DNA of 64,000 nt from the NCBI GenBank assembly GCA_030390025.1, contig CM059437.1:54684001-54748000 (forward strand). Reading direction: 5' to 3'. The position numbers and the translations under genes are program-made. Origin of the DNA: Squalus acanthias (Eukaryota). The notes beneath the pieces are model-generated. The model was not told where the DNA came from. It saw only the letters and a list, made by a program, of their open reading frames with translations, and made no database searches. Positions 1 through 64,000 of this stretch are shown one piece after another (the first letter of the stretch is position 1; every line of letters starts with the position of its first letter).

Positions 1-1316
1 GCGAAGTCATCTACCTATTTCCCAATCTACAACATCGTTAAGACCTGGTGGTTGACTGAGCATGGGCATCTCCAGCTTTATTTTCCCAGGTGAAGACATC
101 TTTTCCCCCCACCAGAAGAACGGAAAAACAACAAAGACTATAGTTAACATTGGAGAGTGCCCCCCTCCCCACCCCCTGTAAGCACCCACCCACCCAGTAT
201 CCTGAGTAACGAAATAGCCCCTGCGGCCTCCATCCTTCCCCCCACCCCCCCCCCCCCCACCTCTCTCTCTCTGCCTCTCTCTCTGCCTCTCTCTCTCTAA
301 CGAGGCACCTCAATCCTTTATCTATTAATTACCCATTTGAGCAGAGGGGAGAAGGCCCCTCTCCCAATTCCAATCACCAAAGGGAGAGGTGTGCCTTCAT
401 TTTTAAAACAACCCCCTCTGCTCAGGGAAGAGACAAAAAAACAACTACCTAGGCCATTTCAACCATCACCTGGCCTGTGACTTGAGGTGAGTGTAGCCCT
501 TTATAACACCTCATTATGGCGAGCACATCATTGCCGGTGATGGGGCCAGCAAGGTCGTACGCGGGTGTGGCAGCCACGGCCACAGCCAGTCCCACTGCTT
601 CTGCTGCCCCGTCGCCTTTCAGTTTACTGACAAAAAAGCTAGGGGTGGAGAGCCACACTCACCCCAACATGACCATAGAGCAGTGGTTCCCAACCTGTGG
701 TTCGCAGACCACCAGTGGTCCGCGAGGGTACTGCAGGTGGTCCGTGGAAAAATGGTCCAAACCTCTAAAATAAACGTGTCTGTTGTCTCCACAGATGTTG
801 AATGACCAGCCGTGTGGTTCCAGTGTTGTTATTGCTGTTTAAATCTGGGTTTTGGGGATGAGCTGATGGAAGTGAAAACCTGCCGTGGATGGAGGGCGGG
901 TTGGTTTTCTGGAAGGAGCAAATCAACTGGGGCGAAAAATCAGCTGCAGACAAATTCACCAAAATATTTCCCACCTCACTACCGCACAGCGGTAAGTACT
1001 GCTCCACTCTATCATATAAACCCAACCAGTGCCCCCTCAATTCAACAATCTTCACCAGTGCCCCCACTATTATACAACCTCAGATGTGCATATACGGAGT
1101 GTGGGTCTTTGACAGTGGGTTTTATACAACAGCAGCCGCCAGTCCTCTTGTGTTTCACTACGTAAAACTAGATGTCATAAATATAAGATCCTCAATAATA
1201 AATCCAATCGGGAATTCAGGAAAACTTGTTTATGCAAAGAGTGGTTGGAATGTGGAACACGATACCACAGGTACCAGATATCAGTGAAGGGAGCAGAGGA
1301 ATTTCAGCCGTGAGTT

Positions 1317-1390
1317 GTCTCCGTGGCTTAGCTGGTCGAAGAGCTTGTCTAGTATACAGGGGAGCCTGGCTTCGATTCCCAACGTGGCAT
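1317..1390 (+). pseudogene. tRNA-Thr(AGT) pseudogene
   Basis: GTCTCCGTGGCTTAGCTGGTCGAAGAGCTTGTCTAGTATACAGG...TTCGATTCCCAACGTGGCA aligns full length to vertebrate tRNA-Thr(AGT) with about a dozen substitutions. A T-run follows. Confidence 0.8.
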
Positions 1391-1938
1391 TTTTTAAAGA
1401 ACAAAATATTCTCTTATAATCCCACAGAGGTTGGTTGCTTCTCGTTTGAAAGTGCTGCAATCCTTTGGGATGGGAACGGATAAAGGCACGTCACAAATAC
1501 ATATTAAAGTCTGACTGTCATTCGGCCAACATGCTAACATGTCCTCCAGTCTGCAACAGAAAGTTATCGGTTTATTAATGCCGATTAAAACAATTATTCA
1601 TCGTGATACTGCGTTTAATTATATGTTCGTGTAATTGATTTAATAAACTGCACAACTGTTTAATAAAAATCAGACCGAAAATCAAACACGTGCTCTGGTT
1701 GCACCGAATTCCAACACCTGGCCCACCAAGGAACGCTCCACCCAGCAGCTGTCAGAGCTCTAAATATACTGGGTGCATTCCCGCTAGATACAAATGTATT
1801 CCTGACATGTGTTCGATGTAAATGTTTATTATCTCTGCAAGTTACAAGTGTCTAAAGATATATCTGAATTCATTATTCATTTATTGGGACGCATCTGTCT
1901 AATTGTGAATTGAGGCAGTGCATTCCAGATCCCAACAA

Positions 1939-4900
1939 TCGAATAACTAGGGCTGTGGAGAGGGCTTTAAACTAATTAGTGGGGGGGGAGGTTTCAAGAG
2001 AGCAAAAAATAAAAATGACAACAGAGAGGGTCATAGACATAGGTAGCAGTAGGGGAATCACAAATCAGAGCGTGGCAGGAAGGGACAGAGTGTGTGGAGT
2101 AAAAGGTAAAGTGGTAAAAAGTGAAAAAGCAGGAACTAAGTGCCACAAAGCATATTTGAAAGTTCTCTATCTGAATGCACGTAGCATTCGTAACAAAATA
2201 GACGAGTTAATGGCACAAATAACTACATATGGTTATGATATTGTGGCCATTACAGAAACATGGCTGCAGGGTGACAATGCCTGGGAATTAAACATACCAG
2301 GTTATTTAACGATCAGGAAGGACAGGCAGGAAGGAAGGGGAGGTGGGGTGGCTATGTTAATAAAGGAAGGAATCACTGTAATACAGAGTAATGATATTGG
2401 GTCAAAAAATCATGATAATGAAACAGTTTGGGTGGAGATAAGGAATAATAAGGGGAAAAAAACACTAGTGGGCGTAGTCTATAGGCCTCCGAACAGTTGC
2501 AACTCTGTTGGACGGAGTATCAATCAGGAAATAGTTGAGGCATGTAATAAGGGAACATCTATAATTATGGGGGATTTTAACTATCATATTAATTGGACAC
2601 ATCAAATGGGGCAGGGCTGCCTTGAGGATGATTTCATTGAGTGTATTAGGGATGGGTTTCTTGAGCAGTATGTAACTGAACCGACCAGGGGGCAAGCAAC
2701 CTTAGATCTGGTCCTGTGTAACGAGACAGGATTAATTAAAAATGTCCTAGTAAAGGATCCCCTTGGAATGAGTGACCATAACATGGTTGAATTCCATATT
2801 CAATTAGAGGGTGAGAAGGTTGGATCTCAAACAAGCGTGCTAAGCTTGAATAAAGGAGACTATGAAGGTATGTGAGTGGAATTGAGTAGAGTGGATTGGG
2901 AAAATAGATTAAAGGGTAAGACGACACATGATCAGTGGTGTACATTCAAGGAGTTATTTTACAACTTCCAAAAAAAATATATTCCACTGAAAAGAAAAGG
3001 GTGTAAAAGAAAGGACAGTCATCCGTGGCTAAGTAAAGAAATTAAGGATAGTATTCGGCTAAAAACAAGGGCATATAAGGTAGCGAAATCTAGTGGGAGG
3101 ACAGAGGATTGGGAAAACTTTAAAAGGCAGCAAAAAATAACAAAAAGATTGATTAAGAAAGGGAAGATAGATTATGAAAGTAAATTAGCAAAAAATATAA
3201 AAACAGATAGTAAGAGTTTTTATAGTTATATAAAAAGAAAAAGGGTGGCTAAAGTAAATGTTGGTCCCTTAGAGGATGAGACCAGGAAATTAATGGTGGG
3301 AAATATGGAGATGGCAAAAACACTGAATGAATATTTTGTATCAGTCTTTACAGTAGAGGACACTAAGAATATCCCAACACTGGACAAACAGGGGGCTATA
3401 GGGGGAGAGGAGCTAAACACGATCAAAATCACTAAGGAAGTGGTACTCGGTAAAATAATGGGACTCAAGGCGGATAAATCATCTGGACCTGATGGCTTAC
3501 ATCCTAGAGTCTTGAAGGAAGTGGCGGTAGGGATTGTAGATGCATTGGTAATAATTTTTCAAAACTCCCTGGATTCCGCTAAGGTCTCGGCAGACTGGAA
3601 AACTGCTAATGTAACACCCTTATTTAAAAAGGGCAGTAGACAGAAGGCTGGTAACTATAGACCGGTTAGCCTAACATCTGTGGTAGGTAAAATTTTGGAG
3701 TCCATTATTAAGGAAACAGTAACAGGACATTTGGATAATCATAATTTAATAGGACAAAGTCAGCATGGTTTTACGAAGGGGAAGTCATGTTTGACAAATT
3801 TGCTGGAGTTCTTTGAGGAAGTAACATATAGAGTGGATAAAGGGGAACCAGTGGACGTAGTGTATTTAGACTTCCAAAAGGCATTTGACAAGGTGCCACA
3901 CAAAAGATTATTGCTTAAGGTAAAAAATCACGGGATTGGGGGTAATATTCTGGCATGGATAGAGGATTGGCTATCTAACAGAAAGCAAAGAGTTGGGATA
4001 AATGGTTCATTCTCAGACTGGCAATCAGTAACTAGTGGTGTTCCACAGGGGTCAGTGCTGGGTCCCCAACTCTTCACAATCTATATTAACGATTTGGAGG
4101 AAGGGACCAAGTGTAACATATCAAAATTTGCAGATGATACAAAGATGGGAGGGAAAGTAGTGAGTGAGGAGGACATAAAAAACCTGCAAGGGGACATAGA
4201 CAGGCTAAGTAAGTGGGCAGAGATTTGGCAGATGGAATACAACACTGGAAAGTGTGAGGTGATGCACTTTGGCAGGAAAAATCCTAGAGCAATTTATTAT
4301 CTTAATGGCAAGAAACTGGAGAGTACTGAAGTGCAAAGGGATCTGGGGGTCCTGGTGCACGAAACTCAAAAGGTTAGTATGCAGGTGCAGCAAGTGATTA
4401 AGAAGGCAAATGGAATGTTGGCTTTCATTGCTAGGGGGATAGAATATAAAAATAGGGAGGTATTGCTTCAGTTGTACAAAGTATTGGTGAGACCGCACCT
4501 GGAATACTGCATACAGTTTTGGTGTCCTTACTTAAGGAAAGACATCCTTGCTCTCGAGGCAGTGCAAAAAAGGTTCACTCGGTTAATCCTGGGGATGAGG
4601 GGGTGGTCATATGAGGAGAGGTTGGGTAGATTGGGACTCTACTCATTGGAGTTCAGAAGAATGAGAGGCGATCTTATTGAAACATATAAGATTGTGAAGG
4701 GGTTGGATCGGGTGGATGCGGGGAGGATGTTCCCGATGACGGGTGAGACTAGAACTAGGGGACATAGTCTTAGAATAAGGGGCTGCTCTTTCTAAACTGA
4801 GATGAGGAGGAACTACTTCACTCAGAGGGTGGTAGGTCCATGGAATATGCTGCCACAAAAAGCTGTAGAAGCTACAACATTAATTAAATTTAAAACAGAA

Positions 4901-5204
4901 ATAGACAGTTTCCTAGAAGTAAAGGGCATTAAGGGTTACGGGGAGCGGGCAGGAATTTGGACATGAGTCTAGGTTCGGATCGGTCATGGCCCTGTGGGTA
5001 GTGGAGCGGGCCCAGGGACCGTGTAGCCTGATTCTGCTCCTATTTCGTGTGTGCAATTCTGTTAGATGCAGGAGATGGTTCTGTGATAGTAGATAGTAGA
5101 TTGGCGGTTAGGATCAGATCAGCCATGATCTTATTGAATGGCGGAGCAGGCTCGAGGGGCCGATTGGCCTACTCCTGCTCCTATTTCTTATGTTCTTATG
5201 TTCT
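1939..5204 (+). mobile_element. CR1 LINE (end of ORF1 plus ORF2 EN/RT), inserted into an older antisense CR1 fragment inside the hAT element
   Basis: EN motifs LYLNARSIRNK, AITETW, GDFN and SDH; RT motifs [10 protein letters not shown] and FADD. The 3' tail is (TTCTTATG)n. Putative TSD AACAA at 1934-1938 and 5205-5209. Confidence 0.93.
1979..4965 (+). pseudogene. CR1 ORF2 (APE endonuclease-reverse transcriptase), disabled
   Basis: ORFs 1979-2875 and 2876-4795 are separated by an in-frame TGA, with a further disruption near 4793. Confidence 0.9.
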
Positions 5205-5570
5205 AACAACTCGCAGTGTAAAAAAAAATTGTTCCTAATGTCGCCTCGGATTCTTCTGCCAATTACCTTCAATCTGTTTCCTCTGGTCACCGACTCTTTA
5301 ACCACTGGAAAAATGTTTCTCCTCACTTACGATATCAAACCCGTTCATGAAATAAAACACCTCTGTCAAAACCTCTGCTCTAAGGAGAACAACCCCAGTT
5401 TCTCCATGCCCCCACACTCTGAAATCCCTCATCCCTGGTACCAATCCAATAAATCACTTCTGTTGATTTCTTCCTTCTAAAAAATAACTACAGTGAAACG
5501 CTTCTGAGAAAAAGCACGTACAGAATAAAAAAGTGAGAAATAAATACTGAGCAAAACGGATGTGAATGTT

Positions 5571-5653
5571 TAAGAACATAAGAAATAGGAGCAGGAGTAG
5601 GCCATTCGGCCTTCGAGCCTACTCCGCCATTCAATGAGATCATGGCTGATCTT
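5571..5653 (-). mobile_element. Very short CR1 3'-end insertion
   Basis: TAAGAACATAAGAAATAGGAGCAGGAGTAGGCC...CATGGCTGATC is the reverse complement of the CR1 3' terminus seen elsewhere in the window. Confidence 0.85.
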
Positions 5654-5776
5654 AGAAGGTGAAATAACAGAAGATCTGGGTTTTATGATTGGTCAGTGAG
5701 AGGAATCCATCTTTCAACCGGGCTTTGGCCGTTCGATTTACTGATAAAGACAGACAGAGAGAATTGTTGCATACAG

Positions 5777-6737
5777 GACCGGCTAGCGCAGTCGGTAGCA
5801 CATGAGACTCTTAGGGGTAAAAATTAGGTCGCGCCCCATTTGGGGCGCAAATATCGTCTGGACGCAAATATTAGCGCCTGGCGCTAATTATCGGCACTGA
5901 CTGGAAACTTCACTTTTACCGCCCCGGGAGGTGAGTAGAGCGCTAAATCAGGCGCTGCACACCTGTCTTAAGGCGCAAAGGCCAAGGAGTGAGGCGCTAA
6001 CTCAGAGCGCTGGCGAAGCTCATGTAATGTCAGTCAGCAATGGAACACACACACAATGGCACGGGCCAGTTCTTAAAGGGGATGGTTAATCTTGCTTTCC
6101 ATCCACATCCTGTTCATTGCAGCCTTGAATCTCGGCCTGGAGAGACTTGCACATCAAATGTGCTGGAAAGAACAATGGAGAGTACCAGGCAAAGAGCTCA
6201 TAGTGCAGCTCCCACAGTCTCTGCTAAATCGATACATGAAATGGCAAATCAAAATGAACCTGCAAAGTGCTGCTCAGTACCCAAAACTCCTTCACACAAC
6301 GTTGAATCTCTCCAGAAGTCTCTCCCTCTCTCTCTCAGAATGCGTAGTTCAAAAATGCCACCAACAATAAAAGACAGGAAGAGGCCCCCTTTAAATAGCG
6401 CCCCCCCCCCAGCCCACAGCGATTGATAGCGTTCCAGTCTTCTGGTCGTTGGATGCGCCAGGCGGTAAGGCAGGGGGCGCCACTCAATTTCCGCTCCGGG
6501 GCGCCACAAGGGCGTTGCACCATGGAATGACGTCATAATCTGCACGCGCAGGTGGTCGCAGCGGTAAGTTTTAGCACCGCCGCACAATCTCTAGTTAAGT
6601 TCCCGAGCGGCGCAAATATCGCTGTGCCCGGGCGTTAGCGGCTTTGCGCCCCATTAGCGCCCTCTTAAGGCACTAACGGGAGGCGCAACCAACTGAATTT
6701 TTACCCCGGGTCGTGGGTTCCAGCCCCAAGTTGGGCG
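5777..6737 (+). pseudogene. tRNA-Lys(CTT) pseudogene split at the anticodon loop by a MITE
   Basis: 5' half GACCGGCTAGCGCAGTCGGTAGCACATGAGACTCTTA (5777-5813) and 3' half GGGTCGTGGGTTCCAGCCCCAAGTTGGGCG (6708-6737) match vertebrate tRNA-Lys(CTT). ATCTCA is missing at the junction. Confidence 0.9.
5814..6707. mobile_element. ~890-bp non-autonomous TIR element (PIF/Harbinger-like MITE), copy 1
   Basis: TIRs GGGGTAAAAATT / AATTTTTACCCC with GCGCC-rich subterminal regions. A near-identical inverted copy lies at 22046-22938. Confidence 0.85.
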
Positions 6738-7216
6738 GTTATTTTTACTGCCGATTTTACAGGAGATCCCCAGCTCTGAATTCCGCGGCAGAGAGTCCAA
6801 GGAGTGTCTGATGTAAATGAGATTCAACAACAATATCAGAAAATCTCTCCATGATTCTGAAATCTTATCTCTCTCTCGTTGAACTTCATATCATTTCTCC
6901 GTCAGTGCGGCTCAGTGGGACTTCGGGCCACTCTCGCTCTTCACAATGCATCAGTGCCGGGAAAACAACGGGGAATTTTACACACATGTTGTGCTCTGTA
7001 ACTTTTTATAAAAACTTCAGTATACTTCACTCCGTGTCCAACCCTGTGAGTTCTCCCCTGGTGTGTCAGCTTTAGATGTTTATCAACACTTCAGCAGAAA
7101 ATTAACATAACATGAGCTCCGAGATCTGATCGGGTCCCATTACCCCGAAGTGATTAATAAACAGGAGGGATTCGAGTTTCTTTAAAAGAATGACACGAAA
7201 ATCACTTTGATGTGAG

Positions 7217-7244
7217 GCCGAAATAGCTCAGGTGGAATTCGGCG
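7217..7244 (+). pseudogene. Internally deleted tRNA-Phe(GAA) remnant
   Basis: GCCGAAATAGCTCAG is the exact 5' end of vertebrate tRNA-Phe, joined to its 3' end TTCGGC and followed by TTTT. Confidence 0.6.
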
Positions 7245-7751
7245 GCTTTTAGATATTTTGTGTTTCTTTCTTTGGGTCCTTTTCTCGAACTTACCAGTTT
7301 AAGCTGAAGTCTTTTATCCGCCACTGAAGGGTTGGGTTTGAATAGAGAGAGACATGAAGGATGGAAACAATTTCTATTTGCTGTATTTAGCTTTTATTTA
7401 TCTATCTCCTTCTGCCCCTTTCTCTGGTTTTTGTCTCTCTCGGTGCCGGGTGAACATTTGATTTGATGCATTTGTCCTAAACTGATGCCTTTTACACATC
7501 TCGCGGTGCTCAGACACGCTCTGTCTGTCTGTTACTGCTTGTGATTATTAACGGGAACAGGCCGCGAGTTAAACTTTTATCAGCAAACTGAAGAAAGACA
7601 AATAAACAGAGAGATGTGTTGCTCGGCCCAGTGCAAAGGTGAAATGGATGTTATTGAAAATAATTTCCCCCTGACAGTTTGTGTAGATTTTTTGTAAAGT
7701 CTGGATTTTCAATGTCAGGAGAAACCGAAAAGGTAACAAATAAACTGCTGA

Positions 7752-7824
7752 TGACCCGTACAGGGATTAAACCCGTGCCCTTAGCGATATTAGCACCACG
7801 CTCTAAACAACTGTGATAACAGCT
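7752..7824 (-). pseudogene. tRNA-Ile(AAT) pseudogene
   Basis: The reverse complement ...CAGTTGTTTAGAGCGTGGTGCTAATATCGCTAAGGGCACGGGTTTAATCCCTGTACGGGTCA matches vertebrate tRNA-Ile(AAT) with multiple substitutions. Confidence 0.8.
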
Positions 7825-7833
7825 GTCCGGATT

Positions 7834-7854
7834 GTTCGAGCCCCACGCTGGGCG
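7834..7854 (+). pseudogene. 3' fragment of a second tRNA-Lys(CTT)
   Basis: GTTCGAGCCCCACGCTGGGCG matches the T-arm and acceptor stem of tRNA-Lys(CTT) at 20/21 positions. Confidence 0.65.
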
Positions 7855-8873
7855 GTTTGTGTTTTACTTCTCACACTGGGTCACAGAGTTATTGTACAGA
7901 TAATGAACACACCACATCCCCTAAACATGATTCCGATATAAAATAATCACTGTTCGATTAAATCGATAGTAACAGAGAAAGAGCATTTAATTGTGAAAAG
8001 AATGATTGCACTAACAGTGAAGGGGAATCTGCCGGCCTCCGCCATTCTAATCCTGTGACTGTGGGAGTTTGGTTCGGGCAGAGGATTCACTGTGACGACA
8101 CGAATACCAACGCCCACCACCCCTCCGCCGCCCCACCCCCCCACCCCGCCCCCCGCCGCCCACCATCCATGTTAAACCTGAAAAGTGTCTGGCAAAAATT
8201 CGGAACAGGCGGGGAGGAAGTAACTTTTCGGAGAGGTTTGTGTTTCTGAATCCCTAAAACTTCTGGCTCTTTTTGACATGTCCTCATTCAATGTACAGAC
8301 CCTCTCCTCAGTCTGCCCCTCGAGACCCGTCACCTCACATTTCTCTCCAGTTAATTTCAAAACATGTTTTACACACCCCTCCAGGATTGTCCTGGAGTCC
8401 CCAATACTGTGTCAATTGTAGCACTTTCTGAAATACTACCCGTGTCATGTGTTAGTCAAGAGAGACAGAGGGGAATTAGACAGACCAAGCGTCGCTGAGC
8501 CTTTGCTGTAGTGAAACAGGGACTCATTTCATGACACATTGCTACAGCTTTCGGAATAGAGGGAGCTTACAGAGACCTAATGGGTTCCACCGAAACAAAA
8601 TAGTTTGAGGTGTTGGCAGGCAGGACAGATAGAATGTGGTGAGTGTTTAAACTAGATGTGGAGGTTGTTGCTGTAGTTGTTCTATGGAGTTCCTTCAAGA
8701 GGTGATTCTGAATGCAATGGATCAACGTGTACCCATGCAAAGCAAAGGTACTGAGCGTCATTACAGTCCAGCCTGGTTCAACGGAACGAGCAAACAATTC
8801 ATCCAAAAGAGAAAAAGGGATTTAAGGCCATGAGGGTAAATGGCACAGAATTCAGGCGGCTTCAAAACCATAA

Positions 8874-8968
8874 GAAATAGCAACAGAAATCACTGGAAAA
8901 ACTCAGCAGGCCAGGCAGCATCCGTGGAGAGAGAAACAGAGTTAACGTTTCAGGTCGAAGACTTTTCG
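8874..8968 (-). mobile_element. Penelope-like element terminal fragment with a minimal hammerhead-like motif
   Basis: Homologous to 40820-40920. Flanked by the direct repeat TCAAAACCATAA (8862-8873 and 8969-8980). Confidence 0.6.
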
Positions 8969-10479
8969 TCAAAACCATAAAGCAAGACAAGAGTGTAAAA
9001 ACTGCAACAATATGGCGAAGAACAATTTCACATTGAACAGGGCAAGTGAAGAGAAGGGTAATAATAGTGCCAGAGGTAAGTTGTGACATTATTCACAAAA
9101 TGTTTTAAACAGCTTTTGATGAGGATGTAGTGGTCCGCACAAAGGAAAAGGTTGGGAACCGCTGCCATAGAGGCTTGCGTTAAAGCCATGGCTGGGGAAG
9201 TCGGCCCCTCAGCCATTGTAGCGGCCTCTAAAATGTACGGCAAGGCTGTGTTCCTCCTGGGGTCGGGGCGGGCAGGTGTCCCTGGCCGTCACGAACGGAC
9301 TCACCATCGGCGGGACCTTCCTGCCGGTGGATCCGCTTGAGGCCACCGCGCAGCGAATCGTCCTTTCAAACGCCCCGCCCTTTGTTCCGGGTGAGCTCCT
9401 CCTCCCCCACCTACGTCAACTGGGGGAGGTGAGGTCGGGGTTTAATCCGATCCCGCTCGGCGGCAGGGAGGTCAGCCTCCGCACATCTTCTCCTTCCTGC
9501 GCCAGCTGTTTATCCAGCTGGTGCGGGAGGAGGACACAGAGGACGCGTTTGTCGTCCAACATGAGGGGACCGCCTACCGCGTCTTCTGGACGTCGGACGG
9601 TGTGCGATGCCATGCCTGGAAGGAGGTGGGGCACATAAGAAAGAACTGCCCCGCCTCCAAGGCCGCCAAAACATCTGAGGCGGCTGAGGCTGGCGCAGCC
9701 GCCGCTCCTCCCCCCGTTTCTGTCCGCGCTCCGCGACACCCGATGCGCGGTCAACGCTGGAGGTCAACGCCATCACAGCCTCCGGCGGAGGGGAGTGGGA
9801 GTGTCCGATCGGAAGGAAGGCACGGACGAAAAGCAAACACCTTCAGGCACGTCCGCTTGACATACAGGATGAGCTACCCGGGCTTACACCCCCGTACCTT
9901 GCGCAGGAGGCGGCGGTGCTCGAGAGTGCGGGGGGCCTCGTGCCTGGGTCTGCTTCCGCAACCGCTGAGTCGACGAAATCAAGACCTGCGGCCGGGCCCA
10001 GGCCCGAGTGACCCGAGCAAACCGTTCAACAGGAGGGAGCGGAGGTGGAGGCCTCGGTACAGATAGAGGTCTCCCAACCTCTGTGTCCCTTCACACTGAA
10101 AAGGAGGCGCAAAGCCCTGGAGGAGGAGCAGGACCGCGAGGAACAGAGTCCCTCCTCGCAAGGGGAGTCAGCGCTCGCCACGGGGGCTGCGCACCAGCCC
10201 CCCCCCCCCCCCGCCCACCGACACCGTCACCAACACTCGGCAGGAGTCGCCTGTCCCTCGAGAGGGTACGACAGATGAGTCTGTCCATCCTGTGCCTCCT
10301 GGGGATGGGGAAGAGACCCTGCTCATGGGGGGGGGGGATGCGGGAAATACCCGCGGAGGAACTATATCGTGAACCATTGTTTCTCGCCAGGTCGGGCGTC
10401 CTGGAGAACGGGGTGGGCGAGGTCGAAGAGGCTGAGCCCGCCGTATACGGTCAAGACTATTCCCAGGTGCTGCTCGACC

Positions 10480-12992
10480 AGTCATCATGGGTGACTTTAA
10501 TTTACATATAGTTTGGGCTAACCAAATTAGTAAAAATACTGTGGAGGAGGAATTCCTAGAATGTTTACGAGATGGTTTTCTGGAACAATATGTCGAGGAA
10601 CCAACCAGCGATCAGGCCATCTTAGACTGGGTATTATGTAACAAGAAAGGATTAATTAGCAATCTTGTTGTACGATGCCCCTTGGGTCAGAGTGATCATA
10701 ATATGATAGAATTCTTCATTAGGATGGAGAGTGAAGTAGTTGAATCAGAGACTAGGGTCCTGAATTTAAATAAAGGAAACTACGATGGCATGAGGCGCGA
10801 ATTGGGTAGGATTGATTGGAGAATGTCACTCAAGGGGTTGACGGTGGATAGGCAATGGCAAACATTCAAAGACTGCATGGATGAACTATAGAATTTGTTC
10901 ATCCCAGTGTGGCATAAGAATAACACAAAAAGGGTGACTCAACCGTGGCTAACAAGGGAAATTAGGGATAGCATAAGATCCAAGGAGAGGGCATATAAAT
11001 TGGCCAGAAAAAGCGGTAGCCCTGAGGATTGGGAGCAGTTTAGGATTCAACAAAGGAGGACAAAGGGATTAATTAAGAAGGGGAAAATAGAATATGAAAG
11101 TAAATTTGCTGGGAACATAAAAACTGACTGTAAGAGCTTTTATAGATATGTGAAGAGAAAACGATTAGTGAAATCAAGTGTAGGTCCCTTGCAGTCAGAA
11201 GTGGGGGAAGTTATAATGGGGAACAAAGAAATGGCAGACCAATTAAATGCATATTTTGGTTCTGTCTTCACAAAGGAGGACACAAATAACCTCCCAGAGA
11301 TGTTGGAGAACATAGGGTCTGATGAAAGGGAGGAACTGAAAGAAATCAGTATTTGCAGGGAAATGGTGTTAGGGAAATTGATGGGATTGAAGGCCGATAA
11401 ATCCACAGGGCCTGATAATCTACATCCTAGGGTACTTAAGGAAGTGGCCCTAGAAATAGTAGATGCATTGCTGATCATCTTCCAACATTCGATGGAATCT
11501 GTAACTGTACCCATGGATTGGAGGATAGCTAATGTTACCACACTGTTCAAAAAGGGTGGTAGAGAGAAAGTGGGGAATTACAGACCGGTAAGCCTGACAT
11601 CGGTATTGGGGAAAATGCTAGAGTCCATAATAAAGGATGTAATAGCTGAGCACTTGAAAAACAGTGACAGGATCGGACAAAGTCAACATGGATTTACAAA
11701 AGGTAAATCGTGCTTGACTAATCTACTGGAATTTTTTGAGGATGTAACTGGGAAAATAGATAAGGGAGAACCAGTAGATGTGGTTTATTTGGACTTTCAA
11801 AAGGCTTTCGATAAGGTCCCGCATAAGAGATTAGCGTGTAAAGTTAAGGCACATGGGATTGGGGGCAAGGTATTGACTTGGATAGAGAACTGGTTGGCGG
11901 ACAGAAAGCAGAGAGTTGGAATTAATGGGTCTTTTTCCGAGTGGCAAGCAGTGACTAGTGGCGTACCGCAGGGATCGGTCCTTGGACCCCAGCTATTCAC
12001 AATATACATTAATGATCTAGATAAGGGAACTAAATGTAATATCTCCAAGTTTGCAGATGACACAAAGCTGGGTGGGAGTGTGTGCTGCGAGGAGGATACC
12101 GAGAAACTCCAGGATGATTTCGACAGGTTGGGTGAGTGGGCAGAAGCGTGGCAGATGCAATATAACGTGGATAAGTGCGAGGTTATCCACTTTGGTGTCA
12201 AAAACAGAAAGGCAGACTATTATCTGAATGGCAATAGATTGGGAGAAGGGGAAGTGCAACGAAACCTGGGTGTCCTTGTGCACCAGTCGCTGAAAGTAAT
12301 CATGCAGGTGCAGCAGGCGGTGAAGAAGGCAAATGGCATGTTGGCCTTCATAGCGAAAGGGTTTGAGTATAGGAACAGGGATGTCCTGCTGCAGTTGTAC
12401 AGGGCCTTGGTGAGGCCACAAATTGAGTACTGTGTGCAGTTTTGGTCGCCTTATCTGAGGAAGGATGTTCTTGCCATGGAAGGAGTTCAGCGAAGATTCA
12501 CAAGGCTGATACCTGGGATGGCAGGAATGACATATGAGGAGAGATTGGGTCGATTGGGCTTATACTCGCTGGAGTATAGAAGAATGAGAGGGGATCTCAT
12601 CGAAACATATAAAATTCTGACAGGTCTGGACAAACTAGATGCAGGAAGAATGTTCCCGATGGTCGGAGAGTCCAGAACCAGGGGTCATAATCTAAGGATA
12701 ACGGGTAAGCCAGTTAGGACAGAAATGAGGAAGAATTTCTTCACCCAGAGAGTGGTGAACCTGTGGAATTCTCTACCACAGAAGGTAGTTGAGGCCAAGT
12801 CATTAAATATATTCAAGAATGAGTTAGATATATTTCTTAAAGCTAAAGGTATCAAGGGATATGGGGAGAAGGCAGGTACAGGGTACTGAGTTTGGATGAT
12901 CAGCCATGATCTCATAGAATGGCGGAGCAGGCTCGAGGAGCCGAATATACCACTCCTGCTCCTATCTTCTATGTTTCTATCTATGTTTCTAT
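10480..12992 (+). mobile_element. 5'-truncated CR1 LINE inserted in Tx1 ORF1
   Basis: Starts within the EN domain (IIMGDFN). A 664-aa RT ORF spans 10895-12889. The tail is TCTATGTTTCTAT. The flanks rejoin as CTCGACC-TGGTTGA, as in copies B and C. Confidence 0.93.
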
Positions 12993-13661
12993 ACCTGGTT
13001 GATGGGTCTAGCGAAGGTCCCCGGTCAGCTGGGTCGGAGGATGGTGGCGGTGAAGGGGAAGGCCTGCTGACTCCAGCTCCGACGCTGGCGCCGGGGGTTT
13101 TGGGAGAACTGGCACTAATGTACTCCCCGGTTTCCCCGTGCACCCCGGTGCCGGGGACGGAGGGGGGCCCTGAGCCGCCGCCGCATCCTGACCTGGCGCC
13201 TCTGGAGGAGCCCAGGGAGGACTCCTCTGCCGCCGATCCTGGGGGTGGGATCGGGGCAGAGGTAGGGGCTGCTGATGGCGACCCCCCAGAGGAGGACGGG
13301 GACCCGGCGGAGGACACTAAGGATGACACGGACTCTGTCGCCAGCGAGGCAGCAGATGCCCTCATGACCCCCTCCGGGCCACCCCTCATCCCTGTTGTGG
13401 AACTCCGGGACTTTGTGGCCATGTGCCAGGGTCGCCAAGATATAATCCGGCTGGCCATTGATAAATGGTCGGATCTGGCGCTGCTCATTTGCCCTGTCCA
13501 TGCCGCCATCAAAACCATGGGCACAGATGGAGGCTTGGGCCCGGCCGAGCGGCGTCGGATCCGGAAGTTCCTCGCTGGGCTGAGAAGGGAGTGGCGGTCG
13601 ACTAGCAGCCGCGCTCCCTCCTCCCATTAGGGTTAGGTAGATGTTGCACTATGCTCTTGTC

Positions 13662-16600
13662 ATGAAGATAACCATAGCCTGCCTCAACATCAATGGCAGC
13701 AGAGAGGCACTCCGTAGATTTAATAACTTCTCGTTCCTTCGGGAAGGGAGGCATGCGGTGTGCTTCCTGCAGGAAACTCACACCGTTCCGGGAGACGAGG
13801 CCACGTGGCTCCTGGAGTGGCGAGGAGGGGTCAACATGAGTCACCTCTCCAACATTTCCGGCGGGGTGGCTATCTTGCTGGCCCCGCATTTTCAGCCGGA
13901 GATCTAGGGGGTCAAGGAGCATGTGCTGGGCCGCTTGCTCCAGGTCACTGTTCGCCTGGGGGGCGTGCAACTCCATTTAGTGAGCGTGTACGCCCCCAGG
14001 CCGGTGCGCAACAAGTGCGCTTCTTCGAAGAAGTGTCCGCTCTTCTGGGCACCATTGACGTCGGCGAGTGCGTCATCCTCGGGGGGGATTTTAATTGTAC
14101 CCTCGAGGTGAGGGACCAATCCGGTCCCCCGCAAAGCCTGGCGGCAACGGTGAAGTTCAGGAACCTGGTCGGGTCCCTCGATTTGGTGGACATCTGGCGG
14201 GATTTCCATCCCGACTCTCGCGCCTTCACTTGGGTGGGGTCTGGAGGAGGAAGGTCCAGAAACGACCGCCTTTATATTTCCCGGGCGTACGTTGGCTGCG
14301 TTCCGGCGGCTTCCATGCGGCCGGTGCCGTGCATGGACCACCTGGTGTGGGCAGAGCTCGCTCCATTGCGTGCACTGGGGGGGTCCGCGTACTGGCATTT
14401 TAACAACCTGCTGCTGGAGGACGGGCGGTTCCGGGTTTCGTTTCGTCGGTTCTGTGCCGACTGGAGAAGGAAGCAGGGGGGCTTCCCCTCCTTGAGGCTA
14501 TGGTGGGACGTGGGCAATGCTCATGTCCGTCTCTTCTGTCAAGAGTATGCGAGGGGGTCGACCAAGAGGCGGGAGGCCTGGGTCGGGCGGTTGGAGAGGG
14601 ACATGCTCGACCTGGAGTCCCGTCTCGATCAAGTCGTCGAAGACCCGGCACTGCGGAAGGTGTACGAAGAGAAGAAGGGTGCGCTGAAGGACCTGCAGTT
14701 CGTCGGGTCCCGAGGCGCGTACATGAGGTCGCGGATTCAGTTCCTCTGGGAACTGGACCACTGCTCCCCCTTCTTCTACTCGCTGGAAAAAAGACGGGGG
14801 GTCCGTAAGCAGCTCTTGGGGCTGCTGGCCGACGACGGATCTCTGATCTCGGATCCCCAGGGGATCAGCACGGAGACCCGGGCCTATTACAGGGCTCTGT
14901 TCTCTCCGGATCCATCCAGCGAGGATGCGCGCAGAGTCTTGTGGGAGGATCTGCCAAAGGTCGGCCCGGAGGGCGCCGAAAAATTGGACGCTCCACTAAG
15001 CTTGGGGAGCTGACCGGCGCCCTCGGACAGCTCTCGAGTGGAAAGTCCCCGGGGCTGGACGGGCTGACCGTGGAGTTCCACAGGGCATTCTGGGACGTCT
15101 TGGGGGCGACTACGTGTGGGTCCTGGGGGAAAGTCTGGGGACCGGGAAGATGCCCCTCTTTTGGTGCAGGGTGGTCATCGTCTTGCTGCCCAAGAGGGGT
15201 GATCACCGCCTCTTAAAAAACTGGTGCCCGTCTCCCTCCTCAGCACGGACTATAAAATTTTTGCCAGGGCCATGTCTGCGTGCCTTGGCACCATGCTGGC
15301 CTACATGATCCACCCCGACCAGTCCTACACGGTCCCGGGCCGGTCCATCCATGATAACATCCATCTCGTCCGGGATCTGGTCCACCTTTCCCAGAGGGCT
15401 GGTCTGTCGGTCGCCTTCCTTTCCCTGGATCAGGAGAAGGCGTTCGACAGGGTGGATCACGAGTATCTTTTCGGAACTCTGTGCGCATTCGGGTTCGGGA
15501 GGCACTTTGTTGACTGGATCCGACTTCTGTACTCCGCCGCGGAGTGTCTGATTAAAGTTAACGAGTCTTTGACGGTGCCCCTTCCCTTCGGGAAGGGGCT
15601 TCGTCAGGGATTCCCCATGTCTGGTCAGTTATACGCCGTTTGCGTGGAGCCTTTCCTATGCCTCTTGCGGAAGAGGTTGACGGGACTGTCTCTGCAAGGG
15701 CTAGGCGTGGAGGTCGTCCTCTCGGCTTACGCCAATGACGTGCTCCTCATGGTCACGGATCCCGTCGACTTGCGGAGGATGCGAGAATGCCAGCAGATTT
15801 ACTCGGATGCATCCTCCGCCAAGATCAACTGGGAGAAATGTTCTGGACTCCTGGTGGGCCAGTGGCGGGTGGACTCACTGTCGGAGGAGTTCAGGCACTT
15901 CACCTGGAGAACAAAGCATCTCCTCTACTTGGGAGTCTACCTCGGCCCTGCTGCGGACACCTGGCCGACGAACTGGCAAGAGCTGGAGGCCAAAGTCACC
16001 GCTCGCCTAGGACGCTGGACGGGGTTGCTCTGAGTGTTGTCCTACAGGGGTCGAGTGCTGGTCATAAACCAGCTGGTGGCCGCCATGTTGTGGTACTGGT
16101 TGGTCACTTTGATCCCTCCCCCTGCGTTTGTTGCCAAGATACAGAAGAAGCTCATCGACTTCTTCTGGGACAAAGGAAGCACTGGGTCTCTGCCACGGTT
16201 GTGTGTCTCCCACTTAGGGAGGGCGGTCAGGCGCTGGTACGCCTTCGCACCCAGGCGGTGACTTTCCGTCTTCAGACGCTGCAGAGATACCTTTCCGTCG
16301 AGAATCCTCCCAGATGGTGTGCGCTGGTGACGTATTTCTTCCGCCAGATGCACGGCCTCAACTATGACATGCAGCTCCTGTTTGTGGAATTCGGCCGCAC
16401 TGCGTGCCTACCTGTGGGAGCTGCCTGTCTTCTACCAGGAACTGCTATGGGTCTGGAACCAAGTCGCCTCCAGGCGGAATTCTCCCCCATCAGGAGTGGT
16501 GGCTCTCTTTCGGGAGCCGCTGCTCAGGAATCCGCACCTCCACGTCAGACGGATCGGGTGGCTGGCGGAGGGCAGGGCTGTGCCTGGAAAGCTGACCAGA

Positions 16601-17554
16601 GTCGGGGACCTGATCGATGGCGGAGGAGTGGGTTGGATGGCAGTGGAGGAGTTGGCGCAGTGCCTCTCCTGGGTCAACATCTGGCGCGCGGCCAAAGCCA
16701 TCGAGTCGCTGAAAGTGGCACGGGGCCCGGACTCCACTAGGTGTATCGAGGAGGCTCAAGCACGTGGGGCGATCCCGTCTCAACTGACCCCCAGTTCGGA
16801 CGGAATTCCTCATCGGCGCACGGCCCCAAAACCCCTCTCAGGAACCGACGCCTCACAACTTGAGCTGGCTCGGGGAAATGCCCTCCGTGCCCTTTAGTTC
16901 TGCACGGAGGGGTTTCCTGTACGGGCTGCTCCTGCACACTCTCCACTTTGCCATCTTCGCCTGCAGTCCGGACACGCCTTGGCGTGCCATCTTGTCATCC
17001 GGCGGAGGCAGAGGTCCCCAATGGAGGGCTCTCTATGTGGAATCCTCCCCTTTTCTATTGGGGACTTGGCCTGGAGGGTGTTGCACGGAGCAGTCCCGTG
17101 CAATCAGCTTTTAAGTAGTTTCACGGAATCCCAGGGCACCTGTCCTTTTTGCGGCCTGGAGGAGTCTGTTTTCCATGTGTATATAGAGTGCCAGAGGTTG
17201 CAGCTCCTGTTATATTATTTGAAGGGGCTGCTCCTCGGTTTTTGGTTGCACTTCAGTCCCACGCTCCTGATCTACGGTCACCCGGTGCGGAGGGGAGCGG
17301 ACAGGTCGGAGGACCACCTCGTAGGACTGCTCCTGGGCCTGGCCAAAGTGGCCATTAACAGGTCCAGGCAGAGGGCGGTCGAGGGGGTCGTTCGGCCCAA
17401 TTGCCTGCCTCTCTTCCGCGGCTATGTTTGTTTTCGGGTGGCCCTGGAGATGGAGCACGTGGTGACCGCTGGCACACTTGAAGCCTTCCGAGAACGGTGG
17501 GCACCGCGGGGACTGGAGTGCATCATCTACCCGGACAATGTAATTTTAATTTAA
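13662..17554 (+). pseudogene. Tx1 ORF2 (APE endonuclease, RT, C-terminal CCHC), disabled
   Basis: Motifs MKITIACLNINGSR, FLQETH, GGDFNC, LDQEKAFDRV, SAYANDV (YADD mutated) and CPFCGLEESVFHVYIEC. Multiple stops and frameshifts. Confidence 0.9.
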
Positions 17555-17760
17555 TGTGAAGAGTTTTAGTTGAAGTTCTGTTAATTTACAGTAGTTATAT
17601 GTTTACTCAAAAGAGTACAAGGCCTACAATTCAGAGCAGCTGAAGGCAGTTAATTAGGGGAACTTGATTAAACTGGTTCTCCTGTAGCAAGGACAGGGCC
17701 CAGCAAGCTCTTTTCTTTCAAGGCCTATAAAAAAAGACTTTGAAGAGCGATTTTGCTCCG

Positions 17761-17852
17761 AGTGCAGTTTCAACAGAATGCTGCGAGTTGGGTGAGTCAG
17801 GGAGTTAGGTGAGGAGTGGAAAGAGGAGCTCCCTTGCTTCGCCTTTGTTTTT
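17761..17852 (+). repeat. Direct repeat X, copy 0 (Tx1 to CR1 junction)
   Basis: AGTGCAGTTTCAACAG...CCTTTGTTTTT recurs at 45696, 53118 and 60494. It starts 35 nt after TATAAAA (17726). Confidence 0.85.
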
Positions 17853-20800
17853 CCTAACTTTTCACCCTGTAGGAATTGGTTCTTACATTACATCAAGGAA
17901 ACAGTGCAAGAGCGGGAGCAGTCAAACAAACACAACTGCGAAACTGCTGAAGTGACATCACATCCAGAGAAGGAGCTGATTGGAAATTAGGACCTGGTGA
18001 GTATTTCCACAGTCCAGTCGTTAAAGTCAAAGAAAGATCTCTAGTTTAGAGTAAGTTGTGTTTAAACGGAAGTAAGGTCCCGAGTGTATTTAATATTTTT
18101 TAACTTAAAGGGAGTAAAGGGAGGAAATTAAGGGTAGGACATGGCAGGGCAGCTCGGCTGCATGGAGTGCTCCTCCTGTGCTATGTGGGAAGTCAGGGAC
18201 ACTTTCGGTGTCCAGGGGCAAACACATGTGCAGGAAGTGTCTCCAGCTGCAGCTACTCGAAATCCACGTTTCGGAGGTGGAGCTGTGGCTGGAGTCACTG
18301 TGGAGCATCCGCGAAGCTGAGATCTTCACGGATAGCACGTTTAATGAGGTGGTCACACCGCAGGTAAAGAGTGCACAGGCAGACAGGAAATGGGTGACCG
18401 CTAGACAAAGTAAAAGAACTAGGAAGGTAGTGCAGGAGTCCCCTGGGTCCATTTCACTCTCCGACAGATTTTCCGTTTTGGATACTGCTGGGGGAGATGG
18501 TTTCTCAGGGGAATGCAGCAAGAGCCAAGCCCGTGGCACTATAAGTGGCTCAGCTGCACAGGAGCGGAGAAAAAGGAGTGGGAGAGCAATAGTGACAGGG
18601 GATTCTCTCGTAAGGGCAACAGATAGACGTTTCTGTGGCCGCAGACGTGACTCCAGGATGGTATGTTGCCTCCCTGGTGCCAGGGTCAAGGATGTCACTG
18701 AACGGCTGCAGGGCATTCTGAAGGGGGAGGGCGAACAGTCAGAGGTCGTGGTTCACATTGGTACCAACTACATGGGTAGAAAGAGGGATGAGGTCCTGCA
18801 ACAAGAATTTAGGGAGCTAGGTAGCAGATTAAAAAGCAGGATCTCAAAGGTTGTAAACCCTGGATTACTGCCGGTGCCACGTGCTAGTGAGTATAGGAAT
18901 AGCAGGATAGAGCAGATGAATGCATGGCTAAAGAGCTGGTGCAGGAGTGAGGGCTTTAGATTCCTGGATCACTGGGTCTGCTTCTGGGGAAGGTGGGACC
19001 TGTAAAAGTCGGACGGGTTGCACCTGAACCGGAACGGAACCAGCATGCTTGTGGGGAGGTTTGCTAGTACTGTTGTGGGGGGGGGGGGTGGAGGGTGAAA
19101 CTAACTTGGCAGGGGGATAGGATACGGAGTGGACCTATAGTAGGGGGTGATGCACAGACAAATATAAAGGAAAAAACAAGTCAGCCTGGAAGGCAGAGCA
19201 AATATGTAATGGCACAAGGGAGTATGGCAAGGCTGGATGTCTTGCGAGTAAGGCAGATGAATTGAAGGTGTTGATGAACACATGGGAGTATGATATTGTT
19301 GCTATCACAGAGACATGGTTGAGGGAGGGGCAGGACTGGCAGCTCAATATTCCGGGGTATAGAATCTTCAGGCGAGACAGAGGTGGGTGTAAAAGAGGAG
19401 GGGTTGTCGCAATATTAATCAAGGAGTCAATTACTGCTGTAAGGAGGGATGATATCTAAGCAGGTTCCTCTAATGAGGCCATATGGGCAGAACTTAATAA
19501 CAAAAAGGGGGCAAGCATATTGCTGGGAGTGTACTATAGGCCCCCAAACAGTCAGGGGGAGATACAGGAACAGATATGTAGGCAAATATCAGAGAAGTGT
19601 AGAAATAATAGGGTAATAATAGTTGAGGATTTCAACTGCAACAATATTAACTGGGATAGTCAGAGTGTGAAAGGCTTAGAGGGTGCGGAATTCTTAAAGT
19701 GCATCCAGGAGAGCTTTCTGAGCCAGCATGTAGAATATCCTACAAGAGAGGGGGTGGTATTGGAACTAATTCCAGGGAATGTAGCCGGGGAAGTGGTAGA
19801 AGTGTCAGTAGGAGAGCATTTTGGTGACAGTGACCACAATTCGGTGAGATTTAAGGTCGTCATGGATAAGGACAAAGATGGACCGGAAATAAAGGTTCTA
19901 AATTGGGGGAAGGCCGATTTTAATATGATAAGGCAGGATCTGGCCAAAGTGGACTGGGATCAGCTACTTGTAGGAACATCCACATCAGAGCAGTGGGAGT
20001 CTTTCAGAAAGGAAATAGAGAGAGTACAACGCCAACATGTTCCCATAAAGGTCAAGGGTGGGACCAACAAACCCAGGGATCCCTGGATGTCAAGGGATAT
20101 ACAAGAATGGATTAGGGAAAAAAGGGAGGCTTTTGGCAGATACAAAGGAGTTAAAACAGTGGAAGCCCTGGAGGAATATAGAAAGTGCAGGGGGGTACTT
20201 CAAAAAGAAATTAGGAGAGCGAAGAGGGGGCATGAAAAAACAATAGCGGGCAAAATAAAGGAAAATCCCAAGGTGTTTTCTAAGTATATAAAGGGAAACA
20301 GGATAACCAGGGAAAGAGTAGGGCCCATTAGGGACCAAAGTGGCAATCTGTGTGTAGAGCCAGAAGATGTAGGTGAGGTTTTAAATGAATATTTTACTTT
20401 TGTGTTCACTATGGAGAAGGACGATGTAGGCATAGAAATCAGGCAGGGGGATTGTGATACAATTGAACAAATTAGCATTGAGAGGGAACAAGTACTTGCG
20501 GTTTTAGCAGACTTAAAAGTGGATAAATCCCCAGGCCCTGACGAGATGTATCCCAGGCTGCTGTGTGAGGCAAGGGAGGAGATTGCAGGGGCTCTGACAC
20601 AAATTTTCAGAACCACTCTGGATACAGGGGAGGTGCCAGAGGACTGGAGGACAGCTAACGTAGTACCTTTATTCAAGAAGTGTAGTAGGGATAAACCAGG
20701 GAATTGCAGGCCAGTGAGCCCAGCATCAGTGGTAGGGAAATCATTGGAACAATTCTGAGGGACAGAATTAGTCTCCACTTGGAGAGGCAAGGATTAATCA

Positions 20801-22045
20801 AGGGTACTCAGCATGGCTTTGTCAGGGGAGATCATGTCCAACCAATTTGATTGAATTTTTCGAGGGGGTGACAAGGTCCGTGGATGAGGGTAGTACAGTT
20901 GATGTAGTCTACATGGACTTCAGTAAGGCTTTTGACAAAGTCCCGCATAGGAGACTGGTCAAGAAGGTAAGAGCCCATGGGATCCAGGGCAATTTGGCAC
21001 ATTGGATCCAAAATTGGCTTCGTGGCAGGAGGCAGAGGGTGATGGTCGAAGGTTGTTTTGTGACTGGAAACCTGTGTCCAGTGGTGCACCGCAGGGATCG
21101 GTGCTGGGTCCTTTGCTGTTTGTAGTGTACATTCATGATTTAGATATGAATGTAGGAGGTATGATCAGTAAGTTCGCAGATGACACGAAAATTGGTGGAG
21201 TGGTAAATAGCGAGGAGGGACGCTTCAGGCTACAGGATGATATAGACGGGTTGATTAGATGGGCAGAACAGTGGCAAATGGAATTTAACCCTGAAAAGTG
21301 TGAGGTGATGCATTTTGGGAGGACTAACAAGGCAAGGGAATACACAACGAATGGTAGGACCCACTGAAGTACAGAGGATCAGAGGACCTTGGTGTGAATG
21401 TACATAGATCCCTGAAGGCAACAGGCCAGGCAGATAAGGTGGTTAAAAAGGCATATGGGATACTTGCCTTCATTAGCTGAGGCATAGAATGTAAGAGCAG
21501 GGAGGTTATGATGTAGCTGTACAAAACGCTAGTTAGGCCACAGGAGGGATGTGATTGCATTGGAGAGGGTGCAGAGCAGATTCACCAGAATGTTACCTGG
21601 GCTGGAGCGCTTCAGCTAACAAGAGAGACTGGACAGGCTGGGGTTGTTTTCCTTCGAGCAGAGAAGGCTGAGGGGGGACCTGACAGAGGTGTACAAAATT
21701 ATGAGGGGCATAGATAGGGTAGATAGAAAGGAACTTTTCCCCTTCGTATAGGGGTCGATAAACAGGGGCCATAGTTTCAAGTTAAGGGGCAGGAGGTTTA
21801 GAGGGGATTTGAGGAAAATATTTTTCACCCAGAGGGTGGTTGGAATCTTAAACTCACTGCCTGAAAGGGTGATAGAGGCAGGAGCCATCACAACATTCAA
21901 GAAGCATTTAGATGAGCACTTGAAACGCCGTACCATACAAGGCTACGGACCAAATGCTGGACAATGGGATTAGAATAAACGGGGCTTGATGGCCGGTGCG
22001 GACACGATGAGCCGAAGGGCCTCTTTCTGTGCTGTATAACTCAAT
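17853..22045 (+). mobile_element. Near full-length CR1 LINE with 5' UTR, ORF1 and ORF2 (disabled)
   Basis: ORF1 starts at 18141. ORF2 has EN (AITETW) and RT (FADD) motifs broken by stops and frameshifts. The 3' end reads CTGTGCTGTATAACTC. A paralogue lies at 60585-64000. Confidence 0.9.
18141..19104 (+). pseudogene. CR1 ORF1 (Cys-rich zinc finger, coiled coil, SGNH/GDSL esterase-like domain)
   Basis: CSSCAMW...CRKCLQLQLL, IVTGDSLVR, VHIGTN and DGLHLN blocks. Frameshift near 18215 and a stop at 19003. Confidence 0.85.
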
Positions 22046-22938
22046 GGGGTAAAAATTCACTTGGTTGCGCCTCCCGTTAGCGCCTTAAGAGGGCGCTAAT
22101 GGGGCGCAAAGCCGCTAACGCCCGGGCGCAGCGATGTTTGCGCCGCTCGAGAACTTAACTTGAGATTGTGCGGCGGCGCTAAAACTTACCGCTGCGACCA
22201 CCTGCGCGCGCAGATTGTGACGTCATTCCATGGTGCAACGCCCTTGTGGCGCCCCGGAGCGGAAATTGAGTGGCGCCCCCTGCCTTACCGCCTGGCGCAT
22301 CCAACGACCAGAAGACTGGAACGCTATCAATCGGTGTGGGGCTGGGGGGGGCGCTATTTAAAGAGGGCCTCTTCCTGTCTTTTATTGTTGGTGGCATTTT
22401 TGAACTACGCATTCTGAGAGAGAGAGGGAGAGACTTCTGAAGAGATTCAACGTTGTGTGAAGGAGTTTTTGGTACTGAGCAGCACTTTGCAGGTTCATTT
22501 TGATTTGCCATTCCTTGTATCGATTTAGCAGAGACTGTGGGAGCTGCACTCTGAGCTCTTTGCCTGGTACTCTCCATTGTTCTTTCCAGCACATTTGATG
22601 TGCAAGTCTCTCCAGGCCGAGATTCAAGGCTGCAATGAACAGGATGTGGATGGAAAGCAAGATTAACCATCCCCTTTAAGAACTGGCCCGTGCCATTGTG
22701 TGTGTGTTCCATTGCTGACTGACATTACATGAGCTTCGCCAGCGCTCTGAGTTAGCGCCTCACTCCTTGGCCTTTGCGCCTTAAGACAGGTGTGCAGCGC
22801 CTGATTTAGTGCTCCACTCACCTCCTGGGGCGGTAAAAGTGAAGTTTCCAGTCAGTGCCGATAATTAGCGCCAGGCGCTAATATTTGCGTCCAGACGATA
22901 TTTGCGCCCCAAATGGGGCGCGACCTAATTTTTACCCC
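22046..22938. mobile_element. ~890-bp Harbinger-like MITE, copy 2 (inverted relative to copy 1)
   Basis: Same TIRs as copy 1. The internal sequence is nearly identical to the reverse complement of 5814-6707. Confidence 0.85.
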
Positions 22939-22989
22939 TAAGTCTATTGTTTCCGTCAAGAAATGTTAAACTTTTGTCACCCATCGTGT

Positions 22990-23447
22990 CTGTAAGCTCG
23001 CTATTCCGACTGATTTCACAGATTTTACTTGCAATGTGCAGAATATCACGAAGAATAAAACCTCATTATTTCGTCATATTTGTAAAGTTGCTATGGATTG
23101 GTACACAGATATCGGACAGAAAAGAATAACAGCACCTGAGATGGAGGAGTAATTTTATTACACTGTGGTATTTGTAACGTTACACTGAAACTTTGATCAG
23201 TGCAGGGTGAACACTCGGTAAAATACAGACAGCGGCATGCAGCGGACAAACAGCACATCTGTTGTCATTTGAATTGTTCCACGTACAATCAAACATGTAA
23301 TGTCCGAATACGGAATATATTTCAAAGAAATTTTACGAATGGCATAATAGATCAATACATTAGATTCTTCAATTAGATACAGCTGGATTTCGCGATACTT
23401 GATTGAAGCGGGTTTGCCTGAGTCTCGTGTTTAACCACGCAGGATAC
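22990..23447 (-). pseudogene. Remnant of a second Ig light-chain cluster: C-exon 3' end, 3' UTR and 3' flank
   Basis: The reverse strand of 23447-23373 encodes SCVVKHETQANPLQSSIAKSSCI*, versus TCVVKHESQANPLQTSIARSSCM* in the intact gene. 22990-23372 aligns to 34440-34827. Confidence 0.9.
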
Positions 23448-23449
23448 AC

Positions 23450-24509
23450 CAGGTGCCAGCTCTGTGAACATGACAGTGGGGCTCACCGCGATGGAACTTC
23501 TGCTGACAGCTCTGACGGCTTCTATGGCAGCTCAATGGCTGCCATTTTACTTCTTGGGCCTCGTGTTGACTGGGGTGTCCAGATCATCGTATCACTCCCC
23601 CACTCTGTTTTGGCAAAGAGCCATAGGAGAGATGAGGTGTTGTCCCAGGAGAGTAGCCTTGGCTCAATGAGAGCAGCGCCTGCTCCCACGCCACCTATTC
23701 CTCCAGTGCTCTTCTTAGTGCCACTCAGCCAGCTGGCCCAGACAGCCCTCATCCAGGCCGAGATGCTGTACTCTATATTCGGGTCCTCAAGGCTCAGAGC
23801 TGTTTGAGGGCATCCACCACAGCCATCTGAATTGTTCTGAATGGAAGCTCAGCAGCCTTCCACTTCCGAAGCTGCAGCCACTAGCGGTACAACTCGTAGC
23901 AGCACTAGTATAGGGCAACAAGCACAGAATATGACATCAAGGGGTTGCACAATGTTGATTCCTTTCATATTAATTATTATACACTTCTTTAATACAATTG
24001 CTGACGTTTTTTCTGGATTTGGTGCTGGTGTTAGTGAAGTGAGAGCAAAACCAATAAGGCTGGACTGTCGGAACGCAATCAGATTGTGGTAGTAATGATT
24101 GTGGTGATAATGATTGAGGGGCGGTTATGTATTGGGGATGGGAGCGATGATTCAGCTAAAGCACTTTTGGATGAATCGACCTCTGAGAGTTCTGGCAGCT
24201 AGGTGCGCTAGTGGTCGATGCTGCTAATGCTCTGCCTCCTCCTGCTGAACTTCTTCCTGCCCAACTGGTGGTAAAGGCTGGTCTCTCATTATTGCAAAGT
24301 TATGCAGGACACGACCACAAATCTGGAAACACAGTCAGGGCTGCAGTGCTCCTCCCGAACGATCCAGGTAGCAGAAGCGATGGCTGAGCAACTATATTTC
24401 TGGTAGTGGCCTGGCTCCTGTTGTAGGCCAGCTCCCTGTCTGTGCACACGTTCTTCACAGGAGTCATGAGCCACGGCTGAAGGGGATAGGCCTTGTCGCC
24501 CAGGAGTCA
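23450..24509 (-). mobile_element. Degenerate PIF/Harbinger transposon (transposase C-terminal fragment on the minus strand)
   Basis: The reverse strand of ~24280-24509 gives LLGDKAYPLQPWLMTPV...YNRSQATTRNIV...LDRSGGALQ.SPDCVSRFVVV..HNFAIMR across frameshifts, typical of the HARBI1/DDE_Tnp_4 family. It probably continues after 26224. Confidence 0.75.
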
Positions 24510-26223
24510 TAAGAACATAAGAACATAAGAAATAGGAGCAGGAGTCGACCAATCGGTCCCTCGAGCCTGCTCCGCCATTCAATGAGATCATGACTGATCT
24601 GATCCAACCTCAACTCTAAAGAACACAAGAAGTAGGAGCAGGACCAGGCCACTCGGCCCCTGGGCCCGCTCCGCCACCCACAGGGCCTTGACCGATCCGA
24701 ACTCAAACTCATGTCCAATTTCCAGCCCGCTCCCCGTAACCCCTGATTCCCTTTACTTCGAGGAAACGGTCTATTTCTGTTTTAAATTTATTTAATGAAG
24801 TAGCTTCCACAGCTTCCTGGGGCAGCAAATTCCACAGACCCACTACCCTCTGAGTGAAAAAGTTTCTCCTCATCTCAGTTTTGAAAGAGGAGCCCCTTAT
24901 TCTAAGATTATGTCCCCTAGTTCTAGTTTCACCCATCATTGGGAACATCCTCACCGCGTCCACCCGATCAAGCCCCTTCACAATCTTATATGTTTCAATA
25001 AGATCGCCTCTCATTCTTCTGAACTCCAATGAGTAGAGTCCCAATCTACTCAACCTCTCCTCGTATGTCCACCCACTCATCCCCGGAATTAACCGAGTGA
25101 ACCTTCTTTGTACTGCCTCGAGAGCAAGTATGTCTTTTCTTAAGTATGGACACCAAAACTGTATGCAGTACTCCAGGTGCGGTCTCACCAATACCCTATA
25201 CAACTGCAGCAATACCTCCCTGTTTTTATATTCTATCCCCCTAGCAATAAAAGCCAACATTCCATTGGCTTTCTTGATCACCTGCTGCACCTGCATACTA
25301 ACTTTTTGATTTTCTTGCACCAAGACCCCCAGATCCCTTTGTACTGCAGTACTTTCCAGTTTCTCGCCATTAAGATAATAACTTGCTCTCTGATTTTTCC
25401 TGCCAAAGTGCATAACCTCACATTTTCCAATATTGTATTGCATCTGCCAAATCTCTGCCCACTCACCCAGCCTGTCTATATCCCCTTGTAGGTTTTTTAT
25501 GTCCTCCTCACTCTCTACTTTCCCTCCCATCTTTGTATCATCTGCAAACTTTGATATGTTACACTCGGTCCCCTCCTCCAAATCGTTAATATAGATTGTA
25601 AAGAGTTGGGGACCCAGCACCAACCCCTGCGGAACACCACTGGCTACTGGTTGCCAGTCCGAGAATGAACCATTTATCCCAACTCTCTGCTTCCTGTTAG
25701 ATAACCAATCCTCCACCCATGCCAGAATATTACCCCCAATCCAGTGATTTTATCTTGAGTAATAGTCTTTTATGTGGCACCTTGTCGAATGCCTTCTGGA
25801 AGTCTAAATACACTACATCCACTAGTTCCCCTTTATCCACCCTGTACGTTATGTCCTCAAAGAACTCGAGCAAATTTGTCAGACATGACTTCCCCTTCAT
25901 AAAGCCATGCTGACTTTGTCCTATTAAATTATGTTTATCTAAATGTTCCGTTACTGTCTCCTTAATAATAGACTCCAAAATTTTACCCACCACAGATGTT
26001 AGGCTAACTGGTCTATAATTTCCAGCCTTCTGCCTACAACCCTTTTTAAATAAGGGTGTTACATTAGCAGTTTTCCAATCTGCCGGGACCTTTACTGAGT
26101 TCAGGGAGTTTTGAAAATTATTACCAAAGCATCCACAATTCCTATTGCCACTTCCCTCAAGACCCTAGGATGTAAGCCATCAGGTCCAGGGGATTTATCT
26201 GCCTTGAGTCCCATTATTTTACT
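24510..26223 (-). mobile_element. 5'-truncated CR1 LINE (same subfamily as 1939-5204)
   Basis: RT ORFs at 24709-25716 and 25730-25993. Tail (AAGAACAT)n on the plus strand. GAGTCA is repeated at 24504-24509 and 26224-26229. Confidence 0.92.
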
Positions 26224-26450
26224 GAGTCAGTGTGTGCCCTGACAGCCTTATTGAATTAAAGCATCACAGAGGACTGGCTGCCAGAAAACTTGTCATGGAC
26301 CTGCCTAGCGCGCTACCTGTGGTCGAAAACAGCGATTTTATTCCTGCAACGCACAGGAAAAGCAACTACACAAATAACATAAAATCGAATACAGCGATTA
26401 TGGGCTTATGCTTGGTTAGGAGGAACTAACTTTGTACAACCAGATATTGT

Positions 26451-27312
26451 CATAGAAACATAGAAACATGGTAGATAGGAGCAGGAGCAGGCCATTCGGC
26501 CCCTCGAGCCTGTTCCGCCATTTAGTGAGATCATGGCTGATCATGCAAATTCAGTACCCTGTCCCTGCTTTCTCCCCATATCCCTTCATCCCTTTAGCCT
26601 TAAGACATATATCCAACTCCTTCTTGAATATATTTCATGAATTGGCCTCAACTGCCTTCTGTGGTAGAGAATTCCACAGGTTCACCATTCTCTGGGTGAA
26701 GAAATTCCTCCTCATCTCAGTCCTAAATGGCTTACCCCTTATCCTTAGACTGTGACACCTGGTTCTGGACTCCCCCGCCATCGGGAACATCCTTCCTGCA
26801 TCTAGTCTGTCAAGTCCTGTTAGAATTTGATAAGTTTCAATGAGATCCCCTCTCATGCTTCGAAACTCGAGCGAATATAAACCTAATCGACCCAATCTCT
26901 CTTCACACGCCATTCCTGCCATCCCAGGTATCGGTTTGGTGAACCTTAGCTGCACTCCCACCATGGCAAGAACATCCTTCCTCAGATAAGGCGACCAAAA
27001 CTGCACACAATACTCAAGGTGTGGTCTCACCAACTCCCTGTACAACTGCAGCAAGACATCTTGCTCCTGTACAAGGACACACAGGTCTCGTTGCACTTCC
27101 CCTTTTTCCAATCTATTGCCGTTCAGATAATAATCTGTCTCCCTGTTTATGCCACCAAAGTGGATAACCTCGGATTTATCCCCATTATACTGCATCTGTC
27201 ATGCATCTGCCCAATCACCCAACCTGTCCAAATCATACTGGAGCTTCTCTGCATCCTCCTCACAGCACACACGCCCACGCAGCTTTGTGTCGTCTGCAAA
27301 CTTGGAGATATT
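26451..27312 (-). mobile_element. CR1 3' fragment with an internal deletion
   Basis: RT C-terminal ORF 26635-27195 and a CATAGAAA tail. Confidence 0.88.
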
Positions 27313-27327
27313 ACATCATGCAAACAA

Positions 27328-28545
27328 GACATAGAATCTTACAGCACAGAAGAAGGCTGTTCAGCCCATCGTACCTCTGCCGGGTCTTTGAAAGAGCTCT
27401 CCAATTAATCCCACTTCCTCTCCACTGCACTTTCTCCATAGCCCTGCAAATTTGTCTTTTTCATGTATATATGCAATTCCCTGCTTCCACCACCCTTTCA
27501 GGCAGTACATTTCAGATCCTAAGAACATAGATACATAGATACATAGAAGATAGGAGCAGGAGTAGGCCATCCGGCCCTTCGAGCCTGCTCCGCCATTTAA
27601 TGAGATCATGGCTGATCCTCCAATTCAGTATCCCGTTGTGTTAAATCAATTTTCCTCATCTCCCCACTGGTTCTTTAGCCAATTATATTAAGTCGGTGTC
27701 CATTGGTTAGCGGGCCTCCTCTCAGTGAAAATGCTTACTTTTTATTTACCCCTCATAATTTTGAACACCGCTACTAAATCGACCTTTAACTTGCTCTGAT
27801 CTAAGGAGAACAAACCTACCTTCCCTAGTCTCTCCACATAATTGAAGTCCCTCATCCCTGGTACTATTCTGGTAATCTCCTCTGCACCCTTTCCAAGGCC
27901 CCGGCATCAACTCTAAACTGAGGTGCCTGGAATTGGACACAATACTCCAGCTGAGGCTCAACCAGTGGTTTATAAAGATTTAGCATAACTTCCTTGCGTT
28001 TGTACTCTATCCAGCTATTTATAAAACCAAGTATCCCCTATAACTTTTTAAGAGCCTTATCAACTTGTCCTGCCGCCTTCAAATATTCCTATATGCGAAA
28101 CCCCACGTATCTCTGTTCCTGCACCCCATTTAAAATTGTACCATTTAGCAATTCACTGCATTAAATTTAATCTGCACTGTGCCTTCACATTTCGCCCATC
28201 TGTCTATGCCCTCTTACTGTCTGTGACGATCCTCCTCACTGTTTATTGCATTTCCAAGTTATGTGTCATCTGCCCCCTATACTCAAGTCCAGGTCAATAA
28301 TGTACTTCAAAAAGAACATTGGTTCTAATACAGACCCCTGGTTGATGCCACTGTACACTTCCCTCCAATCTGAAAAAACAACCGTTCACCACTACCCTCT
28401 GCTTTCCATTTCTGAGACAATTTACTGTCCAGGCTGCCACTACCCCATTAATCCCATGGGCTTCAATTTTGCTAACAAGTCTATTGTGTGGCAGTTTAAC
28501 AAACGCCTTTTCAAAGTCTATATACACATCATCAACCGCACTACT
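27328..28545 (-). mobile_element. Old degenerate CR1 fragment containing a short younger CR1 3'-end insertion (27521-27636)
   Basis: Degenerate RT motifs (VYIDFEKAFVKLPH) and the CR1 3' terminal module. Confidence 0.75.
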
Positions 28546-28745
28546 CTCAGTCTGATCATTTTTAAATATTAGCAATGAGATTAACAAAACATTATTATGA
28601 TATCTATCTGACTTCTTACAGAGATCAGTATCAACAAAGAATACTAAAGGGATACAGAGTATGTGATTAGTGTAAAAGTGAATGTTAAAACCATGATACT
28701 TTGCTGGACTGGTTTCAGTAAAAAGTGACAGTGGAAGTGTGATTA

Positions 28746-31700
28746 CATAAGAACAAAACGTAAGAAAGAGGAGAAGGAGTAGGCCATTTGACCTTTGAGC
28801 CTGCTCCGCAATTCAAGAAGATCATGGCTGATCTTCTATCTCATCAACACTTTCCTGCACTATTCCCATATCCCTTGATTCCCTTAATACTCAAAAATCT
28901 ATCGATCTCTGTCTTGAATATACTCAACGACTGTGCCTCCACAGCACTCTGGGGTAGAGAATTCCGAGGATTCACCACCCTCTGAGTGGGAGAAATTCCC
29001 CGTCATCTGAGTCCTAAATGGCCTATAACCTATTCTGAGACTGTGACCCCTGGTTCCAGATGCCCCAGGAGGGGAAACATCCTCCCTGCATCTACCCTGT
29101 CAAGCCCTTTAAGAATTTATATGGTTCAATGAGATCACCTCTCATTCGTCTAAACTATGTATGTAAAGTATATCAAAAGAAAAAGATTAGTGAAGACAAA
29201 TGTAAGTCGCTTACAGTCAGAAACGGGAGAATTTATAATGGGGAAAAAGTAAATGGCTGAGCAATTAAACAAATACTTTGGTTCTGTCTTCACAGAAGAG
29301 AACTCAAATAACTTTCCAGAAATGCCAGGGAACCAAGGGTCTACTGAGAAGGAGGAATGTAAGGAAATTAGTATTAGTAAAAAATAGTGCTGGAGAAATT
29401 AATAACACTGAAAGCCGATAAATCCCCAGGGCCTGATAATCTGCATCCCAGAGTACTAAAAGAGGTAGCCATGGAAATAGTGGATGCATTGGTTGTCATC
29501 TTCCAAGATTCTATAGCTTATGTAACATTTCCTTCAGATTGGAGGGTGGCAAAGGTAACCCCACTATTTAAAAAAGGAGATAAAGTCAAAAAAGGGAACT
29601 ACAGACCGGTTACCGTAGCATCAGTATTGGGTAAAAGGCTAGAGTCTGTTACAAAGGATGTGATAACAGGACACTTAGAAAATATCAACGGGATTAGACA
29701 AAGTCAACATGGATTTGTGAAAAAGAAATCGTGTTTGACAAACCTACTGGAGTTTTTTGAGGATGTTACTGGTAGAATAGATAAGGGAGAACCAGTGGAT
29801 GTGGTGTATTTGAATTTTCAGAAGGCCTTGATAAAGTCCCACATAAGAGGTTAGTGTGCAAAACTTAAGGACATGGGATTGGGGGTAATATAATGGCATT
29901 GATTGAAAATTGGTTAACAAACAGAAAACAGAGAGTAGGAATAAATGGGTCTTTTTCGGGGTGGCAGGCGGTGACTAGTGGGGTTCCGCAGGGATCAGTG
30001 CTTGGGCCCCAACTATTCACAATATATATCAATGATCTGGATGAGGGAACCAAATGTAATATATCCAAGTTTGCTGACGACACGAAACTAGGTGGGATTG
30101 TGAGTTGTGAGGAGATGCAAAGAGGGTTCAAGGTGATTTAAACAAGTTGAGTGAGTGGGCAAATACATGGCAGATGCAGTATAACGTGTATTAATGTGAA
30201 GTTATCCAATTCGGTAGGAAAACAGAAATGCAGATTATTATTTAAATGGTGATAGATTGGGAACTGTAAATGCACAGAGGGACGTGGGTGTCCTTGTACA
30301 CCAGTCACTAAAAGCAAACATGCAGGTGCAGCAAGTAGTGAGGAAGGCAAATGGTATGTTGGCCTTCATTGCAAGAGGATTTGAGTACAGGAGCATGGAT
30401 GTCTTACTACAGTTATACAGGGCTTTGGTGAGACCACACCTGGAGTACCATGTGCAGTTTTGGTCTTCTTACCTAATAAAGGATATACTTGCCATAGAGG
30501 GAGTGCAGCGAAAGTTCACCAGACTGATTCCTGGGATGGCAGGACTGTCGTATGAGGAGAGATTGGGTCGACTAGGCCTGTATTCATTAGAGTTTAAAAG
30601 AATGAGAGGGAACTCATTGAAACGTATATAATTCTGACAGGGCTAGAGAGACTGGATGCAGGGAGGATGATTCCGCTGGCTGGGGGGTCTAGAACGAGGG
30701 GTCACAGTCTCAGGATACGGGATAAGACATTTAGGACTGAGATGAGGAGGAATTTCTTCACTCAGAGGGTGGTGAACCTGTGGAATTCTCTACCACAGAA
30801 GGCTGTGGAGGCCAAGTCACTGAATATATTTAAGAAGGAGATAGATAGATTTCCAGACACAAAACGCATCAAAGGGTATGGGGAGAGCGCGGGAATATGG
30901 TATTGAGATAGAGGATCAGCCATGATCATATTGAATGGTGGAGCAGGCTCGAAAGGCCGAATGGCCTACTCCTACTCCTATTTTTCTAACTCGAGAGAAT
31001 ATAGGCCTAGTCTACTCAATCTCGCCTCATAGGACAATCCCCCCATCACAGGAACCAGTCTGGTGAAACTTCGTTGCCCTCCCTCTATGGCAAGTATATC
31101 CTTTCTTAGGTAAGGGGACCAAAATTGTGCACAATACTTCAGGTGTGTTCTCAAGAGGGCCCTACATAATTGCAGTAAGATGTCTTTACTCTTATACACA
31201 AATCCTCGTGTAATAAAGGCCAACATACCATTTGCTTTCCTAATTGTTTGCTGTACCTGCATGTTAACTTTTGTGATTCGTGTACAAGGACACCCAGGTC
31301 TCACTGAACATTTCCCAATCTAATACCATTTTAAAAATACTCTGCTTTTCTATTTTTCCTACCGAAGTGGATAATTTCACATTTCTCCACCTTATATTCC
31401 AATTGCTATGTTCTTGCCCACTCACTTAGTCTGTCGATATCCCCTTGAAGCCTCTTTGCATCCTCCTCAATGCTTACATTCCCACCCAGCTTTGTATCAT
31501 CAGCAAACTTGAATATATTACATTTGGTCCCCTCATCCAAATCATTGATGTAGATTGTAAATAGCTGAGGCCCAAGCACTGATCCCTGTGGTACCCCACT
31601 AGCTACAGCCTGCCAATCCAAAAATGACCCGTTTATTCCTACTCTCTGTTTTCTGTCCGTTAACCAATCCTTAATCTATGCTAATATATTGCCCCCAATC

Positions 31701-33112
31701 CCATGAGCCCTAATTTTGTTTAATATCCTCTTGTGTGGCACCTTATCGAATGCCTTCTGAAAATCCAAAAACACCACATCCACTGGATCCCCCTTATCTA
31801 TTCCATTATTTACAACCTCAAAAAACTAACAGATTTGTCAAACACGATTTACCATTCATAAATCCGTGTTGACTCTGCCCAATCCTGTTATTATTTTCAA
31901 AGTTCCCTGTTCCCACGTCCTTAACAATAGATTCTAACATATTCCCTGCTACTGATGTCAGGCTAACTGGTCTGTAGTTCCCCGTTTTCTCTCTCCCCCA
32001 CTTTCTTAAATAGTGGGATTACATATGTTACCGTCCAACCCGTGGGAACCATTCTAGAATTTATGAAATTTTGGAAAATGAAAACCAATGCATCCACTAT
32101 TTCTATATCCACCTCATTCAAAACCCTAGGATATAAACCATGAGGTCCAGAGGATATATCGGCTTTCAGTCCCATTAATTTCTCCAGCACTATTTTTTTG
32201 CTAATACAAATTTCTTTCAGTTCCTCATTCTCGCTGGAGCCTTGGTTCACCACTATTTCATGGAAGTTTTTTGCGTCCTTTACTACATGGTTTTTAATTA
32301 ACCCTTTCACGTTGCACAATACTACATCTAAAATGAACTGTACCCTAGTTGGTTCCTCAACATACTGATCTAGAAATCTATCTTGCATGCATTCCATGAA
32401 TTCGTCCTCCACACTATTACTGCAAATTTGGTTTGCCCAGTCTATATGTAGATTAAAGTTCCCCCTTTATTACCCTTGTTACATGCACCTCTAATTTACT
32501 GATTCATACACTGCCCTACATTACAACTACGGTTTGGAGGCCTACAAACATTTGCCACCAACGTTTTCTGCTCCTTGCTGTTTCTTAGCTCCATCTAAAC
32601 TGATTCTGCTTCTTGATTTCGGAGCTAAGATCCTTTCTCTTTACTGTCTTTATCCCATCCTTTAATATCAGGGCTACGCCTCCTCCTTTCCCATTTTCTT
32701 CTAAAGTTAAGTATCCTTGAATATTTAGTTCCCAACCTTGGTCACTTTGCAACCATGTCCCCGTTATGTCTATTAGATCAAACCTGTTAATTTCTATCTG
32801 CGCTATTAATACATCTATTTCGTTGCGAATGCTTCGCGCATTCAGATATAGTGCCTTTAGCTTTGACTTATTTCTATTTTTCACTGATGCCACCTTAGTC
32901 ACAGATGACTTCTTGCCTTTGTTACTCTCTCTGTCCCCTCCTGACCCACTCTGCTTATTTTTATCCAAAACTCGACTCTGCTCTAGAGCCGTGACATTTC
33001 TCTCGCTGCTTTTAAATTCACTCTTTCCTGAAGCCTCCCACCCACCTCCCTTCATTAGTTTAAAGCTGTGTCTATTGGCCTAGTTATTCGGTTCGCCAGG
33101 GCACAGATCCCA
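28746..33112 (-). mobile_element. CR1 LINE (EN and RT, degenerate), split by an antisense CR1
   Basis: The 3' end at 28746-29156 continues at ~30985. The EN start LYLNARSIRN is in ORF 32585-33055. Confidence 0.85.
29157..30984 (+). mobile_element. 5'-truncated CR1 nested in antisense orientation
   Basis: Frameshifted RT ORFs at 29387-30906 and a 3' module ending CCTACTCCTATTTTT. Confidence 0.88.
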
Positions 33113-33449
33113 GCCCAGTTTTCTTCCATTCTGAGTTATTACACGTAGCACCTTCCTTGGTGTTAAGAATCGCTGAACACGGATCAAAAGGAATCGAATC
33201 TTATTGAAACAGAAATCTTGCGAAGACTGAATTCGCATGATGCAAATACCTGGACAACCACATTGAGTCACTGAATTTGTGTCACCGGATAATTAATTAA
33301 AACGTACACTATGCTCATCCAATTATTGCCAGAAACACAAGGACACGCTAGTCAGTCCCTTATCTACACGGATTGTTTAACGCCACTAAAACAGATTATC
33401 TGGTCATTATCACATTGCTGTTTGTGACATAAACGATTCGGACTGGGGA

Positions 33450-34365
33450 AGCTGAAGGACAATTTTTAAAAATTGCAGATGACACCAAATTGGGGGATAT
33501 ATTTGATACTGAAGAATACTGCGACAAAATACAAGATGTTAATAAACTTGCAGAATAGGCGTGTAAATGGTGAATTAATTTAAATATAGATAAGTGTGAG
33601 GTGGTGCTTTCTGGTAGGAGGAATAAGAATGTCACAAATCCCTTGGAAAATAAGAGTCCAAATGGAGTAAAGGAGCAAAGGGATCCAGGGGTATAAATTC
33701 ACAAATCATTAAAAATTTGCAACGCAAGTTAGCAAGGCAATAACAAATGCAAACAAAGCACTGTGGTTCATTTTCAGAGGAATGGAATTGAAAAGCGGGG
33801 AATTTATGTGAAACTTCTATAGAACCTTGGTTAGACCACACTTAAGAGTACTGTGCACAGTTCTGAGCTCCATATTACAAGAAGGGTATCGGCACTGGAG
33901 AACGTGCAAAAAAGATTTATAAGGATGATACCAGAACTGCGAGGTAATAATTGTCACGAAGGACTGGTCAGGCAGGAACTCTTTCCCCATGAAACTAAAA
34001 GGATGAACTAATAGAGGTCTTTAAATTTATGAAGGGGTTTGATACCATAGAGTAGAGGAGATGTTTCCGTTTTGCGGCGTCCAAAACTGGGCGCCATAAA
34101 TATGATTGTCACTAATAAATCCAATAAAGAATTCAGGAAAAACTTCTTTGCCAAGAGTGCAGCTATCGCATGGAGTACTTGAGGCGAATAGCACAAACGC
34201 CTTTAATATGAATCTAAATACGTCCATGAGGGAGAAAGGAATAGAAGGATATGCAGATAGGGTTAGATGAAGAAGGTTAGGAGAAGGCTCATGTGGAGCA
34301 GAAACAAAGTCACACATCAGTTGGGCCTGATGGCCTGTGCTGTAAATTCTATGTAATTCTATGAA
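33450..34365 (+). mobile_element. Old degenerate CR1 3' fragment
   Basis: GCAGATGACACCAAATTGGG (ADDTKLG) and a terminal TTCTATG repeat. Confidence 0.75.
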
Positions 34366-34608
34366 TTTAAACAGATGTGATTAAAATATATATTGTAAGA
34401 TTTCTTTCCCAAAATGTCAAAATAATAGTAATCTATCGTGTCTGCAAACTTGCTATTCCGACTGATTTCACTGACTTGACATATAATGTGCAGAATATCA
34501 TAAAGAATAAAACCTCATTATTTAGCCATATTTAAAAAATTGCTATGGATTGGTACAGAGGAATCGGTCAGAAAAGAATAACAGCACCTGAGATAATGGA
34601 AGGGTCAT

Positions 34609-34614
34609 TTTATT
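34609..34614 (-). terminator. Candidate polyadenylation signal of the IgL gene
   Basis: AATAAA on the minus strand ~215 nt after the stop. It is also present in the paralogous 3' UTR (~23154). Confidence 0.55.
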
Positions 34615-34827
34615 ACACTACGGTATGTGTAACGTTACACTGAAATTTGATCAGTTCAGGGTTTACACACTGTAAAATACAGACAGCGGAATACAGCCGA
34701 CAAACTGCACATATGTTGTGATTTGAAATGTTACACTTAAAATCAAACATGTACTATCCGAATACGGAATTTATTTTTAAAGGGAAGTTAATAATGGCAG
34801 GACAAATCAATACATAAGATTCCTGAC

Positions 34828-35150
34828 TCACATACAGCTGGATCTGGCGATGCTTGTTTGAAGCGGGTTTGCCTGAGACTCGTGTTTAACCACACAGGTG
34901 TAAAGCTCATTTGAGTTCCACTCTGAGGCTGGAAGAGTCAGATAACTGCTCACACTGAACGTGTTGTCCGTCTCCTGCTGGATCCGACTGGTCTCAACGC
35001 CATTCCCCCGGACACTGCCATCTACAGTCCACTCAATCTCCACAGCGCCCGGGATGAAACCGTTCACCAAACACACCAGGGTCGCTGTGTTCTTTGCTGC
35101 GATTTGATCGGATGAAGGCGGAAGAACAGACACCGAGGGGGCCCGCGGAT
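34828..35150 (-). CDS. IGLC: Ig light chain constant exon (shark type II / lambda-like)
   Basis: Acceptor TTTCAG|AT. Encodes (N)PRAPSVSVLPPSSDQIAAKNTATLVCLVNGFIPGAVEIEWTVDG...FSVSSYLTL...YTCVVKH...SSCM*, a C1-set domain with a penultimate interchain Cys. Confidence 0.96.
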
Positions 35151-35544
35151 CTGAAACGTAGAATACAATTAAAGGATATCCATACTTAAGTAACTTAAAA
35201 AAAAGTCAGAATCAATGTGTTACTTTCTTCAAATCTTACAATAAAATTCGGCGTCACTTTACAAACGTATATGAAATTTAATATAACGGAAGCTCAACCG
35301 TGTCAATTCTCCAATCACAGGGGCCCGCAGTTCTAGAACGTTTATAACCTGAGAACATTTTCCTATTTTTCCTACATGGAAAGGAACGTGTAACAAATAT
35401 TTCCATGGAAATATGATCCAAACTCTGTGCATATATTATAAATCGAATTTAATATCTGTCCACTAAGATATAATTTTTCTTTCAGTTTTGTACCATTTCG
35501 TTTCCCCGTTAAACTTTAGCGCGTCTTTATAAATGTTTCCACAT

Positions 35545-36020
35545 TTCATAGAATCATAGAATTTCACAGCACAGGAGTCCATTCGACCCATCGTGCCTGT
35601 GCCGGCTGTTTGAAAGAGCTTTCGATTAGTCCCACCCCCCCGCCTTCTCCTTCCCCATAGCCCTGCACATTTTTCCTTTTCAAGTATTTATCCAATTCCC
35701 TTTTGAATGTTACTATTGAATCTGCTTCCACCACCCTTTCAGGTAGTGCATCCCAGATCATAACAATTTGCAGTTTGACAAATTTCTCCTCATCTCCACC
35801 CTGGTTCCTTTGCCAATAACCTGCTCGTGCAAAAAGTTGCTCCGTATCTGCTCTATCAAAACCCTTCATAATTTAGAACACCTCGTTAAATCTCCCTTTC
35901 ATCTTTTCTGCTCTAAGGAGAACAATCCCAGTTTCTCTAGTCTCTCTATTTAACTGAAGTTCCTCATCTCTGGTACGACGGGTACCATAAATCCCTTCTG
36001 CATCCCCTCCAAGATCTTGA
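35545..36020 (-). mobile_element. CR1 3' fragment in the J-C intron
   Basis: CATAGAAT tail and RT C-terminal homology (ORF 35564-35869). Confidence 0.8.
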
Positions 36021-38382
36021 CATCACATTTGTGAAAGAACATGGTCAGAAAATAATTTTTAAATATCATTGGGCACACAGTATTACATCGAAATTACTGG
36101 TCCTACTCAATCTGCCATAGACATTGTGTCTCAGGAGCTGCGATTTAAAGAGAATGCAAAAAGCAAAAAAGCCGTATCTGGGATAATGATTGGAACCAAT
36201 AGTGACTACAAAGATACTGTAATGTTCAGCTCAAACACGCTAATGAATTTACTAATAAGCTCGATTCGTGCTTCTTTCTCAAATTTTGCACTACTTTTGA
36301 CGAAAATATTGGACTAATATCTGGGCTTGTGTACCATCACTGCTATGGCCGCTCTGCTCGGCTCGAAATAGCTGTTTGGAGATATCTTCGGGGTCAGTGT
36401 GTCACAAAAGATGTCATTAAAGAGAAACAGGCTACAACAAATAACGGCTGTTATTGTGAATAATATTATCCCAATAATAACATCAATATGAAAGTAATGC
36501 CAATAATATTAAATATGAATATTCCTGTGATAAAAAAATGACATATAACCCAGTGTAAGAATGTTGAAGCCGGACTGTCATCATCTCCTGTCTCTTTAGA
36601 TGACCATTCGCGCCGACCATATGTTACAAGCTGTCAATAACAAACCCTCGGTAAATGCTTTATGTAATGTAAAGCACCGGAGAAAAGGCTGAAACGTTTA
36701 TTTTTTTTCATTAAAGCACTGTTGCGATTCAATAGAATGGTAGAATTAGAGGCGAGGTCGCTTCAAATGGTTCTGGCATTGAGGCATCACGTCAGCTGCA
36801 GCGGCGCGTCTCACTAATACCAGGTTTGCCCGGGTCGGTTTAAGAATCTATTGCTATTCTGAGGCGTTCGCCTTGGAACCCAGAACTTCCCTTTGTTTTC
36901 TATACAATTCGGAGGCTGAAACTGGGAGAAGTCCGGAAGAACCACCAACCCCTATTGTCACATTTAGTAATAATCCCCCGGCAGCGCCCGAAGATTAGCT
37001 GAACTTTCTGGTACTGAGATATCTGGAGACCCGTGGGATTATTCAGCAGATTTTACTGCCACTTTAAATTATTGTCGAAACGCTAAGACTTTGACATTTG
37101 TACCAGAGATGTATTCTTAATGTAACAGCTGATAATATAAATAAAGATTTTTGCTGTTTCATGATAGCTAATTTCACCCTCATGTAGTCGAATAACCACG
37201 TCAAATAGCGATAGAGTACCCCCATTTTTGATAATATTACTCCTCTGACTAACTCTAATCACAGAACCAGCAGCAAAGCGCAATGGAGTGAGTACAAAAG
37301 CAGGTACAAAAATCAGAAAAGCTATTTCGAGACATTATTCACACAAAATTATCGATAGGAAGATAACAAGCCCATAACTTGTTAAAATATAGATACCCTG
37401 ACAATTGGATGTGAATCATGCACTGAATGGTTTTCACTCAGTTATGAGACGAGTGGGAGAGAGTTACAACAAGTCGCTGCACTATCCTCCCGCAGTCTCA
37501 ATCCGAGAATGGTGATTAAATCGCGGCAGTGTTTTAATGGGAATGCATTCGGTGTCGATTTGAAACTTTTCAATTTGTGTCTGTAGACTTTTACCGAGAA
37601 CTTATTCTGTGGGCTATAACGGCCGGGTGTAAGATAGTCTGAAAGAGTATGCGCGGTTCACAGAATCATAGAATTGAACAGCTCCGAAGGAAGCCGAATT
37701 CTCCCGCCCCAGCACTTTGATAGATATGTCCACTTAGTGCGATTCCCTTAACTTTCTTTTGTTCTTTTTTACATGTTTATCAACTTCCCTTTTAAGCACG
37801 TTCTTTTAGTAATGCTGTTAAATTTATATCCTCTGCTTACCGACTGACCGATCAGTGAAAATTGTTTTTTTAACTTGCTGCAACTGAATGACTCATGATT
37901 CTGAACATTTCTAGCAGATCACACAGCAAACTTCGACTGAAATGAGCTTCTCTCCTCTCTTGACTTAACAAAACCTACCGGTACTGGTATAATATTAAAA
38001 AATGGCTTCACTTATCTCTCCAAGGCGTTGACACCTCCCTTAAATCGGGCGCCCTTTGTGCTTTGCTAGCTCTTAAATATCACTGGTCGCTGTTCCACAA
38101 CTTCGGTATAAATATATTTTGAGGCCAATAATCTTGAGTTGCAGTAATTCAGTCTACCAATAAATTTGTTTCAATGCATTTGTGGTATTTCATTCGCAGT
38201 GTTAGCAATGTTAGGGAACAGTTTGATGCGCGATTTGGAAACCGAACAGAAAAAAAGATTGACGCTGTGAGAGACTCAGATACGGATATTTTTTGATCGA
38301 GGGAATTTAGACAAAAAAAACAAAAATTGAAAACTGGTAACTGACACAAAACAAATTTGCGCATTACGAATAATTTACTTAC

Positions 38383-38721
38383 TGCCCAAATTCAGCTTGG
38401 TTCCCCTCCCGAAAAATATATAATACGGACTGCTACGCCTCGCAGCGCAGTAATAATCGGCGGCGTCCTCCGATTGCACGTTGATGATGGTTAAATGCAT
38501 CCTCGATGAGTCCGCAGACCCGGTGAATCGATCTGGAATCCCCGAAGGTCTGCTGCTCCCATACCAAACAAGCACAGGGGCACTGCCGGGTTTCTGCCAG
38601 TACCAGCTGGTGTAGTAGCTGCCTATGCTGCCTTCGGACAAGGTACAAGTGATTTTAACGGTTTTGCCCGGGGATGTTGAGATGGGCGGTGGCTGAGTCA
38701 GGACAGGATCCGCGTTGGTAC
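38383..38721 (-). CDS. IGLV: Germline-joined Ig light chain VJ exon (type II / lambda-like)
   Basis: Acceptor CACCAG|GT. Encodes [25 protein letters not shown]...WYWQKPG...[29 protein letters not shown], followed by the donor A|GTAAGT. 339 nt, in frame, with no RSS between V and J. Confidence 0.96.
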
Positions 38722-38864
38722 CTGGTGAAATAACAAGTTATTGATTAGTCACAATTTGTGCCCTTCGAATATTGCTTATAATTCGGGTCTATTCAATTCA
38801 AGCACAAGAAAAAATCAAGGCAATGTAAAAAGCAGGGATATTGAAGCTTACGTTCTGTACTTAC

Positions 38865-38913
38865 TGTGGAGACAGAACATCAGTGCGGCGAGAACTCGAA
38901 CCCATTCAGTCAT
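38865..38913 (-). CDS. Ig light chain leader exon
   Basis: ACCATG start, then MTEWVRVLAALMFCLH plus 1 nt, then a GTAAGT donor. The phase-1 intron of 143 nt is in frame with the VJ exon. Confidence 0.93.
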
Positions 38914-39036
38914 GGTGAAGGTTCTGGTGAAGATCTGAAACAAAATATTTCCTGACACGAATGTAGTTCTGAGCTCTTTCTAAACCTCTCCTTAAGAAGT
39001 TTCAAACATAGCAACGTCATTGAATATTAATTATTC

Positions 39037-39044
39037 ATGCAAAT
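39037..39044 (-). promoter_or_regulatory. Ig promoter octamer ATTTGCAT
   Basis: Perfect octamer in light-chain orientation ~125 nt upstream of the ATG. A TGACGT CRE-like site is at ~39014-39019. Confidence 0.85.
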
Positions 39045-39357
39045 ATCCATCCACATGACCTCGCGCTATAGGAGTCCCAGTCTTGCGTTGACTGGCATTT
39101 GCGCGATCCACATTCCAGCCATTAAAAAGAGAAACAGAGTCAAAGCCACAGAATAAAACACGAGAATGGTTGAATATAGCAATTAAAACGTGAGGTGAAA
39201 TAAAGAGGAACGATTACGTGACCCCAGGCTTGGGTTTTAGAAGCCTGAAGATTATAATAGCGAGGGGAAGCTGAGGGCGGTAATCGGTTCAATAGCTATG
39301 CGGTCCTCGGGAAGAGGAACTGGATAAGGAGATTTTAAGCTGCCATTTCATTTGCAC

Positions 39358-39407
39358 ATAGATAGATAGATAGCTAGATAGATAGAGAGAGAGCGAGAGA
39401 GAGAGAT
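39358..39407. repeat. (GATA)n/(GA)n microsatellite
   Basis: ATAGATAGATAGATAG...GAGAGAGAG. Confidence 0.85.
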
Positions 39408-40679
39408 ACCGACCGACAGACCAGGAAACATTCGACACTTGCAGAGAATTAACCGTTGTGAGAAAAATATGGAAGCGGACACGGATCTTTTTGCAAGAAA
39501 TTTTATTAATATAGCTGAAAGATCTATTTGAGGTCGCAGGAGAAACTGAGGTTCACTATACCAATATATGGAATGACTAAGGCTGAATGAATCAAATGTA
39601 ACAGTTGCTTGTTTCGACTTGTGATCGATATAAAACACTGCAGCGTGAAATCCCGCTGTGGGATGTCATGGTTGAACCTTTGTACGAAATTACATTGCTT
39701 TCTATTTGAATGGGAGAGTTAACTCTTTAAAAGCACCAATCACAAATACATTTCAATCAAATATGTTAAATGTCAGTATCATATCTCACAGCGCGATTTC
39801 ACTGCAACTGTCTTTGAAAAATTGAATAAGTAACATTTTCATTGTCCAGCTGAAGGTCACAGAAGAGAGCAAGCTGTAACGATTCAATCATTGCACTGGG
39901 AGAGTACTGACGGTTGTGAGTTCAGATAGGGACCCATAAATAAATGTCTGCGAATCTTTCTATACATAGGCTTAAATCAGCCTTATTATTTTATGCTATT
40001 ATTTAACCTCACAATTGAAAAGGACCGAATCAATAAAATTAGAAAAGTCCATTGACAATCATTGATGAGAATTTTCTGTAAAGCTACTCTCGACAAATAG
40101 TTCCCTATATTTCCTGTTTTAAAAACACATTTTTGCCGTAAACTTTCCTCGCGATGAGTTAACTCTTGTTATCCAATTGAAGCAATATTTTCCAGACTGG
40201 TGGTCTGGAGAGTGTATAATATAATAGGTTAACAGCTTGGTGTGGTAAAGGTTATTATGGAATGGTTAGTATAGAGTGATACAGTCAAAGCAGAAATGTA
40301 GAAAACGCAGTGTTACATTGGGCGTGGTTCGGCAGAAGGCTTAGAACATCCGATGTAAAGTTATGAAAAATAATCCAGAAGTCAGGAGAAGCAAAACGGA
40401 ACAAAAAGAGGGAGCACAAAAATTGACCAATATACAATGGAAAGACAAATTTCGAAATTATACTTTCACAAGTCCAGGCAGAAAAGATCCAAATCCCTTA
40501 TCTATCCGATCATTAGAGCAATTCTTTATGTTCTTTATTTTAACGAGGACACATTAATACACTAGTAATGAGGACAAGGAATCCTCCTTAAATTATGGTT
40601 CCAGTGGACTACAAGTTTCAAACTGCTAAGAGGAAGACCGAGCCTCAACCTGTCACATTAACACCTCCTCTCGCCTTGA

Positions 40680-40920
40680 TTATCTCTTAATGTCTCTCAA
40701 TGTCTCTTGATCTCTCCTGCTTTCTATCCCACCACTGACCTTCCCTTTTCTTCTTCCATCCCCTCCACCTTTTCCCAGCTTTATACTTGCTTTAAATCTA
40801 TTTCATTTCCTCCTTTTTTCCAGTTCTGACGAAAGGTCTTCGACCTGCAACGTTAACTCTGTTTCTCTCTCCACGGATGCTGCCTGGCCTGCTGACCTTT
40901 TCCAGCGTTTTCTCTTGTTA
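40680..40920 (+). mobile_element. Penelope-like element terminal fragment
   Basis: Pyrimidine-rich tract followed by CAGTTCTGACGAAAGGTCTTCGACCTGCAACGTTAACTCTGTTTCTCTCTCCACGGATGCTGCC. Homologous to 8874-8968. Confidence 0.6.
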
Positions 40921-41689
40921 TTATAAGAGGAAGACCGATCTAGGGTAGCAATGCAATTCATTGATAACCAGGGCGACTGTCTTAGGAGAATGAATGAGGC
41001 AAATTTTGTTCTAGAATTTTGCACTTTGGGGATCGCAGTCCGAAATTACTTTCATTTTTTTCTGAAAACATAATCTACGGTGAACCACGCGGGTAGGAAT
41101 TATTTTAGTCACTGGGTAATGCAATATCCCAAATATTTCCTTGTGTTTTCCTGGTGAAGTTATAAGCATAGGAGACAAGCTTTAATTTAGAAGGTGTACG
41201 ATTTCACTATCAATACTGAATGGGGGAATCTTTGCAAATGCATTTATAATGTCCCACAAATCGTGATCAAATTAATTCTTAATCTATGCTGCCATCAAGT
41301 TGACTGAGCGACACCCGGTGTTAACTCGAAGTTAAACTCAGAGCCATCAATGTTACACTGCACAGCCCTAGAACTAGATGAAACACTGGTCACTTTTGCA
41401 TAAAAAGTGTTGGACACGTTCAATACAGACAGGACAAAGCTCACTAACGTTGGATTAGTCCGACAGGAGTAGGCCGTTCAGCCTCTACATTCTGTTTCGC
41501 CATTAAATTAGATCATGGCTGATCTGCACCTCAACTCAATTTTCCCGCCTTTGTTCCCTATCCGTTACCTAACAAAAGTCTGGCGTTCTCAATCTTGAAC
41601 ATTTTAATTGACCGAGCGTCGCCGGCTTTTAAGGGGTGCGAATTCCAGACCACCACGCCCTTTATGTGAAAAATGCTTCCTGCTTTCAC

Positions 41690-42380
41690 GCAAAAATCGT
41701 TGAAGGTGGCAGGACAGGTTGAGAAAGCGGTTAAAAAAGCATACGGGATACTGGACTTCATAAATAGAGGCATAGAGTACAAAAGCAAGGAAATTATGAT
41801 GAACATTTATAAAACACTGGTTCAGCCTCAACTGGAGTATTGTGTCCAATTCTGGGCAGCGCACGTTAGGAAGGATGTGAAGGCCTTAGAGAGGGTGCAG
41901 AAAAGATTCATGAGAATGATTCCAGGGATGAGGGACTTCAGTCACGTGGATAGACTACAGAAGCTGGGGTTGTTCTCCTTAGAGCCGAGAAGGTTGAGAG
42001 GAGATTTGATAGAGGTATTCAAAATCATGAGGGGTCCAGACAGAGTAGACAGAGAGAAACTGTTCCCATTGGCAGAAGGATCGAGAACCAGAGGACACAG
42101 ATTTAAAATGATTGGCAAAAGAATCAAAGGCGTCCTGAGGGGGAAAAAAATTATGCTGCGAATGATTAGGATCTGGAATGCGCTGCCTGAGAGGGCGGTG
42201 CAGGCAGATTCAATCGTGACTTTCAAACGGTAACTGTATAAGAAGCAGAAGCAAAACAAATTGCAGGGCTACCGGGAAAGGGCAGGGAGTGGGACTAGGT
42301 GAAGTGCTCTTGCAGAGAGTGGCACGGGCTCGACGGGCCGAATGGCCTCCTTTCTGCGCTGTAACCATTCTATGATTCTA
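41690..42380 (+). mobile_element. CR1 3' fragment
   Basis: ORF 41673-42233 encodes the RT C-terminus. Tail ATTCTATG. Confidence 0.85.
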
Positions 42381-42576
42381 AATGATCTAGATCTAATTTT
42401 AAGATTATAACGTCTTGCCTTGGCTTGCCCCATGAGAGAAAATAGTTTATCTGTATCTACCTATCGAATTGTATAATCATTTTAAATATCTCGATTTAAT
42501 CACCCTTCAACCTTCTAAACTCAAGAGAATATAAGCCAAGTTTATGCAACCTATCCGCATAATTTCACCCTTTAAG

Positions 42577-44057
42577 TGCCCATGGATTGGAGGGTAGCTA
42601 ACGTTACCCCACTATTCAAAAAGGGGGGTAGGGAAAAAGCAGGTAATTACAGACCTGTAAGCCTTACATCAGTTGTGGGCAAAATGCTGGAGTCCATCAT
42701 TAAGGATGAAATAGCGGAGCACTTACCAAAAGGGGACAGGATAGGACAGAGTCAACATGGATTTACAAAGGGTAAATCGTGCTTGACTAATCTATTGGAA
42801 TTTTTTGAGGGAGTAACTGGTAAAATAGATGGGGGAGAGCCAGTAGATGTGGTGTACCTGGACTTCCAAAAGACCTTCGACAAGGTCCCACATAAAAGAT
42901 TAGCATGGAAAATTGAAGCTCATGGGATAAAGGGGAAAGTATTGACGTGGATAGAGAACTGGCTGTCAGATAGAAAACAGAGAGTTGGAATAAACGGCTC
43001 ATTTTCTGAATGGCAGGCAGTAACAAGTGGGGTACCACAGGGATTTGTACTGGGTCCCCAGCTGTTCACAATTTACATTAATGACCTGGATCAGGGAGTC
43101 GGATGCAGCATTTCCAAATTTGCAGACGACACTAAACTAGGAGGGGGGGTGGGCTCAGAGGAGGAGACCAGGAAGCTCCAGAGCGATTTGGACAGACTGG
43201 GTGATTGGGCGGATAAATGGCAGATGCACTATAATGTGGACAAGTGCGAAGTTATCCACCTTGGGTGCAGGAACGTGAGGGCAAATTATTATTTAAATGG
43301 CAATAAATTGGGAGAGGGGGGAGTACAGAGAGACCTGGGTGTTCTTGTACACCAGTCACTGAAGGCGAGCATGCAGGTGCAACAGGCGGTCAAGAAGGCA
43401 AACGGTATGCTGGCCTTCATAGCAAAAGGGTTGGAATACAGGAACAGGGATGCCTTGCTGCAGCTGTACAGGGCACTGGTGAGACCACACCTCGAGTACT
43501 GTGTACAGTTTTGGTCGCCTCATCTGAGGAAAGATGTTCTTGCCATGGAGGGGGTGCAGCGGCGATTCACCAGGCTGATACCAGGAATGGCGGGATTGAC
43601 CTATGAGGAGAGACTATGTAGTTTAGGGATGTACACACTGGAGTTTAGAAGATTGAGAGGGGACCTCATAGAAGTGTATAAAATTCTGACAGGTCTAGAC
43701 AGACTAGATGCAGAAGGAATGTTTCCCTTGGCGGGTGAGAACAGAACTAGAGGACATAATTTAAGGATAAGGGCTAAACCATTTAGGACAGAAATGAGGG
43801 GGAATTTCTTCACTCAGAGGGTGGTGAACCTGTGGAACTCATTGCCACAGAGGGCAGTGTACGCCAGCTCATTAAATATATTTAAGAGGGAATTAGATAT
43901 ATTTCTACAGGCAAAAGGGGTTAAGGGTTACGGAGAGAAGGCGGGGACGGGATACTGAATTGGAGGATCAGCCATGATCTCATTAAATGGCGGAGCAGGC
44001 TCGAAGGGCCGGATGGCCTACTCCTGCTCCTATCTTCTATGTATCTATGTATCTATG
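42577..44057 (+). mobile_element. Young 5'-truncated CR1 with an uninterrupted 460-aa RT reading frame
   Basis: ORF 42576-43958 contains FADD. Tail TCTATGTA repeats. TAAG occurs at both junctions. Confidence 0.92.
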
Positions 44058-44544
44058 TAAGCCCTGATATTATTTTGGTGAAGCTGTGCTGTACCTCTTG
44101 CAAGAGTAATATATATTTCCTGGAGTTCAGTGTATAATTTAAACTCAGCACTCCAGATGGGGTCTGCCGAAGGATCTATAGAACTGAATCATCACTTCCT
44201 CACTTCTGACTTCCAGCCCACTTGAGATAAAGCCCAACATTCCATTAACCTTTTTGATTACTTTTTGTACCTGTGCACTACCTTTTAGTGATGTGTGTAC
44301 ATGAACACCTAAATCCCTTTGCTCCTAGTCTCTCACTATAAAGAAAATATTCTAATTTGTCTTTCTTATATCAAAGTGGATGACGTTCCAACATTGAAAT
44401 CCATCTGCCATAGTTTTGCCCACTCAATCTATTTATGTCATTTTTAACTTCCTCGTCCCATCCACACAACTGTGCCTCCTAAATTAGTGTCCACTACAAA
44501 CTTGGATATGCAGCTCTATGTTCCTTGATCTAAGTCATTTTATA

Positions 44545-44771
44545 TATGCTGACACGCCATCGTGACTTGGAAATATATCGCCGATCCTTCATCATAGCTG
44601 GGTCAAAATCCTGGAACTCCCTTCCTAACAGGACTGCGGGAGTACCTACACCACATGGACTGCAGCGGTTCAAGAAGGCAGCTCACCACCACCTTCTCAA
44701 CGGCAACTCGAGATGGGCAATAAATGCTGGCCTTGCCGGCGACACCCACATCCCATGAACGAATAAAAAAA
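44545..44771 (+). mobile_element. 3' end of a different LINE family
   Basis: Encodes ...SWNSLPNRTAG...LQRFKKAAHHHLL and ends in GAATAAAAAAA. Confidence 0.7.
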
Positions 44772-45695
44772 TGCTGAGGCCCCAATATACATCCCTAGGG
44801 ATTACCATTTGTCTTTTCCCGCCCATCAGTGAACGAAACATTTATACCTACTCTATATCTCCTACCTCCCAATCAATTACAAATTAGTGGCTACCTTATA
44901 TTTATGTCTCCCTGTTCTAGACTCATCCGCAAGTGGAAACACTGTATCCACGTTCCCCCTATCTAACTCCTTCATAATTTTAAACACTTCAATCAAGTCT
45001 CCTTTTAGCATCCTCTTTCAGAGATAAGCGACCAGCCTGTATATATTTTCCTGAAAGTTGCATCCTCCAAATTCTGTTAACATCCTTGAAACTCTTTTCT
45101 GAATTTTCTCCAGTGCTTCAATGTCTTTTTTCGAGCATGGAGACCAGAATATTGCAAAGTACTCCAAGTGTGTTCTCACCTAAATTCTATATAAATGTAA
45201 CATTACCTTTCTGCTTTTGTATTCTATTTTCTTAGAAAGAGCCCCAGTACTTTGATTGCACCATTTATGAACATAACAACTTGTGCTGCTCCTTTTAGCG
45301 ATTTATGCATCTGCAGTCCCAATCAGTCTGAACAAAGTAGATTATGTACTAAAAGGATACCAAGTTTGTGATTAGCGTTAAGGTGAATTTACGGAGTGCG
45401 ATTCTTATCTGAGCGTCAGCGAATCTGCCGTTGAGTTGCTGCTAATATCGCTTGCTTCAATATAACTATTATTCAGCAATAATTAACGGAATCGAGTCGT
45501 TACGAAAGAAAGCATGCAATGGCAGAAATTGTACCGTGGTAGGTACGAGGTATCTAAAAGGAAGGCGGTCACAGAGTTTGTCCTGAATTTGTGTAACCAG
45601 ATGATTTAGAAAAAATATAACACGTGCTTTGAATTGTTCACATAAACACACATACACAAGGTTCAGCTTCTTGCCCACACGGAGGAATTCAGTCA

Positions 45696-45788
45696 AGTGC
45701 GGTTTAAACAGAGTGCTGGGAGTTGGGTGAGTCAGGGAGTCAGGTGAAGAGTTGAAGGAGGAGCTCCCTTGCTTCGCCTTTGCTTTTG
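45696..45788 (+). repeat. Direct repeat X, copy 1 (5' boundary of the Tx1 array)
   Basis: Starts abruptly in non-homologous flank, with no TATA segment upstream. Confidence 0.85.
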
Positions 45789-46888
45789 TGACACAGGCTG
45801 CGCGATTCTCAGCTCAGCTCAGCTCGGTGCTGTGTGAACGGGACCGAGTGTAGTTTCAACCAGAGTGCTGAGAATAGGAGAGGAAAGGAAAGGAAATATC
45901 TCTCTTTCTGTGCCTAGGAGGAGACAGAAGACAGAGCGACGAAGGACAGAGTGGAGACCCTTTCCACCTCCACCACGCCTGCAGCTACAAGCTACAACTA
46001 CAGCAACTTCTACTGCTGAGGTACCAGAGGGGAGAGAGGAGAGGGGAGTGGAAAGGAGACCAATAACAACAACGGAGGGAAGCCATTCCATCACTGCCTC
46101 CCCAACTGGTCTCCATTACGAGAGAGGGAGAGTGGAGAAACAAAACCAACACCTGCTTGGAAGGAGGGAGAGCGAGCCATCGAGGAGAATAACATCTAGA
46201 GGTGGGTGTTAAAAAGGGCACTCTCCAAAAGACTTTGTATTTGAGGTGGGGGGAGGAAAGAAGAAGGAGAACACCGGGATAACAAGGGGTGTGTGTGAGT
46301 GTGTGTGGCTCTTGCTAATAACTTGGCCACACACACCATCAACAAGCACCCCTTGCCTATTGCTTCACCTGGGACAGCTGGAGCTGCCCAGAGAAAGTCA
46401 TCAATCTATTTCCCCGTCTACAACATCGTTGAGACCTGGTGGTGGACTGAGCCTGAGCATCTCCAGCTTTATTTGTTTCCCAGGTGAAGACATCTTCTCC
46501 CCCCACCAGAAGACCATCAACAAAGACTATAATTATCATCGAAGAGTGCCCCCCCCCCTACCCCCGCCCGGAAGCACCCACCCACCCACTATCCTGAGTG
46601 GCGAACAGGCCCCTGCGGCCTCCCTCCTTCCTTCCCTCTCTCTCTCTCTCTCTCCCTCTCTGCCTCTCTCTCTCTAACGAGGCACCTCTAATTGTATTAA
46701 TTACCCAATTGAGCAGAGGGGAGAAGGCCCCTCTCCCAATTCCAATCATCAAAGGGAGAGGTGTGCCTTCACTCTTAAAACAACCCCCTCTGCTCAGGGA
46801 CGAGACCAAAAAACCCACTACCGAGGCCATTTCAAACATCACCCGGCCTGTGACTTGGGGTGAGTGTAGCCCTTTATAACACCTCAGT

Positions 46889-48979
46889 ATGGCAAGCACA
46901 TCTTTGCCGGCGACAGGGCCAGCGAGGACGTACGCGGGTGTGGCAGCCACGGCCACAGCTGGTCCCGCTGCTTCTGCTGCCCCGTCGCCTTTCAGGCTAT
47001 TGACCAAAAAGCTGGGGTGAAGAGTTACACTCACCCCAACATGACCATAGAGGCTTGCATCAAAGCCATGGCTGGGGTAGTCGACCCCTCAGCCATCGTA
47101 GCGGCCTCTAAAATCTACGGAAAGGCTGTGTTCTTCCTGGGGTCGGAGCGGACGGTGTCCCTGGCCGTCACCACGGGGCTCACCATGGGCGGGACCTTCC
47201 TGCCAGTGGAGCCGCTCAAGGCCACCGCGCAGTGAATCGTACTATCAAACGTCCCGCCCTTTGTTCCGGTTGAGCTCCTCCTCCCCCACCTACGTCAACT
47301 GGGGGAGGTGAGGTCGGGGATTAATCGGATCCCGCTCGGCTACAGGGAGGCCAGCCTCCGGCATGTCTTCTCCTTCCGGCGCCAGCTGTTTATCCAGCTG
47401 GTGCGGGAGGAGGACACGGAGGGCGCGTTTAACGTCCAACACGAGGGGACCGCCTACCGCGTCTTCTGGACGTCGGATGGTGTGCGGTGCCACGCCTGTA
47501 AGGAGGTGGGGCACATAAGAAAGAACGGCCCCGCCTCCAAGGCCGCCAAAACATCTGAAGCGGCCAAGGCTGGCGCCGCCGCTGCTCCTCCCCCTGTTTC
47601 TGTCCACGCGTCTGCGACACCCGATGCGCGGTCGACGCCGGAGGTCGACGCCGTTGCGGCCTCCGGCATAGGGGAGGGGGAGCGTCCGATCGGAAGAAAG
47701 GTACGGAGGAAAACTAAACACCTTCAGGCGGGTCCTCCAGATGTACACGACGATTTACCCGCGCTTATGCCCCCGTACATTGCGTGGGTGGTGGTGGAGT
47801 TCGAGAGTGCGAGGGGCCTCGTGCCCGGGCCTGTGGCCGCAACTGCCAAGTCAGCAAAATCGAGACCTGCGGCCGTGACCGGGCCCGGGCCACCCGAGCA
47901 AACCGATCGACAGGGGGGAGCGGAGGTGGAGGCCTCGGTACACATGGAGGTCTCCCAACCTCCGTGTCCCTCCACACTGAAAAGGAGGTGCGACGCACTG
48001 GAGCAGGAGGAGGACCGTGAGGAACGGGGTCCCCCATCGCAAGGGGAGTCGTCGCTCACCGCGGGTGCTGCGCTCCCCCACACCGACACCGTCACAGTCA
48101 CCGACATCCGGCAGGGGTCGCCTGTCCCCCGGGAGGGTACGACAGATGAGTCTGTTCAGCCTGTGCCTCCCGGGGATGGGGAAGAGACGCTGCTCGTGGG
48201 GGGTGCCGCGGAACTACCCGCAGAGGGAAATTATACCGAACCGTTGTTTCTCGCCAGTTCGGGTGTCCTGGGGAGCAGGGTGGGCGAGGCCGAAGAGGCT
48301 CAGCCCGCCGTATACGGTAAGGACTACTCCTAGGTGCTGCTCGACCTGGTGGAGCAATTAAATCAAGGTCCCCGGTCCGCTGGGTTGGAGGATGGTGGCG
48401 GTGAAGGGGAATGCCCCCTGACTCCATCTCTGACGCTGGCACCGGGGGTGTTGGGGGAACTGGCACTAATGTACTCCCCGGTTTCCCCGTGCACCCCGGT
48501 GCCGGGGGCAGAGGGGGCCCTGGGCCGCCGCTGCTTCCTGACCCGGCGCCTCTGTAGGAGCCCAGGGAGGACTCCTCTGCCGCCGATCCTGGGGGTGGGA
48601 TCGGGGCAGAAGTAGGGCCAGCTGATGGCGACCCCCGGAGGAGGACGGGGACCCGGCGGAGGACACTGAGGATGACATGGACACTGTCACCAGCGAGGCG
48701 GCGGATACCCTCGTGCCCCCCTCCGGGAGCCCCCTCATCCCCGTTGTGGAACTCCGGGACTTTCTGGCATTGGGCCAGGTTCGCCAGGATATAATCCGGC
48801 TGGCCATTAATAAATGGTCGGTTCTGGCGCTGCTCGTTTGCTCCGTCCGCGCCGCCATCAAAACCAAGGGCGCGGACGGGGGCATGGGCCCGGCCGAGCA
48901 GCGTCGGATCCGGAAGTTCCTCGCTGGGCTTAGAAGGGAGTGGCGGTCGACTAGCGGCCGCGCTCCCTCCTCCCGTTAG
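46889..48979 (+). pseudogene. Tx1 ORF1, copy B
   Basis: Knuckle CHACKEVGHIRKNG. Stops at ~47233 and ~48331, plus frameshifts. Confidence 0.85.
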
Positions 48980-49010
48980 AGTAAGGTAGAGGTTGCACTA
49001 TGCTCTTGTC

Positions 49011-52000
49011 ATGAAGATAACCATAGCCAGCCTCAACATCAACGGCAGCAGAGAGGCACGCCGTAGATTTAATAACTTCTCAGCCCTTCGGGAAGGGAGG
49101 CATGCAGTGTGCTTCCTGCAGGAAACTCACAGCGTTCTGGGAGACGAGGCCACGTGGCTTCTGGAGTGGCGAGGAGGGGTCAGCATGAGTCACCTCTCCA
49201 ACATTTCCGGCAGGGTGGCTATCTTGCTGGCCCCGCATTTTCAGCCGGAGATCTTGGGGGTCAAGGAGTAGGTGCCGGACCGCATGCTCCAGGTCACTGT
49301 TCGCCTGGGGGGCGTGCCACTCCATTTAGTGAGCGTGTACATCCCCCAGGCCGGTGCGCAGCAAGTGCGCTTCTTCGAAGAAGTGTCCGCTCTTCTGGGT
49401 ACCATTGACGTCGGCGAGTGCGTCATCCTCGGGGGGGATTTTAATTGTACCCTCGAGGCGAGGGACCGTGCGGGTCCTCCGTGAAGCCTGGCGGCGACGG
49501 TGAAGTTGAGAGACCTGGTCGGGTCCTTCGACTTGGTGGACGTCTGGCGAAATCTCCATCCCGACTCCAGCGCCTTCACTTGGGTGGGGTCTGGAGGAGG
49601 AAGGTCCAGAATCGACCGCCTTTATATTTCCCCGGGCGTACGTCTCCTGCATTCCGGTGGCTTCCATGCGGCCGGTGCCATGCACGGACCACCACCTGGT
49701 GTGGGCGGAGCTCGCTCCGTTGCGGGTGCCGTGGGAGTCCGCATACTGGCATTTTAACAACCTGCTGCTGGAGGACGAGCGGTTCCATGGATTCGTTTCG
49801 TCGGTTCTGGGCCGACTGGAGAAGGAAGCGGGGAGGCTTCCCCTCCTTGAGGCTATGGTGGGACGTGGGCAAGGCTCACGTCTGTCTCTTCTGTCAGGAG
49901 CACGCGAGGGGGTCGACCAAGAGGCGGGAGGCCCGGGTCGGGCGGTTGGAGAGGGAGGTGCTCAACCTGGAGTCCCGTCTCGGTCAAGTCGTCAAAGACC
50001 CGGCCCTGCGGAAGGTGTATGAAGAGAAGAAGGGCGCACTGAAGGACCTGCAGCTCGTCGGGTACAAAAGGCGCATATGTGAGGTCGCGGATCCAGTTCC
50101 TCCGGGAACTGGAGTGCGGCTCCCCCTTCTTCTACTCGCTGGAAAAAAGACGAGGGGTCCGTAAGCAGCTCTTGGGGCTGCTGGCCGACGACGGATCTCT
50201 GGTCTCGGATCCGGAGGGGATCAGCGTGCAGACCCGGTCCTATTACGGGGCTCTGTTCTCTCCGGATCTGTCCAGCGAGGATGTGCGCAGAGTTTTGTGG
50301 GAGGACCTGCTGAAGGTCGGCGCGGAGGGCGCCGAAGAATTGGACGCTCCGCTAAGCTTGGTGGAGCTGACTGGCACCCTCGGCCAGCTCTCGAGGGGAA
50401 ATTCCCCGGGGCTGGACAGACTGACCGTGGAGTTCCAGAGGGCATTATGGGACATCTTGGGGGGCGACTACGCGCGGATCCGGGGGGAAAGTCTGGCAAC
50501 CGGGGAGATACCCCTCTCTTGGCGCAGGGCGGTCATCGTCCTGCTGCACAAGAGGGCTGATCTCCGCCTTTTAAAAAACTGGCGCCAGGTCTCCCTCCTC
50601 AGCACGGACTATAAAATTTTCACCACCACCATGTCTGCCCGCCTCGGCACCGTGCTGGCCCACATGATTCACCCCGACCAGTCCTACACGGTCCCGGGCC
50701 GGACAATCCACGACAACATCCATCTGGTCCGGGACCTGGTCCACCTTTCCCAGAGGGCTGGTCTGTCGGTCGCCTTCCTTTCCCTGGATCAGGAGAAGGC
50801 GTTCGACAGGGTGGATCGCGAGTATCTTTTCGGAACTCTGCGCGCATTCAGGTTCGGGACGCATTTTGTCGCCCGGATCCGACTTCTGTACGGCTCCACG
50901 GAGTGTCTGATTAAAGTTAACGGGACTTTGATGGTGCCCCTTCACTTCGGGAGGGTGGTACATCAGGGATGCCCGATGTCCGGTCAGTTATACGCCGTTT
51001 GCGTGGAGCCTTTCCTGTGCCTCTTGCGGAAGAGTTTGATGGGACTGGCTCTGCAAGGGCCGGGCGTGGAAGTCGTCCTCTCAGCTTACGCCGATGATTT
51101 GCTCCTCATGGTCACGGATCCCGTCGACTTGCGGAGGATGCAAGAATGCCAGCAGATTTACTCGGACGCATCCTCCGCCAGGATCAACTGGGAGAAATGT
51201 TCTGGACTCCTGGTGGGCCAGTGGCGGGTGGACTCCCTGCCGGAGGAGTTCAGGCCCTTCGCCTGGAGCACAACGCACCTCCTCTACTTCGTAGTCCACC
51301 TCGGCCCCACCGAGGACACCTGGCTACCGAACTGGCAAGGGCTGGAGGCCAAAGTCACCGCTCGCCTAGGACGCTGGACGGGGTTGCTCCGAGTGTTGTC
51401 CTACAGGGGTCGAGCGCTGGTCATAAACCAGCTGGTGGCCGCCATGTTGTGGTACCGGTTGGTCACTTTGATCCCTCCCCCTGCGTTTGTCGCCAAGATA
51501 CAGAAGATGCTCATCGACTTCTTCTGGGACAAAAGGAAGCACTGGGTCTCTGCCGCCGTTCTGTGTCTCCCGCTTAGGGAGGGTGGTCAGGCGCTGGTAC
51601 GCCTTCGCACCCAGGCAGTGACTTTCCATCTTCAGATGCTGCAGAGATACCTTTACGTCGAGAATCCTCCCAGATGGTGTGCGCTGGTGACGTATTTCTT
51701 CCGCCAGATGCACGGCCTCAACTATGACACGCAGCTCCTGTTTGTGGAATTGGGCCGCACTGCGAGCCTACCTGTGGCAGCTGCCTGTCTTCTACCAGGA
51801 ACTGCTATGGGTCTGGAACCAGGTCGCCTCCAGGCGGAGTTCTCCCCCGTCAGGAGTGGCGGCTCTCCTTCGGGAGCCGCTGCTCAGGAATCCGCACCTC
51901 GACATCTGATGGATCGGGTGGCTGGCAGAGGGCAGGGCTGTGCCTGGCAAGGTGACCAGAGTCGGGGACCTGCTCGATGGCGGAGGAGCGGGCTGGATGG

Positions 52001-52913
52001 CGCCAGCGGAGTTGGCGCGGCACCTCTCCTGGGTCGACGGCTGGCATGCGACCAAAGCCATCGAGTCGCTGAAAGTGGCACTTGGCCCGGACTCCACTAG
52101 GTGTATCGAGGAGGCTCAAGCACGTGGGGCGATCCCGTCCGAACTGACCTCCGTTCAGACAGAATTCCTCATCGGCGCGCGGCCCCGAAACCCCTCTCGG
52201 GAACCGGCACCTCACAACTTGAGCCGTCTCGGGGAAATGCCCTCCGTGCCCTTTAGTTCTGCACGGAGGGGTTTCCTGTACGGGCTGCTCCTGCACACTT
52301 TCCACTTTGTCATCTTCGCCTGCCATCCGACATACCTTGGCGTGCCATCTTGCCGTCCGGCAGAGGTGAAGATCCCCAATGGAGGGCTCTCTACGCGGGA
52401 GACCTCCCCTTTTCTATTGGGGACTTGGCCTGGAGGGTGTTGCACGGAGCAGTCCCGTGCAATCAGTTTTTAAGTAGGTTCACGGACTCCCAGGCCGCCT
52501 GTCTTTTTTGCCACCTCGAGGAGTCCGTGTTCCACGTGTACATAGATTGTGAGAGGTTGCAGCCCCTCTTTGAATATTTGAAGGGGCTGCTCCTCGCTTT
52601 TTGGTTGCACTTCAGTCCCACGCTCCTGATCTACGGTTACCCGGTGCGGAGGGGAGAGGGCGGGTCGGAGGACCTCCTCGTAGGACTGCTCCTGGGCCTG
52701 GCCAAAGTGGCCATTAACAGGTCCAGGCAGCGGGCGGTCGGGGGGGGCATTCGGCCCAATTGCCTGCCTCTCTTCCGCGGCTATGTTCGCACCCGGGTGG
52801 CCCTGGAGATGGAACACGCGGTGTCCGCCGGCACACTTGAAGCCTTCCGAGACCGGTGGGCGCTGCAGGGACTGGAGTGCATCGTCTCCCCGGGCAATGT
52901 TATTTTAATTTAA
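49011..52913 (+). pseudogene. Tx1 ORF2, copy B
   Basis: EN, RT (in ORF 50079-52100) and CLFCHLEESVFHVYIDC. Several stops and frameshifts. Confidence 0.9.
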
Positions 52914-53117
52914 TTCACCGCGATAAGTTTCATTTGAAGATTTGTTAAGTTACAATAGTTTATATTGACTCAAAAGAGTACAAGGCCTACAATTCAGTGC
53001 AGCTGAAGGCAGTTAATTAGGGGAACTTGATAAAACTGGTTCTCCTGTGGCAGGGCCCAGCAAGCTCCTTTGTTTCAAGGCCTATAAAAACAGGCTTTGA
53101 AGTGTGATTTTGCACTA

Positions 53118-53210
53118 AGTTCGGTTTAAACAGAGTGCTGCGAGTTGGGTGAGTCAGGTAGTCAGTTGAGGAGTGGAAGGAGGAGCTCCCTTGTTTCACC
53201 TTTGTTTTTG
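53118..53210 (+). repeat. Direct repeat X, copy 2 (Tx1 to Tx1 junction)
   Basis: Starts 35 nt after TATAAAA and is followed by the Tx1 5' UTR. Confidence 0.85.
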
Positions 53211-54263
53211 AGACACAGGCTGCGAGATTCTCAGCTCAGCTCAGTTCAGCTCGGTGCTGTGTGAATGGGACTGAGTGCAGTTTGCTGAGAAGAGGAGAGG
53301 AAAGGAGAGGTCTCTCTTTCTCTGTGCCTAGGAGGAGAAGAAGGAGCCACTAAGGGCAGAGCGGAGACTCTTTCCACCTCCACCACGCCTGCAGCTGCAG
53401 CTACAACTACAGCAATTACTACTGCTGAGGTGCCAGATGGGAGAGAGGGGAGGAGAGGAGAGAGAGGAGACCAACAACAACAACAGAGGGAAGCCTTTCC
53501 ATCACTGCCTCCCCAACTGGTCTCCATTACGAGAGAGGGGAGAACAAACCCAAGACTAACATCTGCTTGGAAGGAGGGAGAGCGAGCAATCCAGAACAAC
53601 ATCTAGAGGTGGATGTTAAAAAGGGCACTCTCCAAAAGACTTTGTATTTGAGGTGGGGGGAGGAAAGAAGAAGGAGAAGACCAGGAGAGCAAGGGGTGTG
53701 TGTGTGTGTGTGTGTGGCTAAAGGTAATAACTAGGCCACACACACCATCAACAAGCACCCCTTGCCTATTGCTTCACCTGGGACAGCTGGAGCTGCCCAG
53801 GCAAAGTCATCAATCTATTTTCCCATCTAGAACATCGTTAAGACCTGGTGGTGGACTGAGCCTGGGCATCTCCAGCTTTATTTTTTTCCCAGATGAAGAC
53901 ATCTTCTCCCCCCACCAGAAGACCATCAACAAAGACTATAATTAACATCGGAGAGTGCCCCCCCCTCCTGGAAGCACCCACCCACCCACTATCCTGAGTC
54001 GCGAAGAGGCCCCTGCGGCCTCCCTCCTTCCCACCCCTCTCTCTCTCTCTCTCTCTCTAACGAGGCACCTTCCCTATTAATTACCCAATTGAGCAGAGGG
54101 GAGAAGGCCCCTCTCCCAATTCCAATCATCAAAGGGAGAGGTGTGCCTTCATTTCTAAAACAACCCCCTCTGCTCGAGGAAAAGAAAAAAAAAACACCAA
54201 GGCAATATCAACATCACCCGGGCTGTGACTTGGGGTGGGTGTAGCCTTTTATACCACCTCAGT

Positions 54264-56363
54264 ATGGCGAGCACATCTTCGCCAGCGACGGGGCAAGCAA
54301 GGTCGTACATGGGTGTGGCAGCCACGGCCACAGCCAGTCCCGCTGCTTCTGCTGCCCCGTCGCCTTTCAGATTACTTACAAAAAAGCTGGGGGTAAAGAG
54401 CTACACTCACCCCAACATGACCATAGAGGTTTGCGTCAAAGCGATGGCTGGGGTAGTCGGCCCCTCAGCCATCGTAGCTGCCTCTAAAATGTACGGTAAG
54501 GCTGTGTTCTTCCTGGGGTCGGAGCGGGCGGTGTCCCTGGCCGTCACCAAGGGGCTCACCGTGGGTGGGACCTTCCTGCCGGTGGATCCGCTCGAGGCCA
54601 CCGCGCAGCGAATCATACTATCAAACGTCCCGCCCTTTGTTCCGGTTGAGCTCCTCCTCCCCCACCTACATCAACTGGGGGAGGTGAGGTCGGGGATTAA
54701 TCCGATCCCGCTCGGCTGCAGGGAGACCAGCCTCCGGCACATCTCCTCCTTCCGATGCCAGCTGTTTATCCAGCTGGTGCGGGAGGAGGACATGGAGGGC
54801 GCGTTTAACGTCCAACACGAGGGGACCGCCTACCGCGTCTTCTGGACGTCGGACGGTGTGCGGTGCCACGCCTGTAAGGAGGTGGGGCACATAAGAAAGA
54901 ACTGCCCCGCCTCCAAGGCCGCCAAAACATCCGAGGCGTCCAAGGCTGGCACCGCCGCCGCTCCTCCCCCTGTTTCTGTCTGCGCGTCCGCGACACCCAA
55001 TGCGCAGTCGACGCCGGAGGTCGACGCCGTCGCGGCCTCCGGCGGAGGGGAGGGGGAGAATCCAATCGGAAGGAAGGCGCGGAGGAAAACCAAACACCTT
55101 CAGGCGGGTCCACTATGAAGTACAGGACGAGCTACCTGAGCTTACGCCCCCGTACCTTGCGTGGGAGGCGGCGGTGCTCGAGAGTGCGGGGGGCATCGTG
55201 CCCGGTCCTGCGGCTGCAACCGCCGATGCGGCAAAATCAAGACCTGCGGCCGTGACCGGGCCCGGGCCCCCCGAGCAAACCGATCGACAGGGGAGAGCGG
55301 AAGTGGAGGCCTCAGTACACATGGAGGTCTCCCAACCTCCGTGTCCATTCACATTGAAAAGGAGGCACGACGCCCTGGAGGAGGAGGAGGACCACGAGGA
55401 ACAGGGTCCCCCCTCGCAAGGGGAGTCGTCGCTCGCCGCTGGCGCAGCACCTCACCCCCCCCCACCGACACCGTCACCGTCCCCGACATCCGGCAGGAGT
55501 TGCCTGTCCCCCGGGAGGGTACAACAGATGAGTCTGTCCAGCCTGTGCCTCCCGGGGATGGGGAAGAGACCCTGCTCGTGGGGGGGGCCGCGGAACTACC
55601 CGCTAACGGACGATATACGGAACCGTTGTTTCTCGCCAGGTCGGGCGTCCTGGGGACCGGGGCGGGCGAGGCCGATGAGGCTGAGCCCGCCATATACGGT
55701 AAAGACTACTCCCAGATGCTGCTCGACCTGGTTGAGCAATTAAATCGAAGTCCCCGGTCCGCTGGGTTGCAGGATGATGGCGGTGAAGGGGAAGGCCCCC
55801 TGACTCCGTCTCCGACGCTGGCGCCGGGGGTGTTGGGGGAACTGGCACTAATGTACTCCCTGGTTTCCCCGTGCACCCCAGTGCCGGGGGCAGAGGGGGG
55901 CCCCGAGCCACCGCTGCTTCCTGACACGGCGCCTCTGGAGGAGCCCAGGGAGGTCTCCTCTGCTGCCGATCCTGGGGTTGGGATCGGGGCAGAGGTAGGG
56001 CCAGCTGATAGCGGCCCCCCGGAGGAGGACGGGGACCCGGCGGAGGACACTGAGGATGACATGGACTCCGTCGCCAGCGAGGCGGTGGATACCCTCGTGC
56101 CCCCCTCCGGGTCCCCCCTCGTCCCCGTTGTGGAACTCCGGGACTTTGTGGCCATGGGCCAGGGTCGCCAGGATATAATCCAGCTGGCCATTGCTAAATG
56201 GTCGGATCTGGCGCTGCTCGTTTGCTCCGTCCGCGCCTGCCGTGAAAAACATGGGCGAGGACGGGGGCGTGGGCCCGGCCGAGCGGCGTCAGATCCGGAA
56301 GTTCCTCGCTGGCCTTGAAGGGAGTGGCGGTCGACTAGCGGCCGCGCTCCCTCCTCCCGTTAG
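54264..56363 (+). pseudogene. Tx1 ORF1, copy C
   Basis: Intact knuckle CHACKEVGHIRKNC, with frameshifts downstream. Confidence 0.85.
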
Positions 56364-56394
56364 AGTAAGGTAGAGGTTGCACTATGCTCTTGTC

Positions 56395-59300
56395 ATGAAG
56401 ATAACCATAGCCAGCCTTAACATCAACGGCAGCAGAGAGGCTAGCCGTAGATTTAATAACTTCTCGGCCCTTCGGGAAGGGAGGCATGCGGTGTGCTTCC
56501 TGCAGGAAACTCACACCATTCCGGGAGACGAGGCCACGTGTCTCCTGGAGTGGCGAGGAGGGGTCAGCATGAGTCACCTCTCCAACATTTCCGGCGGGGT
56601 GGCTATCTTGCTGGCCCCGCATTTTCAGCCGGAGATCTTGAGGGTCAAGGAGTATGTGCCGGACCGTATGCTCCAGGTCACTGTTCGCCTGGGGGGCGTG
56701 TCGCTCCATTTAGTGAACGTGTACGCCCCCCAGTCCGGTGCACAGCAAGTGCGCTTATTCGAAGAACTGTCCGCTCTTCTGGGCACCATCGACGTCAGCG
56801 AGTGCGTCATCCTCGGGGGGGATTTTAATTGTACCCTCGAGACGAGGGACCGTTCGGGTCCTCCGCGAAGCCTGGCGGCGACGGTGAAGTTGAGGGACCT
56901 GGTCCGGTCCTTCGACTTGGTTGACGTCTGGCGAAATCTCCATCCCGACTCCAGCGCCTTCACTTGGGTGGGGTCTGGAGGAGGAAGGTCCAGAATCGAC
57001 CGCCTTTATATTTCCCGGGCATACGTCTCCTGTGTTCCGCCGACTTCCATGCGGCCGGTGCTGTGCACGGACCACCAGCTGGTGTGGGCGGAGCTCGCTC
57101 CACTGCACGCGCCGGGGGGGCCTGCGTACTGTCATTTTAACAACCTGCTGCTGGAGGACGTGCGGTTCCAGGATTCGTTTCGCCGGATCTGGTCCGACTG
57201 GAGAAGTAAGCAGGGGGGCTTCCCCTCCTTGAGGCTATGATGGGATTGGGCAAGGCTCATGTCCGTCTCTTCTGTCAAGAGTACGCGAGGGGGTCGAGCA
57301 AGAGGCGGGAGGCCCGGGTCGGGCGGTTGGAGAGGGAGGTACTCGACCTGGAGTCCCGTCTCGGTCAAGTCATCAGAGACCCGGCCCTGCGGAAGGTGTA
57401 CGAAGAGAAGAAGGGCGCGCTGAAGGACCTGCAGCTGGTCGGGTCCCAAGGCACATACGTGAGGTTGCGGATCCAGTTCCTCCGGGAACTGGACCGTGGC
57501 TCCCCCTTCTTCTACTCGCTGCAAAAAGACGAGGGGTCCGTAAGCAGCTCTTGGGGCTGCTGGCCGACGACAGATCTCTGGTCTCGATCCGGAGGGGATC
57601 AGCGCGGAGACCCAGTCCTATTACGGGGCTCTGTTCTCTCCGGATCCGTCCAGCGAGGATGCGCGCAGAGTTTTGTGGGAGGACCTGCCGAAGGTCGGCG
57701 CGGAGGGCGCCGAAGAATTGGACGCTCCGCTAAGCTTGGCGGAGCTGACCGGCGCCCTCGGCCAGCTCTCGAGGGGAAAGTCCCCGGGGCTGGACGGACT
57801 GACCGTGGAGTTCCACAGGGCATTCTGGGACGGCTTGGGGGGCGACTACGCGTGGGTCCTGGGGGAAAGTCTGGCGACCAGGGAGATTCCCCTCTCTTGG
57901 CGCAGGGCGGTCATCATCCTGCTGCACAAGAGGGGTGATCTCCGCCTTTTAAAAAACTGGTGCCCGGTCTCCCTCCTCAGCACGGACTATAAAATTTTCG
58001 CCAGGGCCATGTCTGCCCGCCTCGGCACCATGCTGGCCCACATGATCCACCCCGACCAGTCCTACACGGTCCCGGGCCGGACAATCCACGACAACATCCA
58101 TCTGGTCCGGGACCTGATCCACCTTTCCCAGAGGGCTGGTCTGTCGGTCGCCGTCCTTTCCCTGGATCAGGAGAAGGCGTTCGACAGGGTGGAGCACGAG
58201 TATCTTTTTGGAACTCTGCACGCATTCGGGTTCGGGACGCATTTCCTCGCCCGGATCCGACTTCAGTACACCGCCGCGGAGTGTCTGATTAAAGTTAATG
58301 GCTCTTTGACGGCGCCACTTCACTTCGGGAGGGGGGTACGTCAGGGATTCCCCATGTCTGGTCAGTTATACGCCGTTTGCGTGGGGCCTTTCCTGCGCCT
58401 CTTGCGGAAGAGGTTGACAGGACTGGCTCTGCAAGGGCCGGGCATGGAGGTCGTCCTCTCAGCTTACGCCGATGACGTGCTCCTCATGATCACGGATCCC
58501 GTTGACTTGCGGAGGATGCGAGAATTCCAGCAGATTTACTCGGACGCATCCTCCGCCAGGATCAACTGGGAGAAATGTTCTGGACTCCTGGTGGGCCAGT
58601 GGCGGGTGGACTCCCTGCCGGAGGAGTTCAGGCCCTTCACCTGGAGCACAACGCACCTCCTCTACTTCGTAGTCTACCTCGGCCCCACCGAGGACACCTG
58701 GCTGGCGAACTGGCAAGAGCTGGAGGCCAAAGTCACCGCTCGCCTAGGACGCTGGACGGGGTTGCTCCGAGTGTTGTCCTACAGGGGTCGAGCGCTGGTC
58801 ATAAACCAGCTGGTGGCCGCCATGTTGTGGTACTGGTTAGTCACTTTGATCCCTCCCCCTGCGTTTGTCGCCAAGATACAGAAGATGCTCATCGACTTCT
58901 TCTGGGACAAAAGGAAGCACTGGGTCTCTGCCGTGGTTCTGTGTCTCCCGCTTAGGGATGGCGGTCAGGCGCTGGTGTGCCTTCGCACCCAGGTGGTGAC
59001 TTTCCATCTTCAGATGCTGCAGAGATATCTTTATGTCGAGAATCCTCCCAGATGGTGTGCGCTGGTGACGTATTTCTTCCGCCAGATACACGGCCTCAAT
59101 TATGACACGCAGCTCCTGTTTTTGGAATTGGGCCGACGCACACCTACCTGTGGGAGCTGCCTGTCTTCTACCAGGAACTGCTATGGGTCTGGAACCAAGT
59201 CTCCTCCAGGTGGGGTTCTCCCCCGTCAGGAGTGGCGGCTCTCCTTCGGGAGCCGCTACTCAGGAATCCGCACCTCCACGTCCGATGGATCGGGTGGCTG

Positions 59301-60289
59301 GCAGAGGGCAGGGCTGTGCCTGGCAAGGTGACCAGCGTCGGGGACCTGCTCGATGGCAGAGGTGCGGGATGGATGGCGCATGCGGAGTTGGCGCAGCACC
59401 TCTCCTGGGTCGATGTCTCCCGCGTGACCAAACCTATCGAGTCGCTGAAAGTGGCACAGGGCCCGGACTCCACTAGGTGTATCGAGGAGGCTCAAGCACG
59501 TGGGGCGATCCCGTCCGAACTGACCTCCGTTCAGACGGAATTCCTTATCGGCGCGCGGCCCCGAAACCCCTCTCAGGAACCGGCGCCTCACAACTTGAGC
59601 CGTCTCGGGGAAATACCCTCCGTGCCCTTTAGTTCTGCATGGAGGGGTTTCCTGTACGGGCTGCTCCTGCACACTTTCCACTTTGTCATCTTCGCCTGCC
59701 ATCTGGACACACCTTGGCGTGCCATCTTGCCGTCCGGCGGAGGCGAAGATCCCCAATGGAGGGCTCTCTACGCGTGAGTCCTCCCCTTTTCTATTGGGGA
59801 CTTGGCCTGGAGGGTGTTGCATGGAGCAGTCCCGTGCAATCAGTTTTTAAGTAGGTTCAAGGACTCCCAGACCGCCTGTCTTTTTTGCGGCCTCGAGGAG
59901 TCCGTGTTCCACGTGTATGTACAGTGTGAGAGGTTGCAGCCCCTCTTTGAATATTTGAAGGGCTGCTCCTCGCTTTTTGGTTGCACTTCAGTCCCACGCT
60001 CCTGATCTACAGTCACCCGGTGCGGAGGGGAGAGGGCAGGTCGGAGGACCTCCTCGTAGGACTGCTCCTGGACCTGGCCAAAGTGGCCATTAATAGGTCC
60101 AGGCAGCAGGCGGTCGAGGGGGTCGTTCGGCCCAATTGCCTGCCTCTCTTCCGTGGCTATGTTCGTGCCCGGGTGGCCCTGGAGATGGAGCACGCGGTGT
60201 CCGCCGGCACACTTGAAGCCTTCCGATACCGGTGGGCGCCACAGGGACTGGAGTGCATCGTCTCCTTGGGCAATGTCATTTTAATTTAA
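56395..60289 (+). pseudogene. Tx1 ORF2, copy C
   Basis: EN ORF 56377-57240, RT ORF 57673-59331 and CLFCGLEESVFHVYVQC. Contains stops and frameshifts. Confidence 0.9.
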
Positions 60290-60493
60290 TGGGATAATTT
60301 CATTTGAAGTTTTGTTAATTTACAGTCGTTTTATGTTGACTCAAAAGAGTACAAGGCCTACAATTCAGAGCAGCTGAAGGCAGTTAATTAGGGGAACTTG
60401 ATTAAACTGGTTCTCCTGTAGCAGGGCAGGGCCCAGCAAGCTCCTTTGTTTCAAGGCCTATAAAAACAGGCTTTGAAGTGTTATTTTGCACTG

Positions 60494-60584
60494 AGTGCGG
60501 TTTAAACAGAATGCTGCGAGTTGGGTGAGTCAGGAGTTAGGTGAGGAGTGGAAGGAGGAGCTCCCTTGCTTCACCTTTGTTTTT
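60494..60584 (+). repeat. Direct repeat X, copy 3 (Tx1 to CR1 junction)
   Basis: Same junction as 17761-17852, with TATAAAA at 60459. Confidence 0.85.
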
Positions 60585-63500
60585 CCTAACTTTTCACCCT
60601 GTAGGAATTGGTTCTTACTTTACACCAAGGAAAGAGTCCAAGAGCAGTCAAACAACCACAACTGAGAAACTGCTTAAGTAACGTCACATCCAGGGAAGGA
60701 GCTGATTGGTAAGTAGGACCTGGTGAGTATTTCTACAGTCCAGTCGTTAAAGTCAAAGTAATGTCTCTTGTTTAGAGTAAGTAGTGTTTAAAGGGAAGTA
60801 AGGTCCCTAGTGTATTTAATATTTTTTAATTTAAAGGGTGTAAATTAAGGGTAGGACATGGCAGGGCAGCTCGGCTGCGTGGAGTGCTCCTCCTGTGCTA
60901 TGTGGGAAGTCAGGGACACTTTTGGTGTCCAGGATGAACACATGTGCAGGAAGTGTCTCCAGCTGCAGCTACTCGAAATCCACGTTTCGGAGCTGGAGCT
61001 GTGGCTGGAGTCACTGTGGAGCATCCGCGAAGCTGAGATCTTCGTGGATTGCACGTTTAATGAGGTGGTCACACCACAGTTAAAAAGTGCAGGCAGGCAG
61101 GAAATGGGTGAACGCCAGACAGAGTAAAAGAACTAGGAAGGTAGTGCAGGAGTCCCCTGGGTCCATCTCACTCTCCGACAGATTTTCCATCTTGACTACT
61201 GCTGGGGGAGATGGTTTCTCAGGGGAATACAGCAAGAGCCAAGTCCATGGCACTATGAGCGGCTCAGCTGCACAGGAGGGGAGGAAAAAGAGTGGGAGAG
61301 CAATAGTGATAGGGAATGAGGTCCTGCAACAAGAATTTAGGGAGCTGGGTAGCAGATTAAAAAGCAGGATCTCAAAGGTTGTATACCCTGGATTACTCCC
61401 GGTGCCATGTGCTAGTGAGTATAGGAATAGGAGGATAGAGCAGATGAATGCGTGGCTAAAGAGCTGGTGCAGGAGTGAGGGCTTTAGTTTCCTGGATCAC
61501 TGGGTCTGCTTCTGCGGAAGGTGGGACCTGTACAAGTCAGACGGGTTGCACCTGAACCGGAATGGGACCAACATAATTGTGGGGAGGTTTGCTAGTACTG
61601 TTGCGGGGGGGAGGGGGGGGGGGTTAAACTAACTTGGCAGGGGGATGGGATACGGAGTGAAGCTATAGTAGGGGGTGATGCACACACAAATATAGAGGAA
61701 AAAACAAGTCAGCCTGGAAGGCAGAGCAAATATGTAATGGCACAAGGGAGTATGGCAAGGCTGGATGGCATTTATTTTAATGCAAGGAGTCTTGCGAGTA
61801 AGGCAAATGAATTGAAGGTGTTGATGAACACATGGGAGTATGATATTGTTGCTATCACAGAGACATGGTTGAGGGAGGGGCAGGACTGGCAGCTCAATAT
61901 TCCGGGGTATAGAATCTTCAGGCGAGACAGAGGGGGTGTAAAAGAGGAGGGGGTGTCGCAATACATAGAAACATAGAAACATAGAAACTAGGAGCAGGAG
62001 TAGGCCATTCGGCCCGTCGAGCCTGCTCCACCATTCAATACGATCATGGCTGATCATCCAAATCCAGTACCCTGTCCCTGCTTTCTAACACAGAATCCCC
62101 ATCGAGCCTGCACCAACACATATCCCACCCCATCCCCGTAACCCCACGTATTTAATTCCCCCGAACATATCCCATCCTATCCCTGTAACCCCACATATTT
62201 AATCCCCCCCTAACACTAAGGGTCAATTTATCATAGCCAAATATTAATCAAGCAGTCAATTACTACTGTAAGGAGGGATGATATCTTAGCAGGTTCCTCT
62301 AATGAGGCCATATGGGTAGAACTTAATAACAAAAAGTGGGTAAGCATATTGCTGGGAGTGTACTATAGGTCCCCAATCACTCAGGGGGAGATAGAGGAAC
62401 AGATATGTCGGCAAATCTCAGAGAAGTGTAGAAATAATAGGGTAATAATAGTTGGGGATTTCAACTGCCCCAATATTAACTGGGATAGTCAGAGTGTGAA
62501 AGGCTTAGAGGGTGCGGAATTCTTAAAGTGCATCCAGGAGAGCTTTCTGAGCCAGCATGTAGAAAAGTCCTACAAGAGAGGGGGGCGGTACTGGACCTAA
62601 TTCCAGGGAATGTAGCCGGGCAAGTGGCAGAAGTCGGAGAGCATTTTGGTGACAGTGACCACAATTCGGTGAGATTTAAGGTAGTCATGGAAAAGGACAA
62701 AGATGGACCGGAAATAAAGGTTCTAAATTGGGGGAAGGCCGATTTTAATATGATAAGGCAGGATCTGGCCAAAGTGGACTGGGATCAGCTACTTGCAGGA
62801 AAATCCACATCAGAGCAGTGGGAATCTTTCAGAAAGGAAATAGAGAGAGTACAACGCCAACATGTTCCCATAAAGGTCAAGGGTGGGACCAACAAACCCA
62901 GGGAACCCTGGATGTCAAAGGGATATACAAGAATGGATTAGGAAAAAAAGGTAGGCTTTTGGCAGATACAAACGACTAAAAGCAGTGGAAGCCCTGGAGG
63001 AATATAGAAAGTGCAGGGGGGTACTTCAAAAAGAAATTGGAGAGTGAAGAGGGAGCATGAAAAAACATTGGCGGGCAAAATAAAGGAAAATCCCAAGGTG
63101 TTTTATAAGTATATTAAGGGAAAGAGGATAACCAGGGAAAGAGTAGGGCCCATTAGGGACCAAGGTGGCAATCTGTGTGTAGAGCCGGAAGATGTAGGTG
63201 AGGATTTAAATGAATATTTTGCATCTGTGTTCACTATGGAGAAGGACGATGTAGGCATAGAAATCAGGCAGGGGGATTGTGATATACTTGAACAAATTAG
63301 CATTGAGAGGGAGGTAGTACTTGCGGTTTTAGCGGACTTAAAAGTGGATAAACCCCAGGCCCTGACGAGATGTATCCCAGGCTCCTGTGTGAGGCAAGGG
63401 AGGAGATTGCAGGGGCTCTGACACAAATTTTCAGAACCACTCTGGCCACAGGGGAGGTGCTAGAGGAGTGGAGGACAGCTAACGTAGTACCATTATTCAA

Positions 63501-64000
63501 GAAGGGTAGTAGGGATAAACCAGGGAATTACAGGACAGTGAGCCTAACATCAGTGGTGGGGAAATTATTGGAAACAATTCTGAGGGACAGAATCAGTCTC
63601 CACTTGGAGAGGCAAGGATTAATCAAGAATAGTCAGCATAGCTTTGTCAGGGGGAGATCATGTCTAACCAATTTGATTGAATTTTTCGAGGGGGTGACTC
63701 GGTGCGTGGGTGAGGGTAGTACAGTTGATGTGGTCTACATGGACTTCAGTAAGGCTTTTGACGAAGTCCCACATGGGAGACTGGTCAAGAAGGTAAGAGC
63801 CCATGGGATTCAGGGCAATTTGGCACATTGGATCCAAAATTGGCTTCGTGGCAGGAGGCAGAGGGTGATGGTCGAAGGTTGTTTTTGTGACTGGAAGCCT
63901 GTGTCCAGTGGTGTAGCGCAGGGATCGGTGCTGGGTCCTTTGCTGTTTGTAGTGTACATTAATGATTTAGATATGAATGCAGGAGGTATGATCAGTAAGT
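60585..64000 (+). mobile_element. CR1 LINE paralogous to 17853-22045; runs off the window
   Basis: ORF1 starts at 60858 and has an internal deletion near 61315. ORF2 EN/RT is broken by frameshifts and by an insertion at 61964-62238. Confidence 0.9.
61964..62238 (-). mobile_element. Chimeric retro-insert: CR1 3' end joined to a SINE-like fragment
   Basis: Absent from the paralogue, which reads GTCGCAATATTAATC at ~19406. It has a CATAGAAA tail, AATA at both junctions and an internal ~45-bp tandem duplication. Confidence 0.7.

What the first reader, a model, noticed from the sequence alone, without database searches (positions are those of the whole stretch)
17555..18141. Identical Tx1-to-CR1 fusion junction occurs twice: a composite of LINEs from two clades
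Seen: the sequence Tx1 ORF2 stop, ~200-bp TATA-containing segment, repeat X, CR1 5' UTR, CR1 ORF1 is the same at 17555-18141 and 60290-60858, with no poly(A) between the elements. The X copies before CR1 share variants (GAATGCT, AGTTAG) that differ from those before Tx1 (GAGTGCT, AGTCAG). Known: Tx1-group elements are often target-specific, including for other transposons (Xenopus Tx1L in Tx1D). Inference: this is either a Tx1 that targets the 5' end of a CR1 family, a co-mobilised Tx1-CR1 unit, or a single fusion copied by segmental duplication of the Ig locus.
Basis: partly seen in the sequence, partly recalled or inferred. Interest (0 to 1): 0.75.

Follow-up and report, generated by a model that had tools for sequence, protein, structure and literature searches.

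The report
Shark LINE pair sharing a leader
Two unrelated jumping genes in a shark or ray antibody-gene region sit joined in the same way twice, most likely because one old dead join was copied as DNA, but the join hides a promoter-like spacer and a 92-base leader that both elements start with, which may be an undescribed way of sharing a promoter.

Summary
The junction is real but not identical (92.1%). It lies inside a collinear block of about 10 kb whose ends both leave the window, so no flanks or target-site duplications can be compared. A third junction was missed: Tx1-TATA segment-X-Tx1 at 52914-53209. Layout: flank-X-Tx1B-TATA-X-Tx1C-TATA-X-CR1, and Tx1A-TATA-X-CR1. All copies diverged neutrally; all three Tx1 copies are frameshifted at one ORF2 site, identically in A and B; B and C share 5-6 changes at conserved residues. 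Duplicated Ig light-chain DNA abuts CR1 A. Best reading (0.5): one dead junction copied by segmental duplication, unequal exchange and conversion. Against it: CR1 copies share no frameshift or stop and are slightly less diverged than Tx1 (5.5% vs 7.3%, P about 0.03). Left unexplained, and the more interesting part: X starts 34 nt behind TATAAA in 3 of 3 junctions, exactly where Tx1B's 5' end lies, and X variants follow the downstream element. This resembles a HeT-A/Penelope-type 3' promoter in a Tx1L-lineage element that a CR1 has tapped. Genome-wide mapping decides.

The parts
1..17554 (+). Tx1 copy A (5' end beyond window start; ORF2 13662-17554), interrupted by an 8.5-kb TIR element (681-9164) and a CR1 fragment (about 10480-13003)
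17555..17759 (+). TATA segment after Tx1 A stop; TATAAA at 17726; AT-rich (39% GC)
17760..17852 (+). X, CR1-side type; holds a GT donor-like site at 17792
17853..18140 (+). CR1-side 5' region; branch-point/polypyrimidine/AG-like end at 17872 would close an 81-nt intron (pattern only)
18141..22045 (+). CR1 copy A, full length: esterase ORF1 from 18141, APE-RT ORF2 about 19150-21970, broken by frameshifts and stops; tail interrupted at 22046
22961..23443 (-). Truncated second Ig light-chain C exon end plus 3' flank, 83.6% to 34412-34898, starting 18 bp after the element that interrupts the CR1 A tail
34828..39044 (-). Germline-joined VJ-C Ig light-chain gene: octamer 39037-39044, V-J 38375-38737, C exon about 34828-35152
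45695..45787 (+). X, Tx1-side type, 5' end of Tx1 B; no TATA segment upstream
45844..45873 (+). Inner 30-bp copy of the start of X inside the Tx1 5' UTR (26 of 30 to 17758-17786; degraded in C near 53270-53290)
45788..52913 (+). Tx1 copy B body: 5' UTR, ORF1 from 46889, ORF2 49011-52913
52914..53116 (+). TATA segment after Tx1 B stop; TATAAA at 53083
53117..53209 (+). X, Tx1-side type, between Tx1 B and Tx1 C
53210..60289 (+). Tx1 copy C body: ORF1 from 54264 (CCHC knuckle), ORF2 56395-60289 (APE, RT, zinc finger)
60290..60492 (+). TATA segment after Tx1 C stop; TATAAA at 60459
60493..60584 (+). X, CR1-side type
60585..64000 (+). CR1 copy C: 5' region, ORF1 from 60858 (182-bp deletion at 61317), ORF2 running off the window; private insert 61964-62239
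16387..16400 (+). ORF2 frameshift site common to all three Tx1 copies (A +1; B +1 near 51747-51760; C net -1 near 59128-59155)

Best explanation
One ancestral locus, X-Tx1-TATA segment-X-CR1, died and was then copied as DNA inside a duplicating Ig light-chain cluster region: a segmental duplication gave locus A and locus B/C, unequal exchange between the two X copies (or an early tandem insertion) gave the B-C tandem, and later gene conversion homogenised the 3' halves of B and C. The repeat of the junction therefore reports one event, not recurrent targeting. The ancestral join most likely arose because this Tx1L-lineage element has LTR-like ends (X at its 5' end, a TATA promoter plus X behind its stop codon) and a full-length CR1 came to lie directly behind X. 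Shown: layout, neutral divergence, shared Tx1 lesions, adjacent duplicated Ig DNA. Inferred: the duplication, conversion, promoter role and order of events.
For: Block of about 10 kb of C is collinear with A at 83-94% and runs to both window ends. Copy-private ORF2 changes are neutral: dN/dS 0.88-1.02 (A, 210 changes), 0.87-1.00 (B, 108), 0.72-0.87 (C, 107), none significant; had A's extra changes arisen in selected master elements, 68 synonymous of 210 would have P 0.012 to 6e-6 under assumed synonymous fractions of 0.5-0.65. CR1 A vs C also neutral: ORF2 codon positions 26/22/23 in 490 codons, ORF1 10/10/11. One ORF2 site is frameshifted in all three Tx1 copies, gap-free identical in A and B; 8 of 8 relatives in which the spacing could be measured (32 proteins examined) read through it in frame. 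B and C share the same derived residue at 5 of 267 or 6 of 237 conserved columns, including RT motifs; P 0.007 to 3e-5 by chance. A-run length and spacer length do not vary as independent tails would. A second, truncated Ig C segment abuts CR1 A; cartilaginous-fish light-chain genes occur as many clusters, at least 89 in skate (PMC2192082, abstract).
Against: No unique flank shared by A and C is visible, so duplication is not shown directly. CR1 ORF2 copies share 0 frameshifts or stops while carrying 4 (A) and 6 (C) private ones over the compared residues; P(0) is 0.08-0.29 under a dead period before the split. CR1 A-C divergence (87 of 1578 non-CpG-prone sites, 5.5%) is below Tx1 A-C (210 of 2892, 7.3%), P=0.028, P=0.044 after base-class correction. 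A and C share only 2 conserved-column changes, not above chance (P 0.06-0.34). B-C divergence is 7.9% in the 5' UTR but 3.1% from RT to the stop (P=8e-5), so B/C is not one clean duplication and the shared B/C lesions may come from conversion between independent insertions. A crude estimate gives about 5% for two copies hitting one 10-nt window with same-sign indels. The X type switches at its very first base, where Tx1 B's 5' end lies, which targeted insertion predicts and unequal exchange only allows.
Confidence: 0.5

Rival explanations
1. Recurrent targeted insertion with a 3' promoter. This Tx1 ends with the TATA segment, inserts at the 5' boundary of X, and its TATA box drives the neighbour behind it from the first base of X. 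Tx1 copies start with X and so form head-to-tail arrays; a CR1 family acquired X as its leader, attracts Tx1 and gains a promoter. A and C are independent insertions; shared lesions come from later conversion or a defective master moved in trans.
For: X begins 34 nt after TATAAA in 3 of 3 junctions and Tx1 B starts at that same base with no TATA segment upstream; 0.4% of 63,960 window positions have TATAAA 28-36 nt upstream (post hoc). Three X sites follow the downstream element while the TATA segment groups B with C like the upstream Tx1 (A-private 10 vs B-private 2 in the segment, 4 vs 6 in X, P=0.07). A second 30-bp copy of X's start lies inside the Tx1 5' UTR, like a relic of an older head. 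RT groups with Xenopus Tx1L, a sequence-specific element (PMC1950540, passages); crocodilian Tx1 families target other transposons, LTR elements included, and carry captured heads (PMC4494074). 5' UTR divergences are near star-like.
Against: Needs the shared frameshift and the B/C lesions to be explained away; no sign of selection between masters; no target-site duplication found (an 8-bp match at the B flank has 1.5% chance and is 7 bp in A and C); only one 5' boundary is visible; TATAAA lies in an AT-rich stretch and could be the element's short A end; promoter activity untested.
Confidence: 0.22
2. Co-retrotransposition. A transcript starting at X runs through a dead Tx1 into an intact CR1, and CR1 ORF2 protein copies the whole 11.5-kb RNA from the CR1 tail (a 5' transduction). 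Tx1 is a passenger.
For: Fits the asymmetry: Tx1 carries shared lesions, CR1 ORF2 shares none, CR1 is less diverged; CR1 A has a normal 3' end against unrelated flank; the B-C-CR1 unit begins at X.
Against: No third-position excess in CR1 (26/22/23 and 10/10/11); requires repeated full-length copying of 11.5 kb (19 kb for B-C-CR1), whereas no other CR1 in the window keeps ORF1; shared CR1 ORF1 changes at conserved columns exist (5 shared vs 3 and 2 private) though they cannot be polarised with 60-68% relatives.
Confidence: 0.15
3. The TATA-X cassette belongs to the CR1 5' region or to a third repeat, Tx1 inserted about 140 bp upstream of X, and the X at the Tx1 5' end is a captured head or very long target duplication.
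For: On the CR1 side X continues into a complete intron-like unit with branch point; the 8-bp match between the B flank end (45686-45693) and 52991-52998 would be the duplication; R2 and crocodilian Tx1 capture heads (PMC3414825 abstract; PMC4494074).
Against: The cassette also precedes Tx1 C; X copies around one insertion differ by type; the B flank is not similar to the TATA segment (39-196 of 300 shuffles score as well); the Tx1 side also has an acceptor-like end.
Confidence: 0.09
4. Both LINEs ride inside a composite DNA transposon, as Tx1L does in Tx1D.
For: Same lineage as Tx1L, whose target is a DNA transposon; passengers would be neutral.
Against: No room for a right end at locus A: after the CR1 tail comes a self-contained 0.9-kb TIR element and 18 bp later Ig C flank homology.
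Confidence: 0.04

Closest known systems
Xenopus Tx1L in Tx1D; crocodilian Tx1-Mar, Tx1-8_Crp/Tx1-4_AMi, Tx1-9_AMi
   Same: Same clade; ORF2 piece 57% identical to Tx1L ORF2 over 99% of 519 aa; Tx1 elements that sit in other transposons and carry captured 5' heads (PMC4494074, passages and part 3 of 5).
   Different: Targets named in the passages read are DNA transposons, LTR elements, microsatellites and small-RNA genes, not a CR1 5' end; no TATA-X unit repeated at both ends is described there; specificity is not shown here.
Drosophila HeT-A and Penelope pseudo-LTR tandems
   Same: Head-to-tail copies where the 3' end of the upstream copy supplies the promoter of the downstream copy; Penelope also keeps a 75-bp intron 46 bp after its start (PMC2377424, passages), like the 70/81-nt intron-like unit in X.
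   Different: Different clades; Penelope's promoter is TATA-less and HeT-A uses chromosome ends; here the downstream partner can be a LINE of another clade, and no expression data exist.
TART subterminal direct repeats
   Same: A non-LTR element whose 5' sequence recurs in its 3' UTR, with starts mapped in the repeat (PMC1636488, passages).
   Different: TART repeats are long and telomeric; X is 92 bp and differs in type between the two positions.
R2/R1 hybrid SIDEs
   Same: Sequences of two non-LTR clades joined in one unit (PMC3414825, abstract).
   Different: SIDEs are short, ORF-less and shown to move with target duplications; here two full-length elements abut and mobility as a unit is not shown.
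Nested transposon clusters copied by segmental duplication (established knowledge)
   Same: Neutral decay, shared lesions, private later insertions, multicopy gene cluster next door.
   Different: Does not by itself explain why X stands at the start of both elements at TATA distance.

Membership tests
Tx1 clade (Tx1L lineage) | ORF2 with APE endonuclease, RT and C-terminal zinc finger | tested here: met
   Pfam Exo_endo_phos 4.6e-13, RVT_1 2.6e-32, zf-RVT 3.8e-7
Tx1 clade (Tx1L lineage) | Gag-like ORF1 with CCHC knuckle | tested here: inconclusive
   zf-CCHC E=5.7e-4, 20.3 bits against a cut-off of 20.8
Tx1 clade (Tx1L lineage) | RT groups with Xenopus Tx1L | tested here: met
   Quick tree only (careful search unfinished), 23 of 120 hits plus 2 CR1 outgroups: B and C fall in a 9-row clade with Tx1L, SH-aLRT 100; nearest a stingray protein
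Target-specific Tx1 | One sequence class in more than 20% of flanks genome-wide (criterion of PMC4494074) | not testable with these tools
   No cartilaginous-fish genome DNA in the collections; scans of genome contigs gave 0 matches for X and 1 unrelated bacterial locus for CR1 ORF1
Target-specific Tx1 | Target-site duplication around a copy | tested here: inconclusive
   Only B has a visible 5' flank; best candidate 8 bp, chance 484 of 31,900 mock flank ends
Canonical CR1 | Esterase (SGNH) ORF1 | tested here: met
   Lipase_GDSL_2 1.7e-8; named hits mostly sharks and rays, up to 64%; feature per PMC13343379 passages
Canonical CR1 | APE-RT ORF2 | tested here: met
Canonical CR1 | 3' end without poly(A) | tested here: inconclusive
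   A's tail has no poly(A) but is interrupted at 22046; C's end is outside the window
HeT-A/Penelope-type tandem promoter | Head-to-tail tandem copies | tested here: met
   B directly followed by C; could be a DNA-level tandem
HeT-A/Penelope-type tandem promoter | 3' end of upstream copy drives transcription of the downstream copy | not testable with these tools
   Only TATA spacing and boundary coincidence
HeT-A/Penelope-type tandem promoter | Full-length 5' ends map at the start site set by the upstream promoter | tested here: inconclusive
   1 of 1 visible 5' end does (B, 45695)
Segmental duplicate | Shared unique flanks on both sides | not testable with these tools
   A's left and C's right flank lie outside the window
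Segmental duplicate | Neutral divergence throughout | tested here: met
Segmental duplicate | Uniform divergence along the block | tested here: inconclusive
   Tx1 7.3% vs CR1 5.5%, P 0.03-0.04; 400-site bins range 4.0-8.7%
Segmental duplicate | Lesions shared by descent in both elements | tested here: inconclusive
   Met for Tx1, not seen for CR1 ORF2
Composite DNA transposon (Tx1L-in-Tx1D type) | Terminal inverted repeats bounding the unit | tested here: not met
   None between the CR1 A tail and Ig C flank homology other than the self-contained 0.9-kb element
Small RNA gene target (snRNA, tRNA, 5S) | X matches a known RNA family or folds stably | tested here: not met
   Rfam 0 hits at gathering and at E<=0.1; no tRNA; folding z -0.5 to +0.7 in 4 of 4 copies

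The most novel reading that the evidence does not exclude
A Tx1L-lineage LINE with retrovirus-like ends (R at the 5' end, U3 with a TATA box at the 3' end) that targets the first bases of its own leader, builds head-to-tail arrays in which each copy is transcribed from its upstream neighbour, and shares that leader with a CR1 family, so that CR1 offers Tx1 safe landing sites and receives a promoter: a recurring two-clade LINE partnership in a vertebrate genome, possibly also moving as one RNA.
Probability: 0.25. Interest if true: 0.75.

Novelty: new variant of a known kind. Interest (0 to 1): 0.4.

Why it matters
If it is a duplicated dead join, it is ordinary, useful only as a clock for Ig light-chain cluster duplication and as a warning that repeated junctions in multigene arrays mimic target specificity. 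If the TATA-X architecture is a family trait, it would put a HeT-A/Penelope-like downstream-acting promoter, a proposed step towards LTRs, into a vertebrate APE-type LINE, add a LINE 5' end to the known Tx1 targets, and give a testable case of promoter sharing between LINE clades in genomes where CR1-group elements make up 22-34% of the DNA (PMC13343379, passage).

Tried and rejected
X as a small RNA or pol III gene: no Rfam or tRNA hit, no stable fold. X as a plain 92-bp target duplication around Tx1 C: the two X copies flanking C are of different type and the 3' one is closer to A's (4 vs 5 differences, three diagnostic sites). A TATA-segment remnant in the B flank: not above shuffles. B/C as one clean tandem duplication: divergence is uneven. 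First dN/dS run ignored the shared frameshift and read about a quarter of ORF2 out of frame; replaced, which also drops about 14 codons around the site, gapped codons and three-way-different sites. In one search two of the three 'AB' columns are gap or different-residue artefacts; one search found 0 AB. In one search three of the 13 A-private columns at threshold 0.8 border a deletion. An 84-bp A-C identical run in the TATA segment and short internal repeats of 12-15 bp in the TATA segment and X were judged near chance and not used. External context: X pattern in genome contigs 0; CR1 ORF1 there gave one bacterial esterase-like locus (not followed); junction against plasmids 0. Protein searches gave no relative close enough (best 57-68% on long pieces) to polarise all changes and carry no genomic context. 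Metagenome and viral contig collections stayed unchecked. Literature: nine searches listed no paper on a Tx1-CR1 join or a 3' promoter in Tx1; the library lacks most subscription papers and Repbase entries, and no supplements were read, so absence is weak (the target tables in the PMC4494074 supplements were not seen).
Full report
1. Setting. The window is cartilaginous-fish DNA by inference: the CR1 ORF1 has mostly shark and ray proteins as named relatives and an intact germline-joined VJ-C Ig light-chain gene lies at 34828-39044 on the minus strand. Most of the rest is decayed LINE sequence.

2. The observation. The junction exists at the stated places. It is 92.1% identical, not identical (524 matches, 45 mismatches, 18 gap columns). 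There is no poly(A): the longest A run is 7, 5 and 5 in the three spacers, and the run region has the same length in each. Self-comparison shows that the junction is the middle of a long collinear block: 1-680, 9165-10479, 13012-18603, 18785-19414 and 19411-21173 match 53801-64000 at 83-94%, the gaps being insertions or deletions private to one copy. The left end of copy A and the right end of copy C are outside the window.

3. Anatomy. There are three Tx1 copies and four X copies. Locus 1: Tx1A-TATA segment-X-CR1A. Locus 2: flank-X-Tx1B-TATA segment-X-Tx1C-TATA segment-X-CR1C. The TATA segment follows every Tx1 stop and is absent in front of B. So the spacer is not a Tx1-CR1 speciality; it also joins Tx1 to Tx1. 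X begins 34 nt after the first base of TATAAA in 3 of 3 junctions, near the usual TATA-to-start distance (established knowledge), and Tx1 B's homology begins at that same base. TATAAA stands 28-36 nt upstream of 0.4% of window positions (a post hoc test). X contains a donor-like GT site; on the CR1 side it runs into a branch-point, pyrimidine tract and AG (81-nt intron-like unit), on the Tx1 side into a shorter acceptor-like end (70 nt) (pattern reading only, no splice scorer was available). A 30-bp copy of X's start recurs inside the Tx1 5' UTR (26 of 30, E=4e-4). Of four 2:2 sites in X, three follow the downstream element and one (a CpG) does not. X is not a known RNA and does not fold unusually.

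4. Identity of the elements. The Tx1 ORF2 has APE, RT and zinc-finger domains, is 57% identical to Xenopus Tx1L ORF2 against 41-48% for most fish Tx1 proteins listed, and groups with Tx1L in a quick tree of 27 rows (SH-aLRT 100; careful search not finished). The CR1 has an esterase ORF1 and APE-RT ORF2, the canonical vertebrate form (PMC13343379, passages).

5. How the copies are related. Tx1 ORF2: B-C 6.3%, A-B and A-C 8.8%. Private changes are neutral in all three (dN/dS 0.72-1.02, none significant), and A's surplus is not synonymous-rich as it would be between selected masters (with assumed master values). B and C share the same derived residue at 5 of 267 or 6 of 237 conserved columns, depending on the reference set (P 0.007 or lower); A and C share 2, which chance allows; A and B share 0-1. 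One site after the RT domain is frameshifted in all three copies, +1 in A and B with no gap between them and net -1 in C; 8 of 8 measurable relatives among 32 examined are in frame there. These are marks of DNA-level copying of dead sequence, or of a defective master moved in trans. The picture is not a clean tree: B-C differ by 7.9% in the 5' UTR and 3.1% from RT to the stop (P=8e-5), which suggests conversion. The CR1 halves are also neutral but share none of their 4 and 6 ORF2 frameshifts and stops and are a little closer than the Tx1 halves (5.5% vs 7.3%; P 0.03-0.04). In CR1 ORF1, 5 conserved columns deviate in both copies against 3 and 2 privately, but with relatives at 60-68% these cannot be told from family traits. 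A truncated second Ig C segment, 83.6% to the intact one, begins right after CR1 A, so this region has been duplicated and broken at the DNA level; that older duplication is not itself the A/C event.

6. Most likely mechanism (0.5). One ancestral X-Tx1-TATA-X-CR1 locus decayed and was duplicated with the Ig-cluster region; exchange through X or an early tandem insertion made B-C; conversion followed. Shown: layout, neutrality, shared lesions, adjacent duplicated Ig DNA. Inferred: everything about order and mechanism. The ancestral join is best read as a Tx1 with X in front and TATA plus X behind, and a CR1 directly behind X. Rivals: recurrent targeting of X with a 3' promoter (0.22), favoured by the boundary coincidence, the switch of lineage at X position 1 (P=0.07), the inner X relic and the Tx1L kinship; co-retrotransposition from the CR1 tail with a dead Tx1 passenger (0.15), favoured by the Tx1/CR1 asymmetry; cassette owned by CR1 or a third repeat (0.09); composite DNA transposon (0.04), with no right end at locus A. 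The window cannot separate the first three decisively.

7. Comparison with what is known. Tx1 elements that target other transposons and capture heads are known (PMC4494074: passages and part 3 of 5; PMC1950540 and PMC6719617: passages). Upstream copies supplying the promoter of downstream copies are known for HeT-A and Penelope (PMC2377424, passages), 5' sequence repeated at the 3' end for TART (PMC1636488, passages), and two-clade hybrids for R2/R1 SIDEs (PMC3414825, abstract). It works like these only if the promoter and targeting are real; membership in 'target-specific Tx1' or 'tandem-promoter element' is untested, not met or failed. Nine searches listed nothing on a Tx1-CR1 join or such ends in Tx1; Repbase and supplements were not seen.

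8. Verdict. The TATA-X architecture under it is real sequence, unexplained by duplication, and cheap to test in the source assembly. Interest 0.4; novel case probability 0.25, interest 0.75 if true.

Noticed in passing
window 681-9164: 8.5-kb element inside Tx1 A ORF1 with about 16-bp terminal inverted repeats and an 8-bp target duplication, hAT-like by those features (family name from recall); it carries nested CR1 pieces and several kb of unassigned DNA.
   Followed up: partly
window 5810-6707 and 22046-22942: Young 0.9-kb element, two copies 97.6% identical in opposite orientation, with terminal inverted repeats; one interrupts a tRNA-like sequence (about 5779-5812 and 6708-6737; ARAGORN finds no intact tRNA), the other the CR1 A tail.
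   Followed up: partly
window 27525-27636 and 43947-44058: 112 bp of CR1 3' tail 100% identical in inverted orientation while neighbouring tails are 80-90% alike; recent conversion, a very young insertion or a rearrangement breakpoint.
   Followed up: no
window 22961-23443: Ig light-chain C pseudogene fragment, broken within the C exon, 83.6% to the intact gene.
   Followed up: partly
window 34828-39044 (-): Intact germline-joined VJ-C light-chain gene with leader exon and octamer; lambda-like (type II) by recall, not tested.
   Followed up: partly
window 17997-18110 and 46460-46490, 46860-46870: Further donor-like and acceptor-like motifs in the CR1 and Tx1 5' UTRs, present in more than one copy; possible 5' UTR introns, pattern reading only.
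   Followed up: no
window 10436-12889: CR1 ORF2 inserted in Tx1 A is nearly intact (one stop before a 665-aa open frame), so younger than the Tx1-CR1 join.
   Followed up: no
window 52981-53198: Short internal repeats: a 12-mer twice in the TATA segment (the second overlaps the TATA box) and a 15-mer in the segment and in X; near chance level.
   Followed up: partly
P0121, P0139: CR1 proteins filed under bacterial names in public databases on 3-4 kb contigs; probably fish DNA contamination of those assemblies.
   Followed up: no
Tx1 ORF2, all three copies: CpG observed/expected stays 0.74-0.79 in Tx1 against 0.34 in CR1, and CpG-prone sites drive much of the raw Tx1 divergence.
   Followed up: partly

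Follow-up and report, generated by a model that had tools for sequence, protein, structure and literature searches.

Where does each unit of a head-to-tail chain of non-LTR elements obtain its promoter, and how do the sequences between the units come to be repeated? A promoter lying outside an element's own RNA is an old question for non-LTR elements, to which internal promoters, monomer arrays, co-transcription with the target and HeT-A-type 3' promoters are answers. The window analyzed here (64,000 nucleotides of Squalus acanthias, assembly GCA_030390025.1, contig CM059437.1, positions 54,684,001 to 54,748,000) holds a train of two Tx1-like LINEs and one CR1 LINE, for which an earlier note had proposed a HeT-A-like 3' promoter owned by Tx1. 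In the following, X denotes the leader shared by the elements, U the TATA segment of CR1, Y a spacer, and F2 a non-coding partner of Tx1. The loci compared were top hits or first-listed matches rather than a random census, and known paralogues as well as T2-type loci were removed before distances, concordance and rare alleles were counted.

Most of the described anatomy was confirmed: copies of the ~92-bp repeat X lie at 45696, 53118, 60494 and 17761 (90–91% identical over 92 bp), TATAAAA is found at 17726, 53083 and 60459, each time 35 nt upstream of X, the TATA segment is absent directly before the outermost X (45696), TGAGTCA and GGTGAGT are present in all four X copies of the window, and none of the window elements has a poly(A) tail. 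X is indeed shared by all units, but the true spacer between the elements is U+X (231–237 bp) and not X alone. On the forward strand, the outer X (45696..45787) sits directly on the flank and is followed by Tx1 copy a (45788..52978), which ends in GACTCAAAAGAG without poly(A), by a U (52979..53117) that starts with TACAAGG, the Tx1 target, and duplicates the CR1 TATA segment, and by the middle X (53118..53209), which heads Tx1 copy b (53210..60349, also ending in GACTCAAAAGAG). Copy b retains an ORF1 piece with a CCHC knuckle (54159-55118), an APE endonuclease (56374-57240) and a reverse transcriptase (RT; 57544-59331); both copies are broken, with ORFs split over several frames, and comparison of 45695-53209 with 53117-60584, the two units, gives 91.5% identity across 7.5 kb. 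Next comes CR1's own U (60350..60493, with an inferred start site near 60490), then X91 (60494..60584), the leader of the CR1 5' UTR (CR1 follows X in 30/30 top loci), and CR1 itself (60585..64000), with an ORF1 ATG near 60858 and a foreign CR1 3' piece at 61964-62239, which runs ~1.5 kb past the window. An 80-nt GT..AG intron of the CR1 5' UTR (60525..60604) has its donor within X. The Tx1 termini at 52978 and 60349 lie upstream of the TATA segment, which is thus not the 3' part of Tx1 that it had been taken for. The order of the CR1 5' module is X41-Y-U-X91-CR1, with U being the 144 bp after the Tx1 end; the first ~90 bases are common to the Tx1 and CR1 leaders, and Tx1 and the 1.8-kb F2 both have the leader X at their 5' ends.

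ORF2 of the Tx1-like element encodes an APE endonuclease, an RT and a C-terminal zinc-binding region (PF03372, PF00078 and PF13966), and the CCHC knuckle of its ORF1 scored 20.3 bits for PF00098, against a cut-off of 20.8. Its RT best matches turtle and teleost RT proteins, one of the 120 matches listed being named Transposon TX1 protein (P0088, 41%), and the target preference and short target duplication typical of the Tx1 clade are present. CR1 shows the esterase ORF1, APE-RT ORF2, short-repeat 3' tail (CTCTATGA-type) and heavy 5' truncation of its clade, PF13472 and PF14529 having been scored on a paralogous copy with its esterase ORF1 at 18118-19005. No integrase domain was among the Pfam hits, and the terminal repeats derive from the target, as rare shared alleles indicate, unlike those of LTR retroelements, which come from the element's own RNA. 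An Rfam search of 4 loci gave no match near the gathering score.

The first base of U is the target site of Tx1. Among the 100 matches listed, 63 Tx1 3' ends adjoin this base, while the other 37 stand on unrelated flanks without U, 32 of which start with TACA or TTACA (hand count), and 12 such ends that were examined showed 9–16-bp duplications. All 20 simple X-headed Tx1 copies that were followed to their 3' end adjoin U (hand count), empty Y/U sites were found, and 20 of 30 Y loci read Y-U-X-CR1 without Tx1. The decoy AAGGGATATACAAG in CR1 ORF2 is available in 5,966 intact copies, yet 0/100 of the listed Tx1 ends lie there. Full-length Tx1 copies are accompanied either by a duplicated U+X (~235 bp) or by the loss of the upstream Y. 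Truncated copies differ: among the 100 Y ends listed, 14 are followed by a short duplication and an insert, none of them then by X, and 12 fetched loci with a truncated Tx1 at Y had 11 different truncation points and, in 10 cases, an 11–14-bp duplication. Y was also considered as a mobile passenger, but its two candidate solo ends are deletions, and X41 has 4 alleles in common with the inner X where 1.5 would be expected (p 0.055; 23 modules, paralogues included).

Neighbouring U units were copied locally, as their rare alleles indicate. Among 57 loci, 24 adjacent U pairs head different passengers (window train 2 was excluded from this count), and 17 of these share rare non-CpG alleles, in total 30 versus 0.6 expected (maximum 4 in 2000 mismatched pairings), 7 pairs having none; their distance is 0.038 vs 0.076. 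At the locus C29 the target has two monomers and a deletion private to it, and all of it is repeated. The view that tandem Tx1 copies are unrelated, derived from nearest-neighbour distances, was dropped because tandem pairs share 15, 6, 5 and 15 rare alleles against a background of 0.8; Tx1-Tx1 repeats can therefore be local duplicates, and the argument is confined to U pairs heading different passengers. The predicted 5' clustering of the alleles shared by Tx1 tandems was partial in C29 and absent in the window pair and in C11. The earlier suggestion of a long target duplication at the CR1 5' end finds support in a wider form, with a locally copied U+X and not X alone as the duplicated piece.

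We consider it probable that Tx1 and F2 insert at U and that their X end pairs with a neighbouring X, with the result that U+X is copied or Y deleted. Read from the end products of insertion, the mechanism would start with the Tx1-like LINE, or F2 presumably mobilised in trans, inserting at the first base of U within a CR1 5' module; passenger and CR1 open with the same leader. A full-length cDNA would then join the target through its X end: pairing with the downstream X would copy U+X ahead of the new element, pairing with the upstream X would delete Y, and a truncated cDNA, having no X, would join through an ordinary 11–14-bp overhang. The passenger/U junction remains a target, so repeated insertion would yield X-Tx1-U-X-(Tx1 or F2)-U-X-CR1. 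Transcription of each unit probably starts at ~TATA+31 of the U ahead of it, and a duplicated U would therefore be a borrowed promoter, absent from Tx1's own sequence, with the effect of the U3-R of an LTR. Partial parallels exist in L1, where <250 bp of adjacent DNA is copied in templated insertions (10.1101/2024.08.27.596794) and cDNA recombines via 25–150 bp of homology (PMC13526784); there, too, cDNA pairs with nearby homology and leaves a short duplication beside the site, but the L1 cases described in these sources are rare accidents (22 in the former), whereas here the head of the element itself supplies the homology and the result recurs regularly. A further step, possible but doubtful, would be a promoter cycle of mutual dependence between the two LINEs: type-A CR1, using an external TATA promoter, would lose one U per copying, and Tx1-driven insertions (Tx1, F2, perhaps a 150-nt X41-Y) would restore it by copying U+X from the target, so that Tx1 would rebuild an LTR-like U3-R from foreign DNA at integration and CR1 would regain promoter-bearing templates such as X-F2-U-X-CR1.

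Whether U acts as a promoter was approached through 5' ends and splicing. The 5' ends, expected to pile up at AGTGCGG, do cluster, but ~4 nt upstream of it, at ~TATA+31, and 20 of 33 X starts on unique flank retain 3–7 nt of the U end (hand count). The spliced joint of the CR1 5' UTR occurs in 190 genomic copies vs 0 for the control. It was also found in contigs of two sequencing runs, and U, X and the end of Tx1 are represented in contigs from four runs, the RNA status of all these runs being a guess; among the matches listed for four runs, no contig bridges the Tx1/U junction. Together, the pile-up ~31 nt after the TATA box and the 190 spliced copies indirectly support U as a putative promoter and fit the earlier note's proposal that a TATA segment would drive the next unit from near X. 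An internal promoter in X, which contains the AP-1-like site and the splice donor, would fit the same anatomy and targeting and render the TATA segment incidental and the duplication of U a by-product without benefit to Tx1. Such promoters are typical of most non-LTR elements, as reviewed in PMC1636488, most X41-Y-U-X-CR1 copies have the first X as their start and lack a U ahead of it, and the same X also follows two other CR1 5' module types (36 of type B and 9 of type C among 100 listed). We regard it as unlikely, because the 5' ends cluster at a canonical distance from TATA, a sister module has a TATA-like box before an X-like repeat (L227), and U remnants before X41 show that some donors had a U ahead of their first X.

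The second U could also have come from the dynamics of monomer arrays, if unequal crossover or conversion added X41-Y-U, Tx1 and F2 replaced Y, and crossover through X made the Tx1-Tx1 tandems, insertion itself never duplicating U. Two-monomer modules exist (C5_16 and C1_77, both without passenger, and C29) and could supply the second U, the window Tx1 pair shares its 15 rare alleles along its length together with a junction variant, and the outer X of the window lost Y-U in place. Nonetheless, this is quite unlikely: a second complete U occurs in none of 20 passenger-free Y-U-X-CR1 loci (remnants in 3), as opposed to the 24 pairs heading different passengers in 57 loci, the X before Tx1 in the window's paralogue matches the alleles of X91 and not of X41, and each of the four U in C1615 stands ahead of a passenger or CR1.

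The preferred reading, insertion at U with pairing of X ends, also implies that chains are assembled on site and not copied as a unit. The alleles of Tx1 show no co-inheritance with those of CR1, with no concordance between them (Mantel p 0.37, 36 trains) and no linkage (r2 0.037 vs 0.035, 34 trains), although star-like families limit the power of both comparisons, and the chains appear to be mostly built in place. It is very unlikely that RNAs of whole 12–20-kb trains, of few origins, were reverse transcribed from the CR1 tail, with X marking the transcript start. This would explain why 29 passenger heads stand on unique flank at X, why trains end in CR1, why the C8_16 train is flanked by a 7-bp duplication (target duplications are clear only there and at C3_195), and why 4 of 20 sampled loci are truncated without Y and resemble truncated whole-train copies. 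However, CR1 copy counts of 17,629, 5,966 and 2,208 from 3' to 5' correspond to ~0.5 losses per kb and predict ~3% complete trains (the rate may be too high should sister families, too, contain the 3' motifs), far fewer than the 11 of 20 sampled loci that are complete from X. Sibling trains were, moreover, absent among the loci compared, and the Tx1 copies in three paralogues of one CR1 insertion share 0.14–0.72 rare alleles per kb, compared with 22 per kb in a true paralogous pair. The complete loci, the absent concordance and the CR1 counts led to the rejection of whole-train copying as the main route, while U remnants found in trains with F2 (L294, L314, L298) show that some of it occurs, probably in short F2 trains. 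Finally, a TATA segment and X that belong to Tx1 as its 3' end and drive the next element in HeT-A style are extremely improbable, and such ownership is refuted by the dispersed Tx1 copies without U, for even though every window Tx1 and 63 of the 100 listed Tx1 ends are followed by U-X, the other 37 stop at GACTCAAAAGAG on unrelated flank, U occurs in CR1 copies without Tx1 (20/30) and after F2, and empty Y/U sites exist.

R2 5' junctions are homology-guided, and mouse L1 has monomeric 5' promoters and undergoes promoter swapping. As in mouse L1 and the CR1-group elements, for which 5' subunit arrays have been described (PMC13343379), one LINE body here carries several 5' module types (A, B and C) and repeated units, but the TATA of type A is of the external kind, and a second LINE targets this module. 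The system is a TE-targeting Tx1 with another LINE's TATA segment as its target. The families described by Kojima (2015, PMC4494074) include Tx1L in Tx1D, the crocodilian Tx1-Mar with SINEU in Mariner-N4_AMi, Tx1-8_Crp and Tx1-4_AMi in LTR elements, and Tx1-9_AMi in Harbinger. There, too, a Tx1-type LINE and a non-autonomous partner have a common target within a different mobile element and form tandem stacks, and transcription from flanking sequence has been proposed; what sets the present case apart from that description is a LINE TATA segment as target, a leader common to element and target, and full-length copies spaced by a ~235-bp local copy of U+X instead of a short duplication such as the 16 bp of SINEU-3. 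R2 and Keno, with target-like sequence at the 5' end, similarly depend on the target promoter and on co-transcription as summarized there, but they insert downstream of the host promoter, whereas Tx1 lies upstream of TATA and would need to copy it. HeT-A and TART also form head-to-tail non-LTR chains in which a promoter ahead of each unit would drive it, and the 5'-end rebuilding proposed for TART by a template jump between repeats is comparable (PMC1636488); in contrast to that account, the promoter here lies outside the upstream element and comes from a target that belongs to a different family, and the chains are found at dispersed sites instead of telomeres. The literature searched contained no LINE that targets the promoter of another LINE, most subscription papers and Repbase Reports being outside its scope. 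If the preferred reading is true, a promoter copied from the target at integration via a shared leader would be a further answer to the promoter question, and cDNA-target pairing, rare for L1, would become a regular way of joining the second end with two predictable outcomes.

The window also contains a second, paralogous train on the same strand, consisting of a Tx1 interrupted by later insertions (1..17615), U+X (17616..17852) and a CR1 (17853..22070) that stems from the same original insertion as the CR1 at 60585, with which it shares 8.95 rare alleles per kb and the flanks on both sides. The TATA-X copy at 17726 consequently keeps the spacing reported for it, but it is a segmental paralogue of the 45696 train and not an independent case. 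Target duplications were not callable for the window trains, as their CR1 tail contains DNA elements. Same-flank paralogues retain X41-Y-U at the position of the outer X, and Y-U was hence lost in place at 45696. In the window's paralogue, TTTC and AATG, alleles of X on the CR1 side, are present in the X ahead of Tx1 but not in the first X41. The 15 rare alleles shared by the two window Tx1 copies (0.8 background) make an early local duplication conceivable, and the first copy may have given rise to the second, either because its RNA inserted again or because unequal crossover took place through X. The scenario set out in advance against the earlier reading, a local duplication of one insertion, is borne out in part, in that dispersed copies lack U and the window pair may be such a duplication, but it does not apply to the system as a whole. 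The X41-Y-U-X head of the paralogous train sits just upstream of the window start.

Each element of the arrangement described in the earlier note was present in the window (contig C13, genome 3.7 Gb): four copies of the ~92-bp leader repeat X (45696, 53118, 60494 and 17761), three TATAAAA boxes, each preceding an X by 35 nt, and a bare outer X, together with a 7.5-kb direct repeat (91.5% identical). The broken frames of the long elements contain a CCHC-like ORF1 piece, an APE endonuclease, an RT and a zinc-binding region, the RT's best matches among those listed come from turtles and teleosts (one protein is named TX1), and the final element of the array is a CR1. The Tx1 5' UTR contains a second, partial X (53270-53300 and 45845-45880), to which U (the TATA segment) or X is joined directly (Tx1 positions 62-135) in several trains; a train is a chain of the form X-Tx1-U-X-(Tx1 or F2)-U-X-CR1, F2 being a 1.8-kb non-coding partner.

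The segment proposed as a promoter at the 3' end of Tx1 proved to belong to its target. Tx1 stops at GACTCAAAAGAG (52978 and 60349 in the window), as do dispersed truncated copies, 12 of which were examined and had duplications of 9-16 bp. U, the 144 bp directly after Tx1, starts with TACAAGG, contains the TATA box and ends with CACTG, and 20 of the 30 loci found with Y (the spacer upstream of U) had the form X41-Y-U-X91 (X41, X88 and X91 are length forms of X) without Tx1. U is thus part of this CR1 5' module, and the supposed Tx1 promoter is the 5' segment of the target CR1. X was followed by CR1 5' sequence in 30/30 best X loci, the query carrying a CR1-type end, and two further 5' module types (B and C) are also joined to this X; among the 100 of 353 matches listed, X was preceded by B in 36, C in 9, U in 20, unique sequence in 33 and unclear sequence in 2 (hand count). 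Tx1 and F2 have a common start, X88 plus the next 60 bases. Type B, the commonest (36/100 listed), consists of tandem GC-rich monomers of ~92-97 bp ahead of X (L018, L222, L224, L229), the type C leader has AATAAA at its end and is joined to spliced X, and a sister CR1 module is likewise laid out as X'-Y'-TATA-X' (L227:980-1500).

The first base of U adjoined 63 of the 100 listed Tx1 3' ends (109 found; hand count), and 32 of the 37 located elsewhere were at TACA or TTACA, with a search pattern that loses about a quarter of non-U flanks. F2 inserts at the same base, and all 20 simple X-headed Tx1 copies traced to their 3' end adjoin U. The loci sampled here and below were top hits or first-listed matches. 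A short duplication plus insert occurred at 14 of the 100 listed Y ends (138 found), none of which continues with X, and the 12 truncated inserts fetched at Y had 11 truncation points, which makes them independent events at a single base. In CR1 ORF2, a look-alike of 14 bases (5,966 copies) held none of the 100 listed Tx1 ends. Some Tx1 families are known to target other mobile elements, to have partners and to stack in tandem (PMC4494074), and further targets may be on record; in a literature search of incomplete coverage, no LINE that targets the promoter of another LINE turned up. HeT-A/TART offer a functional analogy, but their promoter is their own (PMC1636488). A second, younger Tx1/F2 lineage (copies ~99% alike; L042-L045, L055, L177, L189, L199, L202, L318-L320) has a different target, located 65 bp behind a splice donor in a repeated promoter unit of CpG-island type, and its head again starts with 40-56 bp of sequence downstream of its target. 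At non-U sites, tandems of 2-3 tiny units (target duplication plus the last 100-130 bp of Tx1; L255, L256, L259) show that read-through RNA was re-mobilised.

The putative promoter unit U is copied locally. Over 57 loci, the heads of passengers (Tx1 or F2 in front of CR1) lay on bare flank (29) or behind Y-U (9), Tx1-U (27) or F2-U (2). In 17 of 24 neighbouring U pairs heading different passengers, an arrangement that duplication of one passenger unit cannot yield, the two members had rare non-CpG alleles in common; such alleles totalled 30 over the 24 pairs vs. 0.6 in mismatched pairs (maximum 4 in 2000), and 7 pairs had none. In the window's paralogue, the X ahead of Tx1 carries two CR1-side X alleles absent from the first X41, which gives the direction of copying. 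On C29, the repeat takes in an entire two-monomer target, private deletion included; the occurrence of two-monomer modules counts against the reading that insertion duplicates U. The window's two Tx1 copies have 15 rare alleles in common along their full length (background 0.8), so this pair may have arisen early by unequal crossover through X, or when RNA of the first copy inserted again; three other tandem Tx1 pairs have 6, 5 and 15 in common.

Pairing between cDNA and X is the simplest account of the joints. The target would have one X on either side of the nick, and a full-length cDNA would terminate in the complement of X; pairing with the downstream X and copying back through U would duplicate ~235 bp, pairing with the upstream X would delete Y, and a truncated cDNA would join via a short overhang. 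Both ingredients are known as rare events in L1 (10.1101/2024.08.27.596794; PMC13526784). Alternatively, a collapse through later recombination between X repeats would leave an identical bare-X product. Regarding transcription, 3-7 bases of the U end were retained in 20 of 33 unique-flank X starts (among the 100 of 353 matches listed), which would put the start of the RNA at about TATA+31. In 190 genomic copies (control 0), intron 60525-60604 is missing exactly at its GT..AG joint, and the splice donor inside X is used; these copies show that spliced RNA served as template and are silent on which sequence is the promoter, for which a position internal to X is possible.

Trains are mostly built in place. 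Against their moving whole stand the absence of sibling trains and of Tx1-CR1 allele concordance among the trains compared, and an excess of complete trains, as CR1 motif counts (17,629, 5,966 and 2,208) give ~0.5 losses per kb and predict ~3% complete, while 20 sampled loci comprised 11 complete from X, 3 truncated inserts at Y, 4 truncated without Y and 2 not reached. Some whole-train copying does occur, mainly of short F2 trains. Three paralogues have common flanks (94-98%), the two inside the window (45696-64000 and 1-22070) also have the CR1 in common, and the Tx1 copies of the three have few rare alleles in common, a comparison that conversion among paralogues could blur; X41-Y-U is retained in two of the three, and in the 45696 train X lies directly on the flank.

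The window (1-64000) and L121, L123-L126 form a segmental repeat of ~45-75 kb in at least 3 copies, with flanks 94-98% identical. A ~900-bp DNA-element-like repeat (window 22046-22942 and 5810-6707; L122:1468-2360) lies within the CR1 tail in the two window trains and in several others. A young Tx1-F2 composite seems to interrupt full-length Tx1 copies near their position 532 with seamless joints (C2793, C1615, C8:47.95 Mb; L172, L180, L183), and the three trains carrying it differ in their downstream parts. Another train holds an antisense 8-kb element, provirus-like by eye (L193:4688-9723), with a gag-like ORF containing CCHC, env-like pieces and no RT among ORFs ≥ 150 aa; nearby C3 loci have a gap similar to that of this train.
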